In this document: one piece after another, positions 1 through 64,000 of the stretch | How the letters are laid out: every line of letters starts with the position of its first letter | Numbering within the stretch: the first letter of the stretch is position 1 | NCBI GenBank assembly: GCA_021793645.1 | Contig: JAJYSJ010000002.1 | Coordinates: forward strand, 2,003 to 66,002 | Reading direction: 5' to 3' | DNA from: Bacillota bacterium | Lineage (GTDB): Bacteria > Bacillota > Sulfobacillia > JAJZYS01 > JAJYTV01 | Length of the DNA: 64,000 nt | Notes under the pieces: generated by a model | Told to the model about the DNA's origin: nothing | What the model saw: the letters and a program-made list of their open reading frames with translations, nothing else | Database searches by the model: none | Position numbers and translations under genes: made by a program

Positions 1-605
1 TAGTCGCGCGCAAGAATGAATGCTGACTGGTCCATCACCTGGACATCCGTCCGCAGCACGGTATCGTAGTCGACCGAACGATAGCGGCGCGCGGCGGGAT
101 CCTTCTTGGGGTCGGTAGTGAACACGCCGTTCACGCCGCGCTTCGCCACGAGGATGGCTTCCGCCCGTATCTCCAGGGCGCGCTGCACCGCAGGGTAATC
201 GGTCGTCACGTACGGCTGTCCCGTGCCGCCGGCGAAGATGACGAGATGGCCCTTCTCCAGGTGGTGGATCGCCCGCAGCCGGATGTACGGCTCGGCCACA
301 GCGGGCATCGGAATGGCGGTCATGACCCGCACGTCCTCCACCGCCTTCGCCGTCAAGACGCCGCGCAGGATCAGGCTGTTCACGACTGTAGCCATCGTGC
401 CGATGTTATCAGCCTCTGCGCGCTCGATCCCCCACTGGTCCGCGGTGCGCCCGCGAAAGATGTTCCCGCCGCCGACCATCACCGCTGTTTCGACTCCGGA
501 CCGGATCAGGTCGGAGAGTTCGCTGCCGATGTGGTCTAAAGCGCCACGGTCGAATCCGAACTCCTCTTCGCCTGCGAATGCACCCCCGCTGAGCTTCACC
601 AGCAC
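1..605 (-). CDS. pyrH: UMP kinase (uridylate kinase). The C-terminus runs off the window start.
   Basis: Minus-strand translation reads ...VLVKLSGGAFAGEE...MVGGGNIFRG...IFAGGTGQPYVTTD...VMDQSAFILARD, the classic PyrH/amino-acid-kinase motifs. GTG start at 605 (alternative 599). In-frame TAA at 639-641. Absent from the ORF track because it is open at the window edge; track ORFs 223..906 and 409..738 are wrong-frame artifacts. Confidence 0.85.
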   Translation of the reverse strand, partial: MLVKLSGGAFAGEEEFGFDRGALDHIGSELSDLIRSGVETAVMVGGGNIFRGRTADQWGIERAEADNIGTMATVVNSLILRGVLTAKAVEDVRVMTAIPMPAVAEPYIRLRAIHHLEKGHLVIFAGGTGQPYVTTDYPAVQRALEIRAEAILVAKRGVNGVFTTDPKKDPAARRYRSVDYDTVLRTDVQVMDQSAFILARD

Positions 606-783
606 ACGCCGCAGTCGAGCCGTCAGGCCACCGCCCCCTTATATTGGAAAGGATTTTCGGCATTGTATCACGGAGGCTGAGCAATGGCTGCCTCCGCCTA
701 GTAGATGTGGCAACTGCAGCTGCAGTCTTCCAGGGCACGAAGTCTCGACCGCCGGCAGGCTATGGGGCATTCGGGCCAGCCTC

Positions 784-1443
784 TTAGACCGCAGGCTCGC
801 CGACGTCTTCGGAGGCCGCGGCATCCACAGCAAGGTGCAGCGCACCCTCCAGCTCACAGAAGTCTTGCAGCACCACCGCAGCGCCTGCAGCGAGCAGCGC
901 GCCTGAACCGCTCCAACCCCAGCCAGCCCCTAGCGGCAGCATGCCGGCTGCTCGCGCCGCCACTACGTCGGTCTCCTGGTCGCCCAGGTAGGCGCCGCCG
1001 CGCATCGCAAGGCGCGACTGCGCCAGCAGGAGCGGCTGCGGGTGCGGCTTGTGCTGCTGCGTATCGTCGCGGCAGACGACGACCTCGAAGGCGGCATGAA
1101 GGCCCGTCTGCGCGAGTTCCCGTTCCACAGCCCAGCGCCGCTTCGACGTGACGACGCCCAGTCGATGGCCGGCGCGCGTGAGCGTATGGAGCGCAGCGGG
1201 CGCACCGGGGAACGGTTGGACTGTGTGGAGCGCCTTCCGGTAGAGGCGCTGCATCTCCCGCCAGACTGCGAAGTAGACCGCCTCCTCTATGTCGGCGGAC
1301 GCGGCATCGTGCGCGACAAGGAAGCGGTGCACGGACGCTGCGTCGCTTGCCTGTCCATGGCTGCGCAGAGCCCTTTGGGCCGCGTAGGCATGCGCCTCCG
1401 AGGTGTCGAGCAGCGTACCGTCGAGATCGAAGAGAATGAGCAC
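784..1443 (-). CDS. HAD-superfamily hydrolase (phosphatase, PGP/PpaX-like)
   Basis: The N-terminus MLILFDLDGTLLDT is HAD motif I and VGDQETDVVAARAAG is motif III. GTG start at 1443 is preceded by GGAGGG. The track ORF extends further upstream with no support. Confidence 0.7.
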   Translation of the reverse strand: MLILFDLDGTLLDTSEAHAYAAQRALRSHGQASDAASVHRFLVAHDAASADIEEAVYFAVWREMQRLYRKALHTVQPFPGAPAALHTLTRAGHRLGVVTSKRRWAVERELAQTGLHAAFEVVVCRDDTQQHKPHPQPLLLAQSRLAMRGGAYLGDQETDVVAARAAGMLPLGAGWGWSGSGALLAAGAAVVLQDFCELEGALHLAVDAAASEDVGEPAV

Positions 1444-1552
1444 CGAATCCCTCCAGTCACGGGCCGAACTTCTCGCCCTGCCCCGGCTTCCCTGCAGGGC
1501 AGCAGGAGTCGAACGCGAGGCGACCAATCTAGGAATTGCAAGGGAGGCCGTC

Positions 1553-2134
1553 ATGGCGAACGAAGATGCTTCCTTGGGGCTCGACGTCTCGGGCGCCCTC
1601 CGTCGCCTTGCGGAACGTCTTGACCCGGATCTCGTGCTGCCGGCGGGCAGGCCTTCGGCCGTGCTCGTGCTGCTCTACCCAGACAATGCGGGCCTGCGGG
1701 TTCTTCTGACCCAACGTGCGGAAGACCTCGACCACCACAAGGGTCAAATCAGCTTTCCGGGAGGTTCCTGCGACCCCGAAGACGAGGACTACTGGGCAAC
1801 CGCGCTGCGCGAGGCGGAAGAGGAAGTCGGCCTGTCGGCGCAGCCGCGGCGCCTGGGCCACCTGCCGGCGCTCTTCATCCCCGTGTCCGGGTACGCGGTC
1901 GCACCCTGCGTCGGGTACGTTGAACGGCCGCCGCAGGTCTATCCGCGCACGCGCGAGGTCGCTGGCCTGCTGCAGCCGCCGCTCGCCGAACTGTGGGCCG
2001 TAGAAGAGTGGGAGGACGTCAAGACGCCGTCCGGCGCGATCTGGCGCATGCCCGTCTACCCCTGGCAGGACTACCGCATCTGGGGAGCGACGGCGCGCAT
2101 GCTCCACACGCTGCGCCGCGCGCTGCGGCCCTAG
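1553..2134 (+). CDS. NUDIX hydrolase, CoA pyrophosphatase (NudL-like)
   Basis: Nudix box GQISFPGGSCDPEDEDYWATALREAEEEVGL. ATG at 1553 follows the AGGGAGG RBS at 1541-1547. Divergent from the HAD gene. Confidence 0.75.
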   Translation: MANEDASLGLDVSGALRRLAERLDPDLVLPAGRPSAVLVLLYPDNAGLRVLLTQRAEDLDHHKGQISFPGGSCDPEDEDYWATALREAEEEVGLSAQPRRLGHLPALFIPVSGYAVAPCVGYVERPPQVYPRTREVAGLLQPPLAELWAVEEWEDVKTPSGAIWRMPVYPWQDYRIWGATARMLHTLRRALRP

Positions 2135-3057
2135 TAGCCGCGGGTGCGGTCGACGACGCCGAGGAGCGGCTCCCCCGCAAGGTAGCGGCGCAGGTTTTCG
2201 GCGGCGAACGCCCCGACGCGCTGGGCCTCGCTGGGCCCCGAGCAGTGCGCGGAGACAAAGCAGTTCGGCAAGTCCCAGAGCGGGCTCCCCTCGGGCAGCG
2301 GCTCCTCGCGGAACACGTCGAGCTGAGCGAAGGCCGGTCGCCCGGCACGCAGCGCCACAGCCAGCGCCTGCTCGTCAATCACGTTGCCACGGCCGACGTT
2401 GCACAGGATCGAGCCCTCGCGCATCGCCGCGAACTCCCTTGCACCAAAGAGGCCGTCCGTCTTTGCGGTGGCCGGCAGGACAAGCACCAGGTTGTCGACG
2501 CCGGCGGCGAACTCTTGTGCCCCGTTCGGCAGGAAATGCCGATCGACAAGGTCTGCGCTGGCGCCGCTTCGGCTGAGGCCCCAGACCTCCATGCCGAAGG
2601 CGCGGCCCATCTGTACGATGTCCTGGCCGATCGCCCCCAGTCCAGCCACTCCGAGGCGCTGGCCGCGCAGCGGCTGCGCAAAGACCTTCTCCCAGCGGTG
2701 CGCGTGCTGCAGACGGCGGATCGCAAAGATGTCGCGGCGGATCGCCAGAAGGAAGGCGAAAACGTGCTCTGTCATCACAGTGCCAAAGGCGCCGACGATG
2801 CGCGTTAGGGGGACGGCTGGCGGCAACGCGCTGACGACCTTGTCGACCCCGGCGCCCAGCCATTGCACCCAGCGTAAATTCGGCATGCGCGCGAGCAGGT
2901 CTGACGGAATGCCCCAGGAGAAGACGATCTCCGCGTCGAGATGCAGGAGCGCCTCTTCAGGTGTCGACGCGGCCGCGATCGCAGCGTCCGGGGCCACCAT
3001 CTGCAAGATCCCTCTGTACTTGGCGGCATCCGCCGCGTAGACAAGAATCCTCGCCAC
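2131..3057 (-). CDS. D-isomer-specific 2-hydroxyacid dehydrogenase (NAD-binding)
   Basis: GVAGLGAIGQDIVQMGRAFGMEV Rossmann motif; NVGRGNVIDEQAL and ...FVSAHCSG are typical of D-2-HADH (SerA/GhrA family). GTG start at 3057 gives MARILVY... The track ORF extends to 3420 and would overlap the divergent epimerase gene. Confidence 0.8.
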   Translation of the reverse strand: MARILVYAADAAKYRGILQMVAPDAAIAAASTPEEALLHLDAEIVFSWGIPSDLLARMPNLRWVQWLGAGVDKVVSALPPAVPLTRIVGAFGTVMTEHVFAFLLAIRRDIFAIRRLQHAHRWEKVFAQPLRGQRLGVAGLGAIGQDIVQMGRAFGMEVWGLSRSGASADLVDRHFLPNGAQEFAAGVDNLVLVLPATAKTDGLFGAREFAAMREGSILCNVGRGNVIDEQALAVALRAGRPAFAQLDVFREEPLPEGSPLWDLPNCFVSAHCSGPSEAQRVGAFAAENLRRYLAGEPLLGVVDRTRGY

Positions 3058-3189
3058 AGCACTCGGCCGTCGGCCGCAGCCGCCGGCCCGATCCCCCTTT
3101 CCTCGACTGCACGCTGCAAAGGCGGCGTCTCTTGAACCGAAGTTCGCAAGGGCGCGGCAGCCTTCCTTCCGCGCCGAGGAGGAATCGGA

Positions 3190-4203
3190 TTGCGCATACT
3201 CGTGATCGGCGGAACCAGAATGATCGGCCATTACCTCATCCCAAAGCTGCTCGCCCAGGGCGACGAGGTGACAGTCCTCTCGCGCGGCAACCGACCCCTC
3301 CCGGATCCCCGCGCGCGGCACGTGTCGGCAGACCGGCAGGACCCCGCCCAACTGGCCGCTGCGCTCCGGGGTCAGGCGTTCGACGCCGTGATCGACAACG
3401 TCGCCCACGTCCCTGCGCATGCCGAATCACTCTTATCCGCGCTGGAAGGTCGGTTCGGTCACTACGTCCTCACGAGCACCGCCTTCGTCTACCCGCAGTT
3501 GGACGCGACGAGCACCGCGCTGCATCCCATCAACGAGGATGCGTGGGACTTCACCCTACCGCCCTTGCCGCCCAGTCCCTCGGAGCATCTGCAATATGTC
3601 GACGGAAAGCGCCGTCTGGAGGCGTTTTTGGCCGCCGCAGGCCCGCCTTTGGGCCTGCAGGTGACGATCGTGCGCCCGCACCTGCAGCTCGCGGGCGCCG
3701 GCACGGAGGACGGCCGCTTCGCCTGGTTCTGGCTGCGGGTGCGCGACGGCGGACCGATCTGGCTGCCCGAGGAGGCGCAGGCGCCGGCGGGCCTATGCCA
3801 GATGGCCTATGCGGGCGATGTGGCGAGCGTCCTCGCAGCCGCAGCGCACCGACCCGCTGGGGAACTGCGCGTCTACCATGCGGCCGCGGTCGATGCCTTC
3901 AATTACAAGGACTACATCGCGGCGATGGCGGACGCGGCCGGCACATACCCGGAGCTCCGATTCGCGCCGCGTGAACGCCTCAACGCCAGCGCATTCGCCA
4001 CAGGCGGCGTGTACCGCATCCCTCTCCCGTACGTCGCCAGGTTTGACGTGACGCGGGCGCAGAAGGAACTCGGGGTGCGCTTCACGCCGCTGCGCGAATG
4101 GCTGCCATCGGTCGGGTCGTGGATGGATGACTTCTACCGCACGGCGCAGGTACCGCCTTGGTTGGCCATGCGGGCGATCGAACGCCAGACGAGCGTCATC
4201 TAG
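3190..4203 (+). CDS. NAD-dependent epimerase/dehydratase family protein (extended SDR)
   Basis: N-terminal MRILVIGGTRMIGHYLIPKLLAQGDEVTVLSR glycine-rich Rossmann motif; 337 aa. Confidence 0.75.
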   Translation: MRILVIGGTRMIGHYLIPKLLAQGDEVTVLSRGNRPLPDPRARHVSADRQDPAQLAAALRGQAFDAVIDNVAHVPAHAESLLSALEGRFGHYVLTSTAFVYPQLDATSTALHPINEDAWDFTLPPLPPSPSEHLQYVDGKRRLEAFLAAAGPPLGLQVTIVRPHLQLAGAGTEDGRFAWFWLRVRDGGPIWLPEEAQAPAGLCQMAYAGDVASVLAAAAHRPAGELRVYHAAAVDAFNYKDYIAAMADAAGTYPELRFAPRERLNASAFATGGVYRIPLPYVARFDVTRAQKELGVRFTPLREWLPSVGSWMDDFYRTAQVPPWLAMRAIERQTSVI

Positions 4204-4305
4204 CCAGGGAAGGTCCCTTCGGACAGGGCCCCGGGACGGATACCTCTGCTATAATGCCTTTGGTCTTCACCTGGCAACGAGCGCAGCGTCAGGAGGAATG
4301 CAAGC

Positions 4306-5694
4306 ATGCCACGCATCGAACGCGACGCACTCGGCGAAGTGCAGGTACCGGACAGCGCCCTCTGGGGTGCCCACGCCCAGCGCTCACACGAGAATTTCCC
4401 AATCAGCGGGCGCCTGCCGCGCCCGGAGTTCCTGGCCGCCGGCGCGCAGGTCAAGCGCGCGGCCGCCATCGCTCACCGCGAAACGGGCCGAATGAAGCCG
4501 GAGACCACCGAAGCGATCGTCTGGGCTGCGGACGAGGTGATCGCCGGACGCCACCTCGACCAGTTCATCGTCGACGTCTACCAGGCCGGCGCAGGCACCT
4601 CCTTCAACATGAACATGAACGAGGTGCTGGCAAACCTCGCCTCCATCCACCTTGGGGGCAAGGCCGGCGACCACAAGGTCTCTTCCCACGATGACGTCAA
4701 CATGGGCCAGTCTACCAACGACATCTTCCCGACGATCATGCGCGTAGCCGCCGCCACCCTCTGGCGCCACACACGCGAACAGACGCTCGCGCTCACGGCG
4801 TCCTTCGAGGAACTCGCGAAGCGCACGGACGGAGTGCTCAAGACGGGTCGCACGCACCTGCAGGACGCAGTGCCGATCCGCTACGGCCAGGAGTTCTCGG
4901 GCTACGCCGCCTCGATCCGCCAGGCGGTCGAGCAGACCGACCGCGCGGTCGAGTACCTCTACGAACTGAACATGGGCTCCACCGCGAACGGCACTGGGCT
5001 GAACGCGGAACCCGGCTATCCGGAGGCTGGCGCGAAGGAACTCTCCCGGATGTTGTCGCTTCCCTTCCACGCGCCGGGGAACCGCTTCCGCATCACCCAG
5101 AGCCTGGGCGACTTCGTCTTCTTCTCCTCCGGCGTGCAGGTGCTCGCGATCGAGCTGACGCGCATCGCTTCTGACCTGCGCCTGCTGTCTTCCGGCCCGC
5201 ACGCGGGCATCGGCGAGATCCAGCTGCCGGCCGTCCAGCCGGGCTCCTCGATCATGCCGGGCAAGGTCAACCCGTCGGTGCCCGAAATGGTCAACATGGT
5301 CGCACTGGACGTAATCGGAGGCCACGTGACGATCGCCACGGCCGCACAGTACGGCCAGATGGAGCTGAACGTGATGATGCCGGTCGTCGCCGACCGGCTC
5401 GTGGAGTCCCTGATCATCCTTGGCAACGCGGCCGAGACCCTGCGACTTCGCTGCGTCGACGGCATCACCGTCAACGCTGAGCGCAGCCTGAAGCTCCTTG
5501 AGGGTTCCGGTGCGCTGGCCACGGCCGTCGCACCGTACGTCGGCTACGCGAAGTCGGCGGATCTGCAGAACGAATCGACCCGCACCGGCCGCAGCGTGCG
5601 GGACCTCGTCGTCGAGCAAGGCCTGCTGACGGCCGAGCAGGCCGACGCCATCCTCGACCTGCGCAAGATGACGGAGCCTGGCATCTCGGGCTGA
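4306..5694 (+). CDS. aspA: Aspartate ammonia-lyase (class II fumarase/aspartase family)
   Basis: GSSIMPGKVNP fumarate-lyase signature. DQFIVDVYQAGAGTSFNMNMNEVLAN and GQSTNDIFPT align closely with AspA rather than FumC. 462 aa. Confidence 0.8.
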   Translation: MPRIERDALGEVQVPDSALWGAHAQRSHENFPISGRLPRPEFLAAGAQVKRAAAIAHRETGRMKPETTEAIVWAADEVIAGRHLDQFIVDVYQAGAGTSFNMNMNEVLANLASIHLGGKAGDHKVSSHDDVNMGQSTNDIFPTIMRVAAATLWRHTREQTLALTASFEELAKRTDGVLKTGRTHLQDAVPIRYGQEFSGYAASIRQAVEQTDRAVEYLYELNMGSTANGTGLNAEPGYPEAGAKELSRMLSLPFHAPGNRFRITQSLGDFVFFSSGVQVLAIELTRIASDLRLLSSGPHAGIGEIQLPAVQPGSSIMPGKVNPSVPEMVNMVALDVIGGHVTIATAAQYGQMELNVMMPVVADRLVESLIILGNAAETLRLRCVDGITVNAERSLKLLEGSGALATAVAPYVGYAKSADLQNESTRTGRSVRDLVVEQGLLTAEQADAILDLRKMTEPGISG

Positions 5695-7923
5695 TCAGCG
5701 CTCCGCCAGCAGCTGGCCCTCCTCGCGCTCGAAGCGGGCCTGGACGAGGCTGAACAGTGCAGCAGCTCGTTCCAGCGTCTCCACGCAGCGCGCCTCGATG
5801 TGTCGGTCCCGGCGGTCGAGCGCCCCAACGGCGCCCAGCACCCGGCTCCCCGCCATGATCGGCGCCACGGCAACCGAGCGAAACCCCCGAAGCCCCCGAT
5901 TGGCGCCCTCGCCCTCCAAGGCGAGGGCGCCTTCACGCAGGAAGAGCGGTTCGCCGTGCTCCGCGACCCACTGCGTCCCCGCCTGGATCCCCAGATGCGC
6001 GAGCGATGCCGCACTTGGCGGATAGGCGGACAGGGGCAGGACAGCCGTGCCTTCCGCGAGGTCGCAGGCCGCGACGAAATGCACCTCCGCCGAAAACAGC
6101 CGGCGCAGCCCTTCCAAGAGTTCGCGCGCCGCTTCGGCGGCACTCTCCGATGTGCGCAGAGCGGTCGCCATCTCCTCAAGCGCCAGGAGTTCGTGCTCTC
6201 TGCGGACCACCTCGCCCAGGCGGGCGTGTGCGTGCACCGCGGCGGCGATCTGCCCCACGAGGAGTGTCAGCGCGTCGCTGTCCCGCTGCAAGAACCCGAC
6301 CGGCTCCCGTCGCCACGCGACGAGCACGCCGATGCGCTCGCCGTCGAAGGCGACCGGCATCGAGATCATGCTGGAGAACGGTCCCTGCAAACGCCGCATC
6401 CCACCTGCAACCCGATGCTGGGCCTGGGTGGCGGTCTGCGGCGAGCGGTGCAGCCAGGCGGCGGTCGCTTCGCGGACGGCTTCGCCGCCCAGCGGGTGGG
6501 TGATCATGTCGCGCACCTTGCCATCCAAAGACGTAAGAACGAGTGCCGCTTCATCCGCGCCCACGAGCTGCGCGGCGCGCTGCGGCACCATGGCATCGAG
6601 TCTGCCCTCGCCAAGATTTGTCAGCAGTTCGCGCAGGATGGTTGTCTGTCGCGAGCGCCGTGCGAGTTCTTCCTCGCGGAACGCCTGCTGCTGCACGACG
6701 ACGCGCTCGTGCTGGCGCAGCACCGCGATCTCCAGGGCGTCCAGCCAATCGCCGATGCGGTTGATCACTTCGTGCACCTCCCCCTTCGCCTCAGGGGCGA
6801 ATCGGTGCACGAGGTAGCCACGCAGGTGCGAGAAGCCTTGGGCAATCTCGACGCTCTGCGCGTCGATCGCGGCGATGTGCCGTGCGAATTCCGGCGAGAC
6901 CCCATAGTGCCATGCATCGGGGCGCGTACCGTAGTCCAGTACCGGGAGCAGAGCGCGCAAAAGCCTGGGCGAGGCAGTTTCTTGGCTCCGGTTCGGTGCC
7001 ACGGCACCGACCAGATTCTGCCGGTTCTCCTGGATGTAGCGGCGCACCCCTCGCCCGAGCACATCGGGCAGCGTCGCTGCGGCGGGGGCGGCAAGGCGCG
7101 CACGGGGCAGCGGGGATCGGGTGCGGACAGCAGCGAGGTTCTCCGCGGCGCCAGCCGGGCGGCCCACCGCGAATCCCTGTGCGAGTGCGACGCCGCGCAC
7201 GGCCAGTGCCTCGAGCCAATCCTGGCGCTCGATGCCCTCCGCCAGGACGTAGCAGCCCGCAGCCTCCGCGAGCTCCACATATTCCGCCAACTGTGCCTCT
7301 GCCGCCCGCTGGCCGGCCATGCAGCGTGCGACGATCTGGCGGTCCACCTTCAGCACCTCAGGCGCCAGGAGATCGAAGCAGTGGCGGTCGGAGGGTCCAC
7401 TGCCCATGTCGTCGACAGCCAGACGCAGTCCACCGCGGCGCAGTTCCTCGACGACGTACACAAGGTCCTCCGCCTGGGCAACGAGTCCCTCCTTCAGTTC
7501 GATGACGATCCGGTCAGCGTAGGGACTGCGCTGTGCGATGCGTCCGATCTCCACCGCACTCGCAGGTGAAGACGCATTGAGAAAGAGAAGCGCCTGCGGC
7601 AGTGCGGCCGCCAAAGGCGCGAAGTCTGCAATTGCACGCCCGCAAGCAAAGCGGTTGAGTGAGAGTTCAAGACCGTGCCGCCGCGCTGCCTGAAACCACC
7701 GCAAGGAATTGTGCGCAGGAAAGCGGGCCAGCGCCTCATAGCCGAAGACGCGGCCTCGCCGAAGGTCCCAGAGCGGCTGGAACGCCGTCTGCAGAGCCGA
7801 AAGACGCATCGTCTGGCGAATCTGCGCCGCTGTAATCACCGGACGCAAAGCGGCACCTCCGAATGCGATGTTCGCCCTCCATTTCGACGCTTCTTTGGGG
7901 TAGCCTGTCAGATGATGGCGCAT
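5695..7923 (-). CDS. c-di-GMP phosphodiesterase: N-terminal EAL domain followed by tandem C-terminal GAF domains (no GGDEF)
   Basis: EAL motifs EALARF, ELKEGL, DDMGSGPSD and EGIE in the first ~260 aa. The C-terminal half carries two GAF-like blocks. The stop abuts the aspA stop. The start may be an internal Met (MRLSALQ...). Confidence 0.7.
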   Translation of the reverse strand: MRHHLTGYPKEASKWRANIAFGGAALRPVITAAQIRQTMRLSALQTAFQPLWDLRRGRVFGYEALARFPAHNSLRWFQAARRHGLELSLNRFACGRAIADFAPLAAALPQALLFLNASSPASAVEIGRIAQRSPYADRIVIELKEGLVAQAEDLVYVVEELRRGGLRLAVDDMGSGPSDRHCFDLLAPEVLKVDRQIVARCMAGQRAAEAQLAEYVELAEAAGCYVLAEGIERQDWLEALAVRGVALAQGFAVGRPAGAAENLAAVRTRSPLPRARLAAPAAATLPDVLGRGVRRYIQENRQNLVGAVAPNRSQETASPRLLRALLPVLDYGTRPDAWHYGVSPEFARHIAAIDAQSVEIAQGFSHLRGYLVHRFAPEAKGEVHEVINRIGDWLDALEIAVLRQHERVVVQQQAFREEELARRSRQTTILRELLTNLGEGRLDAMVPQRAAQLVGADEAALVLTSLDGKVRDMITHPLGGEAVREATAAWLHRSPQTATQAQHRVAGGMRRLQGPFSSMISMPVAFDGERIGVLVAWRREPVGFLQRDSDALTLLVGQIAAAVHAHARLGEVVRREHELLALEEMATALRTSESAAEAARELLEGLRRLFSAEVHFVAACDLAEGTAVLPLSAYPPSAASLAHLGIQAGTQWVAEHGEPLFLREGALALEGEGANRGLRGFRSVAVAPIMAGSRVLGAVGALDRRDRHIEARCVETLERAAALFSLVQARFEREEGQLLAER

Positions 7924-7945
7924 TATACCAAGTTGCCCAATTGCT

Positions 7946-8854
7946 TTACTCCGTCAAAAGAGGCGGCAGGAGGCTGCGGTTGCGCTTGCCGTCTGTCAAG
8001 CCGCAGCGCATTCCCCGCCGCGCCATCACGTAGCCGAGCGCCTCCAGGTGGTCTCCGATGATCAGGTCCTGCACCGTCAGGGGCGCGCGATCCTGGGTGG
8101 TTCGGGGGTGAAGGCGGTTCGTCGTCACGACGTCGACTTTGTGCACCACCCGTACCTGCAGTCCCTCAAGCACAGCCGCTGCCTGCGCAACGGGCGGTAT
8201 GCCAAGACGCGCTGTACCGATGGCCCGAACGGCACGGGCTGAGAGCGCGTGCGGAACCGCAGTCAGGGAGGCCGAGCCGAGATCCGGGCGCCCGAGCACG
8301 CGATTCAGAAAAATCTTCGCCTGGCTGACGGCGTCCCCGGCCTGCACGTAGGAGCTTAAGTCGTTGAGCGCGACATCTGTGCCGGCGGCAATGCTCTGGA
8401 TGAAGGGTGCCAGGTCGGCTGCCCGGAAAACGATATCGCCGTCGATGAACAGGTAGGCATCGGCCTGAACTGCCGCGGCACCGATGGCTCGACCGACGTC
8501 ATGCCCAATTGCCTCTGGGTACTCGATCACTCGACAGCCGGCCGCCCGCGCGACATTCGCCGTTGCATCGCTCGATCCGTTGACCACCACTACCGTCTCA
8601 GCCAGGGGCAGGCTCCGCAGTTCCAGCAGGACGCTTAACAGCGTCTGCGCTTCATTCTGGGCGGCAAGCACGGCCACCGCCCGAATCACTTCATGGTCGT
8701 ACCAGCGCCGCTCCCCTCGCATCGGCTGGATCATGAACTGCGGGGGATGCTGTAGGCCGGAGCCCTTCGACGTCGCCAAGGGTTTGAGCATCTTCCTGCC
8801 GTGCTGGCTCGCTAAAAGCTGCACTGGCTCCCGAAGCATCCTTGCGTGCATCAT
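7946..8854 (-). CDS. Family 2 glycosyltransferase (GT-A fold)
   Basis: IRAVAVLAAQNEAQTLLSVLLEL...VVVVNGSSDATANVARAAGCRVIEY...FIDGDIVF carries the DXD-type GT2 signatures. The start overlaps the stop of the upstream ORF by 4 nt (ATGA), indicating translational coupling. Confidence 0.7.
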   Translation of the reverse strand: MMHARMLREPVQLLASQHGRKMLKPLATSKGSGLQHPPQFMIQPMRGERRWYDHEVIRAVAVLAAQNEAQTLLSVLLELRSLPLAETVVVVNGSSDATANVARAAGCRVIEYPEAIGHDVGRAIGAAAVQADAYLFIDGDIVFRAADLAPFIQSIAAGTDVALNDLSSYVQAGDAVSQAKIFLNRVLGRPDLGSASLTAVPHALSARAVRAIGTARLGIPPVAQAAAVLEGLQVRVVHKVDVVTTNRLHPRTTQDRAPLTVQDLIIGDHLEALGYVMARRGMRCGLTDGKRNRSLLPPLLTE

Positions 8855-9567
8855 GCTCGATCTCCCACAAGTACCTTGTCGCCATCGATCAGTTCATCCG
8901 CAAGGTGACCGAAGTCCATGTGGATGCCGCGGCGGCTTTCAGCCCCCTCCGCGCAGATGGGCACCGCGGCGATACCCGCGGAGACAAGGGCAATATCGTA
9001 GTCGAAGCCTCGCATCCTCTGCAGGACCCGGTCGACGTCTTCGCAACCGTGCACGGGCGACAGGGTCCCCACCACCCGCACGCCCTGCGCCAGCAGCACC
9101 GGTTCGAGTTCTTGCGCGCGGTTCCCGATCAGCAGCACGCGCGGACGGGGCTCCTCGAGCAGCAGGGCCGCCAGATGGCCGCTCTTGTGCAGCTCGTAGT
9201 TCACCACCGCGTCCGTGAGGATTTTGCCGGAGAGGTCGATGTGGTGCGCAGCCAGTGCCGTCGCGAGCAGCGGCGCGAAGTTCTCCCCCGGCGACGTAGT
9301 GCGGCCGACGACGTCGGCCTTGCGGATTGCGTCGGCGAGGCGGTCGCGACAGACGACATCGGGGATCTCGACGCCGGCGTAGCGCAGGAAGGGGCCACGC
9401 TTCGCGACCTCTGCGAATGGCAGGAGAACCCCCTGCGCAAGTGTCAGGGCCTCCCCGTCGCCCAGCCGGACGAGCGAGAGCGGCCGCCCATCGCGCAGTG
9501 CGCGCACCAGGGCGCGCGCGACGTGGATGAGCAAGTCGCCGTGATCAGCATCCATCGGTTGGTTCAC
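8851..9567 (-). CDS. Hypothetical protein, possibly a GT-D/DUF1792-like glycosyltransferase partner of the GT2
   Basis: 238 aa. SLVRLGDGE motif near the N-terminus, recalled as a DUF1792 signature. Its stop overlaps the GT2 start. The identification is tentative. Confidence 0.4.
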   Translation of the reverse strand: MNQPMDADHGDLLIHVARALVRALRDGRPLSLVRLGDGEALTLAQGVLLPFAEVAKRGPFLRYAGVEIPDVVCRDRLADAIRKADVVGRTTSPGENFAPLLATALAAHHIDLSGKILTDAVVNYELHKSGHLAALLLEEPRPRVLLIGNRAQELEPVLLAQGVRVVGTLSPVHGCEDVDRVLQRMRGFDYDIALVSAGIAAVPICAEGAESRRGIHMDFGHLADELIDGDKVLVGDRA

Positions 9568-9753
9568 CCCCGCTTACGTCCCCTAGCAACTGGTTTATGG
9601 CACGTTGCCGCGGAGTGCTCCGGTGACCCGCCGCAGACTATTCCGGGCGCCAGGCTGCTGCGCCGCCCGCATGGACGTGGCGGCAATTTTCGTTGACAGG
9701 CGACCCGCAGTCCCTTACGATTGCGCGCAATAACCCTTCCCGGGGGTCGCGAC

Positions 9754-10986
9754 ATGGTGCAGCCAGTCATCGTGATGAAGTTCGGTGGTTCTTCGCTTGC
9801 GACGCCGGAAAGAATCCGGCACGTCGCCCAGCGCATCGCCCGGCGCAGAAAGGATGGCTACGACGTCATCGCAGTCGTCTCCGCCCAGGGCGACACGACC
9901 GATGAACTGCTGGAGCGCCTGAGGGCTGTTGCGCCGAACCCGCCCGCCCGCGAGGTAGACATGCTGCTCGCGACCGGCGAGCAGCAGTCTGCAGCCCTCA
10001 TTGCCGCGTCCCTCTCAGCGCTCGGCATCGACGCGATCTCCCTAACCGGATGGCAAGCCGGCATCGCGACCGACGGAAACCACCGGCGCGCACGTATTCA
10101 TACCGTGACCCCGCACAGCGTGCGACGCGCCCTGTCTGCAGGGCGCGTCGCCGTGGTCGCGGGCTTCCAGGGAATCTCTGGCGAGTTTGAGGTCACGACG
10201 CTCGGGCGCGGCGGATCTGACCTCACTGCCGTCGCCCTGGCTGCAAGCCTGGGGGCTGGCTGTGAGATCTACTCCGATGTCGCCGGGGTCTACACCGCCG
10301 ACCCGCGCATCGTTCCGGACGCACGCGTGCTGCAGGAGATCAGCTACGATGAGATGATGGAACTGGCTGCCATGGGGGCACAGGTGCTGCAGGGCCGGGC
10401 CGTGGAGTACGCGTGGCACCATGGGGTGCCGATCAGGGCTCTCTCCACCTTCGACGATTCGCCGGGTACTCTTGTTCGGGAGGGATCGACCATGGAGCGC
10501 GTTCAGGCTGTTACCGGCGTCGCGCTGGACCGCCACGTCTCGCGCGTGCTTTGCGAGAGCGTGCCTGACCGCGCCGGCACAGCCGCCGCAATCTTCGGCG
10601 GACTCGCGGAGGCCGGCGTCAACGTGGACGTCATCGTACAGAGCCCCAGCCGCGAGGACCGAACCGACATCGCGTTCACCGTGTCGGATGAGGACGCACA
10701 GGCGGCATTCGAGATCACGAAGTCCCTGTTGCAGCGGCTTGGGGCCGAGGGTGCCACCCTCGATCCGAATGTCGCGAAGGTATCGGTGGTCGGAGCGGGC
10801 ATGCTGTCGCGCCCCGGTGTCGCGAGCCGCGCCTTCCGGGCAATCGCCGATGCCGGAGTGAACATCATCGCCATCTCCACGTCGGAGATCAAGATCTCCT
10901 GCCTGGTGCGGCGCGACGGGGCGGAAGCGTCCGCCCGCGCGCTGCACGCCGCGTTCGATCTGGCGCTCGAGTCAAACCCCTCCTAG
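9754..10986 (+). CDS. lysC: Aspartate kinase with C-terminal ACT domains
   Basis: VIVMKFGGSSLATPERI...VVSAQGDTTDELL...MLLATGEQQSAALIA... matches LysC-type aspartokinase. ATG at 9754 follows GGGGGT. No L-box was found in the 186-nt leader. Confidence 0.88.
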   Translation: MVQPVIVMKFGGSSLATPERIRHVAQRIARRRKDGYDVIAVVSAQGDTTDELLERLRAVAPNPPAREVDMLLATGEQQSAALIAASLSALGIDAISLTGWQAGIATDGNHRRARIHTVTPHSVRRALSAGRVAVVAGFQGISGEFEVTTLGRGGSDLTAVALAASLGAGCEIYSDVAGVYTADPRIVPDARVLQEISYDEMMELAAMGAQVLQGRAVEYAWHHGVPIRALSTFDDSPGTLVREGSTMERVQAVTGVALDRHVSRVLCESVPDRAGTAAAIFGGLAEAGVNVDVIVQSPSREDRTDIAFTVSDEDAQAAFEITKSLLQRLGAEGATLDPNVAKVSVVGAGMLSRPGVASRAFRAIADAGVNIIAISTSEIKISCLVRRDGAEASARALHAAFDLALESNPS

Positions 10987-12173
10987 CCGTCCGCTAGCTC
11001 TCGCACCGCGTCCACAAGGCGCGCGAGTTCCTCGCGCAGGACGTAGAATCCGGCGGACACGCGTACGGCCGCATGCGGCTCCGGTAGGAAGCGAACGAGC
11101 AGACCGCGCTCGTGCAGCCGCTTCGCCGCGTCCGGCGCGGAGATGCCCGGAATACGGAAGCTGACGATGCCGCTCGCCTGGCCTTCGGGTGAGAGCACGT
11201 CGATCCCCGGGATCTCCACAACTGCTTCGCGCAATTCATGCGCGAGCGCTGCAATGCGCCCGAGTGCCCAATCCTCCCCCACCGTCTCCTGCCAGCGCAG
11301 GCTTTCGAGCTGGCCGACCAGCGCGGCGGGAAGTCCCGAGCCCACCTCGTAACGTCGAGCTCCCGCGGACGGCAGGAAGTTTGCGGCGTTCGGATCGACG
11401 CCGGCCGTGGAGAGGTAGCCTGTAAAGGTCGGATGGCAAAGCGCCTGTGCGTCCCGGGCCGCATAGAGGGCGCCGGTGCCCTCAGGCCCCATCAGCCACT
11501 TCTGGCCCGGCAGGCTGTAGAAGTCCGCACCCAGCGTCGAGAGATCAAGCGGCACCGCACCCGCCGACTGGGCACCGTCGATCAAAACGAGGGCGGCCGC
11601 CGCGTGTGCGCGCTCGGCGATCTCTCGCACTGGCAACACGGCCCCGTTCGTCCAAAGCACATGCGAGAACGCAAGCAGGCGCGTGCGCGACGTGATCGCG
11701 CGTTCAAACGCTTCGATCGCCAGATCGGGCCGCTCCTGCGGCCAATCCACGTAGCGCACCGCAACGCCGCGCGCCCTCGCAAGGGCCGCGAGCGGTACGA
11801 GCAGCCCGTTGTGCTCGTGCCGCGTCGTCAGCACCTCGTCGCCCGGCAATAGCGAGAGCCCCCACAGGGCGATGTTCATCCCGTCCGTGGTCCGGCCGGT
11901 CAGCGCGACCTCGCCTTCGTCGCAGTGCAGGCGCCGCGCGAGCGTCTGCCTCAGTTCTTCGCGCAGAGTATGGAATGTCTCCATGACGGTCGGTCGGATC
12001 CTGCCGAGGTTCAGTTCCTCGGCGAGCTTCGACTGCATTGCGTCGACTGCCCTTCTAGGCAGCGGACCCGCTGTTCCGCAGTTCAGGTAGGGCGCTACGC
12101 TCACGGCCGGGATCTCCTCCCGGATCGCCGCAAGCAGCGCGAGTTCCTCGGGACGGTCGGAAGACATCGGCAT
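10983..12173 (-). CDS. Class V aminotransferase / cysteine-desulfurase-like PLP enzyme
   Basis: ...LIDGAQSAGAVPLDLSTLGADFYSLPGQKWLMGPEGTGALY... aminotransferase class V fold. ATG at 12173 follows GGAGGAG. Confidence 0.65.
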   Translation of the reverse strand: MPMSSDRPEELALLAAIREEIPAVSVAPYLNCGTAGPLPRRAVDAMQSKLAEELNLGRIRPTVMETFHTLREELRQTLARRLHCDEGEVALTGRTTDGMNIALWGLSLLPGDEVLTTRHEHNGLLVPLAALARARGVAVRYVDWPQERPDLAIEAFERAITSRTRLLAFSHVLWTNGAVLPVREIAERAHAAAALVLIDGAQSAGAVPLDLSTLGADFYSLPGQKWLMGPEGTGALYAARDAQALCHPTFTGYLSTAGVDPNAANFLPSAGARRYEVGSGLPAALVGQLESLRWQETVGEDWALGRIAALAHELREAVVEIPGIDVLSPEGQASGIVSFRIPGISAPDAAKRLHERGLLVRFLPEPHAAVRVSAGFYVLREELARLVDAVRELADG

Positions 12174-12262
12174 TGCGTTTCTCCTCCCATAGCCCTCTTC
12201 GCCCGGAGGAACCCGCTTCCTGCGTGCTATCATCGGCTTCAGACGCGCAAGGAGGCCTTCAG

Positions 12263-13135
12263 TTGCGCCTATACGGACTCATGCTCGCTATCCTCTCGGC
12301 GGTTGCCTTCGGCCTCTACATGGTGCCCCGCCGCTTCTCCCGAGCACCTCAGGTCGAATTCTCTGCGGCGATGGGCCTTGGGGCAGCGATCGCGCTCGCG
12401 ATACCACTGCCGTTTGTCGCCGGCACCTGGAGCCTGTCTGGACTTGGCATCGCCTTTTTGGGCGGCCTCTCGTTCGCACTCGCATCGCACCTTTTCGTAC
12501 TTTCGGTCGACGCGCTCGGCTTGACCCGTGCGACGCCCGTGAAAAATCTGACCGGCGTCTTCGGCACGTTCTTCGGCATCGCCATCCTCGGCGAGTACCG
12601 CACGAGCGGCGCTGTGGTCCTAGGACAGCTGGTACTGGGGAGCCTGCTGACCGCACTCGGCGCATACCTGATCGGCGGCATCGGCCAAACGGCGGATGAC
12701 GGCCTCGCTCCTGGGGGCCGCCAGCGCGGCTTTCTTCTGGCAATCGGCGCGGCCGCCTTCTTCGGCTTCTACCTCGTCCCGCTGAAGCTCGCCGCCCCGC
12801 TCGGCACAGGCTACGGCTACTTGGGACTCGGGCTTGGGGCCGTCGTCGGCCTCACGCTGCCGCAGCTTTCGCGTCTCGTGCGCATGCCCTTGAGAGAAGC
12901 AGGGCTCGGTGCGCTGGCAGGTGCCCTCCTGGCGCTCGGCGTTCTGCTCGCAGCGCCTGCGGCGAACCTGATCGGCCTTTCGGTCGCGTGGCCGATCACA
13001 CAGCTCAACACGTTCGTCGCGCTGGGTGCCGGCATGTTCTGGCTGCGTGAGCACGATTTCCGACAGGTGAAGGGCAGGCTGCTCCTCGCCAGTCTCGCAA
13101 CGCTTGCGGGCATCCTGCTCCTCGCACTCCTCTAG
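12263..13135 (+). CDS. DMT-superfamily membrane transporter (about 10 TM helices, GRP/EamA-like)
   Basis: Highly hydrophobic, Gly/Ala/Leu-rich 290-aa protein. TTG start at 12263 lies 7 nt after AAGGAGG. Divergent from the class V aminotransferase. Confidence 0.5.
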   Translation: MRLYGLMLAILSAVAFGLYMVPRRFSRAPQVEFSAAMGLGAAIALAIPLPFVAGTWSLSGLGIAFLGGLSFALASHLFVLSVDALGLTRATPVKNLTGVFGTFFGIAILGEYRTSGAVVLGQLVLGSLLTALGAYLIGGIGQTADDGLAPGGRQRGFLLAIGAAAFFGFYLVPLKLAAPLGTGYGYLGLGLGAVVGLTLPQLSRLVRMPLREAGLGALAGALLALGVLLAAPAANLIGLSVAWPITQLNTFVALGAGMFWLREHDFRQVKGRLLLASLATLAGILLLALL

Positions 13136-13202
13136 GAGGGTTCATTCACCGGTTTCCCGAAATCGTCGTCGACAAATCGCGATAGAAGGCGGCGAGCAGC
13201 AG

Positions 13203-13883
13203 GTGCAAAGCAATACCGTTGGAACCACGCTTCAAGTCCTGGAGATGACCCTTAACCACGGAGAAGCGCTCGTCGCGGAGTCGGGGCGGCTTTCCTGGAT
13301 GTCCGGCATGAACCTCACAACGCAGGCCAAGGGCGGCATGTTCGGTGCGCTGCGCCGCGCCGCAGGCGGCGGCACGATCTTCCTCACGGACTTCACCCCG
13401 AGCGGAGAGCAGGGCATGGTGGCCTTCGCCGCACGGGCGCCCGGCCAGATCGTCGAGGTGGAAGTCGGAAACGAAACCGAGTATCTCGTGCATGAGCACG
13501 GCTTCCTCTGTGCGACGCCTGGCATCGATCTCAACATCGGGTTCCAGCGCTCGCTCGGCGCTGGCGTGTTCGGCGGCACGGGATTCATCCTGCAGAAGCT
13601 CTCAGGCAGCGCAAAGGCCTGGATTGATCTCTCTGGCGAAGTGGTGCGCTACGATTTGCAGCCGGGACAGCAACTGCTCGTGCAGCCCGGCCACGTCGGC
13701 ATGTTCGAAGCGTCTGTCGACTTTCAGATCACGACGATGCGGGGCATCCGCAACATGCTCTTCGGCGGCGACGGCTTCTTCCTCGCGCAGCTCCAGGGCC
13801 CCGGCAGCGTATGGCTGCAGTCCATGCCGCTTCCGCTCCTCGCACACGCACTGCAGCGCTACCTTCCGTCATCTGGCAGCTGA
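13203..13883 (+). CDS. AIM24/DUF124 family protein
   Basis: ...LNHGEALVAESGRLSWMSG...GGGTIFLTDFTPSGEQGMVAF...GPGSVWLQS... is the characteristic AIM24 pattern. GTG start at 13203 is uncertain. Confidence 0.55.
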   Translation: MQSNTVGTTLQVLEMTLNHGEALVAESGRLSWMSGMNLTTQAKGGMFGALRRAAGGGTIFLTDFTPSGEQGMVAFAARAPGQIVEVEVGNETEYLVHEHGFLCATPGIDLNIGFQRSLGAGVFGGTGFILQKLSGSAKAWIDLSGEVVRYDLQPGQQLLVQPGHVGMFEASVDFQITTMRGIRNMLFGGDGFFLAQLQGPGSVWLQSMPLPLLAHALQRYLPSSGS

Positions 13884-14136
13884 ACGACGGTCAGTGCGAA
13901 CACGCCTCAAAGCGTAGCGTGCTCTCGCCTGCGCCGCGCAGCTTGCATCGTCTAGTCAAGGCTGCTGATGCGTTTGCAGCCGTCAAGCGGCTGCGCTGCG
14001 CGAAGCGCTACCAGCCTGTTGTTGCCGGCATCTCCGGTTGCGCAACGGACACGTTTTTGTAGCGGGCCGTAGCAAGACGCTTTCCTTCGCGCGGTTGCTG
14101 GCGCAGCGCGAATTTGTTATCGTAAGTTGCGCGACT

Positions 14137-14211
<75 letters not shown>

Positions 14212-14216
14212 GTTTC

Positions 14217-14290
14217 GCGGGTGTAGCTCAATGGTAGAGCAGTAGCCTTCCAAGCTTCAGACGTGGGTTCGATTCCCATCACCCGCTCCA
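14217..14290 (+). tRNA. tRNA-Gly (anticodon TCC), CCA encoded
   Basis: Acceptor GCGGGTG/CACCCGC, D-arm GCTC-AATGGTA-GAGC, anticodon loop CTTCCAA, T-loop TTCGATT. One T-T mismatch in the anticodon stem. Confidence 0.85.
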
Positions 14291-14297
14291 ATCGTTT

Positions 14298-14373
14298 GCC
14301 CCAGTAGCTCAGTGGTCAGAGCATCCGGTTTCTACCCGGAGTGCCGGGGGTTCGAATCCTCCCTGGGGCGCCA
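14298..14373 (+). tRNA. tRNA-Arg (anticodon TCT), CCA encoded
   Basis: Acceptor GCCCCAG/CTGGGGC, D-arm GCTC-AGTGGTCA-GAGC, anticodon arm TCCGG-TTTCTAC-CCGGA, T-arm GGGGG-TTCGAAT-CCTCC. Confidence 0.85.
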
Positions 14374-14428
14374 CTGGCATTGGGATCCGTGGGGGGCTTT
14401 GTGCCGTCCCACATACGTTGTCTCGGTT

Positions 14429-14459
14429 GGCCAGGATATGCTTTGTGCGTATCCTGGCC
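14429..14459 (+). terminator. Perfect 10-bp hairpin GGCCAGGATA-N11-TATCCTGGCC downstream of the tRNA cluster, a possible terminator of the tRNA operon
   Basis: Seen directly in sequence. Followed by ACATTGTGCTTTGC, which is only weakly U-rich. Lies inside a ~550-bp lower-GC noncoding stretch. Confidence 0.35.
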
Positions 14460-14927
14460 ACATTGTGCTTTGCAGCATTTACACGTGGAAGGCGGCATGA
14501 TCTCTGCGAGCAGTGACCTTGTCCCTGCCGACAGAAAACCGCGGACCGGGAGTCGAGGCGCGAGAGACCTGCAGCGCCTGCGAACCGCATGAGGCTCCGC
14601 ATGGCCGGCAGCGCATCTCCACGGACCAGCCGACGAGCAGGCTCGCGAGCGCTAGTCGGAAGTGCAAGACGGTGCTCAGCATGGATTCCACATGCAATTC
14701 GGACGTGCTTCTAGCCATGAAGGACCAAAAGCGGGCCCAAGCGGCTTACAGGTACACAGTCACCTCTTTCGGTGGCCCATTGTCGCCGCTGCACTGGCCT
14801 GCAGTTTCACGGTTTCGGCCGATGCATCGTTTCAGACGCATGTTGCTTATGCGGGGAGGCAGGATGGGACACGCCCTTCCCCGAACGGTGAAACAGTTCG
14901 GTTGTCACGCCGCGGTCCCAGAACTTC

Positions 14928-15680
14928 GTGAAGCAAGGTGATCGCGTGTTTCTGCGGGACGTGCTGCTGCGGGACTGGCCCACACAGGCAGCTTATCCCT
15001 TCAACCTGCCGGCGCTCCAGGGAATCTCCACGATCTCCTTCGATCGGCCCGTCACATTCCTCGTCGGGGAGAACGGTTCCGGCAAGTCGACCCTGCTTGA
15101 GGCGATCGCCATCACGGCCGGGTTCAACCCGGAGGGCGGCAGCAAAGGCAACCTGTTCTCGAACGCACAGACAGAATCGCCCCTGCACGAGCATCTGCGG
15201 CTCTCGTGGTTTCCAAAGGCCACCCACGGCTTCTTCTTCCGGGCTGAAAGCTTTTTCAACTTCGCCAGCCACATCGATGACGTAGAGCGCGAGTACGGGA
15301 CGGGCTACGCAGCCTACGGCGGCAGGTCCCTGCACGAGCAGTCTCACGGCGAGTCCTTCCTCGCCCTGTTCATGTACCGGCTGCACAGCCGCAGCAAGGC
15401 CCTCTACCTGCTCGACGAGCCGGAGGCAGCCTTGTCGCCTGCGCGCCAGCTAGCGCTCCTGCGGCTGCTCTGGGAGCACGCGCAGGCAGGCACGGCACAG
15501 TTCATCATCGCCACGCACTCTCCCATCCTGCTCGGATATCCAGACGCAGCCATCCTGAGCTTCGATCACAGCCCGCTTGCGAAGATCACCTACGAGGAAA
15601 CGGAGTCCTACCGCCTCACAAGGCAGTTCCTAATGCACCGCGAAGCAATCTTTCAAGAACTCTTCGGTCCGGGGGATTAG
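14928..15680 (+). CDS. Standalone AAA_21-type ABC/SMC-like ATPase
   Basis: Walker A VGENGSGKSTLLEAI, Q/signature-like region, Walker B LYLLDEPEAALSP, H-loop ATHSP. GTG start. No partner gene on the same strand. Confidence 0.65.
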   Translation: MKQGDRVFLRDVLLRDWPTQAAYPFNLPALQGISTISFDRPVTFLVGENGSGKSTLLEAIAITAGFNPEGGSKGNLFSNAQTESPLHEHLRLSWFPKATHGFFFRAESFFNFASHIDDVEREYGTGYAAYGGRSLHEQSHGESFLALFMYRLHSRSKALYLLDEPEAALSPARQLALLRLLWEHAQAGTAQFIIATHSPILLGYPDAAILSFDHSPLAKITYEETESYRLTRQFLMHREAIFQELFGPGD

Positions 15681-15810
15681 TCGCGCACCTGCGGAGCGTC
15701 CGGCGGGAAGCTGTCCCCGAGCGGGCTTGGATCAACCAGCCTGAAGACACCCAACAAGGTCACGACATCAGTTGACTAACCTGTTCAAAGCCTTGACAGC
15801 TTCCGCCAGC

Positions 15811-16662
15811 TCAGCTTTCGACATCTGCCCTCAGCCGCTCGATTGCCGCCGCAAGCCTCGCCGCGTCCTGGGTTTCCACCGCGTAGAGCGCAGCATGCAG
15901 CGGCTCCACTCTGCGATAGAAGCGCTGGCGCAGCGCAAAACCCGGACTGACCCTGCCGTACCAACGCGTCCACTCCGGCCGCACGTCGTACGCGGGATCG
16001 CCGAGGCCAGCGTCCCCGAAATCGACCACGGCCCGTAGTCGTCCCGTCTTCGGATCCGCGAGGAGGTGCTCGGACGAAAGGTCTCCGTGGATGAGGCGCA
16101 CTTCGAAACGAAAGTTCCTGGGATCACCGAGAAAGCTCCGCAGGCGGCGATCAAGCGCAGAGAGCAGATGCCCTTCGAGGTGCGGGCCCAGCGTCTGAAG
16201 TGCACTTGTGCAAAAGTGTCGCAATCCGCTCTCCCAGCCGTGCCCGACGCCGGCCCAGCGGAACCATCTCGGACGCTGCCCCTTGAGCGAGGTGGCGTGC
16301 AGCGCACGCAGAAAGCGCCCGAGCAGCGGCCCGGACATCGCATCGAGTCGCGCGGGCACGCCTTGCACCATTGGATAGATGCCCGCAACAGGCACCCGCC
16401 CGCCCAACAGCTGCATCCTTGGCGTTTCGAGCGGCAGCTTTCCCGCGATCAGTTCGAGGATCCGCGCCTCCTCCACAAGGCGGCGCGCTGCGGTGCGCGG
16501 TCTTGGTACTCGCAGGACGAGGTCTTCCCCAACGAGGTAGGACGTGTAGTCCCATCCCTCGCCGAGCACGCGCAGCCCAACTCCCTGGTGCGACGGAAAG
16601 ACCGACGCAATCGCGGCCTCTGCGGCCGAGAGCGCGTCCACTTCAGGCACCAGACTCTGCAA
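15811..16662 (-). CDS. Aminoglycoside-phosphotransferase (APH)-family kinase
   Basis: Brenner/catalytic motif IHGDLSSEHLL and VVDFGDAGLGDPAYD. The start region overlaps the rdgB stop by ~20 nt, so it is likely co-transcribed with rph-rdgB. Confidence 0.7.
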   Translation of the reverse strand: MQSLVPEVDALSAAEAAIASVFPSHQGVGLRVLGEGWDYTSYLVGEDLVLRVPRPRTAARRLVEEARILELIAGKLPLETPRMQLLGGRVPVAGIYPMVQGVPARLDAMSGPLLGRFLRALHATSLKGQRPRWFRWAGVGHGWESGLRHFCTSALQTLGPHLEGHLLSALDRRLRSFLGDPRNFRFEVRLIHGDLSSEHLLADPKTGRLRAVVDFGDAGLGDPAYDVRPEWTRWYGRVSPGFALRQRFYRRVEPLHAALYAVETQDAARLAAAIERLRADVES

Positions 16663-17224
16663 GCAGGCTTAGGAGACGCCGCAGCGCCTTGCCGCGGTGC
16701 GAGTGGCGCGACTTCTCTATCCGCGACAGCTCCGCAGCCGTAAGGCCGAGTTCCGGTACAAAGAAGAGCGGGTCGTAGCCAAACCCGCCCTGCCCGCGCG
16801 ACTCCTTCAGAATCTCTCCCTCCCAGACGTCCTGCGCCGTCCATTCACCCTCGGATGACGTCAGCACGAGGACGGCGCGGTAGCGGCCGCTTCGGCGGCG
16901 CGTGTCCCCAAGGCGCGCGAGCAGGAGGGCGTTATTGCTGGCATCGGTCGCGCCTTCGCCCGAAAAGCGTGCGCTGTAGACGCCCGGGGAGCCGGAGAGG
17001 AAGTCGACCTCGATCCCGGAGTCGTCCGCCAACACCGGGCGTCCCGTTGCGGCGAAGCCTGCTCTCGCCTTGGTGCGTGCGTTTTCAAGGTATGTCGTGC
17101 CGGTCTCGGGCGGCAGCGCCACAGCGTCGGGCAGCGGCAGAAGCCGGATGCCGTACTCCGCCGCGATCTCCCCCATCTCGGCAAGCTTGCCGGGGTTGCG
17201 CGTCGCCAGCACGATCTCACGCAC
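16643..17224 (-). CDS. rdgB: Non-canonical purine NTP pyrophosphatase (dITP/XTP diphosphatase, Ham1 family)
   Basis: MREIVLATRNPGKLAEM...VLADDSGIEVDFLSGSPGVYSARF...GFGYDPLF; 193 aa. Confidence 0.9.
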   Translation of the reverse strand: MREIVLATRNPGKLAEMGEIAAEYGIRLLPLPDAVALPPETGTTYLENARTKARAGFAATGRPVLADDSGIEVDFLSGSPGVYSARFSGEGATDASNNALLLARLGDTRRRSGRYRAVLVLTSSEGEWTAQDVWEGEILKESRGQGGFGYDPLFFVPELGLTAAELSRIEKSRHSHRGKALRRLLSLLAESGA

Positions 17225-17963
17225 GCCGCATCACCTTCCCGATCTGCTCCCCCAGCGCCGCGCGCTGCAGCAAGAAGAGCTCGGCGGTGCCGTGCTGGGC
17301 GAGCCCCAGCAACTCCTCCAACTGGGCCGGCTTCAAGGTGCCGCCCTCCCCGGTCGCCTGCACCTCGACGAACTCGCCGGCGTCGGTGAGGACAAAGTTC
17401 GCGTCGACGGCCGCCTGGGAGTCCTCCGCATAGCAGAGGTCTAGGACGGGGTTGCCACCGACGATGCCGCACGAGACGGCTGCGACGAGATGGGAGAGCG
17501 GCCGCTTTACCGAACCGTCGCGGTCCGTAAGCCAGGCAAGCGCATCGCACAACGCAACCGCCGCGCCGGTGATCGAGGCGGTGCGCGTGCCGCCATCCGC
17601 CTCCAGCACATCGCAGTCGACCCAGAGCGTGCGGTCGCCGATCGCTGCGAGATCGACGGCTGCACGCAGCGATCGGCCGATCAGTCTCTGGATCTCCTGG
17701 CTGCGTCCCGCCGGGCGGCCGCGGCTCACCTCGCGCGGCGTGCGGTCCTCGGTCGCCCGCGGCAGCATCGCGTACTCGGCCGTCAGCCAGCCTCCCTGTC
17801 CGCGCCGCCAGCCCGGCACCTTCTCCTCTACCGTCACGGTGCAGACGACGCGCGTACGACCGATTTCCACCAAGCACGAACCCTCAGCCTTGGGCAGGAA
17901 GCCCCGCTGCAATCGGACCGGCCGCATCTCCTCGGGTGCACGTCCGTCGGGTCGCAAACGCAT
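17217..17963 (-). CDS. rph: Ribonuclease PH
   Basis: MRLRPDGRAPEEMRPVRLQRGFL...GSCLVEIGRTRVVCTV...EADGGTRTASITGA. The internal ATG at 17963 gives the canonical 248-aa length. Overlaps rdgB by 8 nt. Confidence 0.9.
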   Translation of the reverse strand: MRLRPDGRAPEEMRPVRLQRGFLPKAEGSCLVEIGRTRVVCTVTVEEKVPGWRRGQGGWLTAEYAMLPRATEDRTPREVSRGRPAGRSQEIQRLIGRSLRAAVDLAAIGDRTLWVDCDVLEADGGTRTASITGAAVALCDALAWLTDRDGSVKRPLSHLVAAVSCGIVGGNPVLDLCYAEDSQAAVDANFVLTDAGEFVEVQATGEGGTLKPAQLEELLGLAQHGTAELFLLQRAALGEQIGKVMRRA

Positions 17964-18347
17964 CCACCTCTCCGGACGGACCTGCCGTCCCCTGTCTTGG
18001 CGCTTCTTGCGTGCATCATGCAATGGCTCCGCCCGGTCATTGTACAACACGCCCGACCTCACCAGCGCTGCAGGTGCCTGCACCCCTTGATCGCCAACGG
18101 ACACAGCTTAGTGCGCATCGCGTACTTTTGATACGTTTCATACATCCACTGATGCTCAGTACCGCCTGACTCCGCCTAAACGGCCGTGCAGAGCCGCCTG
18201 CACCGTTGGCGCCGTTCGTTCCGGCTATCTCCTCGGCGCAGCGCACCGCCCTCGCACGTACGCATTGTACCCCGCGTTCTCCCTTGACGGGTCGACTTGC
18301 CCGTGCCAAGTTGGTGTCGTGAACTTTCTGCGTATGGAGGGTTCTTA

Positions 18348-19148
18348 TTGCGTACAGTCCGTGGCAAGGCCGGGGAAGGAGCGTCTCGCTACTTCATCAA
18401 CAGTATTGCTAAGGCGTTCCAGGTGCTCGAGGCCTTCTCGAAGGAGCAGGGCAGCCTGACGCTGACGGAGTTGAGCGAGCGCAGCCGCCAGAACAAGGCA
18501 ACGGTGCGGCGCATCGCGCTGACACTTTGCGATCTGGGCTACTTGCAGCTGGATCAGAAGCGGCGCTTCTCACCGACCCCCAAGGTCCTCGACCTCAGCG
18601 CGCTGTTTCTCGAGTCCCTCTCCCTCCCGCAGGTGACCGAACCGTACCTCTCGGAACTTGCCGAGCGCACGCACGAATCGGCCAACCTTGCGATCCGTGA
18701 CGGAAGCGAGGTCCTGTACGTGGTGCGGGTATCGGCGGCCAGGCGCATTCTGGCCGTCAACCTGCATGTCGGATCGCGCCTGCCGCTCCATGCGACATCG
18801 CTGGGAAAGGCCCTGCTGCTTGGCGCCAACCGTCAAGACCTGGTCGAGATCCTGGGACCACCGCCGTGGCCTCAATACACACCGTCCACGCGGACGGACC
18901 CCGATCAGCTGCTCGCAGACCTTGAAGAGGCGCGCAAGCTCGGGTGCGCATTGGCGGATGGCGAATTGGAGGCGGGGCTGCGTTCGGTCGCTGCTCCCAT
19001 CCGAGATTCGACTGGTTCCATCATCGCTGCGGCCAACGTGTCGACGCACAGCCTGCAGGTCTCTTTGGACCAACTGCTCGGCCCGATCCGCCAGAACCTC
19101 CTTGAGACAGCGGATGCGGTGTCGCGCGCTCTCGGGTATCGCGGATAG
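18348..19148 (+). CDS. IclR-family transcriptional regulator
   Basis: HTH region SLTLTELSERSRQNKATVRRIALTL plus a C-terminal IclR effector domain. TTG at 18348 lies 8 nt after GGAGG. Divergent from rph across a ~380-bp intergenic region. Confidence 0.8.
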   Translation: MRTVRGKAGEGASRYFINSIAKAFQVLEAFSKEQGSLTLTELSERSRQNKATVRRIALTLCDLGYLQLDQKRRFSPTPKVLDLSALFLESLSLPQVTEPYLSELAERTHESANLAIRDGSEVLYVVRVSAARRILAVNLHVGSRLPLHATSLGKALLLGANRQDLVEILGPPPWPQYTPSTRTDPDQLLADLEEARKLGCALADGELEAGLRSVAAPIRDSTGSIIAAANVSTHSLQVSLDQLLGPIRQNLLETADAVSRALGYRG

Positions 19149-19172
19149 ATCTACGGAAAGGAAGGTGTCCCC

Positions 19173-20741
19173 ATGTCCCTGCATCCCTTTCAGAACGAGC
19201 CACTGCTGAACTTCCGCTCTCCCGAGGAACAAGCCCGCATGCAGGTCGAAGTGGACAGGGTGAAAGCGCAGCTCGGGCAGTCCTACCCCCTGCGCATCGG
19301 GGCCCAGCGTCTTTCGGCTCAGAAGGTCTTCCTCTCGCGCGACCCGGCCCAGCCCACGACGGTCGTGGGCGAATTGCAGATGGGCAGTTCCGTCCACGTC
19401 GCCATGGCCGTCGCGGAGGCGCAAAAAGCGTTCGACGCCTGGTCGAACGTCGAGCCTTGGGAGCGCGCGGCGATGCTCTTGCGGGCCGGCGACATCCTGC
19501 GCCAGCGGCGGCGCGAACTGTTGGCCTGGCTGGCATTCGAGGTTGGCAAGAACTTCGACCAGGCTGATGGCGAAATCGCCGAGGCCATTGACCACTTCGA
19601 GTGGAACGCAAGGCAGCTGCTTTCCTGGAACCAGGGCAAGGAGATCCAGCCGATCGCGACGGAGATCAACGAGTACCGGTACCTTCCGCTTGGCGTCGGC
19701 GCGGTCATCTCACCCTGGAACTTCCCCTCCACCCTGCCGCTCGGCATGGCTGTTGCCGCCATCGCCGCGGGCAATACGGTCGTGTTGAAGCCGGCCGAGG
19801 AGTCCTCGGTGATCGCGCACCAGCTCTTCCGCGTCTTCGAGGATGCCGGCCTTCCGCCGGGCGTGTTGAATCTCGTTCCCGGGTTCGGAGCGGAAGTGGG
19901 CGACGCGCTCGTCCGCCACCCGGACGTCAAGTTCGTCGCCTTCGTCGGTTCCCGCAACGTCGGCACGCAGATCCATCACCGCGCGTCGGGCCTTGTGCCG
20001 GGCCAACGGCACCTCAAGCGCGTAATGACCGAGATGGGCGGCAAGAACGCAACGATCGTGACCGCGCGGGCGGACATGGACTGGGCGGCGCGCGAGGTCG
20101 TCGCGTCCGTGATCGGCTACCAGGGCCAGAAGTGCTCGGCGACGTCGCGCCTGATCCTGCTGGACGAGATCCACGACGAGTTCCTCGGGGCTGTCCTCGC
20201 GGAGATCGACCGGGTGTCGAAGGACATGGGCCACGCGAGCGAAAACCACGCCTTCGGCCCGGTGATCAACCAGGTCGCTGTGGATAAGATTGCGGGCTAC
20301 GTCGCGCAGGCACAGAGCCAAGGCAACGTGCTGCGCAAGGGCGCCCAGACCGGCGAGGGCTACTGCTTCACACCGACTGTCGTCGACGAGGTTGCCGTCC
20401 AAAGCCCGATCGCGCAGGAAGAGATCTTTGGTCCCTTTCTTGCCGTGCTGCGTGCAAAGAGCCTTGCGGAAGCGGTGCAGCTTGCGAACTCCGTCGAGTA
20501 CGCGCTGACGGGCAGCGCCTTCACGCGGGACCCGCAGGAACTGGAGTACGTGCGCCGCAACTTCTACGTCGGCAATCTCTACCTGAATCGCAGCTCCACC
20601 GGAGCGATGGCCGGAGTGCATCCCTTCGGAGGCTTCAAACTCTCCGGCACGGGCCCGAAGGTGGGTTCCCCGGACTACCTGGGCTTCTTCCTCCAGGCCC
20701 AGGCGGTCACACAGAAGGTCCGCTATCCCTGGGGGGAATGA
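19173..20741 (+). CDS. Aldehyde dehydrogenase of the 1-pyrroline-5-carboxylate (glutamate-semialdehyde) dehydrogenase RocA/PruA type
   Basis: FQNEPLLNFRSPEE..., QRHLKRVMTEMGGKN, VGNLYLNRSSTGAMAGVHPFGGFKLSGT and catalytic Cys context GQKCSA closely parallel Bacillus RocA. Confidence 0.78.
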   Translation: MSLHPFQNEPLLNFRSPEEQARMQVEVDRVKAQLGQSYPLRIGAQRLSAQKVFLSRDPAQPTTVVGELQMGSSVHVAMAVAEAQKAFDAWSNVEPWERAAMLLRAGDILRQRRRELLAWLAFEVGKNFDQADGEIAEAIDHFEWNARQLLSWNQGKEIQPIATEINEYRYLPLGVGAVISPWNFPSTLPLGMAVAAIAAGNTVVLKPAEESSVIAHQLFRVFEDAGLPPGVLNLVPGFGAEVGDALVRHPDVKFVAFVGSRNVGTQIHHRASGLVPGQRHLKRVMTEMGGKNATIVTARADMDWAAREVVASVIGYQGQKCSATSRLILLDEIHDEFLGAVLAEIDRVSKDMGHASENHAFGPVINQVAVDKIAGYVAQAQSQGNVLRKGAQTGEGYCFTPTVVDEVAVQSPIAQEEIFGPFLAVLRAKSLAEAVQLANSVEYALTGSAFTRDPQELEYVRRNFYVGNLYLNRSSTGAMAGVHPFGGFKLSGTGPKVGSPDYLGFFLQAQAVTQKVRYPWGE

Positions 20742-20742
20742 C

Positions 20743-21618
20743 GTGGCGGAACTGCTGACGGTCCATGACGCCGTCGCCCGCTACGTCGCGGATGATCAGG
20801 TCGTCTACCTTGCAGGTTTTACGCATCTGATCCCGTTCGCCTTCGGACACGAGATCATCCGCCAGCGCCGCCGGCATCTGACACTCTGCCGCGCAACGCC
20901 CGACCTCGTCTACGATCAGATGATCGCCGCGGGCGTCGCGGATCGCCTGGTCTTCAGCTACGCCGGCAATCCCGGCCTAGGGCTCTTGCAGGTGTTCCGC
21001 CAGGCCGTGCAGCGCGGCGAACTGGAGATCGAGGAGTACACGCACTTCGAACTCGTGGCTCGCCTGTCCGCCGGTGCTGCCGGGCTGCCCTTCTGGCCGC
21101 TTCGCTCGCTCGAGAACGATCTCACGGCGCGCAGGCCGCGCCCCCGCGTGCGCAGCCCGTTCGGCGATGAGGAGGTCGCTGTGGTGCCCGCCTTGCGTCC
21201 CGACGTGACGCTGGTGCACGCGCACTGCGCCGACGAGGATGGGAACGTCTATGCCTGGGGGCTGCTCGGGGAGGTGAAGGAGGCGGCGCTCGCGGCGCAC
21301 CGCATCCTCGTCTCCGTCGAGGAAATCCGTCCCGCCGCATCTCTGCGCCGCGAGCGCGATCACCTGCTCATCCCTGGCTTTCGCGTACAGAGCATTTCCG
21401 TCGCGCCCTTTGGAGCGCACCCCTCCTACGTACAGGGCGTCTACGACCGCGACACGGCCTTCTACACGGAATGGGACCGCATTTCCCGTGATCCCGAAGC
21501 GACGCGCAAGTGGCTTGCGCGGTTCGTCGATGCAGTGCCGGACCGCGAGGCCTATCTGCGACTGCTGCCCCCAGACCGACTCGCGGCCCTGAAGGAGGCG
21601 GCACAGGTTGACAACTAG
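20743..21618 (+). CDS. CoA-transferase subunit A (glutaconate/3-oxoacid CoA-transferase family I)
   Basis: 291 aa GctA-like. Immediately followed by the B subunit. Confidence 0.72.
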   Translation: MAELLTVHDAVARYVADDQVVYLAGFTHLIPFAFGHEIIRQRRRHLTLCRATPDLVYDQMIAAGVADRLVFSYAGNPGLGLLQVFRQAVQRGELEIEEYTHFELVARLSAGAAGLPFWPLRSLENDLTARRPRPRVRSPFGDEEVAVVPALRPDVTLVHAHCADEDGNVYAWGLLGEVKEAALAAHRILVSVEEIRPAASLRRERDHLLIPGFRVQSISVAPFGAHPSYVQGVYDRDTAFYTEWDRISRDPEATRKWLARFVDAVPDREAYLRLLPPDRLAALKEAAQVDN

Positions 21619-21631
21619 CCGGCGCGGCGAG

Positions 21632-22342
21632 ATGGCGATCGTCGGCGCGCGACTGCTGCGCGACGGAGAACGGGTTCTGGTGGGGGTCGGGCTCCCGAAC
21701 CTGGCCGCAAACGTCGCAAAGCGCCTGCATGCCCCGCACCTTGTGCTGGTCTACGAATCCGGTGTGATCGATGCACATCCGCCAAGGCTCCCCCTCTCGA
21801 TCGGGGATCCGGACCTCGTGCGCACGTCCCTGTGCGTCTTGCCGATCGGCGACCTCTTCAGCCAGTACCTGCAAACCGGCTGGATCGACGTCGGCTTCCT
21901 GGGCGGAGCCCAGATCGACCGCCGCGGCAACCTCAACTCCACGGTGATCGGTCCCTACGACCATCCCAAGGTGCGCCTCTCCGGATCCGGCGGCGCCGCG
22001 GACATCGCCTCGTTCGCGCGGCGGACGATCATGCTCATTCCGCAAGATCTGCAGCGGTTTCCGGCAGCGGTGGACTTCATCACCTCCCCTGGCCATCCGA
22101 AGCGCGGCAGGCGCACCCAGGGTCCTGCCTCCGTCGTGACGGACCTTGGACTCTTCGACTTCGACGAAGAGGGAGAGATGCGCCTCACCAGCGTCTACCC
22201 CGGCGTCAGCATCAAGGATGTGCAGCAGAGAACGGGATGGCCTCTGCGCATCGCACAGGAGATTTCGGAGATCCCGCCGCCGACCCCGGCGGAACTTGAC
22301 GTTCTCCGGGAACTCGGCGGCGGGCAGGAGGCTGCGTACTGA
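21632..22342 (+). CDS. CoA-transferase subunit B
   Basis: VLVYESGVIDAHP contains the conserved catalytic Glu (ESG) of the family-I CoA-transferase beta subunit. ATG at 21632. Its stop overlaps the next start (ATGA at 22342). Confidence 0.72.
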   Translation: MAIVGARLLRDGERVLVGVGLPNLAANVAKRLHAPHLVLVYESGVIDAHPPRLPLSIGDPDLVRTSLCVLPIGDLFSQYLQTGWIDVGFLGGAQIDRRGNLNSTVIGPYDHPKVRLSGSGGAADIASFARRTIMLIPQDLQRFPAAVDFITSPGHPKRGRRTQGPASVVTDLGLFDFDEEGEMRLTSVYPGVSIKDVQQRTGWPLRIAQEISEIPPPTPAELDVLRELGGGQEAAY

Positions 22343-23652
22343 TGACCGATGTGTTTTACCGTTCCCCCGCCTCGGAGTACCCCCAGATCTCGCATGGCGA
22401 AGGCATCTACCTATGGGACACGACGGGCAAGCGCTACCTTGACGGTGCGTCCGGCGCGCTCGTCGCGAACCTCGGTCACGGCCGCCAGGAGATCGCGCAG
22501 GCGATGGCCGCACAGGCCGGCCGGGTCGCCTTCGCGCATACGATGCGCTTCACGTCGGCGGCGCAGGAGGAACTCGCAGCGCGCATCGCGCGACTGCTCC
22601 CCTATGGCCTGCGCCACACCTACCCCGTCTCCGGCGGGTCAGAGGCGACCGAAACGGCAATCAAACTGGCGCGCCAGTACTTCCTGGAGATCGGCCAACC
22701 GCAGCGCTTCCGCGTGCTCGCCCGCTGGGCCTCCTACCACGGAAATTCTCTCGGAGCTCTGTCCGCCTCCGGCCACCTGGCGCGGCGTCGTCCCTATGCC
22801 CCCCTCCTGAGCGATGCCTTTGCGCACTTTCCACCCCCGGACTCCGCCTGCCCAGGACCGGGGGCCGACGGCGAATGCGATTGTACGCGCGCGCTGCGCG
22901 CGGCACTCGAGCAGAGCGATCCCGCGACCGTGGCGGCGATCCTGCTCGAGCCGGTCGGCGGATCGGCGCTCTCGGGCCTCGTGCCGCATGATGGCTACTT
23001 CGAGGCCGTCCGGCGCATCGCCGACGAGTACGGCATCCTTCTGATCGCCGACGAGGTGATGACCGGGTTCGGCCGCACCGGCGAGATCCTCGGCATGTGC
23101 CACTTCGAGACCGCGCCAGATCTGATCACCGCAGCAAAAGGCCTCTCCGGCGGCTACGCACCGCTCGGCGCAGTCATCGCGGGTGACAGGGTCTACGGGG
23201 CGATCCGCGGCGGCAGCGGCCGCTTCGCCCACGGCTTCACCTACGGCGGGCATCCCGTCGCCTGCGCCGCCGGCGCCAAGGCGCTCGAAATTCTGGAGCG
23301 CGAGCAGCTGGTCGACAACGCGCGGCGGATGGGCGCTCTCCTGCGCGCCGGCCTCGAGGACCTCGCCCAGCGCTTCCCGGCCGTCCAGGAGGTGCGAGGA
23401 CTGGGCCTGATGCAAGGCCTCGTGCTCCAGACGGCGCCCAATCCCGGTGCCTATGCAACCCGGCTGTCCGATATCGCCTTCGCGGACGGCCTGATCGTCT
23501 ACGCGGGCTCCGGCGGGCCCGAAGGCGTGCTCGGCGACCACGTGCTCATCGCACCCCCGCTGGTCGTCGATGCCGCAGGCGTACAAGAACTCCTGGACCT
23601 CTTGGCCGCGGCCTTTGCAACGCTTGCCTCTTTGGTCCGTAGTGATGCCTGA
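22342..23652 (+). CDS. Class III (omega) aminotransferase, PLP-dependent
   Basis: ...[30 protein letters not shown]..., ...[20 protein letters not shown]..., ...[14 protein letters not shown]... and ...[16 protein letters not shown]... are the class III aminotransferase signatures. Confidence 0.8.
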
Positions 23653-24847
23653 CGCCTACCTCGTCGACGGCGTGCGCACACCGGTCGGGCGCTATGGCGG
23701 GCGCCTCGCCGCAGTCCGCCCTGACGACCTCCTCGCCCACGTGATCGTGTCGCTGCTTGTGCGCCATCCCGAAGTGCCGTTCGACGCAATCGACGACGTG
23801 CTCGCCGGCGCCGCGAACCAAGCCGGAGAGGATAACCGCAACGTCGCACGCATGGCGCTGCTGCTGGCGGGTCTGCCGGACAGCGTTCCGGGCATGACGG
23901 TGAACCGGCTGTGCGCCAGCGGACTTTCTGCGGTGATCACGGCCGCCCGTGCCATCCGCGCCGGCGAGGGCGATCTTTTTCTCGCAGGCGGCGTCGAGTC
24001 GATGTCGCGCGCGCCCCTCGTCCTGGGCAAGCCTTCGGCCGCCTACCCCCGCGGGGACCGCATGATGCATGATACGACACTCGGTTGGCGCTTCGAGAAC
24101 CCAGCCCTCGCCGCTCGCTTCCCACTCGAGTCGATGGCGGAAACGGCAGAGAACGTGGCGGACCGCCATGGCGTCACCCGCGAGCACCAGGACGCGTTCG
24201 CGCTGCAGAGCCAGAAGCGCTGGCAGGCGGCGCAGGACCGCGGCCGCTTCGCGCAGGAGATCGCTCCAGTGTCGGTACCCGGCCGGGAGGGCACAAAGGT
24301 GCTCGTCGACGTCGATGAGCATCCCCGCCCGGACACGTCCTTTGAAGCCCTCGCGGCGCTGCGGCCGATCGTGCGCAAGGATGGCACGGTGACAGCGGGC
24401 AACGCGTCTGGCGTCAACGACGGCGCTGCGATGCTGCTTCTCGCTTCGGAGGACGCCCTGCGGCGCTATGACCTGAAGCCGCTCGCGCGCTTCGCCGCGG
24501 CCGCCGAGATGGGCATCGACCCGCGCTACATGGGCATCGGGCCCGTTCCGGCGATGCGCAAGGCGCTGCAGCGCGCGAACCTGTCGATCCAGGAGATCGG
24601 GGTCGTCGAGTTGAACGAGGCCTTCGCCGCACAAAGCCTTGCCTGCATCCGCGAGCTGGACCTTGATCCCGCCATCGTGAACCCGAATGGCGGCGCCATC
24701 GCCATCGGGCACCCGCTCGGCATGTCCGGCGCGCGCCTTGTGACGACGCTGCTCCACGAACTACAGGCCAGCAGCGCCCGATACGCGGCGGCCACGCTGT
24801 GCGTGGGCGTAGGGCAGGGCGTCGCGGCCATCCTGGAGCGAGCGTAG
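23645..24847 (+). CDS. Acetyl-CoA C-acyltransferase (thiolase)
   Basis: [19 protein letters not shown]...[12 protein letters not shown]...[12 protein letters not shown]...[13 protein letters not shown] are thiolase signatures. ATG at 23645 overlaps the aminotransferase stop. Confidence 0.85.
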
Positions 24848-24871
24848 GCCCAGGCCGCCAAGCATGGGAGC

Positions 24872-24930
24872 GGGGGCTGTCCCTAAAGGAGCGGGAGTTG
24901 CTGTTCGGGACAGCTCCCTCTGTTTGATGG
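24872..24930 (+). terminator. Rho-independent terminator candidate for the IclR-regulated operon
   Basis: GGGGGCTGTCCC...GGGACAGCTCCC inverted repeat (one mismatch), followed by the T-rich run TCTGTTTGAT. Confidence 0.5.
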
Positions 24931-25203
24931 GCTGTTAGGCGGCTGCGAGCAGACCAGATGAGAGGGCCGCCTCAGGCCGGGACGGGAAGTCGAGCACGCG
25001 ACTCAACAGGCCCATCTCCATGCGGGTCTCTTGGAGCACCCCGCAAAATCGGCTCGGTCTGTGGGCCCTCCCGGCCGTTGGGGCAACATCCTCAAGGCCC
25101 AGACCGATGGTTTCCAACAGCTGAGTATCTGCTCGCCGTCGCCAGTCCTCGGTTGCGGTCGCCGTAGGTCTCGAGATGCCGGATCGGACAGGATGGGGTC
25201 TAC

Positions 25204-25243
25204 AGCAAAAAGGAAGGAGCCCGCCTCGAGGGCAGCTCCTCCC
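25204..25243 (-). terminator. Rho-independent terminator for the membrane-protein gene
   Basis: Minus strand reads AGGAGC-CCGCCTCGAGGG-CAGCTCCT hairpin followed by TTTTTGCTG. Confidence 0.55.
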
Positions 25244-25254
25244 TTCGGGATGTC

Positions 25255-25842
25255 CTACTTCGCCGGCCGCTGAAGGATGCTGGTCGGCACCCACTTGGAG
25301 AACTCGGCGAGGTGTCCCCAGTACCCCATATAGCCCGTGAAAAGGAAGACGACCGCCGCGATGCCAAGCAGTATCGCCGCTCCGATCGCGAAGGACCGTT
25401 GCTGGCGCCAGTTGATGGCCGGCAGCGTAAGCATGCCGCCAAGGCCAGCGGCGACGTAGCCTACTGCGGTCATGGCAGGCTGACTCGTCATGCCGAGGTT
25501 CGCGATCCGGATCCCGACGACAACTGCCAGAAGGCCGCCGAAGAAGCCGTATAGAGCCGGGATCAGCGGGTCCCAGCGCAGCGCAAGCGTAATGCCCGCT
25601 CCAAGAAACGCGACGCTGAGGTAGAGCGCTGGTTCACCGAACGCGATATTGTAGGCGCCCGGCAGCGGCCAGCTCACGATCATCGGCACTGCGGTCACGA
25701 GGCCGAGGATACCGGCGGCGAAGAATCCGGCTGCCCAGGCCTGGCGCTCGCCGGGCTCGGGGTTTCGATACAAGTAGTGCGCAAGAATCACAAAGCCTGA
25801 AGCCAGTCCGACAAGCATGACGGCAAGATAGTCGGTAAACAC
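25255..25842 (-). CDS. Integral membrane protein of unknown function (5-6 TM)
   Basis: Hydrophobic 195-aa product. GTG at 25842 lies 6 nt after AAGGGGG. The track ORF start at 25923 lacks an RBS. Confidence 0.5.
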   Translation of the reverse strand: MFTDYLAVMLVGLASGFVILAHYLYRNPEPGERQAWAAGFFAAGILGLVTAVPMIVSWPLPGAYNIAFGEPALYLSVAFLGAGITLALRWDPLIPALYGFFGGLLAVVVGIRIANLGMTSQPAMTAVGYVAAGLGGMLTLPAINWRQQRSFAIGAAILLGIAAVVFLFTGYMGYWGHLAEFSKWVPTSILQRPAK

Positions 25843-25860
25843 CTGATGCCCCCCTTCTGC

Positions 25861-25900
25861 TGTTGGACATCTGCACGGACATCTGGCCCGTATAGTCCAA
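25861..25900. promoter_or_regulatory. Candidate operator upstream of the membrane-protein gene
   Basis: GTTGGACATCTGcacGGACATCTGGcccgtataGTCCAAC: tandem direct repeat GGACATCTG (25864-25872 and 25877-25885) nested in a 7-bp inverted repeat GTTGGAC/GTCCAAC. Lies 19-58 bp upstream of the GTG start. Confidence 0.3.
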
Positions 25901-26149
25901 CATGCATCGACTAATTTCGACAACTAAAGCCAACATACCTTGCCGCCAAGGGCATCACGCCCAGACCTGCGGTGCAAAAGGAAAAGGGGCGGTGGACTGC
26001 TGCTCGCCATGACAGTCTTCGTGGAGATCGGCAGAGTACTGAAGGATGCTGCCCGGTGTCGCCGCCAGTACGGGTGCGGTCCGCCGCAAAGGACTACTCT
26101 TTGGCGACCGTGTCCCCTGTGTTCGGGGGTGGCAGTCGCTGCCCTCCGG

Positions 26150-26189
26150 ATGAAAGCACACACGGTCGGCTGCAGTGACGCAGCCGACC
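26150..26189 (-). terminator. Hairpin downstream of the FAD-oxidoreductase gene
   Basis: GGTCGGCTGC-agtgac-GCAGCCGACC is a perfect 10-bp stem. The downstream U-tract is weak. Confidence 0.35.
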
Positions 26190-26203
26190 GCACGTTTCGA
26201 ATC

Positions 26204-27340
26204 CTAGTCGAGCGTGAACCCTGGGCGGATCTCGAAGTCGGTTGGCGGGAAGCGATCCGGCCGCAGGTGCGGTACTTCGGCTAGACCCAGCGCCACCCGC
26301 GCAGCCAACTCCCCGACTGCCGGACCGCGCATCACGCCGATGCCGTTGTCGCCGCACGCTGTAAACAGGCGCTCGGTGAGTGGCCCGAGCAGTGGACGGC
26401 GGTCCGGCGTCGCCCCGCCGAGGCCTGCCCAGCTGCTGCGCAGGCCTGCGCTGTCGCCGAGGCTCGAGAGGTCCAGCAGCCGCTCGGCGATGTTCATCCG
26501 GAACTCGTCGTCGCCGGTCTGCTGATAGTCGTCCGGGTCGTGCTCCCAGAGCCGCGTGCCGTCGCCCGCCAGGATGTTCTGCGGGCCCTCAGGCACCATG
26601 TAGACATCGGTTTGGAGGTGCCAGACGATCGGCAGTGCGTGGGGCTGGGCGAGCTGCAGCGAGGATAGCTGCACGCGGTACGGCCGCATGGCGATGTCGA
26701 ACCCGGCAGTGCGAACGAGTTTGCGCGACCACGTGCCGGCGCTGACCAGCACGCGGGCAGCCTCGAACCGCTCTCCGCCAGCCTCGATCACGACCTTCTG
26801 GTCCTCGGCGTGGATCGTTTCCGCCCTGCAGCCCGCACGCAGGGTGAGCCCACCCTCGCGGGCCCTGTCCACGACGGCCTGGGCAAAAGCGGTCGGGTTG
26901 ACGTGCCAGTCGTCCGGCGTCCACATGCCCACGGTGCCTTCCCGCAGCCGGTCCAGGTTCGGGTAGCGCCGCTCGATCTCGTCTTTCCCGATCATCTCGA
27001 ACCGCACGCCGCGGGCCGAGAGGTCCGCTTCTCGGCGGTGCAGCTGGTCTGCATATTCGCGTTCGGCCAGCGTCAGCTGGCCGAACTCCCTGGCGACCGA
27101 CGCATCGCCGGAGAGTTCGCGCGCCTCGCGATAGAGAACGCGGCTACGCGTCACGAACTCCTGGTCCTCGGGGTGCCACAAGAGGTCCGTGAGGATGCCC
27201 CCGGACTTTGCGGAGCTCTCCTGCGCCAAGCCGATGCCCTTCTCGAGCAGCAGCACGGACTTGCCACCGGCGCGCACCGCCTCCTGGGCGGCTGCAGAAC
27301 CCCATACGCCGCCGCCGATGATCGCGAGATCGTAGATCAC
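26204..27340 (-). CDS. FAD-dependent oxidoreductase (DAO/glycine-oxidase-like)
   Basis: N-terminal MIYDLAIIGGGVWGSAAAQEAVRAGGKSVLLLEKG dinucleotide-binding motif; 378 aa. Confidence 0.75.
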   Translation of the reverse strand: MIYDLAIIGGGVWGSAAAQEAVRAGGKSVLLLEKGIGLAQESSAKSGGILTDLLWHPEDQEFVTRSRVLYREARELSGDASVAREFGQLTLAEREYADQLHRREADLSARGVRFEMIGKDEIERRYPNLDRLREGTVGMWTPDDWHVNPTAFAQAVVDRAREGGLTLRAGCRAETIHAEDQKVVIEAGGERFEAARVLVSAGTWSRKLVRTAGFDIAMRPYRVQLSSLQLAQPHALPIVWHLQTDVYMVPEGPQNILAGDGTRLWEHDPDDYQQTGDDEFRMNIAERLLDLSSLGDSAGLRSSWAGLGGATPDRRPLLGPLTERLFTACGDNGIGVMRGPAVGELAARVALGLAEVPHLRPDRFPPTDFEIRPGFTLD

Positions 27341-27378
27341 AAGGTCGCCTCCAATTTGCTACTGCGCGGATCTGGTCG

Positions 27379-28938
27379 TCAGTCGGTGGCCTGTGGCGCC
27401 GCGTCCATCGCTGCGAGGTGTTCGCGCACTTCGGGCGTCTCCCGGCCGGAGGCGATCCCCCAGTAGAAGAAGCCGACGGATGCGACGATCACGAGCAGCA
27501 GGTCGTACGGGTACTTGATCGCGTTGCTGCCGCCGAAGCTGGTCGAGCCGAGGTAGCTGATCAAGATCATGAAGGCCGTCAGCACGACCAGCCAGACCCC
27601 GGAGCGCAGGTCCTCCACCGGCAGCTTGTTGCGCACGAAGTAGTACGCATAGATGATCAGACCCACGAAGAGTCCCAATCCAATGTAGAGGTCGTTGGGC
27701 CAGCCAGTCCAGTAGATGATCAACATGCCGGCGATGAAACCGAGCAGCGACCAGACGTGCAGTCCTTTCAGCTTCACCGTGCGGTGCAGCCTGCTGCCGG
27801 TACGGCGCAGCACCATGGCCGAGACGGGGCCGAGGATGTAGGAGATGATCGCGAGGGTGCTCGCGATGCCCACAAGGAGGCTCCACGCCGGGAACGGCAG
27901 GAGCGACAGCAGGCCGACGACCAGGCTGACGGTCAGTGCGACGTGCGGCACGCCGAACTTGGGGTGGATGCGCAGAAGGGCCTGCGGTCCATATCCGTTC
28001 TTCGGCATGGCGTACAGCACACGCGCGCTCGAAGCCTCGTAGACGAGGCCTGTTCCGGACGGGGACACGATGGCGTCGACGTAGAGCAGTACGGCCAGCC
28101 AGCCGAGGTTGAGCGCGACGGCGAGGCTTGCGAACGGCGAGGAGAAGTTGATCTTGGCCCAGCCGTGGACGAGGTCAGCCGGCGAGACGGCGCCGACAAA
28201 CGCAACCTGCAGCAGCGAGTAGAGAACGATGGCGATCACGAGCGACAGGACGACCGCCCGCGGCACGTCCCGCTGCGGATTGCGGCTCTCCCCCGCCAGG
28301 TCGATCGCCTGACGGAAGCCCTGGTAGGCGAAGGCCACCCCGCCGATGGCGATCGCGGTCATCACGCCCTGTGCGCCGTAGGGGGCAAAGCCTCCGTGCT
28401 GTGGGGCAGTGAAGTTCTGGCTATGGAATCCGGAGGCAATCAACAGGATCAGCGTCAACGCAGGGACGATGAACTTGAAGACCGTCGCAATCGCGTTGGC
28501 CCGCGCAAACACGCGCACCCCAAGGTAGTTGAGGTAGAAGAAGATGATGACAAGCACCATCGCCAGGATGATGCCGATCGGGGTGAGGGTGCCACTGGCT
28601 GAGTAGAGGCCATGGAGGTAGGTGTTGGCGTACTGAACGGACGCCTCTGCCTCGATCGGCGGAACGACGACGTAGGAGAGCCAGATGGCCCAGCCGGTGA
28701 AGAAGCTGACGAGACTGCCGTGCGAATATTGTGGGTAGCGCACCAGCGCCCCGGACTCTGGAATCGTGGAACTGAGCTCCACAAACGGCATCGCCATGAA
28801 GAGGGTCAGGATGCCGCCGATCACCCAAGCGAGAAGGGCCGCCGGGCCGGCATACTGCGCGGAGATCATCGATCCGAGGAGCCAGGAGGATCCAACGATC
28901 CCGCCGACGTTCGCAAGAAGCAGCTGCAGCATCGTCAT
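27379..28938 (-). CDS. APC-superfamily amino-acid/polyamine permease
   Basis: About 12 predicted TM helices and an APC-like consensus. The start is probably the internal Met (MTMLQLLLANVGG). The track ORF extends to 29001. Confidence 0.78.
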   Translation of the reverse strand: MTMLQLLLANVGGIVGSSWLLGSMISAQYAGPAALLAWVIGGILTLFMAMPFVELSSTIPESGALVRYPQYSHGSLVSFFTGWAIWLSYVVVPPIEAEASVQYANTYLHGLYSASGTLTPIGIILAMVLVIIFFYLNYLGVRVFARANAIATVFKFIVPALTLILLIASGFHSQNFTAPQHGGFAPYGAQGVMTAIAIGGVAFAYQGFRQAIDLAGESRNPQRDVPRAVVLSLVIAIVLYSLLQVAFVGAVSPADLVHGWAKINFSSPFASLAVALNLGWLAVLLYVDAIVSPSGTGLVYEASSARVLYAMPKNGYGPQALLRIHPKFGVPHVALTVSLVVGLLSLLPFPAWSLLVGIASTLAIISYILGPVSAMVLRRTGSRLHRTVKLKGLHVWSLLGFIAGMLIIYWTGWPNDLYIGLGLFVGLIIYAYYFVRNKLPVEDLRSGVWLVVLTAFMILISYLGSTSFGGSNAIKYPYDLLLVIVASVGFFYWGIASGRETPEVREHLAAMDAAPQATD

Positions 28939-29042
28939 CTCTTTGCGAAGCCCGGTCACTGTCGGTCGCGCCACTCGTTTCCATCCCCTTTTGTCCAGCA
29001 CCTGCGAAGCTCCACAGGCGCCCGAGACGTGATCCTACGTAC

Positions 29043-30317
29043 TCAGCCGGCCGGCTGCGCTGCAGTCGCCGCCATAACGGTGCGTACAAGCAAGTCGAGT
29101 GCTTGCGCGAACCGCTCCTTGTCGATGTTGAGGGGCGGCATGAGCCGGATCACTTCGTGGCGGAGTCCCGCCATATGCAGGATGACCCCCTCGGCCAGCA
29201 TGTCCTCCATGACGCGCTGCGCGAGCGCACCGCCCGCTTCGCCGGCGAACTCGACCGCAACCATCAAGCCGCGCCCACGCACATCGCGCACTGCCTCGAG
29301 GCGCCGCAGGGGGGCGAGCCGCTCGAGTGCGAGTGCTCCGAGGCGGTCCGACTGCGCCATCAGGTTCTCATCCTTGATCACCTGCAAGGTCGCAAGACCC
29401 GCCGCGCAGGACACGGGGTTGCCGCCGAACGTGGTGCCGTGGCTGCCAGGGGCCCATTGGTTCGCAAGTGCCGCGCGCGCCGCGATTGCCGAGAGCGGCA
29501 TCCCGCCGCCGAGCGCCTTGCCCATGATCACGATGTCCGGCGAGATTGCGGTGTGCTGATACGCGAACATCCGCCCGGTGCGACCCATTCCGGACTGTAC
29601 TTCGTCCACTGCGAGCAGGATGCCGTGGGCGTTCGCGAGTTCTTGCAGCCACGGCAGGAAGCCGTCCGGAGGGATGACGTAGCCCCCCTCGCCTTGAATC
29701 GGCTCGAGGACGATAAGCGCGACGCGGTCGGGAGCGATGTCCGTCTCCAGCAGCGACTCGAGCTGCAGCTGCACGAAGCGAAGCGCCTCCGCCGGCTGCA
29801 TGGAGAGGCGCGTCGGAGCCGGATACGGAACATGGTAAACGGACGGAAGCAGCGGTTCGTAGGGAGAACGATAGCGGGCAGCGGAGTCGGTGAGGCTGAG
29901 CGCGCCGAGCGAACGGCCATGGAAGCCGCCGCGAAAGGCGATGACGCCCGGCCGCCCAGTAACGAACCGCGCGAGCTTGATCGCGGCCTCCACTGCCTCC
30001 GTGCCAGAGTTCCCGAAGAAGATCTTGTACCCGGAGCCGATCTCAGCCAAGATGGCCTCTGCGTAATCAATCAACGCATCCTGGTATCCGGTTCCACTAT
30101 ACAGGTGAAGGTGCCTGCGTGCCTGATCCTCGATCGCCTGGATGACCTTCGGATGACCGTAACCGACCGCATTGACGGCGATGCCGGTCGCCAGATCCAA
30201 ATAGCGGCGACCGTCCACCGTGTAGAGATATGAACCTTGTCCGTGGCTGATCGAAAGTTCCGTCTCCATCGGCTGTACCGGCATCATGGCCGCCTCGTAG
30301 CGCTGCGCGATGTCCAA
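29043..30317 (-). CDS. Class III aminotransferase, 4-aminobutyrate (GabT)-like
   Basis: ...FFGNSGTEAVEAAIKLARF..., ...LAVDEVQSGMGRTGRMFA... and ...IVIMGKALGGGMPLSA... are GabT-type signatures. Confidence 0.8.
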   Translation of the reverse strand: MDIAQRYEAAMMPVQPMETELSISHGQGSYLYTVDGRRYLDLATGIAVNAVGYGHPKVIQAIEDQARRHLHLYSGTGYQDALIDYAEAILAEIGSGYKIFFGNSGTEAVEAAIKLARFVTGRPGVIAFRGGFHGRSLGALSLTDSAARYRSPYEPLLPSVYHVPYPAPTRLSMQPAEALRFVQLQLESLLETDIAPDRVALIVLEPIQGEGGYVIPPDGFLPWLQELANAHGILLAVDEVQSGMGRTGRMFAYQHTAISPDIVIMGKALGGGMPLSAIAARAALANQWAPGSHGTTFGGNPVSCAAGLATLQVIKDENLMAQSDRLGALALERLAPLRRLEAVRDVRGRGLMVAVEFAGEAGGALAQRVMEDMLAEGVILHMAGLRHEVIRLMPPLNIDKERFAQALDLLVRTVMAATAAQPAG

Positions 30318-30407
30318 CTCTATTGGAGTCCCTCCCTCAAGAATATGCTATGCGTACTAAGCCTACGCGCCTTGTATCTACCATTGATCATCGATGCGCG
30401 TGAAGCA

Positions 30408-30421
30408 ACCGTTGAAACGGT
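30408..30421. promoter_or_regulatory. Palindrome ACCGTTGAAACGGT in the gabT-like upstream region, a candidate operator
   Basis: Perfect 6-bp half-sites. Adjacent palindromes TGATCA and ATCGAT at 30386-30397. Lower-GC intergenic region 30318-30591. Confidence 0.25.
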
Positions 30422-30541
30422 GCCTGATCGGACCTTAGGCTGCCTATGCCCCATCCCTAGCCGCTTGACGCACGGTGACTTCTTCTTGCACTCCCGTACG
30501 CAGGATGCATCTTAGGGCTGCAGCCGCCGGCCCACTGCGCG

Positions 30542-30574
30542 CAAAACGACACCGCCCCCGCTGCCGGGGGCGGT
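30542..30574 (-). terminator. Rho-independent terminator of the NCS1 permease gene
   Basis: Minus strand: CACCGCCCCCG-GCAG-CGGGGGCGGTG (11-bp perfect stem) followed by TCGTTTTG. Confidence 0.7.
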
Positions 30575-30591
30575 GCGTCGGAAGGCGCGAT

Positions 30592-31956
30592 CTAGACGGT
30601 CTGCGGCTGGCGGCTCTTCGCCATCACCAGATAGACGAGACCGGCGACGACGAAGCTCACGAAGTAGGTGATATCGCCGAACTGCGGGTAGTGGGACGGG
30701 AACCAGGAGACGAACACGGGGTACTGGTTCATGAAGGGCACCGACACCGCAACGCCGATGATCCAGGCCCAGACGCCTGCGGCGAACGGCTGCTTGCGGT
30801 TGTAGAACTCCTCGGTCTCGTACTGGCCCTTGGCCTTGACGTAGTAGTCGACGAGAACGATCGCGAGCCACGGCGCAACCCAGTAGCCGAGAAGGAAGAG
30901 GAACTCCTGGTAGTGCTGCCAGTAGCCGTGCTGGCCGGCCACCCAACTGACGATCGTGCCGAGAATGCCGACGATCACGGCGCCGAGCCAGCGCTTCATC
31001 GGGATATCGATGACGAGCGAGGAAAGTGCACCGGAGTAGATATTGAGGACGTTCGCGGTGACCGTTCCGAGCACGACCGCGATCATCGTCACGACGCCGA
31101 GCGCGTGCGGCAAGAGGTGCGTCACGAGGTCCGTCGGAACCGCGATGTTCTTCAGCGTCGCAAGCGCTGCACCCAGTACCTCAAGCCAGAAGCCCGAGAT
31201 CAGCAGCGACCAGAACGCGTTGCCGAAGACGGCGCGCACGGAAGTCTTCGCGGGCAGGTAGCGCGTGTAGTCGGAGGCGAATGCCATCCACCCGAGGCAG
31301 TAGGAGAACGAGATAGCGAGCATCAGGATGAAGGCGCCGGATGGCCCGCCGACGTAGCTGGCCAGCTTCAGGTTCATCGGCGCGGACAGGTGTCCGTTCG
31401 CAAAGCCGTATACCGAGACGATCAGGAAGACGACCGTCAGGACGACGGCCAGGTAGCGCTCCAGGGTGTGGATCAGGTTGTAGCCGTAGACCGCAATCGC
31501 GACCTGAATGACGACCATGATGCCGAGGCCGACCGCGAACGAGAGGCCAAACAGCCATTGCAGGGCGAAGACGCCCAGTACTGTGTTCACGGCGAACCAG
31601 GAGAACCCCGCAATGAAGTTCAGCACTCCGGGGATGAAGTTCCCGTAGTAGCCGAACGCCTTGCGCGACTGGATGAGCTGCGGGACGCCGAACCTTGGGC
31701 CGAACGTGCTGAGGGCGCCGAGCGCGAGTGCGCCAAGGAGGTTCCCGATCCCGATCGCGAGCACAGCCTGCCAAAAGCTGAGCCCGAACGCGCCGGTTGC
31801 CAGCGCGCCCGTCACCAGGGTGGCGAACTCCACGTTGGCACCGAACCAGAGCGAAAAGATCGACGAAGGCCTGCCATGTCGCTCGCTGGGCGAGATCGGC
31901 TCGACACCCTTGGGTTCGACCTTGAGCACCTGTTCTGTGTAATCCGCGACGCTCAC
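30592..31956 (-). CDS. NCS1-family nucleobase/cytosine/hydantoin permease (CodB-like)
   Basis: 454 aa, about 12 TM, purine-cytosine permease family features. GTG start 5 nt after GGAGGG. The 706-aa plus-strand track ORF 30475..32595 is an antisense artifact. Confidence 0.78.
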   Translation of the reverse strand: MSVADYTEQVLKVEPKGVEPISPSERHGRPSSIFSLWFGANVEFATLVTGALATGAFGLSFWQAVLAIGIGNLLGALALGALSTFGPRFGVPQLIQSRKAFGYYGNFIPGVLNFIAGFSWFAVNTVLGVFALQWLFGLSFAVGLGIMVVIQVAIAVYGYNLIHTLERYLAVVLTVVFLIVSVYGFANGHLSAPMNLKLASYVGGPSGAFILMLAISFSYCLGWMAFASDYTRYLPAKTSVRAVFGNAFWSLLISGFWLEVLGAALATLKNIAVPTDLVTHLLPHALGVVTMIAVVLGTVTANVLNIYSGALSSLVIDIPMKRWLGAVIVGILGTIVSWVAGQHGYWQHYQEFLFLLGYWVAPWLAIVLVDYYVKAKGQYETEEFYNRKQPFAAGVWAWIIGVAVSVPFMNQYPVFVSWFPSHYPQFGDITYFVSFVVAGLVYLVMAKSRQPQTV

Positions 31957-32065
31957 GCGATCCCTCCGTTTCCGAACGTTCTTCCTGTATTATGCCAGAT
32001 CATTCGTGAACTGTCTCCGGGTAGGGACAACTTTTTTCGACGGATTTCGCATGCCCCAGCAAATG

Positions 32066-32089
32066 CAAAAAGCGCGGCCATCGCCGCGC
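32066..32089 (-). terminator. Rho-independent terminator of the DUF1462 gene
   Basis: Minus strand: GCGCGGC-GATG-GCCGCGC followed by TTTTTGCATTTG. Confidence 0.65.
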
Positions 32090-32103
32090 CGTTGCCCGAT
32101 CGG

Positions 32104-32403
32104 TCAACCGATGGTCGACTTGATCTCTGCCTGAATGTCTTGCCAGGGGACGCCTCCTTCGAAGCGAAGGTCGCCCTGAATCAATACGAGCGGCAGCTCC
32201 AGCTCACCTTGGCGCACGCGCCCAGCGAACTCCGGGTCCTTGCCGTCCTCGAGGTTCCTGTACGCTACCTCGACGCTGCCCGGGAAGCGCAGCCCGGCAA
32301 GGTTCCTGACCATCTCCGCCTGTTCGAAGAAGGTCATCGCGGTCGGGCACGAACCGTAACCGAACTCATCGCCGCTCGTGCCGAGGATCGTAATCTCGAC
32401 CAA
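32104..32403 (-). CDS. DUF1462 (YuzD-like) small thioredoxin-fold protein
   Basis: ...VEITILGT..CPTAM...GELELPLVLIQGDLRFEGGVP resembles Bacillus YuzD (ELFYPLVTINDEIVGEGY). TTG at 32403 is preceded by GGGAGA. The track start at 32424 would sit 3 nt from the tmRNA 3' end with no RBS. Confidence 0.55.
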   Translation of the reverse strand: MVEITILGTSGDEFGYGSCPTAMTFFEQAEMVRNLAGLRFPGSVEVAYRNLEDGKDPEFAGRVRQGELELPLVLIQGDLRFEGGVPWQDIQAEIKSTIG

Positions 32404-32426
32404 TCGATCGTCTCCCGAACACAAAA

Positions 32427-32773
32427 TGGTGGAGGCGCGGGGGAACTGCCCCCCCGGTCCGCCGAACCCCCAGTACGGGCATCTACGAGCGTAGCCCTCG
32501 CTTTAATCTCACCTTCGGCGCCTTACAAGGGCGAAGTCGCCGTCAGCCAGCCTCAGTTGATGTCCGCGCGTAGTCGGGGCGCCCCCCGCGCGTGAGCCCG
32601 CTAATTAGCGTCCCTCCGGCGCGCAGGCTTCGCCAGGAGGAACGGCTCAAGTGCGCTTAGGCAGCGAGAGCGTAGTTTGAATCGTTGGCAGTTGTGCCGT
32701 TTCCGCTGTTTTACGAGGAGCGGAACCTCGGCTCGCTTCCCGAACCAGAACATACGACGTCGATCCTGGTTCG
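32427..32773 (-). ncRNA. ssrA: tmRNA (SsrA, transfer-messenger RNA)
   Basis: 5' GGGGGCGAACCAGGATCGACG... Tag reading frame GCC AAC GAT TCA AAC TAC GCT CTC GCT GCC TAA gives ANDSNYALAA. 3' end ...CGCCTCCACCA with the G3-U70 tRNA-Ala identity pair in the acceptor stem. Located immediately downstream of smpB, as in Firmicutes. Confidence 0.88.
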
Positions 32774-32784
32774 CCCCCAAACTT

Positions 32785-33234
32785 TCAGCGTCGGCTCTTC
32801 AGGGCGCGCTCCATCTCGCGTTTCGCGTCGCGCGTCTTGAGATCCTCCCGCTTGTCGTAGAGCTTCTTGCCGCGGCATACGCCGAGTTCGACCTTGCAGA
32901 AACCCCGGTCGTTGAAGTACATGCGCAGCGGCACAATCGTCATGCCGCGCTCTCGCATGCGACCGACGAGCCCGTCGAGCTCCCGTCGGTGCAGCAGCAG
33001 CTTGCGCCGCCGATACGGTTCATGGTTCATGCGATTGCCCTGGTCGTACGGGGAGATGTGCACATGCTGCAAGAAGATCTCGCCGTGCGACATGGACGCG
33101 TACGCATCCTGCAGGTTCACCCGCCCGAGACGAGCCGACTTCACCTCGGTCCCGGTCAAGGCGATCCCCGCCTCGATGGTCTCGAGGACGAAGTAGTCGT
33201 GCCGGGCCTTGCGGTTGTCGGCGATGATCTTCAT
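32785..33234 (-). CDS. smpB: SsrA-binding protein
   Basis: [33 protein letters not shown]...[19 protein letters not shown] is a near-canonical SmpB. Confidence 0.93.
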
Positions 33235-35561
33235 GGCGTTTCGCCCACAGGCTCCTTCGCGCCGTCCTTCGCCGCTCCATCCTTGGCGCGGTCTTTGGCT
33301 TTTCGGCTGGAACGGCGCCTACGATTATAGTTGCGACGGGACTTCTTTTCAACCTTCGCTTGGGGTGGTTCTGCGTCCTGCGCTGGCTCCACGTCGCCTC
33401 CAGCCACTGCCACGGCTGCGGGCGCGGCCAATGGCGGCTGCACATCGGCAAGCGACAAGTCAATCTCGCCGTGTTCGGTGTCAACGCGTTCGACGCGAAC
33501 CCGCACGCGGTCGGCCAGGCGGAACAGGCGCTTTGTGCGCTCGCCCTGCAGCTGGAAGAGCTTCTCGTCGAAGTGATAGTAGTCGTCTGTTAGTGAACTC
33601 ACGCGCAGGAGACCCTCAACGCCAAGCGAGACTTCGACGAAGACACCGAACGGCACGACCCCAGTGACGATGCCGTCGAATTCCTCTCCGACCTTGTCTT
33701 GCATGAATTCGACCTTCTTGAGATCCACCGACTCGCGCTCCGCCTCGTCTGCGAGGCGCTCGCGCTCCGAGGAGACCCGCGCAATCTCCGGCAGGCGTGC
33801 AACGAGGTCCTCGCGCCGCTCGTCCTTGATCGGCCTCTTGCGCAGGTACTCTTTCAGGATGCGGTGGATCACAAGGTCCGGGTAGCGCCGAATCGGCGAC
33901 GTGAAGTGGGTATAGAGCGGGGCCGCTAGACCGAAGTGGCCGATCGACTGCGTATCATAGCGCGCCCGTGCCATCGAGCGCAGTACGACGGCGGAAACAA
34001 GGTCGCGCTCCGGGCGCTGGGCCGCGCGCGCAAGGATGTCCTGCAGCATGCGCGGGTGCAGCTTCTTGCCGCTCTGCGGCAGATGGTAGCCAAGACGGCC
34101 GAGGAACCCGCGCAGTCCTTCCAGCTTTTCCGGGTCCGGCTCCTCGTGGACGCGAAAGAGGAACGGGAGGTTCTGCCGCGAGGCGATTTCCGCGACAACC
34201 TCGTTCGCCTGGAGCATGAACTCCTCGATCAGCTGGTCCGACGCCGTGCGGCCCCGCTGCTCGATGGCGAGCGGTCGGCCCTCGTCGTTCAGCTTCACCT
34301 TGTACTCCGTCGTGTCGAAGTCGATTGCGCCACGGTCGCGGCGACGGCGGCCAAGGATGTCCTTGAGCCGAGTCATGCCGAACAGGACGGGCATCAATTC
34401 CTGGTACGCATCGTCGGGCGGGTCTCCATCCAGTGTACGGTTGACGCCACTATAGGACAGACGCGCAGCCGTGCGAATCACCGACTCCTGCACCTGGTGG
34501 CGGATCCGCCGACCTGCTGTATCGAAGTCGACGAAGACGGAGAGCGCCAGGCGGTCCTCACGCGGGTTCAGACTGCAGATGCCGTTGGAGAGGCGCTCGG
34601 GCAGCATCGGGATGACCCTGTCCACGAGATATACGGAGGTCCCGCGCCGGAAGGCCTCGCGGTCGAGCGGCGTGCCCTCGCGCACGTAGTGCCCGACGTC
34701 GGCGATGTGCACGCCGAGCCGCCAGCCCTCCTCCGTCGCCTGCAACGAGACGGCGTCGTCGAGGTCCTTCGAATCGTCCGAGTCGATCGTAAACGTCTGC
34801 AAGTCGCGCAGGTCCACCCGCCCGCGGATGTCCTTCTGCGTCACTTCGAGCGGCACGCGCTCGGCTTCAGCCAGCACATCCTCCGGGAAGGCCTCGGGCA
34901 GGTTGTGTTTGCGGACGATGGCAAGCACGTCGACTCCGGGCTGGCGAAGCCCCCCCAGGCGCTCGATCACCTTCCCGACCGGTCCGCGCCGCGCGTCTCC
35001 GAATACTTCAACATGGCAGACGACCAGTTCGCCGTCCGCCGCTTCCAGGCGCGCCGTATCCGGAATGATGATGTCGTGTGCATCGCGCCCGTCCTGCGGG
35101 CGGACGAACCAGGCACCGCCGACGCACTCGATGCGCCCGACGATCGTGTCGCGGGAGCGCTGCACAATCCGCACAACTTCCCCTGCACGGCCCTGCAGGC
35201 GCCGGACCAGAACGCGGTCGCCGTGCATCGCGCCTTTCAGGTGCTCCACCGCGACGCGCAGGTCCTCGCCGTCGTGCTCCTCCGGGATAAACCAGGAATC
35301 GCCGCGGCGCGTCCCCTGGATCCGCCCAGGCAGGAGGTCCACCTTGCCGGGTGCCGCAAAGCGACCCTGACGCGTCTTGAGGATCTCGCCCCGCGAAACC
35401 ATCTCATCGAGGAGGCGATTGAAGGCAGCGCGTCGTTCGGCCTTGATCTGGAAGTTCTCCGCCAGCTCGTCCGCGGAAAGTGGACGCTGGGTCTCGTCCG
35501 CGATGAAGGCGATCAGCTGCTGGCGCTGCGGCAGGTCAGACGGCCTGCGCCGCCTGCTCAT
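33231..35561 (-). CDS. rnr: Ribonuclease R
   Basis: 776 aa. RNB catalytic domain, C-terminal S1 domain (...[20 protein letters not shown]...) and a Lys/Arg-rich tail. Confidence 0.9.
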
Positions 35562-36268
35562 GAAGGGCCCCCGAAGACGCCGTCCAGGAACCGGCCTGCG
35601 CGCTCAGCGAAGAGCGCCGCCTGTTCCCGCGGCACATGTTCGTGCGAAGCCAAAATCTCAAACTCCTTTTGCCGGCTGCCCAGTAAATCAAACAGCGCTT
35701 TGGACGCTGCGGGGCGGACGGTCGTGTCGAACTCGGACTGCAGCATCAGGCTTGGCGCCCGAACCGCCGACGCATGGGTGCGCGCCTCGCGGATGTAACG
35801 CAGGAGTTCGGCGACCGAACGCAAGGGCAGTCGATCTAGATTGGCGCCTTCCCGTAGGCGCAGGTAAGGAAGCACCGGCCAAAGCACGCGGGCCAAAGGA
35901 GCCTTGCGCTCATACAGCGCGGCAGCCGGGTTGAGCATGACCAGTGCCCGCACTGGAAAGTGTGCGGCGAGGTCCATCGCAAGCATTCCCCCGAGCGACA
36001 GACCGCACACAGCAACGCCGTTTCCGGCGCTCCCTTCCACCAGTTCGAGCAGTGCCAGTTCCGCGCTGCGTCGCCAGTCGACGGCCGTCGATGCCCGCAG
36101 CTCCTCCGCGGTCCCGCCATGGCCCGCGAGGATCGGCGCGTAGACGTTGTAGCCCCGCTGGCCGAGTGCCTCGCCAAGCTGGGCTACGCTTGCGGGCTGA
36201 TCTGTGAACCCGTGGACGAGAAGAACCCCCGGTCCGCGGTTCGGCCAGCGCAGTGCAACGCGCGCCAT
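35558..36268 (-). CDS. Alpha/beta-hydrolase carboxylesterase (Est-like)
   Basis: VLLVHGFTDQP, nucleophile elbow GLSLGG. Positioned between secG and rnr as in Bacillus (secG-est-rnr-smpB-ssrA). Confidence 0.7.
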   Translation of the reverse strand: MARVALRWPNRGPGVLLVHGFTDQPASVAQLGEALGQRGYNVYAPILAGHGGTAEELRASTAVDWRRSAELALLELVEGSAGNGVAVCGLSLGGMLAMDLAAHFPVRALVMLNPAAALYERKAPLARVLWPVLPYLRLREGANLDRLPLRSVAELLRYIREARTHASAVRAPSLMLQSEFDTTVRPAASKALFDLLGSRQKEFEILASHEHVPREQAALFAERAGRFLDGVFGGPS

Positions 36269-36272
36269 CGCG

Positions 36273-36497
36273 CTAGCCGAGGCGCGACAGCACGAGCGAC
36301 AAGGCGAAGAAGACGAAGGCGAGGATCGCGGTCATGCGCGCCAGCGTCTCGTCGATGCCGCGCCTCCGGCCGAAGAAAGTGTCGCCGGAGCTGCCGAAGG
36401 AACCCGTGAAACCCGGCACGCGTGCCGACTGGAGCAGGATCCCGACGACGATCGCGATGGACACGACTACGTAGAGAACCAGGAGAACGATCTTCAA
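36273..36497 (-). CDS. secG: Preprotein translocase subunit SecG
   Basis: 74-aa two-TM protein MKIVLLVLYVVVSIAIVVGILLQSARVPGFTGSFGSSGDTFFGRR in the conserved position downstream of eno. Confidence 0.8.
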   Translation of the reverse strand: MKIVLLVLYVVVSIAIVVGILLQSARVPGFTGSFGSSGDTFFGRRRGIDETLARMTAILAFVFFALSLVLSRLG

Positions 36498-36520
36498 AAA
36501 CCAGTCACCGCCAAATCTGC

Positions 36521-39307
<2,787 letters not shown>

Positions 39308-39315
<8 letters not shown>

Positions 39316-40057
39316 TGCCGACCACCGCTTTCAGTAATGCGAGAAATCCGATCGGGTCCAGCGACGCAGTCCCCACGAGGATGCCGTCGATGCCGCCCCC
39401 CAAGAGGTAGCCCCCGACGTTGTCGGGTGCTACAGAGCCGCCGTACAGGATGCGCAGGCCCTCTAAGAGACCCGTGCGCGCGCCGACCCCCTCACGGATC
39501 GCGGCCGCCACCTCGCTCGCCTGCTCCGGTGTGGCCGGCTGCCCGCTGCCGATCGCCCAGACTGGCTCGTATGCAACGATCACCCGCCTCGCCTCGTCTG
39601 CGCAGAGGCCGCCAAACCCACGGTCGTACTGTTCCTTGAGCGCCCTCCGGAAGCCTCCGGCGTTACGCTGGTCCATGTCCTCGCCGACGCAGTACACGGG
39701 CGTCAGCCCGTGCGCGAGGGCGGCCCGGATGCGCGCATGCGCACCCTCGTCGTCTTCCGCCGCGTAGCGTCTGCGCTCCGAGTGCGCGACGAGTACATAG
39801 CGGCAGCCCGCCTCAGTGATCTGCGCCGCCGAGACCATGCCGGTGTACGCGCCCGACTGCTCCCAGAAGACATCCTGGGCGCCGAGCGAGATCGGGCTCT
39901 GCGCGATCTCCGCAGCTACTGCCGGGATCTGCAGGAAACCCGGCATGACGATCACCTCAGCGCGATGCGCCAGGGGCGACCTTTTGACCGCACGGGCCCA
40001 CGCCACGGCCTCCGCCGTGGTCTTGTGAAGCTTCCAGTTCGCGGCCAAGATGGCCAC
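39308..40057 (-). CDS. tpiA: Triose-phosphate isomerase
   Basis: AANWKLHKT..., ...VAYEPVWAIGSG... and ...ILYGGSV... motifs. Confidence 0.92.
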
Positions 40058-40059
40058 GC

Positions 40060-41226
40060 TTAGCGCTCCAGCAGGCCGGCGATGCCCGGCAGGGTTCGTC
40101 CTTCAAGATACTCAAGGGAGGCGCCTCCGCCCGTCGAAACGTGCGAAACGTTCTCCGCCAGGCCGGACGCGGCGATCGCGGCGGCCGAGTCGCCGCCGCC
40201 CACGACCGTATAGCCCTTGCAGTCAGCGACGGCCCGCGCCACGGCGAGTGTGCCCTCCGCAAATGGGTCGCGCTCGTAGAGTCCGAGCGGCCCGTTCCAA
40301 AAAAGGCGCCGCGCCGGCAGGATCGCCTCGCGAAAGATTCGGCGCGTTGCGGGGCCGATGTCGAGAATCATCTCGTCCGACCCAACCTCCTCGACGTTGA
40401 CCGCATGCCCGCCCTCAGTCATGGCGCGGCTCACGATCACATCCGACGGCAGGCGGAAGCGGTCGCTGAAGCGTCGCATCAGGCCGCGCGCCACGTCCAG
40501 CTCGCCGCTCTCCGAGAGCGAGCGGCCGATTGGCACGCCGCGTGCGTGCAAAAACGTATTGGCAAGCGCCCCACCCACGAGCACCGTCTCCGCCTGCGTC
40601 GCCAGATGCTCGATCACCTCGATCTTGTCCGAGATCTTCGCGCCGCCGAGGATGAGGACTAGCGGCTTTTCACTGCCGTCAACGAGGCGGTCCAGCGCAA
40701 GGACCTCCTCCTGCACCAGGTAGCCCGCATACGACGGCAGGATCGCACAGATCGCGTGCGTCGAAGCGTGTGCGCGGTGCACGGCGCCAAAGGCATCCTG
40801 CACGAAGATCTCGCCAAAGCTCGCAAGCTCTGCCGCAAAGCCCGGATCGTCCTCCGTCTCGCGAGGGTCGAACCGCAGATTGTCTAGCAGCAGAACCTCG
40901 CCTGGCCCAAGGCGCAGTACCTCGGTCCTGGCGTCAGAGCCGGTCGGCAGACCGGGCGCGAACCGCACCGGCGTCGAGAGCAGCTCAGACAGCCTCCGCG
41001 CGACGGGCGCGAGACTGAATCCCTCCTGAACCTGTCCCTTCGGTCGGCCGAGGTGGGACATCACGACGACGGCGCTGCCCTGCCCGCGCAGGTGCTCGAT
41101 CGTGCGCACGGAGGCGCGGATGCGGGTATCGTCCCGCACCTCTCCGTCTTGCAGCGGAACGTTCAGGTCAGCCCGGACAAGGTACCTCTCGGCTCTCGGC
41201 GCGCGATCGAGGCTGCGCAGATTCAC
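40060..41226 (-). CDS. pgk: Phosphoglycerate kinase
   Basis: ...[22 protein letters not shown]... N-terminus, ...[11 protein letters not shown]... C-terminus. GTG at 41226 follows AGAGGGAAG. Confidence 0.9.
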
Positions 41227-42230
41227 TGCTCTTCCCTCTTTGCGATATAGGCTGCGAGATCCACGAGCCGCGTCGCATAGCCCCACTCGTTGTCGTACCA
41301 AGCCATCACCTTCGCCAGTTGGCCGACGGCGGCGGTAAGACCCGCGTCAAGCGTAGCCGACGCGGGGGATCCGCGCAGGTCCGAGGAGACGAGTGGCGCC
41401 TCCGTGTAGTCGAGGATGCCACGCATCGGTCCCTCGGCCGCGGCGCGCATCGCATGGTTGATCCCCTTGGCATCGGCAGGCCTCCTTAGGCGCACCACGA
41501 GGTCCACAGCCGAAACGACCTGCGTGGGTACGCGCAGTGCGAGTCCGTGGAAGTTTTCGCCGAGCTCCGGCCAGACGGCCTTCACGGCCTTCGCCGCCCC
41601 TGTCGAGGTGGGGATGATGTTGACCGCCGCCGCTCGGGCCCGCCTGAGATCCTTGTGCGACTTGTCGAGGAGGTTCTGGTCCGAGGTATAGCTGTGGACC
41701 GCCGTCATCATGCCTTCCTCGACGCCGAACGCGTCGTCGAGGACCTTCATGACGGGAAGAAGGCAGTTCGTTGTGCAAGAGCCCATCGACATGACGAAGT
41801 GCTCCTTGGGGTCGAACTCATCCGCGTTGACGCCAAGGATGAACGTGGGTGCCGGATTCACCTTCGCCGGGGCTGCCAGGACCACGCGCCGCGCGCCTCC
41901 TTGCAGGTGGGCCTTGGCGAGCTCGGGATCATTGAACTTGCCGCTCGCCTCGATCACCAGTTCGACGCCTTCGCTCTGCCAGTCTATCTTGGCCGGCTCC
42001 CGCTCATGGAACGTGCGGATGCTGCGGCCATTGACGTACAAGTGGTCCTCATCGGAGGAAACATCCGCTGCAAACGTGCCGTAGTTCGAGTCGTACTTCA
42101 GAAGGTGCGCCATGGTTGCGGTCGCACCGGGCCCATTCACCGCGACGATCTGTACGTCGGAACGTCCTTCGGCGATCCTGAGCGCACGCCGCCCAACGGC
42201 GCCAAGCCCGGATATGCCTACGCGTATCAA
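41223..42230 (-). CDS. gap: Glyceraldehyde-3-phosphate dehydrogenase
   Basis: IRVGISGLGAVGRR N-terminal NAD motif and catalytic SCTTNCL. TTG start at 42230 gives 335 aa, after AAGGAGGA. The 530-aa track ORF is an unsupported N-terminal extension. Confidence 0.9.
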   Translation of the reverse strand: MIRVGISGLGAVGRRALRIAEGRSDVQIVAVNGPGATATMAHLLKYDSNYGTFAADVSSDEDHLYVNGRSIRTFHEREPAKIDWQSEGVELVIEASGKFNDPELAKAHLQGGARRVVLAAPAKVNPAPTFILGVNADEFDPKEHFVMSMGSCTTNCLLPVMKVLDDAFGVEEGMMTAVHSYTSDQNLLDKSHKDLRRARAAAVNIIPTSTGAAKAVKAVWPELGENFHGLALRVPTQVVSAVDLVVRLRRPADAKGINHAMRAAAEGPMRGILDYTEAPLVSSDLRGSPASATLDAGLTAAVGQLAKVMAWYDNEWGYATRLVDLAAYIAKREEQ

Positions 42231-42274
42231 GGTGGGCCACTTCCTCCTTGTTCCATTTGGGCACAGACCGCATT

Positions 42275-42280
42275 TATTAT
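42275..42280 (-). promoter_or_regulatory. Candidate -10 box (TATAAT) of the gap operon promoter
   Basis: Minus strand ...CGTTATAATAAATGCGG..., about 45 nt upstream of the gap start, in a lower-GC patch. -35 element weak (no TTGACA-like hexamer found upstream). Confidence 0.4.
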
Positions 42281-42346
42281 AACGAATGGCCTCCTCTGCC
42301 ACCACCTGCAGTCGATTCCAAGCACAGTCAGAAGGGCGCATTCTGC

Positions 42347-43870
42347 GTGGACCATATGGACTGGGTGCGGGCTCAGCAGCACGCAGCCTCCCCGCGGATG
42401 TACCAGACTGTGCGCCTGCGCGAACAGGACTTCCTTCATCTGTTATGGAAACTCCAGGAAGTGCTCCTCTGCTTGGAGGTGGGCTGCGTGACGCTGCGTG
42501 CCCTTGCCTACGATCTCGACATCGAGCTACTGCCCGTGCCTTCCGAGCATCCGATTGCGGATGCACCCGGCCGGATCGGCGTCTCATGCACCGTTCGCCT
42601 GCGCAATGAAGGCCGCCGCCCGGCATCCCAGGTGCATCTCCTGCTGTACCGGCTACTTCGCATCCTGTCCGCCGCAGAGTGGAACGCGACGGAGAAGCCG
42701 CTTTTGCTGCGGCAGTCCGTGCGGCGAATGTCGGTAGAGGGCGCAGATACGCTCTACGTAAATGCCGTGACGCTTTCGCTCGCGCAGGAGCTGGAGCCTG
42801 GCCGAGAGACGACATTGCGTTTGCACTATGGCGGCACGCTTGTCGGATACCGCGAAGCGTTCGCGTATGTCCATGACTCCGTGCAACGCGACGTCGCGGT
42901 CCTCAGGCCGGAGGTGCTCTGGTATCCGCTCATCGCCCGTGCATCCTGGGAGGGGTTCCTCAGCGCCTTGTCCGTGCCGCACTTCCACATGACGGTGCAC
43001 CTTCCGGAGCGCTGGGACTGCTTTGTCGCCTCGAGTGAGGCATCTGACCGAACGCATCGGCAAGTGCAGTTCACGAGCGCTACTCCATCGCTTGGAATGT
43101 ATCTCATCGCTGGACGGTATGGTCATCTGCACCGTGGCGAGATCCACGTCCACCACCTCCCGGGTAGAGAGGAATGGGCACGCGCCGCGTGCTCCGCTGC
43201 CTCCTTCGCCAGATCCACCCTGCGCAGCTGGCTCGGTCCGCCCGCATTCGGTGAAGACAGAGTGACGATCGTTCAGATCCCGGCGGGCTGGGGGTCCCAG
43301 AACCTTCCTGGCATGATCACCCAGACTGGCGAGAGCGACCCGGAACGCACCTTTCGGGAAGTGGTGCACGAGGTCGCCCACTTCTGGACTCCCCTCGGGG
43401 ATCCCAATCGGTTCTGCGACGAGGCGATGGCACATTTCCTCGAGGACCTACTAGAACGCGAAAAGAACGGGGAACAGCGCGGGGAAGCAGCATTCGCCCG
43501 CCACCTTGACGCACTCCGGGACAGCCCGGGCGCGCTGCGCGCTCCACTGGCGACGGCGGCAGGCCGCTTAGAGATCGACGTCATCTCGCGGCACAAGGGG
43601 CCCCTGGCCCTGGCGGTGCTCGATGCCTCTATCGGCCGAGCGCGGTTCTTTCAACTGCTCCGGGACTGGGTCGCCAACCCCGTTGCCGCTGGAGCGAGTG
43701 CTGGAACATTTGCGGAGTTCGTGCGGCGCGCACTCGTTGGCGAACAGGCTTGGAATGTTCAGAAGTTCCTCGACGATTGGTTCTACAGCGAGTCCGACAC
43801 AATCCAGCCGAACCTCCCGATAGCCGCAGCGCTCGACCGCGCGGTCGAGCGCTACAAGAGGAGCCGCTAG
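42347..43870 (+). CDS. M1-family (gluzincin) zinc metallopeptidase/aminopeptidase-like protein
   Basis: HEVAHFW...(18)...E zinc-binding HEXXH-X18-E motif. The start is uncertain: GTG 42347 after GAAGGG, or ATG 42356/42395. Divergent from gap. Confidence 0.6.
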   Translation: MDHMDWVRAQQHAASPRMYQTVRLREQDFLHLLWKLQEVLLCLEVGCVTLRALAYDLDIELLPVPSEHPIADAPGRIGVSCTVRLRNEGRRPASQVHLLLYRLLRILSAAEWNATEKPLLLRQSVRRMSVEGADTLYVNAVTLSLAQELEPGRETTLRLHYGGTLVGYREAFAYVHDSVQRDVAVLRPEVLWYPLIARASWEGFLSALSVPHFHMTVHLPERWDCFVASSEASDRTHRQVQFTSATPSLGMYLIAGRYGHLHRGEIHVHHLPGREEWARAACSAASFARSTLRSWLGPPAFGEDRVTIVQIPAGWGSQNLPGMITQTGESDPERTFREVVHEVAHFWTPLGDPNRFCDEAMAHFLEDLLEREKNGEQRGEAAFARHLDALRDSPGALRAPLATAAGRLEIDVISRHKGPLALAVLDASIGRARFFQLLRDWVANPVAAGASAGTFAEFVRRALVGEQAWNVQKFLDDWFYSESDTIQPNLPIAAALDRAVERYKRSR

Positions 43871-43895
43871 CGGAATGCTCCCGTCTCAGCGTACG

Positions 43896-45239
43896 TCAAA
43901 TCAGGCCATCTGCCCTCGCCCGTGCGAGGCGCTCGCTTAGTTCCGCGTCCGAGATGGCCGTAACGCGGCCATCTCGGTACTGCGCCTCGACCCAACCGTG
44001 CAGGCACTCGACCGCGGGATGGTCCTTCGCCACCGACCCCGCCGCCAGACCGAGCTTCCGCTCCAGCCAAAGGGCGACGCCCGCAATGCCCGCCTTGTCC
44101 GTAACGAGCACGCCAGGCGGGCGTCCAAGCAGGCGTCCCGTATCGAAGATGCTGTAGATCTCCTCATCCTTGCGCAGACCGTCAAGGTGGATGCCCGCGG
44201 CAGTGACCTGGCTTTGGGATCCGACGAACGGCGTCATCGGCGGGATCCGGTAGGAGAGGCTTTCCTCGGCGTAGCGCGCGACCTCGGAAACGGCCAGCGT
44301 ATCCACGTCGCTGCGGCCGGTGAGCCCCATCCACTCGAAGAGAAGTCCCTCGATCGGCGTATTGCCGGTGCGCTCGCCGAATCCGAGCAGCGTGCCGTTC
44401 ACGGCGCCGCAGCCGTAGTGCCACGCCGTGACGGCATTTGACAGCCCGTGATGGAAGTCGTTGTGGCCGTGCCACTCGAGAGCCGCCTCCGGTACGCCGG
44501 CTTCGTGGCGCAGTGCGGCAACGAGCTTCGGCACGCTGCGCGGCGGCGCAGCGTCGTCATAGCCGACGCCGTAGCCAAGCGTGTCGCAGAGGCGGATCTT
44601 CACCTGGATGCCGCTCTCGCGGCTGCGCTCCATCAGGATGCGTGCGAAGGGCACGACGAACCCCTCGATGTCTGCCCGCGTCACGTCCTCAAAGTGGCAG
44701 CGCGGCACGATTCCCTCCGCGAGGGCCGCGTCCACGATCGCGAGATATGCCTCCACGGCCCTTCGGCGGTCCAGACGCAGCTTGCGATAGATGTGGTAAT
44801 CGGAGCACGAGGTGAGGATTCCGGTCTCGCGCACACCCGCCGCCTTGACCAGCGCGAAGTCCTCAGGCCTGGCACGGATCCAGGCTGTGACCTCCGGGAA
44901 GCGATAGCCGCGTTCCTGGCAGACCTCAACAGCCCGGCGGTCGCGCTCGCTGTACAGGAAGAACTCGGACTGGCGTACGAGACCGGCTTCTCCGCCAAGC
45001 CGATGCAGCAGGTCGAAGAGCCGCAGGATCTCCTGCGGCGTGTAGGGCGCACGGGCCTGCTGCCCGTCGCGGAAGGTCGTGTCAGTGATGTGGGGATCCT
45101 TTGCCGGATGCGGCGCGACGCGCACGCCGTCGAAGGGAATGCGCGGCGGCTGCGTGTACGGGAAGACCTCGCGGAGGAGTTCCGGTTCCTGGCGGTTCAG
45201 TGCGGATTCGTGCATATTGTTCGCCCCCCCTTGCATCAT
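43896..45239 (-). CDS. HMGL-like 2-isopropylmalate/homocitrate/citramalate-synthase family enzyme, lacking a C-terminal regulatory domain
   Basis: ITDTTFRDGQQ pyruvate-carboxyltransferase motif and HGHNDFHHGLSNAV...GERTGN metal-binding motifs. 447 aa. Confidence 0.7.
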   Translation of the reverse strand: MMQGGANNMHESALNRQEPELLREVFPYTQPPRIPFDGVRVAPHPAKDPHITDTTFRDGQQARAPYTPQEILRLFDLLHRLGGEAGLVRQSEFFLYSERDRRAVEVCQERGYRFPEVTAWIRARPEDFALVKAAGVRETGILTSCSDYHIYRKLRLDRRRAVEAYLAIVDAALAEGIVPRCHFEDVTRADIEGFVVPFARILMERSRESGIQVKIRLCDTLGYGVGYDDAAPPRSVPKLVAALRHEAGVPEAALEWHGHNDFHHGLSNAVTAWHYGCGAVNGTLLGFGERTGNTPIEGLLFEWMGLTGRSDVDTLAVSEVARYAEESLSYRIPPMTPFVGSQSQVTAAGIHLDGLRKDEEIYSIFDTGRLLGRPPGVLVTDKAGIAGVALWLERKLGLAAGSVAKDHPAVECLHGWVEAQYRDGRVTAISDAELSERLARARADGLI

Positions 45240-45258
45240 CGCTTGACGAGAATGATCG

Positions 45259-45275
45259 TGAATCCCAAATATTCA
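45259..45275. promoter_or_regulatory. LysR-type T-N11-A box (TGAAT-N7-ATTCA) between the divergent HMGL-like and LysR genes
   Basis: Perfect dyad TGAATCCCAAATATTCA in the 76-bp AT-richer divergent intergenic region. Confidence 0.45.
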
Positions 45276-45315
45276 AATAGACACTTCACATTTTCCGATC
45301 AGCGAGGGATGGCTG

Positions 45316-46206
45316 ATGGACACGACAGCGCTGCGTACCTTCGTCGTGGCCGCGCGCGCCGGCAGCTTCCGCCGGGCTGCCGCGCTGCGCTACCTTTCCC
45401 AGGCCACCGTGACCCAGCAGATCCAGCGGCTCGAGGCAGAGCTCGGAACGCCGCTGTTCGACCGCAGCGGGCGTGCGGTGCGCCTGTCCGCGGCAGGAAG
45501 CGCCTTCCTGCCGCGTGCGGAGCGCGTGCTGCGGGAGCTTGCGGCCGCTCAGGCCGACCTCGGTGAAGGCAGACCCGCTCCCCTGCGCATCGCCGCGGCA
45601 CCGCACATCGCCCGGGTCTTCCTGCCGTCGCTGCTCGCGCGCGCTGCGGCGCCCGAGCGCTGGGCGCTGTCCGTCCTCTCCTCGACCGATGTTCCGGAAG
45701 CGGTGCGTACAGGCGAGGCGGACGTCGGACTCGCCCGTTTCCGCCCTCTCCCCCTCGATCTGCAGTCGATCTTCCTCTACGAGGACGATCTCCTGCTGAT
45801 CACCGCCCACGACGGCCTCGACCTCGACCGCGAGCCACCCGACCCTGCCGATCTGCTCGGACGGCTGCCGCTCTTCACCTACGGCCCCGGAGCGACCTGG
45901 ATCGCAGTGGAGGAGGCCCTTCGCCGGGCCGGATTGCCAGCCCCACGGTTGATGCACGTAGCCCAAATCGACATCGCAAAGCAGTTCGTGCTGGGCGGAT
46001 TCGGTGTCGCTATCCTGCCAAATGCCGCCGTGCGCACGGAACTTGCCTTCGGCAGTGTGCTCGCGGTACCGCTCCTAGGCATTGCCCTGCCGAAGGACGG
46101 CGTGTACGCGATCCTCCCCGCCGAACCTTCACCCGCTGCCCAGCAGTTCGTGCAGCGGGCGGGGACCTGGTTCCTCGGACGAAGGACGGGCCACCACGGA
46201 ACTTGA
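45316..46206 (+). CDS. LysR-family transcriptional regulator
   Basis: MDTTALRTFVVAARAGSFRRAAALRYLSQATVTQQIQRLEAELGTPLFDR is the canonical LysR HTH; 296 aa. Confidence 0.85.
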   Translation: MDTTALRTFVVAARAGSFRRAAALRYLSQATVTQQIQRLEAELGTPLFDRSGRAVRLSAAGSAFLPRAERVLRELAAAQADLGEGRPAPLRIAAAPHIARVFLPSLLARAAAPERWALSVLSSTDVPEAVRTGEADVGLARFRPLPLDLQSIFLYEDDLLLITAHDGLDLDREPPDPADLLGRLPLFTYGPGATWIAVEEALRRAGLPAPRLMHVAQIDIAKQFVLGGFGVAILPNAAVRTELAFGSVLAVPLLGIALPKDGVYAILPAEPSPAAQQFVQRAGTWFLGRRTGHHGT

Positions 46207-46349
46207 TCTTGTGTCTCTTGGCAGGCGGCAGGACCCTGCGGAGGTCCAGGCGCCATGCGATGCGCGTCTTCGGGAAACTTGTCGTATGGGTCTACTTTCG
46301 TACATCCCGGCATACATGCACCCCATCCGCATAAGGGGGGCTTCTTGCC

Positions 46350-47660
46350 ATGGCCCTGGATCCAGACCGGTTTGACGAGGCGCCCCATGCCACCCTGTCG
46401 CAGCGGATCCGCTCACGCACCGCGCGGGTAGCGGTCATCGGAATGGGCTACGTCGGCTCTCAACTGGCCCTCGCCCAAGCGGAAGCCGGCTACCACGTAC
46501 TCGGCATCGAGGTTGACCCGGTCCGCCTGACCCAACTGAAGCTGGCAACAGATCTCTCGTCTCGCATCGCCGGCGGCAGCCTTCAACTGACCAATGACGT
46601 GCAGGCGCTCAGCACTGCAGACGTGATCGCAATCTGCGTCGGGACGCCTCTCAGTCGCAACCACGAACCCGACGTGGGGCCGCTGTGCTCAGCTGCAGCA
46701 GCGGTCGGCAGCACACTGCACCCTGGCCAGCTCGTTATCGTGGAGAGCACCGTGTACCCGGGTGCGACAGAGGAATTGGTGCGGGGGATCCTCGACGATC
46801 GCGGGCTCGTCTGCGGCGAGGACTACTTCCTCGCCTACGCCCCTGAACGCGTGGACCCCGGCAATCAACGGTACAGGTTTCGCAACACCCCGAAGTTGGT
46901 CGCAGGGGTAACCCCGGAGGCTGGCTCTCTGGCGAAAGCATTCTACTCCTCCGCTGTGGAGCAGGTCCTGGAGGTCTCGGAACCGAGAATTGCGGAGATG
47001 GCCAAGCTCTACGAGAACGCCTACCGCGCGGTGAACATCTCCTTCGTCAACGAGATGATGCTGCTGTGCCACCACATGGGCATCGACGTGTGGGAGGTTC
47101 TGTCCGCGGCGGAGAGCAAGCCGTTCGGCATCCAGATCTTCCAGCCCGGTCCAGGCATCGGCGGCCACTGCATTCCCGTCGATCCCTTCTACCTCTCCTG
47201 GAAAGCACGGGAATACGGCTTCCAGATCGGCTTCATCGAGCAGGTCGCTCGGGTGAACTGGCAGGTTGCCAGGCATGTCGTGCAGCAGGTCTCCACCGCG
47301 CTGAGCGACTCGGGGAAGAGCCTGCGAAACGCGAAGCTCCTGGTCCTCGGGGTGGCCTACAAGGCGGACGTCGCCGACGTCCGTGAATCGGCGGCATTGC
47401 GAATCCTGCCGGAACTCAGGAAGCTCGGTGCGCAGGTCCGCTACCACGATCCCCTCGTCGCCGAACTGGAAGTCGACGGTGAGCACCTGCGCAGCGTCGA
47501 CCTTACACCCGACGCGTTGGCGTCCTCCGATTGCGTGCTCGTGCTGACCGACCACAGCGGCGTCGACTACGAGGCGGTAGTGCGCTACGCACCCTTGGTC
47601 TACGACACGCGCAACGCGACCCGGCTGCAGCTTCCATCCCCCAACGTGTTGCGACTGTAG
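46350..47660 (+). CDS. UDP-N-acetyl-hexosamine 6-dehydrogenase (WecC/WbpA/TviB/Cap5O family nucleotide-sugar dehydrogenase)
   Basis: VAVIGMGYVGSQLA Rossmann motif, ESTVYPGATEE, AYAPERVDPGN and ...FQPGPGIGGHCIPVDP... with catalytic Cys align with WecC/WbpA rather than HasB/Ugd-type UDP-glucose dehydrogenase. Confidence 0.78.
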   Translation: MALDPDRFDEAPHATLSQRIRSRTARVAVIGMGYVGSQLALAQAEAGYHVLGIEVDPVRLTQLKLATDLSSRIAGGSLQLTNDVQALSTADVIAICVGTPLSRNHEPDVGPLCSAAAAVGSTLHPGQLVIVESTVYPGATEELVRGILDDRGLVCGEDYFLAYAPERVDPGNQRYRFRNTPKLVAGVTPEAGSLAKAFYSSAVEQVLEVSEPRIAEMAKLYENAYRAVNISFVNEMMLLCHHMGIDVWEVLSAAESKPFGIQIFQPGPGIGGHCIPVDPFYLSWKAREYGFQIGFIEQVARVNWQVARHVVQQVSTALSDSGKSLRNAKLLVLGVAYKADVADVRESAALRILPELRKLGAQVRYHDPLVAELEVDGEHLRSVDLTPDALASSDCVLVLTDHSGVDYEAVVRYAPLVYDTRNATRLQLPSPNVLRL

Positions 47661-47672
47661 GCGGCGGGCGCA

Positions 47673-48959
47673 ATGCTGCACGTTCCGAAACTGCAGGGTC
47701 TGATGCTGTTCCTGATCGTCGCGGCTGCCGTCGTGGGGCTGAACGCCGCGATGAACCAGGGGGGAATGCTCGGTTTCAGTCTCTACGGCGCGGTCACCTT
47801 GACGTATCTCCTGCTCAAGATCCTCTTCTCGCTCTGGTACCGTCCATTCGAGGCGCCCGAGGGTTGGTGTGACGATCAATCGGTCGCCGTCATTGTGCCG
47901 GTATACAACGAGGATCTGGAAGTGTTCCAGCGCTGCCTGCAGAGCATTCTCCTACAGAGCAGGCCAATCGACGAGATCTACGTGGTCGACGATGGATCGC
48001 AAGATGACGCATGTTTTCGCGTGGCCCAGGAAACGTTCCGCGGGACGCCACACCGGGTCGTGCGCTTCACCGAGAACCGCGGCAAGCGATACGCCCAGGA
48101 GGTGGCATTTCGCGAGACCACTGCCGACATCGTGCTCACTGTCGACAGCGACAGCGTCCTCGACGAGAACGCAGTGCGTGAAGGCTTGAAGCCCTTTTCC
48201 ATGACCAGTGTCCAGGGAGTCTGCGGCCAGGTGCGTGTGCTGAACCGCGACCAGAATTTCCTTACCCGGTTGCTCGATCTGCGGTACCGCAACTCGTTCC
48301 TCTACGAGCGGACGGCGTACACCGTCTGGGATTCGGTGCTCTGCTCCTCCGGCGTGATCAGCTTCTGGCGGGTTGCGCTGGTGCGCTCACACCTCGACGA
48401 CTACGTGAACCAGACCTTCCTCGGCGTGCCCGTGGGGTACGGCGACGATCGCAGGATGACCAACTACGCCTTGCTGACGGGGCGTGTGGTGTTTCAGGAG
48501 ACAGCCGTCGCCGATACCGTCGTCCCCATCACCCTGCGCCATTTCCTAAAGCAGCAGAACCGGTGGAACAAGTCGTTCTTTCGCGAGACGATCTTCGCAC
48601 TGACCCGCCTCCCGCTGCGGCGCATTGCGTGGTGGATTTCCTTGAGCGAGGTTGCGCTGTGGCTGTTCTTCACGGTCAATCTGGTCGCCAGCGTGATCCG
48701 GCCCCTGGTCGGCGGCACTGCGCTTGGCGTCTACTACCTCGGGTATCTCGCCTTGATGGCGTACGCCCGCAACGTGCGGTTTGGACTGGGAAACTGGGGT
48801 ACGTTCCTGCTCTCCCCGCTGTACGGCGCCTTGCATCTGTTCCTGCTCGTTCCGCTCCGCGTCCTGAGTCTCTTCTCCCTGCGCGACGGACGATGGGGAA
48901 CGCGCGAGGCCGGCGGGCCTCCCCCGCCTACGGTGGGCAGCAACGTCTCGTCTGCGTAG
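47673..48959 (+). CDS. Class I hyaluronan-synthase (HasA)-like processive GT2 polysaccharide synthase
   Basis: Collinear with streptococcal HasA over the full length: VAVIVPVYNED, EIYVVDDGSQDD, NRGKRYAQ, LTVDSDS, GDDRRMTNY, QQNRWNKSFFRE (QXXRW), LLSPLYGALHLF and ...WGTRE. 428 aa with N- and C-terminal TM segments. Confidence 0.85.
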   Translation: MLHVPKLQGLMLFLIVAAAVVGLNAAMNQGGMLGFSLYGAVTLTYLLLKILFSLWYRPFEAPEGWCDDQSVAVIVPVYNEDLEVFQRCLQSILLQSRPIDEIYVVDDGSQDDACFRVAQETFRGTPHRVVRFTENRGKRYAQEVAFRETTADIVLTVDSDSVLDENAVREGLKPFSMTSVQGVCGQVRVLNRDQNFLTRLLDLRYRNSFLYERTAYTVWDSVLCSSGVISFWRVALVRSHLDDYVNQTFLGVPVGYGDDRRMTNYALLTGRVVFQETAVADTVVPITLRHFLKQQNRWNKSFFRETIFALTRLPLRRIAWWISLSEVALWLFFTVNLVASVIRPLVGGTALGVYYLGYLALMAYARNVRFGLGNWGTFLLSPLYGALHLFLLVPLRVLSLFSLRDGRWGTREAGGPPPPTVGSNVSSA

Positions 48960-48971
48960 GGGGGTTTCGCG

Positions 48972-50573
48972 TTGTCGCGGTCTCGGGTAATTCTTCTCGT
49001 CCTGATCGTTGCCGGGATGCTGCTGGCGCTGGTGATGGAGTCCGGGCTCTGGTCACCGTCCATCTCCCCTGCGCGGGTCACCGAAGCGTTCACCAGCATG
49101 AGCGGCACGCCGCCGCCTCCATCCCCTCCACGCCTGCCGCCGGTTGCAACCGCCTCCTGCAGATCGGCCTCTCAGTCGTGGCTGCAGGTCTGGGGCGACA
49201 ACTTCAATCAACCCTTTGACAACTACCGCTGGCATGTCATGACGGGACAGCCGCGCAAGAACGGTGAAGTGGAGAACTACCTTGCAGCGAACGTACTGGA
49301 TCAGGGTGGCAACCTCGTTCTGCGTACAGCACGGGAAGGATCAGGCTACTCCTCCGGCGCCGTCGACACCAGAGGCACCCTGTCCCTGCTCTATGGCAAG
49401 ATCGTCATCCGTGCGAAGCTGCTGCGCGGCCAAGGGATCTGGCCGGCATTCTGGCTCAGGCCAGTGAGCGGCAGCCTGCTGCCGGAGATCGACATCATGG
49501 AAATGCTCGGGAGCCGGCCGAACGCAGTCGATATGACACTGCACTGGGAATCCGCACAGGGACCCACGCACACCTACATCGAGCACATTGGGCCAGACCT
49601 CTCGGCTGGCTTCCATACCTACACGCTCGTCTGGCTGCCCGGCGACCTGCGCTGGTACCTTGATGGGCAGCTGCTCCTCAATGTGACGGCCCACGTTCCG
49701 AATGTACCGATGTACCTCACGATGAACACTGCTGTCGGCAGCACCTGGGGGGGCTACCCGGCGCCAAGCACGCAATTGCCCCAGGATCTGCTGGTAGACT
49801 TCGTGCACGTCTACCAGTACGGCATCTGCACCAGCGGGCACTTTACGCCGTCCCCGGGCGAGTACGTCAACATGAGCTGCGAGTGCCGGGTCGGCGTGTT
49901 CGTTCTGCACCAGGTCTCGTCGACTAACCTTGGCCCCTACAATATCACGCCAGCCCAGCTTGCGGCGGACGTCGACTACCTGCGCCGTCACCACGTCCGC
50001 TTCATGTCGCTGGAGCAGTTCCTCACCTTCGAGGAAGGCCGCTGGAAACCGCAGGGAGCCTGGGTGCTTCTCACCTTCGATGACGGCTACAGCAGCATCT
50101 ACCGGAATGCGCGACCGATCTTGGCGGCGCGCCACATTCCGGCGGTCCTGTTCCTCATCGGCAGCAGACTTGATACGGAACGCTTCTGGATGTCCACAGT
50201 CCAGGTGAAGAGTCTCGCGCACAGTGGCCTTTGGGCAATTGAAGCACATACCTTCGCAGAGCACCACCTCGTTCACGGCGTGCCGGTGCTGCAAACCCTC
50301 GAGAGCAAGAAGCAAGAGGTCGTCATCGTGCACGACACCTGGCGCGAGCAGGCGGTTATCCGCTCCTTGACCGGCAGATCGGCATACGCCTTCGCCTTCC
50401 CATACGGCTACGAGACCCCGACGCTGGCCGCTCTCTACAGCCGCAGCTATGCCATCACCTTCGACTCGCACTACGCCTTGGCGCAGCCCGGCCAAGATGT
50501 GGTGCCGCGCATAGACCTCGGGTCACCCAAAGCGGACGTTCAGGCGATCTGGCAGCATTGGTTTGCGCATTAG
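48972..50573 (+). CDS. Secreted/membrane-anchored bifunctional enzyme: N-terminal GH16 glycoside hydrolase domain plus C-terminal CE4 (NodB-type) polysaccharide deacetylase domain
   Basis: N-terminal signal/anchor MSRSRVILLVLIVAGMLLAL. GH16 catalytic motif ...WPAFW...LPEIDIMEM (E-I-D-I-M-E). CE4 motifs LTFDDGY and ...AHTFAEHHL.... Confidence 0.72.
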   Translation: MSRSRVILLVLIVAGMLLALVMESGLWSPSISPARVTEAFTSMSGTPPPPSPPRLPPVATASCRSASQSWLQVWGDNFNQPFDNYRWHVMTGQPRKNGEVENYLAANVLDQGGNLVLRTAREGSGYSSGAVDTRGTLSLLYGKIVIRAKLLRGQGIWPAFWLRPVSGSLLPEIDIMEMLGSRPNAVDMTLHWESAQGPTHTYIEHIGPDLSAGFHTYTLVWLPGDLRWYLDGQLLLNVTAHVPNVPMYLTMNTAVGSTWGGYPAPSTQLPQDLLVDFVHVYQYGICTSGHFTPSPGEYVNMSCECRVGVFVLHQVSSTNLGPYNITPAQLAADVDYLRRHHVRFMSLEQFLTFEEGRWKPQGAWVLLTFDDGYSSIYRNARPILAARHIPAVLFLIGSRLDTERFWMSTVQVKSLAHSGLWAIEAHTFAEHHLVHGVPVLQTLESKKQEVVIVHDTWREQAVIRSLTGRSAYAFAFPYGYETPTLAALYSRSYAITFDSHYALAQPGQDVVPRIDLGSPKADVQAIWQHWFAH

Positions 50574-50741
50574 ACCACAACGCCAGCCGAGCGGGACCTC
50601 CGGCAGTTTGCTGCGCGCCCGCTGCCACTACTTCCGCTGGAAGATCCTCACCCGGTCCTCGGCCGCATTTGATACTGGATCTCGAGCAAGGCACAGGCCC
50701 GGCGAAGGCACTGCCTCCACCGGGCCAGCCGTACTGTTTGC

Positions 50742-52172
50742 CTAGATGTCGAGGTACAGGTAGTACTCCATCGGCACCGGGCGCAGGTTCACCGGGTTGA
50801 TCTCTTCACGCCGCTTGTAATCGATCCAGGCGTGGATGAGATCCTCCGAGAACACCCCGCCCTCCGTGAGGAAGCCGTGATCCGCCTCAAGCTGGTTTAG
50901 TGACTCCGCGAGGCTCCCTGGCACCGCGCCGATCTTCGCGGCGTCCTCGGGTGCGAGGTGGTAGATGTTCTTGTCGAGCGGGCCGAAACCGAGCGCCGTC
51001 GGGTCCAGCTTGCGCTTCACACCGTCGAGGCCAGCCATCAGCATCGCGGCGAAGGCGAGGTACGGATTGCCGGTGGCGTCCGGCGTGCGGAACTCGATGC
51101 GCACGGACTTCGGGCTCTCCTGGGCGATCGGCACACGCACGGCCGCGGAACGGTTGCCCTTCGCGAAGACAAGGTTCACAGGCGCCTCGAACCCTGGCAC
51201 GAGCCGACGGTAGGAGTTTGTGGTCGCGTTCGTCAGCCCGACGAGCGCCGGAGCGTGGCTGAGGATGCCCGCGATGTAGTGCAGCGCCGTATCCGACAGG
51301 TTGCCATAGCCGCCCTTCTTGTAGAAGAGGGGCTCGCCGCCGCGGAAGATCGACTGATGCGTGTGCATACCGGAGCCGTTGTCGCCGTAGAGCGGCTTCG
51401 GCATGAAGGTCGCGATCTTGCCTGCCTGGCGGGCGATGTTCCTGACGATGTACTTGTAGAGCAGCACGTGGTCGGCGGTGCGGGTCAGACGGTCGAAGCG
51501 GAACCCAATCTCGCCCTGTCCCGCCGTCGCCACCTCGTGGTGGTGACGCTCCACCTGCATGCCGCAGGCGATCATCGTCCGCACCATCTCGCCGCGCAGG
51601 TCGGAGAGCTGGTCGTGCGGCGACACAGGCGCGTACCCGGACTTCGGCCGAATGCGGTACTGCAGATTCGGGCCGCCGATGTCGCCGGTGCCCCACGCGG
51701 ATTCGTCCGACGCGATCGCAAAGAACGATTCCTCCGGGTTCACCTGGTAGCGCACGTCGTCAAAGACGAAGAACTCGAGCTCCGGACCGAAGTACGCGAC
51801 GTCGCCGACCCCGGAGCTCTGCAGGTACTGCTCGGCCTGCTGCGCGATGTGGCGCGGGTCGCGATCGAAGCGGCGCATGCCGGGCTCGTAGACGTCGCAG
51901 GTGATCGAGAGGGTGCGGCGCGCGTGGAAGGGATCGAGGAATGCGGACTCCGGGTCGGGGAGCATGATCATGTCGCTCTCCTCGATTTCCCGGAAGCCGC
52001 GCAGCGAACTCCCGTCGAAGGGGATGCCTTCGGTGAAGGCCTCCGGCCCGATCTCGCTGGCTGGAAGGGTGATGTGGTGCCAGGTGCCGGGGAGGTCAAT
52101 GAGCTTCAGATCGACGAACTCAACCTCACCGCTCTGAAGCATTGCCAGGATCTCGTCCCTAGTCAACGTCAT
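50742..52172 (-). CDS. glnA: Glutamine synthetase type I
   Basis: 476 aa GSI with conserved GS signatures. Overlaps the glnR stop. Confidence 0.95.
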   Translation of the reverse strand: MTLTRDEILAMLQSGEVEFVDLKLIDLPGTWHHITLPASEIGPEAFTEGIPFDGSSLRGFREIEESDMIMLPDPESAFLDPFHARRTLSITCDVYEPGMRRFDRDPRHIAQQAEQYLQSSGVGDVAYFGPELEFFVFDDVRYQVNPEESFFAIASDESAWGTGDIGGPNLQYRIRPKSGYAPVSPHDQLSDLRGEMVRTMIACGMQVERHHHEVATAGQGEIGFRFDRLTRTADHVLLYKYIVRNIARQAGKIATFMPKPLYGDNGSGMHTHQSIFRGGEPLFYKKGGYGNLSDTALHYIAGILSHAPALVGLTNATTNSYRRLVPGFEAPVNLVFAKGNRSAAVRVPIAQESPKSVRIEFRTPDATGNPYLAFAAMLMAGLDGVKRKLDPTALGFGPLDKNIYHLAPEDAAKIGAVPGSLAESLNQLEADHGFLTEGGVFSEDLIHAWIDYKRREEINPVNLRPVPMEYYLYLDI

Positions 52173-52518
52173 CCTCCTCTTCGTGCTCCGAGATCATGCG
52201 CTCTAGCTCCGCACGGTTCGACACGGGATAGAGCGAGCGCAGCGCCTGGCCGGAAAGCAGCCGGCTGCGCACGTCGGACTCCGGGGGCAAGGTGCGCTGC
52301 TGCCCGAGCGCGCGTCGCACCGTTTGCAGCGTCTGCCCCGCGTCGAGCATGCGACGGATCTGCTGCAGTCTCGCCACTTCCGGCGGACCGTAGAGACGCT
52401 GGCGGCCCGGCGTGCGACGCGGCGTGATCAGCCCCTGGCTTTCGTAGTAGCGGATTTGCCGCTCCGTCAGCCCGGTAAGGGCACTCACAGGGCCGATGCC
52501 CAAGAGGCTCTCTGCCAT
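52159..52518 (-). CDS. glnR: MerR-family glutamine-synthetase repressor GlnR
   Basis: MAESLLGIGPVSALTGLTERQIRYYESQGLITPRRTPGRQRLYG is a MerR-type HTH. Immediately upstream of glnA, overlapping it by 14 nt. Confidence 0.85.
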   Translation of the reverse strand: MAESLLGIGPVSALTGLTERQIRYYESQGLITPRRTPGRQRLYGPPEVARLQQIRRMLDAGQTLQTVRRALGQQRTLPPESDVRSRLLSGQALRSLYPVSNRAELERMISEHEEEDDVD

Positions 52519-52543
52519 ACGCTCGCTCTCCCTTCTGTCAGGT

Positions 52544-52595
52544 ATACTAGTTTGCGCGGCATGAGATGGTCAATGTTTTGTCAGGTTTCTGCGCA
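52544..52595 (-). promoter_or_regulatory. Candidate glnRA promoter (TTGACC-N18-TAGTAT) with imperfect GlnR/TnrA-like boxes
   Basis: Minus strand: TGCGCAGAAACCTGACA and TGACAAAACATTGACCA (partial matches to TGTNA-N7-TNACA) upstream of and overlapping the -35 TTGACC. -10 TAGTAT lies 25 nt before the ATG, with AAGGGAGAG as RBS. Confidence 0.4.
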
Positions 52596-52671
52596 AACTT
52601 AACTTTTCTCCTGGTCAGATATGCCAAACGGCCGCCGAACTCACGTCCGGCGGCCGTTTGGCAGGTTCCTG

Positions 52672-53325
52672 CTAGCGGTTCAGGTCCTTGCGCTCCCCCG
52701 ACACCATATAGATGACAGCCTCGCCGAGGTTCGTGGCGTGGTCCGCCACGCGCTCGAGGTGCTGGGCGACGAAGAGGAGGTGCGTCGCCTGGTGGATCGT
52801 CCTTGGGTCCTCCATCATGTAGACAAGCAGTTCGCGCAGCACCTGGCTGTACAGGTGGTCGACCTGGTCGTCCGTGCGCAAAAGTTCGTGCGCCGCCTCG
52901 GGATCGCGCCGCACATAGGCACGCAAGGCATCGCGCGTCATGCGCTGCGCGAGGTCCGCCATCCGCGGCACGTCGATCAGCGGCTTCATCAGCGGCTCCC
53001 CTGCGATGCGCAGGGTCACCTTCGCGATGTCGACCGCGTGGTCCCCAATCCGTTCCAGATCCCCGACAATCTTGATCGCCGTACCGACGATGCGCAGATC
53101 GGTCGCCATCGGCTGCTGTAGCGCGATGATCTCGAGGCAGCGCGTTTCGATGTCCACTTGCATCGCGTCCACATCATCGTCGCCGTCGATAATCTCCTGC
53201 GCGACATGCACGTCGCCTGCCTCCAGCGACCGCACCGACTGCCCGATGCGCTCCTCGACGAGCGTGCCCATGCGCAGGATGTCCTGCTGCAGTTCCTCAA
53301 GCTCCTGGTGGAATGTGCTGCGCAC
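52672..53325 (-). CDS. phoU: Phosphate-transport regulator PhoU
   Basis: 217 aa, two PhoU repeats. Downstream of pstB. Confidence 0.9.
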   Translation of the reverse strand: MRSTFHQELEELQQDILRMGTLVEERIGQSVRSLEAGDVHVAQEIIDGDDDVDAMQVDIETRCLEIIALQQPMATDLRIVGTAIKIVGDLERIGDHAVDIAKVTLRIAGEPLMKPLIDVPRMADLAQRMTRDALRAYVRRDPEAAHELLRTDDQVDHLYSQVLRELLVYMMEDPRTIHQATHLLFVAQHLERVADHATNLGEAVIYMVSGERKDLNR

Positions 53326-53340
53326 GACTGCCCCCTCCCT

Positions 53341-54099
53341 CTAGCCGAACCGGCCCGTAATGTAGTCTTCCGTTCGCTGGTCGCGAGGCCGGGTGAAGAT
53401 GTCCCTCGTCGGCCCGAACTCGATCAGTTCGCCGCTCAAAAAAAAGGCGGTGTGATCAGATATGCGGCCAGCCTGCTGCATGTTGTGCGTCACGACGATT
53501 AGTGTATACCGCTCTTTCAACGAAACCGCCAATTCCTCGATCTTCGCTGTCGCGACCGGGTCGAGCGCCGATGCCGGCTCGTCCATCAAGAGGACCTCGG
53601 GCTCCACCGCCAGTGCTCGAGCGATGCATAGGCGCTGCTGCTGGCCTCCAGACAGTTCGAACGCGCTGCGCTGCAGCTTGTCGTGCACCTCGTCCCAGAG
53701 TGCCGCGGCGCGCAAGCTCTCTTCGACGATCTCGCGCAGTCTGCGTTCGCTGCGCTGTCCATGGATGCGGGGACCGTAGGCAACGTTCTGGTAGATCGAC
53801 ATCGGAAACGGATTCGGACGCTGGAAGACCATCCCGACACGGCGCCTAAGCGCCACGGGATCTTTGCCGCGCGCATAGATGTCCTCGCCGTCCAGCAGCA
53901 CGCTCCCCTGCACGCGTGCACCTGGGACATGGTCGTTCATGCGGTTGAGCGTACGCAGGAATGAGGACTTGCCGCAGCCGCTCGGACCGATGATGGCCGT
54001 GATCGAATTCTCCGGCACCCTCACGCTGATCTCCTTCAGCCCCTGCGAAGGGCCGTACCAGAGGCTCAGCTTCTCGGCTTCCATCTTCGCTGCGTTCAA
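53341..54099 (-). CDS. pstB: Phosphate ABC transporter ATP-binding protein
   Basis: Walker [16 protein letters not shown] signature LSGGQQQRL, Walker [12 protein letters not shown]; N-terminal extension typical of PstB. Confidence 0.93.
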
Positions 54100-54860
54100 C
54101 GCATGAGACCCTCCTGTCGCCGTTCGAACAAGAGCTCGGCTGCGGCCGCCGCAAGCGCGGCCAGCGATAAAAGCAGCGCAACCGGCCAGAATGACTGCGC
54201 AGTCCCGATCCGTCCTTGCATCTCAAGATACCATAGGGCCGCGGCAAGCGTCGCGCCTGCCCGGAGCGCCCCCTCTCCGTGCGCTGCGAGCGGGCCAGCG
54301 AGGAGCGCGACGAGGCCTGCCTCGCCGAGTGCACGACCGGCGACCTGGAGCAGCGTCTGGCCGATTTCCTGCCGGGCCGCGGGAAAGACGGCCCGCGCAG
54401 CCTGCGACGCATCGGCCCCCAGCGCCAATGCGGCCTCGGCGATCTCCCGATGCCGCGCAAAGCCTTCAGCCACCTGCAGAACGGCGATTGGCAGGTTCAG
54501 CAGTGCGAGCCCCACGGCAGCGAGCCAGACTCCCGCCGGCAGGTGCATCAGGTCCGCCCAGGCGATCAGCACCGCTGCACCGACCGCCACGGACGGAACG
54601 GCGGCCGCCGCCTGCAGGAAGCTGCGCACAGCCCCCTCTTTGCGGCCGGCCCCGCCGAGCGCCAGTTCAGCGCCGGCCCGAAGGCCCAGCGTCGCGCTGA
54701 CGGATACCGCGAAGAGCGACGTGACGAGCGTCGCGAGCAGCGGTCCGAGATCCGGCGGCGTGCGCGGTATGCCGCCGGATGCCGCGGCGGCGCAGAGCCA
54801 GACAGCGGCGGTGAGCAGCACGAGTGCGCGGTAGCGGCCCTCACCGCTGCGCAGGCGCAT
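54096..54860 (-). CDS. pstA: Phosphate ABC transporter permease (PstA-like)
   Basis: Ala/Leu-rich polytopic protein in the pstA position. The start is uncertain. The track ORF overlaps pstC by 77 nt. Confidence 0.65.
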
Positions 54861-55608
54861 CTCGCACCCTCCCAAGCGCGCCGGCAGCCGCGCCCGCCAA
54901 CGCGAGCAGGAGCGCAATCGCGCCGAGGGCTGCCTGCCAGCGCCCGCCCGCAGGCGCCTGCGGCAGCTCTGCGAGGAGCGACGCCGAGAGTGCTCCGGAT
55001 GGAGCGAAGAGCCGCGGAAGCCCTCCCGCGTTGCCGATCAGCACGCTGAGGACGGCGGCCTCGCCGATGATCCGGGTCGCCGCAAGCCCGAAGAGCCGAA
55101 TGCGCACTCCGCGCAGGGCACCCCGCAGCGCCAGAAGGACGCCATCCGGCCCGGCTCCAAGGGCGACGGCTCCGTCGCGCGCCGCGCTTTGTGCCGACAG
55201 CGCACCGGCGATGCCCTGTGCGACGAGCGGCGTCTGCAAGAGCCCGAGGCCGATCGCTGCAAGCGCAGTCCCCTCGCCGAGGGAAACGCTGTGCAGGGCC
55301 GGCAGGAGGGCTGCGAGCATGCCTGCCGCCAGCGCCACCCCCGGCGTGCTCGCGAGGACGCGCAGTGTCCGTCCGCGGCGCCCGAAAGCGATCTGCACGC
55401 CTGCGCCCTCGCCAAGCCAGAGTGCAAGCGCACCGCCCAACCCCGCCACCAGCAGCGAGCCGAGCACGATGCCCGCGACGCCATAGGCGAAGGGCGGCGA
55501 CCACACGGGTCCGAGGGTGATCCGCCAGATCCCCTCGCCGCCCCAAACCGCGACGACAGCGAGGGGCAGGCCGGCAGCGAGGAGCGCGAGCCGCAGGCCG
55601 CGGCTCAC
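54841..55608 (-). CDS. pstC: Phosphate ABC transporter permease (PstC-like)
   Basis: Polytopic membrane protein between pstS and pstA. 4-nt overlap with pstS. Confidence 0.65.
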   Translation of the reverse strand: MSRGLRLALLAAGLPLAVVAVWGGEGIWRITLGPVWSPPFAYGVAGIVLGSLLVAGLGGALALWLGEGAGVQIAFGRRGRTLRVLASTPGVALAAGMLAALLPALHSVSLGEGTALAAIGLGLLQTPLVAQGIAGALSAQSAARDGAVALGAGPDGVLLALRGALRGVRIRLFGLAATRIIGEAAVLSVLIGNAGGLPRLFAPSGALSASLLAELPQAPAGGRWQAALGAIALLLALAGAAAGALGRVRDAPAQR

Positions 55609-56351
55609 TGCGGGGCTCCCCGCTGCGCCGCAAGCGCCTGGAGCACCCGTGCCGCGAGCTTCGCCCGCGCATTGCCCACGCGGTACAGGGCGTAGGCCGT
55701 GTAGCGCAGCGGGTAGCCTGCGTCCCCAGGCGCTTTGCCATCCACAGTGACCAGCAGCGAGCGCGGCGCGAACGACGCCTCGACGAAGCCGATGGCGCCC
55801 GGCAAGTGCGCAACGGTCGGCGCCACCTGTCCGCTCGCCAGCACCACGAGAGCGCCCTGGGGCAGGGGGCCGCCGGCGAAGCGCTCGAGCAGCGCCCGCA
55901 CACCCGAACCGGGCGCCCGCAGGACAAGCCGCAGCGGGACGCGCGGTCCCCCCAGCTCCTGCCAGTTGCGCAAATGTCCCTGGAGCATCTCCTGCAGCTG
56001 GCTCTGCGTCAGGTTGTGCGGCAGCCCCACTGCGGCGATCACGGAGATCGCCACTCCTCCCAGCGGGACGCGGGCGACGCCCGGCGCCTTGAGGGGCAGG
56101 TCAGAGAGCGCGAGGTCCGCTGCACCGCGCCGAACCGCGGAGAGCCCTTCGGAAGATCCCAGAGTGTCCACTTCGATGCGACCGCCTAGGGCAACCGCGA
56201 GGGGCGCCTTCGCCGCCTCCGCCAGCGGCGCGAGCGAGGTTGACCCAGCGATGACGAGTGCGGGAGACGGCAGCAGCGGGGTGAGGGCAAGCGCGAGCAG
56301 CACGGCGATCAGCACCCCCAGCCAGACGCGCAGGAATCGATCCATCGGCAA
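55605..56351 (-). CDS. pstS: Phosphate-binding protein (PstS-like, membrane-anchored)
   Basis: N-terminal TM anchor, then ...VIAGSTSLAPL...GSSEGL... PBP-like motifs. 248 aa, shorter than typical PstS. Confidence 0.7.
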   Translation of the reverse strand: MPMDRFLRVWLGVLIAVLLALALTPLLPSPALVIAGSTSLAPLAEAAKAPLAVALGGRIEVDTLGSSEGLSAVRRGAADLALSDLPLKAPGVARVPLGGVAISVIAAVGLPHNLTQSQLQEMLQGHLRNWQELGGPRVPLRLVLRAPGSGVRALLERFAGGPLPQGALVVLASGQVAPTVAHLPGAIGFVEASFAPRSLLVTVDGKAPGDAGYPLRYTAYALYRVGNARAKLAARVLQALAAQRGAPQ

Positions 56352-56369
56352 ACAGCACCCATAGGCTCG

Positions 56370-57716
56370 CTATGCCGGTTTGGGACCCGCCATGTCCGAA
56401 AACGCGAGCGTGAACGTGCTGCCCTTGCCAAGCGTGCTCTCGACGTTCAGTTCTGCGCCGATCGAGAGTGCGAGGTGCCGCGCGATCGAGAGTCCGAGAC
56501 CCGAACCGCCGGTCGCGCGCTGCCTTGAGCGGTCAACCCGGTAGAAGCGCTCGAAGATGCGTGGCAGGTCTTCTTCGGGGATGCCCGGCCCGTCGTCAGA
56601 GACGCGCAGCCAGACCTTGCCGTCTTCGCGGCCGGTCTCGACGCGGATGTGGCCGTCATCCTGCGTGTACTTGACGGCGTTGTCGATGAGGGAGATGACG
56701 ATGCCCTCGATGCGGTCCCGGTCGCTCCGGACGCTCAGCTCCTCCCCAAGGACATCCACCTGAATACCGCGGGCCTGCGCTGACTCGCCATAGCGCTCCG
56801 CGACGGCACGCGCCACCTCGCCCAGCGGAACCTGCGCGCGCGCCGGCCGCTCCCGGCCGCTCTCCAGGGCGGCAAGCCGCAGCAAGTCGTCGACAAGCAG
56901 CGTCAGCCGCTTCGTCTCGTCGTTGATGTGACGCAGAAAGCGCTCCCTGCGCTGCTCGTCCACGCCGCCCCCGAGCAGCGTCTCGGCAAACCCTCCGATC
57001 ACGGTGAGCGGTGTGCGCAGTTCGTGCGAGACGTTGGCGACGAACTGGCTGCGCACCTCCAGAAGGCGCCGTTCCTCCGTCACGTCGGTGGCGACGAGCA
57101 GCACGCCGCCCGCACCGCGGACTGGCGCAAGGTCGATCTGCAGGACCCTGCCGTCCTCGCGGCGCTCGATCTGCAGCACCTCGCCCTGCTCCACTCTGTC
57201 CAACGCCGACTCCAGGGCGTACGCGTGCGTGATCGCCAGGTGGTAGGTCTCCACGACCTCTGGCGCCCAGACGCCGAAGATGCGCTCGGCGGCGGGATTC
57301 ACGACCTGGACGCGGCGCCTGCGGTCGAGCAGCACCACACCGCTCTGCAGGTTCTCGATGATCGCCTGAAACCGTGCGCGGTCCAGTTGCAGGGCCGAAA
57401 GCGTGTCGGACAGACGGGTCAGTTCCTGATTGAACCGCCCTGCGACGCCGCTGCGATCCTCTTGGGCAAGGTAGAGGCGCTCGGGGCGCTCTCCACGGGC
57501 GAGCGCCCCGAGCGCCCGGGTGGCCGCCTCCAGGTCGTCGCGCACGCGCGCCTGCAATCGCTGCGTCAGGGCCGCCCCGGCGATCCCGCCCGCGAGGGCC
57601 CCCAGGATGCCGAAGACCACGCCGTCCTGCGCTCCGCGCAGCAACCATCCCGCGGCGCCCAAAAGAACAAGGCCGATCGCCGCGCCAGACAGCGAACCGA
57701 GCTGACGTGCGCTCAT
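56370..57716 (-). CDS. phoR: Phosphate-regulon sensor histidine kinase
   Basis: N-terminal TM segments, PAS region, H-box HELRTPLT, HATPase N/G boxes. Adjacent to phoP and pst. Confidence 0.85.
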   Translation of the reverse strand: MSARQLGSLSGAAIGLVLLGAAGWLLRGAQDGVVFGILGALAGGIAGAALTQRLQARVRDDLEAATRALGALARGERPERLYLAQEDRSGVAGRFNQELTRLSDTLSALQLDRARFQAIIENLQSGVVLLDRRRRVQVVNPAAERIFGVWAPEVVETYHLAITHAYALESALDRVEQGEVLQIERREDGRVLQIDLAPVRGAGGVLLVATDVTEERRLLEVRSQFVANVSHELRTPLTVIGGFAETLLGGGVDEQRRERFLRHINDETKRLTLLVDDLLRLAALESGRERPARAQVPLGEVARAVAERYGESAQARGIQVDVLGEELSVRSDRDRIEGIVISLIDNAVKYTQDDGHIRVETGREDGKVWLRVSDDGPGIPEEDLPRIFERFYRVDRSRQRATGGSGLGLSIARHLALSIGAELNVESTLGKGSTFTLAFSDMAGPKPA

Positions 57717-58432
57717 GCCGGTGCGAAGCGGTAGCCGACGCCGCGCACGGTCTCTACGAGCCGCGGCTGCGAGGGTTCCGCCTCGACCTTCTCGCGCAGG
57801 TGACGCACATGGACATCGACGGTCCGCGCGTCTCCGTAAAAGTCGTAGCCCCAGACCTTCTCCAGCAGCAGTTCCCGCGTCAGGACTTGTCCAGGCCGCT
57901 CCATCAGCGTGCGCAAAAGACCGAACTCCGTCAGCGTGAGCGCCACTTCCCGTTCATCGACGTAGCACCGGTGCGCGGCGAGGTCCAGTGTCACGCCGTT
58001 TGCCGACAGGCGGTCCACCGGGGGTTCCGTACGTCGCAGCACCGCCTTCACCCGCGCCACCAGTTCGCGCGGCGAGAAGGGCTTGCCCATGTAGTCATCC
58101 GCCCCGAGCTCCAGGCCCCGCACGCGGTCCGCCTCTTCGGTACGGGCCGTCAGCATGATCACGGGAACACGGCTTTGGCGCCGAATCTCCCGCAGAACCG
58201 CGACTCCGTCCATCTTCGGCAGCATCAGATCCAGCACCACGAGCTGGATCTCCTCGCTGCGAGCGAGCGCGATGCCCTCCTCGCCGTCCGATGCCTGGAG
58301 CACCGTGAACTCGGCGGCCTCAAGGTGGAATGCCACGAGCTCCCGAATCGCGTCCTCGTCCTCGACCACAAGCACACGGTCGCGGCGCAAGGCAACAGCC
58401 TCCTGTCGTCGAGCGTACGCAGTCATCATCAA
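57713..58432 (-). CDS. phoP: OmpR-family response regulator
   Basis: Receiver RVLVVEDEDAIRELV...LVVLDLMLPKMDG plus a winged-helix C-terminal domain. 4-nt overlap with phoR. Confidence 0.9.
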   Translation of the reverse strand: MMMTAYARRQEAVALRRDRVLVVEDEDAIRELVAFHLEAAEFTVLQASDGEEGIALARSEEIQLVVLDLMLPKMDGVAVLREIRRQSRVPVIMLTARTEEADRVRGLELGADDYMGKPFSPRELVARVKAVLRRTEPPVDRLSANGVTLDLAAHRCYVDEREVALTLTEFGLLRTLMERPGQVLTRELLLEKVWGYDFYGDARTVDVHVRHLREKVEAEPSQPRLVETVRGVGYRFAPA

Positions 58433-58474
58433 GAACCGGGATTAAATCTCTGTTATGGACTCATGAAGCTCGCC

Positions 58475-59353
58475 CTAAGGCGTTCCGATCAGGCGGTGCA
58501 TTTCCTCGGGCGACGGCAGTTCGATCCTCTTCGCCGTGATATTCGCGGCCAGCACGTTGAGCGCCGTCATCTGTTCGACCATGTGGCGCACGTCGTCCCG
58601 CGCGCGCTGCAGCACCGTGGGAATGTGCTGGCCGAAGAGCACCGTGACGTCGAGGTGCAGCACCAGCCCGTCTGACCAGGTCTCCATCGTTACCCGGCGC
58701 ACGCGCGCGATGCCAGGTGCCTCCTGCGCTGCCCGCGCGGCGATCGACGAAACACAGGTGTCATCGATCGTGAAACGCCCGAGGTAGCTCCAGGTTGGGC
58801 GCACGACCGACTTCTCGATCACCATTTCCCGCCGCTCCTTGCTGCGCAGAATAAAGCGCAGCGGGTCGACGAGGTAGCCGGAGAACGTCCGCTTGACCTC
58901 AACGGTCGGGGCGGGGATGACGTGCTTTCCCTGTTCGCGCCGCACGCGCTGGGCATGCCGGATCTCCTCCGGGCTGGCTATGTCCTCGATGTGCATGACG
59001 CGTGCGGGCGAGGGCAGGGCGAGGACACCGCAGATCCTCTGCACCATGCCGAGCGAGGTGCCCAGCACAAGCACGCGCTCAGGCTGCACTTCCTGCAGGC
59101 GGCGCCGCATCCGCTCGGCATCGGCCGGATGTGCGAAGATCGCCCGTCGCACCGCTTCGAGTTTCGAGGGGGCGCGCTTCGCAGACTCGCCCGCGAGGAT
59201 CTTGCCCTCGCGCACCAGGAGACCGTCGTCGATCACCGCATCGGTGCCGAGTTCCACGGCAACGAGCGAAGCGCGGTGGCTCTTGCCGGAACCGCTCGGC
59301 CCGACGAAGGCGATGACCTCCACGCACGATCCCCCCTGCCCGCATGATACCAC
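58475..59353 (-). CDS. Fusion protein: N-terminal P-loop NTPase domain plus C-terminal Asp23/Gls24 (DUF322) domain
   Basis: Walker A FVGPSGSGKS at residues 16-25. The C-terminal ~110 aa (GRFTIDDTCVSSIAARAAQEAPGIARV...LHLDVTVLFGQHIPTVLQRARDDVRHMVEQMTALNVLAANI) fits the Asp23 family pattern. Confidence 0.55.
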   Translation of the reverse strand: MVSCGQGGSCVEVIAFVGPSGSGKSHRASLVAVELGTDAVIDDGLLVREGKILAGESAKRAPSKLEAVRRAIFAHPADAERMRRRLQEVQPERVLVLGTSLGMVQRICGVLALPSPARVMHIEDIASPEEIRHAQRVRREQGKHVIPAPTVEVKRTFSGYLVDPLRFILRSKERREMVIEKSVVRPTWSYLGRFTIDDTCVSSIAARAAQEAPGIARVRRVTMETWSDGLVLHLDVTVLFGQHIPTVLQRARDDVRHMVEQMTALNVLAANITAKRIELPSPEEMHRLIGTP

Positions 59354-59719
59354 TCAGCCGGGCGGTGCGAGGTCAGGGCGCAGGGAGAGCGTCTCTCCAA
59401 GATAGACGGGCCGCAGCTTCTGCCGTTCGGGGCGCTCGATCTCCACGAGGATCCTGATCATGCGATCGGGAGTTCCCGGGACCGGCGTCTCCACCGCACC
59501 GAGAAGCGGCACGTCAGTCCAGCCAAGCCGACGAGCAGCGTAGGCTGGAAACGCAGCGTCCAGGTCCGGCGTCATGGTGAAGAACGCGGCCACAACCTCG
59601 TCCTTCTCGATGCCGTTGAGCGAGATCAGCGCGCGGAGCAGTTCCTCGGTCGCATCCCAAATCGCATCCTGCGTGTTCTCCTGGGCAACGGTCGCCCCGC
59701 GCACCGCACTAACCGCCAT
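59354..59719 (-). CDS. aroH: Chorismate mutase, AroH type
   Basis: MAVSAVRGATVAQENTQDAIWDATEELL...FFTMTPDLDAAFPAYAARRLGW...VYLGETLSLRPDL parallels B. subtilis AroH. ATG at 59719; overlaps the tyrA end. Confidence 0.8.
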   Translation of the reverse strand: MAVSAVRGATVAQENTQDAIWDATEELLRALISLNGIEKDEVVAAFFTMTPDLDAAFPAYAARRLGWTDVPLLGAVETPVPGTPDRMIRILVEIERPERQKLRPVYLGETLSLRPDLAPPG

Positions 59720-60512
59720 GTATGCGCCCGTCCTCCCGCAGTCTTCGCGCGGTCTCCCGTGCCAGCGCAAGTTGCTCCACGTCTCCCGCCGCCGCATGCC
59801 GCAGCGCCGTTTCTGCTTCCGATACCGCCTGCATGAGCGCGGCCCTGTTCATCTCGAGGATCTCCGACCATAGAGCGGGCGGACTCGTCGCGACCCGCAG
59901 CATCTCGCGCGCCGCCGGCCCAAGCAGGTCCGCGGGCGTCTCCTTGAGGATCTCCGCGAGGGCGCAGCTCCACGCGTAGACGAGGTGCGAGGAACGGGCC
60001 ACCTGGCGGTCATGCTCCACCGCATCGACCCAGAACGGGCGCGCGCCGACGGCGAGGGCCAGTTCCTCGGCGGCCGCTTGCGGCCCGCCTCCCGGACACA
60101 GAGCGAACCCGCTCTCCGAGAAGAGTCCCCGCCGCGCCGCCTGGGGCCCGCCCCCTTCACTGCCCGCGAGCGGATGGCCGCCGACGAAGGGCAGCCCCCT
60201 TGCTCTGGCACGCCCTACGATCTCGGCCTTCACGGAGCCGGTGTCTAAGATGAGCGCTGCCCGGGCCTTTGAGCCCAGCAGTGCGAGGTTGGCCTTGGGG
60301 GGCGCCGCGAGCACAACGGCGTCGAACGTTCCCACCGGTGCGCCAAGGGGCTCGTCGAGCGCACCCTGGGCCGCCGCAAGCGCAACATGCTGCGCCTGCG
60401 CATCGTACCCGGATACCCGATAGCCCGCAGCCCGCAGGTCGAGCGCGAGCGATGTGCCGATCAGCCCCAGCCCGAACACGGCAATATGCTTGCCTTCGCG
60501 CCTGCTGCGCAC
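59709..60512 (-). CDS. tyrA: Prephenate/arogenate dehydrogenase
   Basis: HIAVFGLGLIGTSLALDLRAAGYRVSGYD NAD-binding motif; 267 aa. Confidence 0.8.
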   Translation of the reverse strand: MRSRREGKHIAVFGLGLIGTSLALDLRAAGYRVSGYDAQAQHVALAAAQGALDEPLGAPVGTFDAVVLAAPPKANLALLGSKARAALILDTGSVKAEIVGRARARGLPFVGGHPLAGSEGGGPQAARRGLFSESGFALCPGGGPQAAAEELALAVGARPFWVDAVEHDRQVARSSHLVYAWSCALAEILKETPADLLGPAAREMLRVATSPPALWSEILEMNRAALMQAVSEAETALRHAAAGDVEQLALARETARRLREDGRIHGG

Positions 60513-60607
60513 AGTGATGCCCCCTTAACCTGCGCCGCCCCCGCCGGCGGCGGAGGCGGCGCGCATCGTGCGCTCCATGCTACGCGGGGATTGAAGGCCG
60601 GTCAAGC

Positions 60608-61048
60608 CTATTGCGGATGTGCAACAATCCCGCTGCGCAGCGCCTCGCGGATTTCGGCCGGGAAGGCGACCGCCCGGTGCTGCGTGCGGTTTAGGTGCGC
60701 GGCAATGAGTTCACTCGTTGCCACAAGGTCGCCCGTCGTCGACCGGCGGACCTGGTGCCGGTAGCGAATCGTCTTCTCACGTACCTCGAGGAGCTCCGTG
60801 AACGCCACGATCGTGTCGCCCGGGAACAGTTCCTTGTGATACGTCGTCTCCTGTGCAAGTGCCGCCATGCCGCAGCCGCTCGCCTCGAAGTACGGGCGGC
60901 TCAGGCCGTGGCGGGCAAAAAACGTCCAGTTCGCGGCGTCGAAGATCGCTGCGTAGCGAGCGATGTTGACATGCCCCATGTGGTCTGAGTCTGCCGGGTA
61001 GACGACGCCGACGTAGGTGGGCGTCTCTTCTGTGGAAGGACCGCTCAC
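60608..61048 (-). CDS. Acyl-CoA thioesterase (4HBT/YbgC-like hotdog fold)
   Basis: ...VYPADSDHMGHVNIARYAAIFDAANWTFF... is the hotdog-thioesterase pattern. GTG at 61048 follows AGGGGAGGA. The long N-terminal extension in the track is an artifact. Confidence 0.7.
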   Translation of the reverse strand: MSGPSTEETPTYVGVVYPADSDHMGHVNIARYAAIFDAANWTFFARHGLSRPYFEASGCGMAALAQETTYHKELFPGDTIVAFTELLEVREKTIRYRHQVRRSTTGDLVATSELIAAHLNRTQHRAVAFPAEIREALRSGIVAHPQ

Positions 61049-61193
61049 GGATCTCCTCCCCTTCACTTCAATCACTCGGTCGGAATGCACCACTGCCGCC
61101 GCAGTGCAATACGGTACGGGTGGCGTCGGGAGCGAGCACAGGCCATGCCCCGCTCCGCATCCCGACCACTTTGCCGCAAGGGGAGCGACGCTT

Positions 61194-63083
61194 GTGTGCG
61201 GAATCGCCGGCTGGGTCGATTGGCGACGGGATCTACGGCAGGAGGCGGCAACGCTGGAGCGGATGGCCGCGGCGATGGCCCCCCGCGGCCCAGATGATGC
61301 CGGGCTCTGGCTCTCCACGAACGTCGCGTTCGCCCACAGGCGACTGATCGTCGTCGATCCGGCGGGCGGCGCGCAGCCGATGCACAAGCAGTACGGTACA
61401 CGGCGCTTCGTGATCACGTACAACGGAGAACTGTACAACACCGAGGATCTTCGCCGCGACCTGCTCGCCCGTGGATATCGGTTCGACGGACACTCCGACA
61501 CGGAAGTGCTGCTTGCCGCCTATGCCCACTGGGGCGAGGCCTGCCTTTCGCACCTCAACGGAATCTTCGCCTTCGCGATCTGGAACGAAGCGGAGGAAAC
61601 GCTGTTCCTCGCCCGCGACCGGCTCGGTGTGAAGCCCCTTTTCTACGCCGAACGACCGGACGCCTTCCTCTATGCATCGGAACTCAAGGGCCTGCTGGCA
61701 AACCCGCTCGTGCCCGCCGAACTCGACCGCGACGGGCTCAGCGAGGCCTTCCTCATGGCCCCATCGCGTACACCGGGCCACGGCGTGTTCCGCGGCGTCA
61801 AGGAACTGCGTCCCGGCTGGAGCATACGCGTGACAAGGCGCGGTTCGCGCCTCCACCGCTACTGGGCCCTCGAGGCGCACGAACACCTCGACAGCGCCGA
61901 GGAAACCGCCGCGCGCGTACGCTTCCTCCTCCGCGACGCCGTGGAGCGTCAGCTCATCTCCGACGTGCCGATCTCGACGCTGCTGTCCGGCGGTCTTGAC
62001 TCGAGCGCCGTGACCGCCTTCGCGGCAGAGGGCCTCAAGGCCCAGGGTCGCGACGCGCTGCGCACCTACTCGGTCGAGTTCGCGGAGATGGACCGTCACT
62101 TCCGCCCGACCGCCTTCCAGAAGTCGCTCGATGGGCCCTGGGTGCAGCGGGTCTCCGAACTCTTCGCCACCGACCATCGCAGGGTGGTGCTCGATACGCC
62201 GGAACTGGTGCATTACCTCGGCGCCGCTCTGCAGGCTCGCGACCTACCCGGCATGGCCGATGTCGACACCTCGCTCCTGCTGTTCTGCCGCGATGTGCGG
62301 CGCGGCGCGACGGTCGCGCTCTCCGGTGAGTCGGCCGACGAGGTGTTCGGCGGCTACCCCTGGTTCTATCGCGAGGACGCCCTCGCCGCCCACACCTTCC
62401 CCTGGGCCCTGCGTCAACGGGATCGCGTAGCGCTCCTGAATCCCGAGTTTGCCGCCTGGCTGGAACCGGAGCAGTACGTGGCAAACCGCTACGAGCAGGC
62501 TCTCGCGGAAGTGCCCAGCCTTCCGGGCGAGGATCCGACAGAAGCGCGCATGCGCGAGCTCCTCTACCTTAACATCACGCGCTTTCTACCGACGCTCCTC
62601 GACCGCAAGGACCGCATGAGCATGGCCACAGGCCTTGAAGTACGCGTGCCCTTCTGCGACCACCGGCTCGTGGAGTACACCTACAACATCCCATGGGCGC
62701 TGAAGACCTACGGCGGCCACCCGAAGGGCATCCTGCGCGAAGCGCTGCGCGGCATCCTGCCCGACGACGTCCTCTATCGCCCGAAGAGTCCCTATCCCTC
62801 CACCCCGAACCCGACGTACCTCTCCGCGATGCGCAGCCAGGCGCTCGAAGTGCTGTCCGACCCCGGTTCGCCCTTGTCCGCGTACCTGAACCGCACTGCG
62901 ATCGAGCGGCTCGCGCGCGAGGAGCAAGACCCCTTTGCACTGCCCTGGTTCTCGCAGCTCATGGGCCTCGCGCAGTGGTTTTCATACGTTGTGCAGCTCG
63001 ATCTGTGGCTCCGCTCCTACCGGATCCGGCCGATCGCCGACAGGGGAGCGCCCGACCTCCCCCACGTCGTCCTCCAATCCTAA
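61194..63083 (+). CDS. asnB: Asparagine synthetase (glutamine-hydrolysing), AsnB family
   Basis: N-terminus MCGIAGWVDW... (Cys2 nucleophile) after GTG 61194 and RBS AAGGGGA. The central ...LLSGGLDSSAV... PP-loop. 629 aa. Confidence 0.87.
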   Translation: MCGIAGWVDWRRDLRQEAATLERMAAAMAPRGPDDAGLWLSTNVAFAHRRLIVVDPAGGAQPMHKQYGTRRFVITYNGELYNTEDLRRDLLARGYRFDGHSDTEVLLAAYAHWGEACLSHLNGIFAFAIWNEAEETLFLARDRLGVKPLFYAERPDAFLYASELKGLLANPLVPAELDRDGLSEAFLMAPSRTPGHGVFRGVKELRPGWSIRVTRRGSRLHRYWALEAHEHLDSAEETAARVRFLLRDAVERQLISDVPISTLLSGGLDSSAVTAFAAEGLKAQGRDALRTYSVEFAEMDRHFRPTAFQKSLDGPWVQRVSELFATDHRRVVLDTPELVHYLGAALQARDLPGMADVDTSLLLFCRDVRRGATVALSGESADEVFGGYPWFYREDALAAHTFPWALRQRDRVALLNPEFAAWLEPEQYVANRYEQALAEVPSLPGEDPTEARMRELLYLNITRFLPTLLDRKDRMSMATGLEVRVPFCDHRLVEYTYNIPWALKTYGGHPKGILREALRGILPDDVLYRPKSPYPSTPNPTYLSAMRSQALEVLSDPGSPLSAYLNRTAIERLAREEQDPFALPWFSQLMGLAQWFSYVVQLDLWLRSYRIRPIADRGAPDLPHVVLQS

Positions 63084-63142
63084 AGGGTAGCCCTCGTCCC
63101 ATGGCGAATCTTGCCGCTATGCGACCGCGGGGAGGATGCGCA

Positions 63143-64000
63143 ATGCACCCGCAGTTCACCCACTCGCCGGCTTTGGGCGCGCGTCTCGCGCGCCAGCCGG
63201 CGCTTGGCGGCCTGGCAATTCGCCTGACATTCTTAACACTGGCTCTGCTGGTGCTCTTCCTTTTCGGACAAGGTCTTGCATGGCCAGCGCTGGCACTCAC
63301 AGCGGCCGGGTACGCCATGCTCTGCGTTGCGCTTTATCTTGTCGAGCGCCGCCGTGCATCCCTTGCCCCGCGTTGGCAGTCAGCGCTCGACATGCTTTCT
63401 GTCACCCTCCTCATCCACTTCCTCGGTGCGCTGCAGATCGTCGCAGCGGCGCTCTACCTCATCCCGATCCTCGAGGCGGGATATGCCGAAGGATCCTACG
63501 TCGCCGCCGCCTACGCGACGGCTGCACTTTTGCTTGCGCTCGTGTTTGGCGCCGAACGCTCCGCCATCCTCGGTATCGCAGTTCCCCTCTACGCAGCGGG
63601 AATCTCCGTTGGCTACCTGCGTTCTGCGAACGTTGCGTCCGGGCGCCGAGAAAACGCCCTGGAACGCGCAGTACGGGAAGCTGCAAAGGAACTCTCGACG
63701 CTTGAAGACCTCGATCAAATGCTCGCCTTCGTCGGCGAGCGCATCCACGCACTGGCCGGCGCCGATGCCTGCATCGTACGAACCAGCCCGGATGCCGCTT
63801 CCGAGGTGTGGTTCGACGGTACAAGCCATGACGAGGTAGAGGAGGCGCGGGCCCCCCTCGCCTCCCTGATGCGGGCGGCAGGCGGCGCGGCCGTTCCGCT
63901 GCGCATGCAGGACCTGACACCCCAATTGGCGGCGTCCTGGCGGGCGGCAGGCGTACAGTGCGCCCTGCTGCTCCCCTTGGCTGTGGCGGACGACCCTTCC
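63143..64000 (+). CDS. Membrane-anchored sensor protein with a GAF-like domain. N-terminal part only; runs off the window end.
   Basis: Manual translation from ATG 63143 is stop-free to the window end with GC3-rich codon usage: ~4 TM helices (LAIRLTFLTLALLVLFLFG..., LSVTLLIHFLGALQIVAAALYLIPIL...) followed by a GAF-like block (...LEDLDQMLAFVGERIHALAGADACIVRTS...). Not in the track because no stop is reached. Confidence 0.6.
   Translation, partial: MHPQFTHSPALGARLARQPALGGLAIRLTFLTLALLVLFLFGQGLAWPALALTAAGYAMLCVALYLVERRRASLAPRWQSALDMLSVTLLIHFLGALQIVAAALYLIPILEAGYAEGSYVAAAYATAALLLALVFGAERSAILGIAVPLYAAGISVGYLRSANVASGRRENALERAVREAAKELSTLEDLDQMLAFVGERIHALAGADACIVRTSPDAASEVWFDGTSHDEVEEARAPLASLMRAAGGAAVPLRMQDLTPQLAASWRAAGVQCALLLPLAVADDPS

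What the first reader, a model, noticed from the sequence alone, without database searches (positions are those of the whole stretch)
46350..50573. HasA-type polysaccharide synthase locus with a non-canonical partner set: WecC/WbpA-type UDP-HexNAc dehydrogenase plus a secreted GH16-CE4 enzyme
The GT2 at 47673-48959 is collinear with streptococcal class I hyaluronan synthase over essentially every diagnostic block (VYNED, DDGS, GKR, DSD, GDDRxxTNY, QQNRWNKSFFRE, SPLYG...WGTR). Canonical hyaluronan operons pair HasA with HasB (UDP-glucose dehydrogenase) and HasC. Here the adjacent dehydrogenase instead carries WecC/WbpA/TviB-family motifs (ESTVxPGxTE, APERVxPG), which make UDP-N-acetyl-hexosaminuronic acids. 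No HasB, HasC or UDP-GlcNAc 2-epimerase is present. The third gene encodes an exported protein fusing a GH16 hydrolase domain (EIDIME) to a CE4 NodB-type deacetylase (TFDDG). The inferred product is therefore not hyaluronan but a HexNAcA-GlcNAc-type acidic polymer that is N-deacetylated, and possibly trimmed or transglycosylated, outside the cell. That would be a NodC/NodB- or PgaC/PgaB-like logic grafted onto a HAS chassis. A LysR gene sits directly upstream on the same strand. I do not know of a described system with this composition.
Basis: partly seen in the sequence, partly recalled or inferred. Interest (0 to 1): 0.8.

Follow-up and report, generated by a model that had tools for sequence, protein, structure and literature searches.

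The report
HAS-like acidic exopolysaccharide three-gene cassette
A Thermaerobacter genome carries a rare, self-contained three-gene operon that probably builds and exports a hyaluronan- or chitin-like polymer containing N-acetylglucosaminuronic acid and then deacetylates and trims it outside the cell; the polymer's chemistry has not been tested.

Summary
Three tightly packed genes (12-nt gaps) encode a nucleotide-sugar dehydrogenase, a HAS-type membrane synthase and a membrane-anchored GH16-CE4 fusion. The synthase is 41-42% identical to streptococcal and pXO1 HasA, and its 13 best structural matches are all hyaluronan synthases. It nevertheless lies outside the verified HasA clade, in its own clade with 100% bootstrap support. 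The dehydrogenase groups with TviB-type UDP-GlcNAc 6-dehydrogenases (92.5% bootstrap). It carries all four signature motifs that separate HexNAc-specific from glucose-specific enzymes. The window has no UGDH, GalU or 2-epimerase. The same three genes recur in the same order in four other contigs with unrelated flanks. Among 1.84 billion representative proteins, the GH16-CE4 fusion was found only in this cassette. The LysR gene is not conserved. The best reading is a minimal synthase-dependent exopolysaccharide module: UDP-GlcNAcA supply, polymerisation and export, then PgaB/PelA-like extracellular processing. Two points qualify the novelty claim. HAS-like synthases pair with this dehydrogenase type in at least two other metagenomic lineages. 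A UNGD/CHS-like/deacetylase cluster has also been described in fungi and algal viruses, with its product unknown. Verdict: a new variant of a known kind, with an untested polymer.

The parts
46350..47660 (+). Nucleotide-sugar 6-dehydrogenase of the TviB/WbpA type (predicted UDP-GlcNAc 6-dehydrogenase that makes UDP-GlcNAcA). Signature residues: EST 132-134, APERVDPGN 164-172, ENAYR 222-226, GGHC 271-274 (catalytic Cys274). A purine-rich RBS-like AAGGGGGG lies at 46333-46340.
   Evidence: Pfam three-domain architecture. NCBIfam scores: WecC 218-237 and TviB 192, above AglM 163 and TuaD 150, with Ugd at 18 bits. NJ tree: in a clade with TviB at 92.5% bootstrap, excluding WecC/Cap5O/4r16, CalS8 and all UGDHs. 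Signature motifs match all HexNAc-type references. JGI names its ~50% homologues UDP-N-acetyl-D-glucosamine dehydrogenase.
47673..48959 (+). HAS-like family-2 processive synthase with an integrated membrane channel. Motifs: DDGS 106-109, GKR 137-139, DSD 158-160, GDDRR 257-261, QQNRW 294-298, WGTR 408-411.
   Evidence: PDB sequence search: CvHAS 133.6 bits, XlHAS1 129.5 bits. 41-42% identity to HasA. AF2 model pLDDT 87, pTM 0.88. Foldseek top 13 are all HAS, TMq 0.67-0.78. Member of a 100%-supported cassette clade outside the verified HasA clade.
48972..50573 (+). Membrane-anchored or secreted bifunctional GH16-CE4 protein (whole gene; TTG start).
   Evidence: ORF. Pfam GH16 + CE4. AF2 model pLDDT 87.4. 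Both domains together occur only in two 50%-identity clusters among 1.84 billion representative proteins. The N-terminal hydrophobic segment is conserved in homologues, which supports the TTG start over the shorter NCBI start.
48972..49148 (+). N-terminal hydrophobic helix (residues 3-23; signal anchor or signal peptide) followed by a disordered Pro-rich linker (residues ~34-59).
   Evidence: Kyte-Doolittle segment 1-29. AF2 helix 3-23 and pLDDT below 50 for residues 34-59. Conserved in P0242-P0244; P0245 has a classical signal peptide.
49155..49856 (+). GH16 domain (residues ~62-295), laminarinase-like (GH16_3-type), with the catalytic motif EIDIME at residues 172-177.
   Evidence: Pfam PF00722, 80.6 bits. 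PDB beta-1,3-glucanases, 128-129 bits. Foldseek nearest: Thermotoga, Nocardiopsis and Cellulosimicrobium laminarinases.
49884..50570 (+). CE4 polysaccharide N-deacetylase domain (residues ~305-533) of the IcaB/PgaB type. Motifs: TFDDG 367-371, His426 and His431 (HTFAEH), FAFPYG 473-478.
   Evidence: Pfam PF01522, 63.7 bits. NCBIfam IcaB 74.7 and PgaB 64 bits. PDB IcaB 4wcj, 83.8 bits, with the Asp-Asp and H-x4-H residues aligned.
45316..46206 (+). LysR-family regulator directly upstream on the same strand. It is adjacent, not a conserved part of the cassette.
   Evidence: Pfam HTH_1 + LysR_substrate. No LysR gene lies next to the cassette in L027/L028, L025, L026 or L009.

Best explanation
This is a minimal, self-contained synthase-dependent exopolysaccharide operon. 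[quoted passage not shown] Step 2 (fold and motifs shown, substrates inferred): the HAS-type GT2 in the membrane polymerises a beta-linked chain and pushes it through its own channel. The donors are UDP-GlcNAcA, most likely together with UDP-GlcNAc. The product would be a hyaluronan- or chitin-like acidic HexNAc polymer in which GlcNAcA takes the place of GlcA. Step 3 (domains and catalytic residues shown, activity inferred): the GH16-CE4 protein is tethered to the outer face of the membrane by an N-terminal helix and a Pro-rich linker. Its IcaB/PgaB-type CE4 domain partly de-N-acetylates the nascent polymer. Its GH16 domain cleaves or transglycosylates the beta-1,3/1,4 bonds. This would be the same job that the bifunctional PgaB and PelA do for PNAG and Pel. 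No outer-membrane export parts are needed if, as assumed here and not tested, the host has a single membrane.
For: Operon structure: 12-nt gaps on the same strand. Five independent loci share the order DH-GT2-GH16CE4 with unrelated flanks. The fusion is found only with this synthase clade: only two 50%-identity clusters among 1.84 billion representatives carry it. The dehydrogenase sits in the TviB clade at 92.5% bootstrap, apart from UDP-ManNAc dehydrogenases, CalS8 and UGDHs. It carries EST/PERVxPG/ENxxR/GGHC like all six HexNAc-type references, whereas all six glucose-type references have KST/(S,T)NxxL,I/GG(S,Y)C. That group includes CalS8, which sits in the same superclade. It is only 24.6% identical to pXO1 HasB. 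Loci with a UGDH-type dehydrogenase carry GalU in 8 of 11 cases; loci with a NAc-type dehydrogenase carry it in 0 of 14. The window has no UGDH, GalU or epimerase. The GT2 has a HAS fold. The HAS donor pocket already accommodates both an acetamido group and a C6 carboxylate in a single site, recognised by K177 and R341 (PMC12987647, PMC11750622); both residues are conserved here as K138 and R297. The CE4 catalytic Asp-Asp and His-x4-His align with IcaB, and the GH16 EIDIME motif is intact. GH16 enzymes that cleave hyaluronan exist (PMC11669647). PgaB (CE4+GH153) and PelA (hydrolase+deacetylase) are precedents for the processing step (PMC5933820, PMC12022489).
Against: No biochemical evidence exists for any of the three proteins. 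The dehydrogenase falls far below every NCBIfam equivalog cutoff (TviB 192 vs 592; WecC 218 vs 459). No characterised WbpA sequence was in the tree. The GT2's closest relatives (~50% identity) are mostly stand-alone genes of unknown product, so the ancestral product could be a plain HexNAc homopolymer. A sub-clade inside the verified HasA clade also pairs with this dehydrogenase type, which could mean the dehydrogenase clade hides UDP-Glc activity. The GH16 domain looks like an ordinary laminarinase and shows no unusual charge. Only 64 kb of the genome was visible, so a UGDH elsewhere cannot be excluded.
Confidence: 0.55

Rival explanations
1. Ordinary hyaluronan locus. Despite its family placement, the dehydrogenase makes UDP-GlcA from UDP-glucose. 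The GT2 makes GlcA-GlcNAc hyaluronan, and GH16-CE4 acts as an accessory hyaluronidase and deacetylase.
For: The GT2 is 41-42% identical to HasA and has a HAS fold. CalS8 shows that glucose-specific enzymes exist in the wider superclade. A sub-clade nested within the verified HasA clade also pairs with this dehydrogenase type. GH16 hyaluronidases exist (PMC11669647).
Against: The dehydrogenase shares none of the four glucose-type signature motifs that CalS8 and all UGDHs share. It groups with TviB at 92.5% bootstrap. No GalU was found in any of the 14 loci with a NAc-type dehydrogenase, against 8 of 11 UGDH loci. The GT2 lies outside the verified HasA clade (96-99.5% bootstrap for that clade).
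Confidence: 0.12
2. Chitin- or chitosan-like homopolymer system. The GT2 polymerises only UDP-GlcNAc and the CE4 domain converts the product to a partly deacetylated polymer. The GH16 domain remodels it, much as fungal Crh-type GH16 enzymes remodel chitin (author's recollection, not checked in the literature). The dehydrogenase supplies another pathway or only a minor substituent.
For: Most of the closest non-cassette relatives of the GT2 have no adjacent dehydrogenase. NCBIfam's best hit is NodC, at 198 bits. Streptococcal HAS itself makes chitin oligomers (PMC10939387). The CE4 domain is of the poly-GlcNAc deacetylase type.
Against: The dehydrogenase is the first gene of the operon in all five loci, usually with 12-25 nt gaps. 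That is hard to explain if its product is not a substrate. The GT2 is closer to HasA than to NodC or CHS in both sequence and fold.
Confidence: 0.15
3. The polymer contains a different HexNAc-uronic acid (GalNAcA or ManNAcA). This would need a 4- or 2-epimerase encoded elsewhere in the genome. The overall mechanism would otherwise be the same.
For: TviB-type enzymes feed UDP-GalNAcA pathways through a separate epimerase (PMC3682973). A related HAS-like GT2 (L010) is paired with a UDP-GlcNAc 2-epimerase. Only 64 kb of the genome was visible.
Against: No epimerase lies in or next to any of the five cassette loci. The cassette moves as a three-gene unit with unrelated flanks, which suggests it is self-sufficient.
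Confidence: 0.1
4. The GH16-CE4 protein is unrelated to the synthase product. It would be a secreted enzyme that attacks foreign beta-glucan and chitin (for example fungal walls) and merely shares an operon.
For: The GH16 domain is a typical laminarinase-like domain, 32-39% identical to beta-1,3-glucanases. Its charge is ordinary.
Against: The fusion occurs only next to this synthase clade, in 5 of 5 cases, and was found nowhere else. It is membrane-tethered rather than freely secreted in four of five homologues. The CE4 domain is of the exopolysaccharide (IcaB/PgaB) type.
Confidence: 0.05

Closest known systems
hasABC / hasACB hyaluronan capsule operons (Streptococcus; Bacillus cereus and B. 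anthracis pXO1)
   Same: A class I HAS-type GT2 (41-42% identity, same motif blocks, same fold) sits in an operon with a nucleotide-sugar 6-dehydrogenase. A single membrane enzyme polymerises and exports the chain.
   Different: The dehydrogenase here is TviB/WbpA-type, only 24.6% identical to pXO1 HasB. There is no GalU (HasC). There is an extra GH16-CE4 gene. The GT2 lies outside the verified HasA clade and differs in clade-specific motifs: ER.AYT and GDDRRMTNY here, against ERAAQS and GDDRCLTNY in HasA.
Fungal and phycodnaviral UNGD / CHS-like (CHS8, CHSL; CV/ESV class) / polysaccharide deacetylase (CDA1) gene cluster
   Same: The same three-function composition: UDP-GlcNAc 6-dehydrogenase + CHS/HAS-like processive GT2 + CE4 deacetylase. 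The authors proposed that these work together, and the product is likewise unknown (PMC4059230, PMC5122149, PMC7053769).
   Different: That cluster is eukaryotic or viral, not bacterial. Its GT2 belongs to a chitin-synthase class (QRKRW), whereas this one is HasA-like (QQNRW) and matches HAS structures better than CHS. It has no GH16 domain, and its deacetylase is a separate gene.
PgaABCD / IcaADBC (PNAG) and Pel systems
   Same: A GT2 or other synthase works with an extracytoplasmic bifunctional deacetylase/glycoside hydrolase that processes the nascent polymer: PgaB = CE4+GH153, PelA = hydrolase+deacetylase. The CE4 domain here is most similar to IcaB and PgaB (PMC5933820, PMC12022489).
   Different: The synthase is only 23-24% identical to PgaC. 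The hydrolase domain is GH16, not GH153 or GH166. A precursor dehydrogenase is present. No c-di-GMP-binding subunit, porin or TPR scaffold was detected.
NodC/NodB (Nod-factor backbone)
   Same: A HAS/CHS-related GT2 is paired with a CE4 N-deacetylase.
   Different: NodC is 33-37% identical over the GT domain only and makes short oligomers. NodB is cytoplasmic and acts on the non-reducing terminal residue (author's own knowledge). There is no dehydrogenase and no GH16.
Vi antigen (TviB/TviC/TviE) and WbpA pathways
   Same: A UDP-GlcNAc 6-dehydrogenase supplies an N-acetyl-hexosaminuronic acid for a surface polysaccharide. The window's dehydrogenase groups with TviB.
   Different: Those pathways use non-processive GT4-type or Wzy/ABC-dependent assembly and further nucleotide-sugar tailoring enzymes (author's own knowledge). 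None of those is present here.

Membership tests
Class I hyaluronan synthase (HasA-type) | Single GT2 domain fused to a membrane channel; HAS-like fold | tested here: met
   AF2 model pLDDT 87, pTM 0.88. Foldseek top 13 hits are all XlHAS1 or CvHAS, TMq 0.67-0.78. BcsA scores 0.58 and chitin synthases 0.53-0.55.
Class I hyaluronan synthase (HasA-type) | Conserved catalytic and substrate motifs (DxD, GDDR, QxxRW, GKR, WGTR) | tested here: met
   All are present and invariant across the family alignment. They are shared with NodC and CHS, so they do not discriminate between these families.
Class I hyaluronan synthase (HasA-type) | Falls in the clade of experimentally supported HasA enzymes | tested here: not met
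   The HasA clade (Streptococcus, pXO1, Bacillus) has 96-99.5% bootstrap support and excludes the window protein. The window protein sits in a separate 100%-supported cassette clade.
Class I hyaluronan synthase (HasA-type) | Operon partner is a UDP-glucose 6-dehydrogenase (HasB), usually with GalU (HasC) | tested here: not met
   The partner dehydrogenase is TviB-type. No UGDH or GalU is in the window.
Class I hyaluronan synthase (HasA-type) | Product is the GlcA-beta1,3-GlcNAc-beta1,4 polymer | not testable with these tools
   Needs an enzyme assay or polymer analysis.
UDP-GlcNAc 6-dehydrogenase (WbpA/TviB type) | Three-domain UDPG_MGDP_dh architecture with a catalytic Cys | tested here: met
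   Pfam N/central/C domains. GGHC with Cys274.
UDP-GlcNAc 6-dehydrogenase (WbpA/TviB type) | Phylogenetic placement with characterised or annotated UDP-GlcNAc dehydrogenases rather than UDP-ManNAc or UDP-Glc dehydrogenases | tested here: met
   In a clade with two TviB sequences at 92.5% (85.5% with added sequences). WecC, Cap5O, 4r16, 3g79, CalS8 and the UGDHs fall outside. P. aeruginosa WbpA itself was not available.
UDP-GlcNAc 6-dehydrogenase (WbpA/TviB type) | Residue signature that separates HexNAc-type from glucose-type enzymes | tested here: met
   EST / PERVDPGN / ENAYR / GGHC here, against KST / NPEFLREG / xNxFL / GG(S,Y)C in glucose-type enzymes. The signature was derived here from 12 references; it is not a published rule.
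UDP-GlcNAc 6-dehydrogenase (WbpA/TviB type) | Reaches a curated equivalog score | tested here: not met
   TviB model 192 bits against a cutoff of 592. Only the generic TIGR03026 nucleotide-sugar dehydrogenase model passes, at 386.8 against 189.8.
GH16 glycoside hydrolase | GH16 beta-jelly-roll fold with the ExDxxE catalytic motif | tested here: met
   Pfam 80.6 bits against a cutoff of 22. EIDIME at residues 172-177. Foldseek matches laminarinases at E 1e-23. Substrate not testable.
CE4 exopolysaccharide N-deacetylase (IcaB/PgaB type) | CE4 fold with an Asp-Asp base/metal motif and a His-x4-His metal motif | tested here: met
   Pfam 63.7 bits against a cutoff of 23.1. TFDDG and HTFAEH align to IcaB 4wcj. 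The IcaB equivalog cutoff is not reached, at 74.7 against 248.
Synthase-dependent EPS systems of the Pga/Pel/Bcs kind | c-di-GMP receptor (PilZ, PgaD, PelD) that controls the synthase | tested here: not met
   Pfam finds no PilZ or other c-di-GMP-binding domain in the three proteins. Several stand-alone relatives lie near GGDEF genes, but the cassette does not.
Fungal/viral UNGD-CHS8-CDA cluster | The GT2 belongs to the CV/ESV chitin-synthase class (QRKRW) | tested here: not met
   The motif here is QQNRW. The best sequence and structure matches are HAS, not CHS. No direct comparison with CHS8 sequences was possible.

The most novel reading that the evidence does not exclude
The cassette makes a polysaccharide class that has not been described. 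It would be a beta-linked GlcNAcA/GlcNAc polymer ('N-acetylated hyaluronan' or 'C6-oxidised chitin'), and the tethered CE4 domain would partly convert it into a zwitterionic amino-uronan. All of this would come from a three-gene thermophile module. On the same reading, the wider HAS-like radiation would use interchangeable second sugars (GlcA, GlcNAcA, ManNAc), set by whichever precursor gene sits beside the synthase. The fungal and viral UNGD-CHS8-CDA clusters would be the eukaryotic counterpart of the same chemistry.
Probability: 0.4. Interest if true: 0.8.

Novelty: new variant of a known kind. Interest (0 to 1): 0.62.

Why it matters
If the inference holds, HAS-type synthases are not tied to UDP-GlcA. 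Their single donor pocket already accepts an acetamido group and a carboxylate, and the neighbouring precursor gene would set the polymer's chemistry. This cassette would then be the smallest known complete system for an acidic, partly deacetylated HexNAc polymer: precursor, polymerase-exporter and processing enzyme in 4.2 kb. The lineage appears thermophilic (judged from the genus name; not tested here), which would make the cassette attractive for making new glycosaminoglycan- or chitosan-like materials. It would also give a tractable bacterial model for the uncharacterised fungal and chloroviral UNGD-CHS8-CDA clusters, which have been linked to virulence and mycoparasitism. Finally, it would add GH16 to the hydrolase families recruited for exopolysaccharide processing alongside CE4 deacetylases.

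Tried and rejected
1. The carboxylate-recognising residues of CvHAS (K177, R341; PMC12987647) cannot serve as a test for UDP-GlcA use. They are conserved in the window protein, but also in NodC.

2. The promoter and terminator scan of 45200-50900 found no sigma-70-like promoter. Terminator-like sites were no more frequent than in shuffles.

3. The LysR gene is absent from the other four loci, so it was rejected as a conserved regulator.

4. The electrostatics of the GH16 domain gave no hint of a polyanionic substrate. Its pI is 5.4-5.8, against a median of 5.1 for 176 other GH16 domains. The CE4 domains are more neutral or basic, but only six domains were available for comparison.

5. Looking up the window's own proteins and the Thermaerobacter paralogue P0207 in the contig index found nothing on record. 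The rest of this genome could therefore not be checked for a UGDH.

6. The metagenome scan gave 80 loci but no further cassette members; none exceeded 53% identity.

7. Literature searches for a bacterial HAS-like + UDP-GlcNAc dehydrogenase + deacetylase system, or for a poly-GlcNAcA polymer, found no bacterial description.

8. Horizontal acquisition is not evident from composition: the cassette GC is 0.63 against 0.66 for the window.

9. Biopython's bootstrap timed out and was replaced by a numpy NJ bootstrap. The trees are NJ on corrected p-distances, not maximum likelihood.

Full report
OBSERVATION. The three ORFs exist exactly as described. They are a 436-aa dehydrogenase (46350-47660), a 428-aa GT2 (47673-48959) and a 533-aa GH16-CE4 protein (48972-50573, TTG start). 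All three are on the + strand with 12-nt gaps. A LysR gene (45316-46206) lies upstream. The window comes from a Thermaerobacter sp. MAG: one search returned a 100%-identical protein with that name. The flanking genes are housekeeping: GAPDH, an HMGL-like synthase, glnA with a MerR-type regulator, and phoU/pstB. A tblastn search of the 64-kb window with UGDH, Ugd, GalU, WecB and Epimerase_2 queries found only the cassette's own dehydrogenase.

THE SYNTHASE. In the PDB by sequence, the best matches are Chlorella virus HAS (133.6 bits) and Xenopus HAS1 (129.5 bits); the next family scores 32 bits. The protein is 41-42% identical to Streptococcus uberis and S. catagoni HasA and to B. cereus/B. anthracis pXO1 HasA over 85-94% of its length. 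NodC is 33-37% identical over the GT domain only, and PgaC 23-24%. An AlphaFold model built from a 30-sequence family alignment is confident (pLDDT 87, pTM 0.88). Its 13 best Foldseek matches are all hyaluronan synthases (TMq 0.67-0.78). Cellulose synthase scores 0.58 and chitin synthases 0.53-0.55. So 'HAS-type' is correct at the level of family and fold.

The phylogeny refines this. The experimentally supported HasA enzymes and their UGDH-linked relatives form a clade with 96-99.5% bootstrap support, and that clade does not include the window protein. The window protein belongs to a 100%-supported clade of seven sequences, five of them on contigs long enough to show the cassette. This clade sits within a poorly resolved sister radiation of ~50%-identical proteins. 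The radiation has its own motif variants: ER.AY(S/T) and GDDRR(L/M)TNY, against ERAAQS and GDDRCLTNY in HasA. Most of its members are stand-alone genes, several near GGDEF genes, and one is paired with a UDP-GlcNAc 2-epimerase. In CvHAS, Lys177 and Arg341 recognise the UDP-GlcA carboxylate (PMC12987647, PMC11750622). Both are conserved here, but NodC has them too, so they do not settle the substrate question.

THE DEHYDROGENASE. The NCBIfam equivalog models rank as WecC (237 and 218 bits) > TviB (192) > AglM (163) > TuaD (150) >> Ugd (18). All are below their cutoffs. By tblastn, unnamed 'nucleotide sugar dehydrogenases' are 43-46% identical, TviB and WecC 31-33%, and pXO1 HasB 24.6%. JGI names most of the ~50%-identical metagenomic relatives UDP-N-acetyl-D-glucosamine dehydrogenase.

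I built an NJ tree with 200 bootstraps over 426 columns. The references were E. coli WecC and Ugd; pXO1 and streptococcal HasB; the dehydrogenases next to Bacillus HasA; two TviB sequences; and five PDB proteins. The window enzyme falls in a clade with TviB at 92.5% bootstrap. Outside that clade are the UDP-ManNAc dehydrogenases (WecC, Cap5O, 4r16), the Methanosarcina 3g79 enzyme, CalS8 and every UDP-glucose dehydrogenase.

Four alignment positions separate the references by substrate, not just by clade. All six HexNAc-type references have EST, PERVxPG, ENxxR and GGHC. All six glucose-type references have KST, a different second block, xNxx(L/I) and GG(S/Y)C; this group includes CalS8, which sits in the same superclade. 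The window enzyme has the HexNAc version at all four positions, and in the second block it resembles TviB rather than WecC. This signature was derived here from 12 references and is not a published rule. There is also a contextual correlation. GalU is present in 8 of 11 loci where a HAS-like gene sits next to a UGDH-type dehydrogenase, and in 0 of 14 loci where it sits next to a NAc-type dehydrogenase. Together these results make a UDP-GlcNAc 6-dehydrogenase that yields UDP-GlcNAcA the most likely assignment. It remains an inference.

THE GH16-CE4 PROTEIN. The AlphaFold model (pLDDT 87.4) shows four parts: an N-terminal helix (residues 3-23), a disordered Pro-rich linker (34-59), a GH16 beta-sandwich (68-293) and a CE4 barrel (307-531). 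The hydrophobic N-terminus is conserved in the homologues, and one homologue has a classical signal peptide. This supports the TTG start over the shorter NCBI start and an extracytoplasmic, mostly membrane-tethered location. The GH16 domain keeps the EIDIME catalytic motif and is closest to GH16_3 laminarinases and beta-1,3(4)-glucanases. The CE4 domain is closest to the PNAG deacetylases IcaB (83.8 bits) and PgaB, with the TFDDG and H-x4-H metal and base residues aligned.

The fusion is very rare. A word-indexed search of 5.8 billion proteins found five clusters carrying both domains. An exhaustive phmmer search of 1.84 billion representatives found only two 50%-identity clusters that match across both domains. 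The multi-stretch hits in that search are tandem GH16 repeats. All five fusion proteins sit directly downstream of a cassette-clade synthase.

CONSERVATION. The five loci are the window, L027/L028 (Bacillota MAG DX1.bin73), L025, L026 and L009. All share the order DH-GT2-GH16CE4 on one strand, with unrelated flanking genes. All five are GC-rich, at 0.62-0.69. The cassette is therefore a self-contained module, and the LysR gene, present only in the window, is not part of it. Divergence within the cassette is uneven: in L027 the GT2 is 83% identical to the window's, the fusion 66%, and the dehydrogenase only 48%. The five dehydrogenases are not robustly monophyletic, so the dehydrogenase may have been replaced by a paralogue at least once.

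HOW UNUSUAL IS IT. A scan of metagenome contigs with the family alignment gave 80 loci, none above 53% identity, so none belongs to the cassette clade. However, two other groups pair a HAS-like GT2 with a TviB-clade dehydrogenase. In L046-49 (GC ~0.69-0.70 in L047/L049) the dehydrogenase is upstream. In L055/L057-61 and the IMG/VR contig L110 (GC 0.31-0.36 where measured), it is downstream, and L057 also has GlmS alongside. The second group is nested inside the verified HasA clade. So the synthase/dehydrogenase pairing is recurrent; what is unique to this cassette is the GH16-CE4 gene.

The literature holds a composition-level precedent in eukaryotes and their viruses. A UDP-GlcNAc 6-dehydrogenase (UNGD) is clustered with a CHS/HAS-like GT2 (CHSL/CHS8) and a polysaccharide deacetylase in Fusarium, Trichoderma, Wangiella and phycodnaviruses. 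The product was unknown in those papers (PMC4059230, PMC5122149, PMC7053769). I found no bacterial description.

MECHANISM. The best-supported reading has three steps. The dehydrogenase supplies UDP-GlcNAcA. The HAS-type synthase polymerises and exports a beta-linked GlcNAcA-containing chain, probably with GlcNAc as well. The tethered GH16-CE4 enzyme then partly de-N-acetylates the chain and cleaves or transglycosylates it. This is the same logic as PgaB (CE4+GH153; PMC5933820) and PelA (hydrolase+deacetylase; PMC12022489). Using GH16 for a polymer with beta-1,3/1,4 linkages is plausible, and fungal GH16 hyaluronidases are known (PMC11669647). What has been shown is gene order, conservation, folds, catalytic motifs and family placement. 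What is inferred is every substrate and product. I put 0.55 on this reading. The rivals are ordinary hyaluronan (0.12), a chitin- or chitosan-like homopolymer (0.15), another HexNAc-uronic acid made through an unlinked epimerase (0.10), and an unrelated secreted glucanase/deacetylase (0.05).

VERDICT. The synthase is HAS-like but not a member of the verified HasA clade. LysR is incidental. The composition has partial precedents elsewhere. It is a new variant of a known kind (a synthase-dependent exopolysaccharide system on a HAS chassis) with an uncharacterised and possibly new polymer. Interest 0.62.

Noticed in passing
L010:8001-10433 (metagenome contig ERZ21269717 contig_37879): A 50%-identical HAS-like GT2 is followed directly by a UDP-GlcNAc 2-epimerase (Epimerase_2). 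The pair is embedded among GH26 and SLH-domain genes and other glycosyltransferases. This suggests a ManNAc-containing polymer made by the same synthase radiation.
   Followed up: partly
L055, L057-L061, L110 (GC 0.31-0.36 where measured) and L046-L049 (GC ~0.69-0.70 in L047/L049): Two further groups of HAS-like GT2 genes lie 10-90 nt from a TviB/WbpA-clade dehydrogenase, with no GalU and no GH16-CE4. The first group is nested inside the verified HasA clade, and L057 also has GlmS upstream.
   Followed up: partly
L117-L119, L122, L123, L125 (chlorovirus-like IMG/VR contigs): A weak GH16-like ORF lies about 0.8 kb upstream of the viral HAS gene, on the opposite strand. It is 24-28% identical to the window's GH16 domain (43-59 bits). 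It may be the chlorovirus beta-1,3-glucanase, and the parallel with the GH16 next to a HAS-like gene here may be coincidence.
   Followed up: no
window 48972-49016: The NCBI gene model for the GH16-CE4 protein (518 aa, P0241) starts 15 codons later than the TTG at 48972. The longer form restores an N-terminal hydrophobic segment that is conserved in P0242-P0244, so the deposited start is probably too short.
   Followed up: yes
L027:8563-9903 versus window 46350-47660: Divergence within the cassette is uneven. In L027 the synthase is 83% identical to the window's and the fusion 66%, but the dehydrogenase only 48%. The five cassette dehydrogenases are not robustly monophyletic, so the dehydrogenase may have been replaced by a paralogue.
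   Followed up: partly
window 42248-43870 (+): A 540-aa ORF carries an HExxH-type motif (HEVAHFW) but has no Pfam match at E<=1e-5. Its 5' part overlaps the long upstream extension of the GAPDH ORF on the opposite strand (41223-42815), so one or both starts are probably overcalled.
   Followed up: no
window 50742-52518 (-) and 52672-56000 (-): glnA and an overlapping MerR-family regulator (GlnR/TnrA-like arrangement) lie directly downstream of the cassette. They are followed by phoU, pstB and apparent pst permease genes, in a stretch whose GC rises to 0.73 at 54-56 kb.
   Followed up: no
L013:6538-7302: A PIG-L family (LmbE-like) de-N-acetylase gene lies about 700 nt upstream of a stand-alone HAS-like GT2. 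This hints that other members of the radiation may also be coupled to de-N-acetylation.
   Followed up: no

Follow-up and report, generated by a model that had tools for sequence, protein, structure and literature searches.

What might a single polypeptide that joins a GH16 hydrolase to a CE4 deacetylase do directly behind a hyaluronan synthase (HAS)-like enzyme? This question is raised by the third gene of a short cassette in the window, which is the whole 64-kb stretch of DNA analysed here (Table 1).

Table 1. Positions of the cassette genes and of the domains and motifs of the fusion protein, counted from the first letter of the window.
Feature	Position	Strand	Basis or remark
Gene 1, nucleotide-sugar 6-dehydrogenase (436 aa), probably UDP-GlcNAc 6-dehydrogenase	46350..47660	+	
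Gene 2, processive HAS/NodC/chitin-synthase-like GT2 synthase (428 aa)	47673..48959	+	12 nt after gene 1
GGGGG Shine-Dalgarno-like (RBS-like) run	48960..48964	+	7 nt 5' of the TTG start; sequence reading
Gene 3, GH16-CE4 fusion ORF	48972..50573	+	533 aa plus stop; 12 nt after gene 2
Hydrophobic helix, residues 3-23, taken as signal anchor	48978..49040	+	Hydropathy and AlphaFold2
Pro-rich disordered linker, residues 27-58	49050..49145	+	pLDDT <50
GH16 beta-jelly-roll domain, residues ~63-287, nearest laminarinase-type GH16_3	49158..49832	+	Pfam, PDB, Foldseek
WPAFWLR strand, with stacking Trp157 and Trp161 (WPAFW 157-161) and clade-specific Arg163	49440..49460	+	
EIDIME catalytic motif, residues 172-177	49485..49502	+	Glu172 nucleophile, Asp174, Glu177 acid/base
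CE4 deacetylase domain, residues ~305-533, IcaB/PgaB subtype	49884..50570	+	Pfam, TIGR models, PDB, Foldseek
His313, candidate catalytic acid, analogous to PgaB His55	49908..49910	+	Invariant in 5 orthologues
CE4 motif 1, TFDD, residues 368-371	50073..50084	+	Asp370 catalytic base, Asp371 metal ligand
CE4 motif 2, HTFAEH, residues 426-431	50247..50264	+	His426 and His431 metal ligands

The fusion ORF runs unbroken from a TTG start through 533 codons to a stop at 50571-50573, and its GC3 of 0.79 agrees with that of the adjacent genes. NCBI lists an identical 533-aa protein from a MAG (MDA8344492.1), labelled 'family 16 glycosylhydrolase [Thermaerobacter sp.]'; an alternative NCBI call (P0001, 518 aa) begins at Met16 and would shorten the anchor. 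A frameshift or assembly artefact was considered and rejected, since the architecture is continuous in five independent assemblies and the GC3 resembles that of the neighbours. An antisense ORF (49341-50495) was also rejected as a true gene because of its shadow-ORF profile (GC1 0.82, GC3 0.61) and the Pfam support on the + strand. Only GH16 and CE4 were recognized by Pfam in the fusion protein, with CE4 extending to the C-terminus. The AlphaFold2 model has a mean pLDDT of 88 and a pTM of 0.58, so that the placement of the two domains relative to each other is uncertain.

The sole hydrophobic segment of the protein covers residues ~3-26. Stretches of 19 residues with a Kyte-Doolittle value >1.6 start only at residues 1-11, jointly covering residues 1-29, and the AlphaFold2 helix has a pLDDT of ~90. 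Behind this helix, three of the four anchored orthologues carry the motif ESGLWSP, and P0004 carries ESGLVSL. A fifth orthologue has a classical, cleavable-looking signal peptide in place of the anchor, so that the signal differs but its function in export is conserved. The linker that follows varies in length and sequence between orthologues. A preliminary description of the locus had called the protein secreted; a signal-anchored membrane protein is more likely than a freely secreted one, and both catalytic domains are predicted to face the extracytoplasmic side.

The N-terminal half belongs to GH16 (Pfam PF00722, residues 113-260, 80.6 bits against a gathering cut-off of 22). In the PDB its sequence matches the beta-1,3-glucanases 9voq, 3atg, and 2hyk at 1e-36 to 1e-32, and the predicted beta-jelly roll, with pLDDT mostly >90, superimposes on laminarinases with Foldseek TM-scores of 0.75-0.86; the best PDB and Foldseek matches are all GH16_3 structures. 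Glu172, Asp174, and Glu177 are invariant in 5/5 orthologues as well as in 27/27 GH16 homologues. In ULam111, both Trp residues of WPAxW stack on the substrate (PMC5595797). The GH16_3 sequence pattern has been given as WPA ... W[ML][ML] ... WPX (PMC6827312), of which the fusion retains WPA, reads W-L-R at the second motif, with Arg163 replacing M/L, and has no WPX ahead of the catalytic strand. All five fusion proteins have Arg163, whereas none of the 27 GH16-only homologues does, Leu being the common residue there. Compared with laminarinases, the clade-invariant changes include Leu to Arg163 beside the Trp that stacks on sugar, Val220 in place of Glu/Asp, and also Ala130. The cleft departures (Arg163, Val220, and the missing WPX loop) are consistent with a non-laminarin, possibly anionic substrate. 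Judging from sequence, the domain may still act on a glucan, because the characterised enzymes closest to it, at 35-39% identity, are beta-1,3-glucanases, whereas the cassette context argues for a substrate other than beta-1,3 or beta-1,3/1,4 glucans. A literature search on lichenase subsite residues yielded nothing relevant.

The C-terminal half belongs to CE4 (Pfam PF01522, residues 364-487, 63.7 bits against a cut-off of 23.1). It scores 74.7 bits with the IcaB equivalog model TIGR03933 (cut-off 248.35) and 64.2 bits with the PgaB equivalog model TIGR03938 (cut-off 321.9), and it is a relative of IcaB/PgaB, not an orthologue of either. The top PDB match is IcaB (4wcj, 1e-22), and the distorted (beta/alpha) barrel gives a Foldseek TM-score of 0.88 with an rmsd of 1.9 A to 4wcj and a TM-score of 0.75 to PgaB-N (3vus). 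Motif 1 aligns with TFDDG of IcaB and FDDGY of PgaB, and motif 2 aligns with HTYDLH of IcaB and has the Hx4H spacing of IcaB/PgaB; both are invariant across the orthologues, and the Asp-His-His metal triad and the catalytic Asp are all present. His313 would be the equivalent of PgaB His55, as suggested by a strand-then-His pattern recognized without an alignment.

The preliminary description had read these features as GH16 and CE4 domains fused behind one N-terminal anchor, with no stop between them. Pfam (both domains above the gathering cut-offs), the motifs, the predicted folds of the two halves, and conservation among orthologues, with the architecture repeated in four other assemblies, all bear this out. 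Three of the motifs it quoted are present, namely WPAFW, EIDIME, and TFDDGY (368-373), but its HxxxH is actually Hx4H (His426/His431). Its assignment to CE4 by NodB homology agrees with the PF01522 match, but the subtype is that of IcaB/PgaB and not NodB/chitin-deacetylase.

Gene 1 contains all three UDPG_MGDP_dh Pfam domains and scores 386.8 bits with TIGR03026 (cut-off 189.8). Its best solved relatives are the UDP-ManNAc(A) dehydrogenase 4r16, CalS8, and Cap5O, with UDP-Glc dehydrogenases ranking behind, and homologues with 47-53% identity are named 'UDP-N-acetyl-D-glucosamine dehydrogenase' by both JGI and NCBI. Its orthologues were found in every cassette locus. Gene 2 matches GT2 families and Chitin_synth_2 in Pfam and is closer to NodC (TIGR04242, 198 bits, under the cut-off of 550) and HAS than to PgaC_IcaA (68.6 bits, cut-off 422), so that it does not qualify as a PNAG synthase of the PgaC/IcaA type. 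Its top PDB matches are Chlorella virus HAS (CvHAS) and Xenopus HAS1 (XlHAS1), at about 1e-37, and homologues with 45-53% identity bear the JGI label 'hyaluronan synthase'. The hallmarks of class I HAS are present, including the motifs DSD158, GDDR257, QQNRW294, and WGTR408 and hydrophobic segments at residues 1-55 and 321-404. The CvHAS donor-site residues are also conserved in the alignment (Lys177, Tyr-Gly-Asp-Asp, Arg303, Arg341/Trp342, and Arg348); they are probably conserved across the whole HAS/chitin-synthase group and do not discriminate the polymer. All cassette scores fell under the cut-offs of the NodC, PgaC, IcaB, PgaB, WecC, and TviB equivalog models.

The order dehydrogenase-GT2-fusion is kept in all five loci with unrelated flanking genes, and in the window the genes are separated by gaps of 12 nt. 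The partner genes are missing beside outgroup GT2s of ~50% identity, indicating that the three cassette genes travel as a unit; this synteny may partly reflect shared ancestry, though the flanks are wholly different. A promoter and terminator scan of the operon gave nothing over shuffled expectation. No UDP-GlcNAc 2-epimerase was found in the 64-kb window by tblastn with the L087 epimerase as query, which speaks mildly for GlcNAcA rather than ManNAcA. The surroundings of the cassette contain no sugar transporter or catabolic genes. In locus L002, SLH proteins are encoded near the cassette.

The four orthologous fusions from other assemblies have the same domain order, 529-552 aa, and 44-66% identity, and the catalytic residues of both domains (Glu172, Asp174, Glu177; Asp370, Asp371, His426, His431, His313) are invariant in the five proteins. 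Among 1.84 billion representative proteins (50%-identity representatives), a profile search retrieved two full-length fusion matches, plus one protein with the reverse order CE4-GH16. Some 5-7 members of the GH16-CE4 family are known, and each comes from a metagenome assembly, with a similar G+C content of 62-69%. A scan of GTDB species representatives with GH16-motif patterns gave at least 80 loci, and among the matches listed all were ordinary GH16, with no full-length fusion. One of its loci, L040 (Microvirga), matched residues 74-396 and was viewed at the ORF level. An unfused ancestor, in which GH16 and CE4 would be encoded individually next to a HAS-like GT2 and a dehydrogenase, was not found around the outgroup GT2s or on the short contig surrounding P0213, the nearest CE4-only relative. 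A literature search on GH16-CE4 fusions found nothing relevant. The reverse-order protein P0103 (locus L090) is encoded 10 nt upstream of a PgaC/IcaA-like processive GT2 and is an independent fusion event that links GH16 and CE4 to a GlcNAc-polymer-type synthase. The GH16-CE4 pairing is very rare, yet it follows a known design.

Synthase-dependent systems usually have a cognate hydrolase or lyase, often together with a deacetylase, as exemplified by PgaB, PelA, BcsZ, and AlgL. It is fairly probable that the fusion is a bifunctional enzyme that processes polysaccharide outside the cytoplasm, and that its gene is the last of three in a minimal synthase-dependent cassette for an exopolysaccharide or cell-surface polymer. 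By analogy, it would be a functional counterpart of PgaB (CE4+GH153) and PelA (GH166+CE4), with GH16 filling the hydrolase role. The preliminary description had placed the gene directly after a HAS-like synthase and considered the GH16 partner unusual, in agreement with the best solved matches of the upstream GT2 and with the few fusions retrieved by the profile search. Of the two roles it had put forward, cut-and-deacetylate maturation is clearly favoured over general cell-wall remodelling by the conserved gene order between unrelated flanks.

In such a cassette, the dehydrogenase would produce the uronic acid UDP-GlcNAcA by oxidising a UDP-N-acetylhexosamine, most likely UDP-GlcNAc. The HAS/NodC-like GT2 would then build a beta-linked chain from UDP-sugars (GlcNAc and/or the uronic acid) and extrude it via its own membrane channel. 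The N-terminal helix and the flexible Pro-rich tether would keep the fusion protein on the external side of the membrane, where it could meet the emerging chain. The IcaB/PgaB-type CE4 domain is expected to remove part of the N-acetyl groups at its metal-dependent Asp-His-His site, and the GH16 domain, with its retaining ExDxxE motif, may make endo cuts, possibly with transglycosylation, which would set the chain length, release the chain, or clear stalled polymer. We infer here the topology, the substrates, the order of the reactions, and the use of hydrolysis or transglycosylation.

Because the nucleotide-sugar dehydrogenase, which the preliminary description did not mention, belongs to the unit, the polymer is probably not plain chitin or PNAG but one that contains a uronic acid, and it is possibly based on GlcNAc/GlcNAcA. 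True hyaluronan is doubtful as the product, because the dehydrogenase resembles UDP-GlcNAc and not UDP-Glc dehydrogenases; what the cassette probably synthesises and trims, in a thermophile, is a surface polymer resembling hyaluronan. A bolder proposal, which we put forward tentatively and hold to be doubtful, is that of a self-sufficient minimal system for an undescribed acidic amino-sugar polymer (e.g., a GlcNAc/GlcNAcA analogue of hyaluronan), with the GH16 domain as a new endo-glycanase specificity. Partial de-N-acetylation would then give a zwitterionic polymer, and GH16, as the cognate enzyme of a HAS-like synthase, would trim its product, being active on an N-acetylhexosamin(uron)ic polymer and possibly constituting a new subfamily. 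P0103 would in that case imply that systems secreting GlcNAc polymers have taken up GH16 as their hydrolase on at least two occasions.

The cassette might instead serve cell-wall assembly, with the GH16 domain grafting the synthase product onto peptidoglycan or a secondary polymer as a transglycosylase and the CE4 domain freeing amines for anchoring or charge. Fungal Crh and plant XTH are GH16 transglycosylases. Bona fide transglycosylases of the family include the chitin-acting Crh enzymes in GH16_18/19 (PMC6827312); P0213 bears an SLH cell-wall-binding domain, SLH proteins lie close to the L002 cassette, and the membrane tether puts the enzyme at the wall-membrane interface. However, the domain is nearest to the hydrolytic GH16_3 and not to GH16_18-20, no acceptor polymer is indicated, and sequence alone does not tell transglycosylation from hydrolysis. 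We regard this role as unlikely.

A role independent of the synthase, in which a surface laminarinase coupled to a chitin or chito-oligosaccharide deacetylase forages on or attacks the beta-1,3-glucan/chitin walls of fungi or algae, is quite improbable. It draws on the nearest characterised GH16 enzymes, which are endo-beta-1,3-glucanases by both sequence (1e-36) and fold, on the closest GH16-only homologues, which are typical secreted enzymes with carbohydrate-binding-type modules, and on the CE4 family, which includes chitin deacetylases. The fusion, however, is membrane-tethered and has no carbohydrate-binding module, its CE4 domain is of the biosynthetic IcaB/PgaB subtype and not of the chitin/peptidoglycan deacetylase subtype, and clade-specific cleft residues separate its GH16 domain from laminarinases. 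Moreover, in 5/5 loci with differing flanks the gene follows a dehydrogenase and a synthase, and sugar transporter or catabolic genes are not found close by.

The C-terminal domain of PgaB was long viewed as a binding or scaffold module. That one domain of the fusion is likewise catalytically dead or a mere binding/scaffold module, leaving the protein effectively monofunctional, is suggested by the IcaB and PgaB equivalog scores far under their cut-offs and by the inferential placing of His313 as catalytic acid, but it is very improbable, as every canonical catalytic or metal residue of both domains is invariant at 44-66% identity and catalytic residues are lost in just ~0.7% of GH16_3 members (PMC6827312).

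If the polysaccharide-processing function is confirmed, the substrate range of GH16 would be widened, and the NCBI label 'family 16 glycosylhydrolase', which conceals the deacetylase half and the biosynthetic role, would be corrected. Synthase-dependent exopolysaccharides include PNAG, Pel, cellulose, and alginate, and the known hydrolase-deacetylase fusions pair CE4 with GH153 (PgaB) or GH166 (PelA). The present locus adds a third, unrelated hydrolase fold to this synthase-linked design, and does so in a thermophilic monoderm with an operon that could hardly be smaller, consisting of a precursor enzyme, a synthase, and a processing enzyme. Confirmation would also open a compact and thermostable route, encoded by three genes, to a glycosaminoglycan-like polymer that is acidic or zwitterionic and possibly new, and yield a thermostable deacetylase/glycanase pair as a tool or anti-biofilm reagent.

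Several known systems share single features with the cassette. GH16_3 laminarinases (3atg, 2hyk, 3azx, 4crq, and ULam111) have in common with the fusion the jelly roll, the EIDIME beta-bulge, the WPAFW Trp residues, His191, and His215. At 35-39% identity, they differ by W-[ML]-[ML] in place of W-L-R and by the WPX loop, and unlike them the fusion GH16 is joined to CE4, membrane-tethered, and encoded in a biosynthetic cassette. Streptococcal HasA with HasB (UDP-Glc dehydrogenase) and CvHAS with the viral UGDH likewise combine a class I HAS-like GT2 with a nucleotide-sugar dehydrogenase, but their dehydrogenase acts on UDP-Glc, whereas that of the cassette is of the UDP-N-acetylhexosamine type, and the cassette GT2 is shorter. 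To our knowledge, no hyaluronan system has a deacetylase or a GH16 enzyme. The uncharacterised metagenomic locus of P0103 resembles the cassette in having both catalytic families in one exported protein beside a processive GT2, and its GH16 half is 39% identical to that of the window and retains EIDIME. It differs in its opposite domain order, a CE4 subtype with the canonical HxxxH, a GT2 of another family (22% identity), the lack of a dehydrogenase, and a G+C content of 49%.

Among solved structures, the CE4 half is closest to IcaB from Ammonifex degensii (4wcj), which likewise works at the surface of a thermophilic Firmicute, on a GlcNAc polymer made by a GT2. In contrast to the fusion, this Gram-positive PNAG/PIA deacetylase is single-domain, without a hydrolase, and its partner synthase is IcaA/D. 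PelA has its hydrolase N-terminal and its CE4 C-terminal, as in the fusion, but its GH166 hydrolase has another fold with no detected sequence relationship to the fusion, whose N-terminal domain is GH16 by both sequence and fold. The Pel polymer is alpha-1,4-GalNAc made by PelF (GT4). PelA processes a partially de-N-acetylated hexosamine polymer after membrane transport (PMC12022489). PgaB/BpsB is likewise one extracytoplasmic polypeptide that combines a CE4 domain (FDDGY, Hx4H style) with a glycoside hydrolase beside a processive GT2, and its CE4 half resembles that of the fusion in sequence and fold. Its hydrolase is a C-terminal GH153 (beta/alpha) barrel, which is absent from the fusion, where an N-terminal GH16 beta-jelly roll reverses the order. 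PgaB is lipid-anchored, belongs to a Gram-negative pga operon, and works with the synthase PgaC, whereas the fusion is anchored by a transmembrane helix in a monoderm host and is accompanied by a HAS/NodC-like synthase and a dehydrogenase in the same unit.

The GH16-CE4 gene is a single unbroken ORF, preceded by a GGGGG run 7 nt 5' of its start, and its product carries both Glyco_hydro_16 (cut-off 22 bits) and Polysacc_deac_1 (cut-off 23.1 bits) domains, as the preliminary description had proposed. The motifs reported there, WPAFW, EIDIME and TFDDGY, were all located in the translation; the reported histidine pair is also present, but it reads HTFAEH, with the Hx4H spacing of IcaB and PgaB instead of the canonical HxxxH. 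GC3 in the fusion frame (0.79) matches that of the neighbouring genes (0.79-0.89), and a 384-codon antisense ORF over the gene was rejected for its shadow-ORF profile. The exact 533-aa protein is deposited at NCBI as the MAG-derived MDA8344492.1 ("family 16 glycosylhydrolase [Thermaerobacter sp.]"), while a shorter call of 518 aa, starting at Met16, would cut the anchor. An artefactual origin, already doubted in that description, was rejected, since four orthologues from other assemblies (P0002-P0005; 529-552 aa; 66, 59, 58 and 44% identity) share the architecture, with no stop or frame change between the domains in any of them. The GH16/CE4 junction (residues ~285-305) is modelled as ordered strands. 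The original observation is real and its interpretation essentially correct.

Features of the three-gene cassette, the fusion protein and the loci compared with it
Feature	Coordinates	Strand	Basis or remark
Gene 1, nucleotide-sugar dehydrogenase	46350-47660	+	TIGR03026, 386.8 bits
Gene 2, GT2 with Chitin_synth_2 match	47673-48959	+	Pfam
Gene 3, GH16-CE4 fusion ORF	48972-50573	+	TTG start, 533 codons
Helix	residues 3-23		AlphaFold2 and hydrophobicity; sole strongly hydrophobic segment
ESGLWSP motif	49032-49052 (residues 23-29)		downstream linker hypervariable among orthologues
Pro-rich linker, disordered	residues 27-58		AlphaFold2
Beta-sandwich	residues ~63-287		AlphaFold2
Cys63; Cys286	49158-49160; 49827-49829		flank GH16 domain
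Glyco_hydro_16	residues 113-260		Pfam, 80.6 bits
WPAFW; EIDIME	residues 157-161; 172-177		GH16 motifs
Alpha/beta domain	residues ~305-533		AlphaFold2
Polysacc_deac_1	residues 364-487		Pfam, 63.7 bits
TFDDGY; HTFAEH	residues 368-373; 426-431		CE4 motifs
tRNA cluster (three genes)	14137-14370	+	
tmRNA	32427-32778	-	147.9 bits
ORF, ~504-540 aa	42248-43870	+	gene in public assembly
P0103 fusion and GT2	L090:7001-10411		metagenomic contig, 49% G+C, without dehydrogenase
P0213, CE4-only relative	L093:255-1475		190 bits to fusion profile
HAS-like GT2 and 2-epimerase	L087:5350-12319		
GT2 amid signalling genes	L088:680-15136		

The structure prediction suggested in the preliminary description was carried out with AlphaFold2 (alignment of 42 sequences; mean pLDDT 88.4, pTM 0.58) and Foldseek against the PDB, and gave a GH16 laminarinase-like half followed by an IcaB-like half. 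The first domain resembles the laminarinases 3azx, 2hyk, 3atg and 4crq (target TM-scores 0.75-0.86); the second resembles Ammonifex degensii IcaB 4wcj (TM-score 0.88, rmsd 1.9 A) and also matches the N-terminal domain of PgaB, 3vus. In agreement with the folds, sequence searches matched the GH16 half to beta-1,3-glucanases (about 1e-36) and the CE4 half to IcaB (1e-22), followed by PgaB/BpsB. Sequence threshold, motifs and fold alike place the protein in both GH16 and CE4. An IcaB/PgaB orthologue was rejected, because both equivalog scores fall far short of the cut-offs and the partner is a synthase other than PgaC/IcaA; a strict PgaB-type or PelA-type protein was rejected as well, the fusion having neither a GH153 nor a GH166 domain.

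Glu172, Asp174 and Glu177 of GH16, as well as Asp370, Asp371, His426, His431 and His313 of CE4, are invariant in all five orthologues, so that both predicted catalytic centres look competent. His313 lies on the first strand of its domain, past the end of the local alignments, and may be the equivalent of the PgaB catalytic acid His55. The N-terminal anchor is common to four of the five orthologues; in the fifth its place is taken by a classical signal peptide whose last residues are ASA, indicating that export is conserved; the window protein is most likely a signal-anchored, membrane-tethered ectoenzyme. Directly after the anchor helix, ESGLWSP is found in three of the four anchored orthologues (window, P0002, P0003) and ESGLVSL in P0004; this motif may be a synthase contact point or a processing site.

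The GH16 half was further compared between the five fusion proteins and 27 GH16-only homologues. Its best matches are GH16_3 structures, and the GH16_3 signature, WPA...W[ML][ML]...WPX, in which the WPX loop borders the negative subsites (PMC6827312), is present only in part, as the window protein reads WPAFWLR and has no WPX. Invariant in the fusions and specific to their clade are Arg163 (0/27 homologues, where Leu is usual), Val220 (Glu or Asp in 21/27) and Ala130 (usually Arg or Leu), together with Tyr85, Pro94, Tyr202, His241 and Cys286. Arg163 is two residues past Trp161 on the same DSSP strand of the model (156-164) and thus points the same way as the WPAxW tryptophans. In the GH16 laminarinase ULam111, both of these tryptophans make stacking contacts with the substrate, and sugar is bound by an Arg where the fusions have Ala130 (PMC5595797). 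Judging from these residues, the GH16 half is probably not an ordinary laminarinase; a basic residue gained and an acidic one lost close to the cleft would fit a substrate that is anionic and carries uronic acid. Cys63, like Cys286, is invariant in the five fusion proteins, while Cys286 occurs in none of the 27 homologues; a possible disulfide between them, clamping the domain, would fit an extracytoplasmic location and thermostability.

The upstream synthase had been described as HAS-like, and among solved structures it is closest to the hyaluronan synthases of Chlorella virus and Xenopus (about 1e-37); its NodC score (198 bits) is under the cut-off of 550. Its sequence contains the motifs DSD, GDDR, QQNRW and WGTR, with hydrophobic stretches at both termini, and JGI labels its homologues (45-53% identity) "hyaluronan synthase". 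The residues surrounding the donor in the Chlorella virus enzyme, Lys177, YGDD, Arg303, Arg341/Trp342 and Arg348 (PMC12987647), are conserved in the alignment, although they are probably non-discriminating within the HAS/chitin-synthase group. For the dehydrogenase, UDP-ManNAc dehydrogenase models (237 and 218 bits) and TviB (192) rank ahead of the UDP-Glc dehydrogenase models AglM (163) and TuaD (150), all under cut-offs, and PDB matches rank in the same order. At the annotation level, JGI and some NCBI records consistently label its homologues (47-53% identity) "UDP-N-acetyl-D-glucosamine dehydrogenase".

In the window, 12 nt separate the genes at each of the two cassette junctions. All five loci (L001, the window's own genome; L002/L003; L004; L005; L006) have the genes in the order dehydrogenase-GT2-fusion, with entirely different flanks in each, and outgroup GT2s (about 50% identity) stand alone apart from L087, so the three genes behave as one cassette. 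Only a small set of Thermaerobacter-like MAG lineages carries this compact cassette. In the window it lies between housekeeping genes, with LysR and HMGL-like genes upstream and glnA downstream; promoter and terminator scans gave none above background. The tmRNA gene and tRNA cluster, ordinary chromosomal features, confirm this housekeeping setting. G+C at 46001-50000 (0.62-0.64) is slightly lower than across most of the window (~0.66-0.69), with host-like GC3 (0.79-0.82), at most a weak hint of past horizontal acquisition. Elsewhere, the ORF between the gap-pgk-tpi-pgm glycolytic operon and the HMGL-like gene has no Pfam family on record, and the most G+C-rich stretch (54001-56000; 0.73, AT skew 0.23, strongly positive) overlaps two ~255-aa pst/phoU cluster genes, with no Pfam match on record, at the expected PstA/PstC permease places.

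The fusion is rare. A word-indexed search of 5.8 billion clusters returned five fusion proteins, and a profile search of all 1.84 billion 50%-identity representatives gave 49,577 matches, of which only P0001 (the 518-aa call) and the orthologue P0005 were end-to-end; the census covers the best 150 of these, beyond which weaker GH16+CE4 combinations may exist. The preliminary description's call for further fusions was answered by four same-order proteins and, among the multi-stretch matches inspected, the reverse-order P0103 (675 aa; CE4 221-339, GH16 492-657). The GH16 half of P0103 shares 39% identity with that of the window protein and has EIDIME, while its CE4 half is of another subtype with canonical HxxxH. 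A gap of 10 nt separates its gene from the PgaC/IcaA-like GT2 that follows (123.8 bits, 457 aa; only 22% identical to the window GT2). P0103 is an independent fusion event and a second case of GH16+CE4 adjoining a processive GlcNAc-polymer-type synthase; among the loci compared, it lends the strongest comparative support to a putative synthase-fusion functional link. Literature searches found no description of a GH16-CE4 enzyme, and GH16 goes unmentioned in a systematic survey of the operons for PNAG, Pel, cellulose and alginate (PMC7112194). Among other relatives, the L087 GT2, 50% identical to the window GT2, precedes a UDP-GlcNAc 2-epimerase and has three GH26-family proteins on its flanks, one of which bears SLH domains; this layout parallels the cassette (synthase, sugar-nucleotide enzyme, cognate glycanase) with different parts and hints at a ManNAc-containing polymer. 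Actinomycetota HAS-like GT2s (~600-650 aa) have a C-terminal extension, and at L088 one lies amid several GGDEF/EAL, PAS and histidine-kinase genes, suggesting c-di-GMP-linked regulation in that lineage.

We consider it reasonably probable that the fusion acts as both deacetylase and glycanase in a synthase-dependent polysaccharide system, and hold the whole mechanism with the same moderate confidence. The dehydrogenase would form a UDP-N-acetylhexosaminuronic acid, most simply UDP-GlcNAcA, and neither the cassette nor the 64-kb window contains a 2-epimerase; the GT2 would polymerise and export a beta-linked chain with GlcNAc and/or uronic acid; then the tethered fusion would partially de-N-acetylate the chain through CE4 and cut it endo-wise, or transglycosylate it, through GH16. 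The product may serve as biofilm matrix, capsule or wall polymer. A wall-grafting transglycosylase is a rather unlikely alternative, drawing on the chitin-acting transglycosylases within GH16 and on P0213, the closest CE4-only relative among the matches listed, which has a C-terminal SLH wall-binding domain in place of GH16 (its contig is too short for context). Still more doubtful is a foraging or antifungal laminarinase combined with a chitin deacetylase, given that the fusion is tethered, has no carbohydrate-binding modules, carries a CE4 of biosynthetic subtype and belongs to a fixed cassette. Inactivity of one of the two domains is the least probable, as it sits poorly with the invariant catalytic residues.

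The architecture is uncommon, and the cassette invites experiment. PgaB (CE4+GH153) and PelA (GH166+CE4) follow the same logic as the proposed deacetylase-glycanase, which differs from them in its hydrolase fold, synthase family, monoderm thermophile host and extra precursor enzyme. The design principle itself is established, while GH16 is an unprecedented partner in it.
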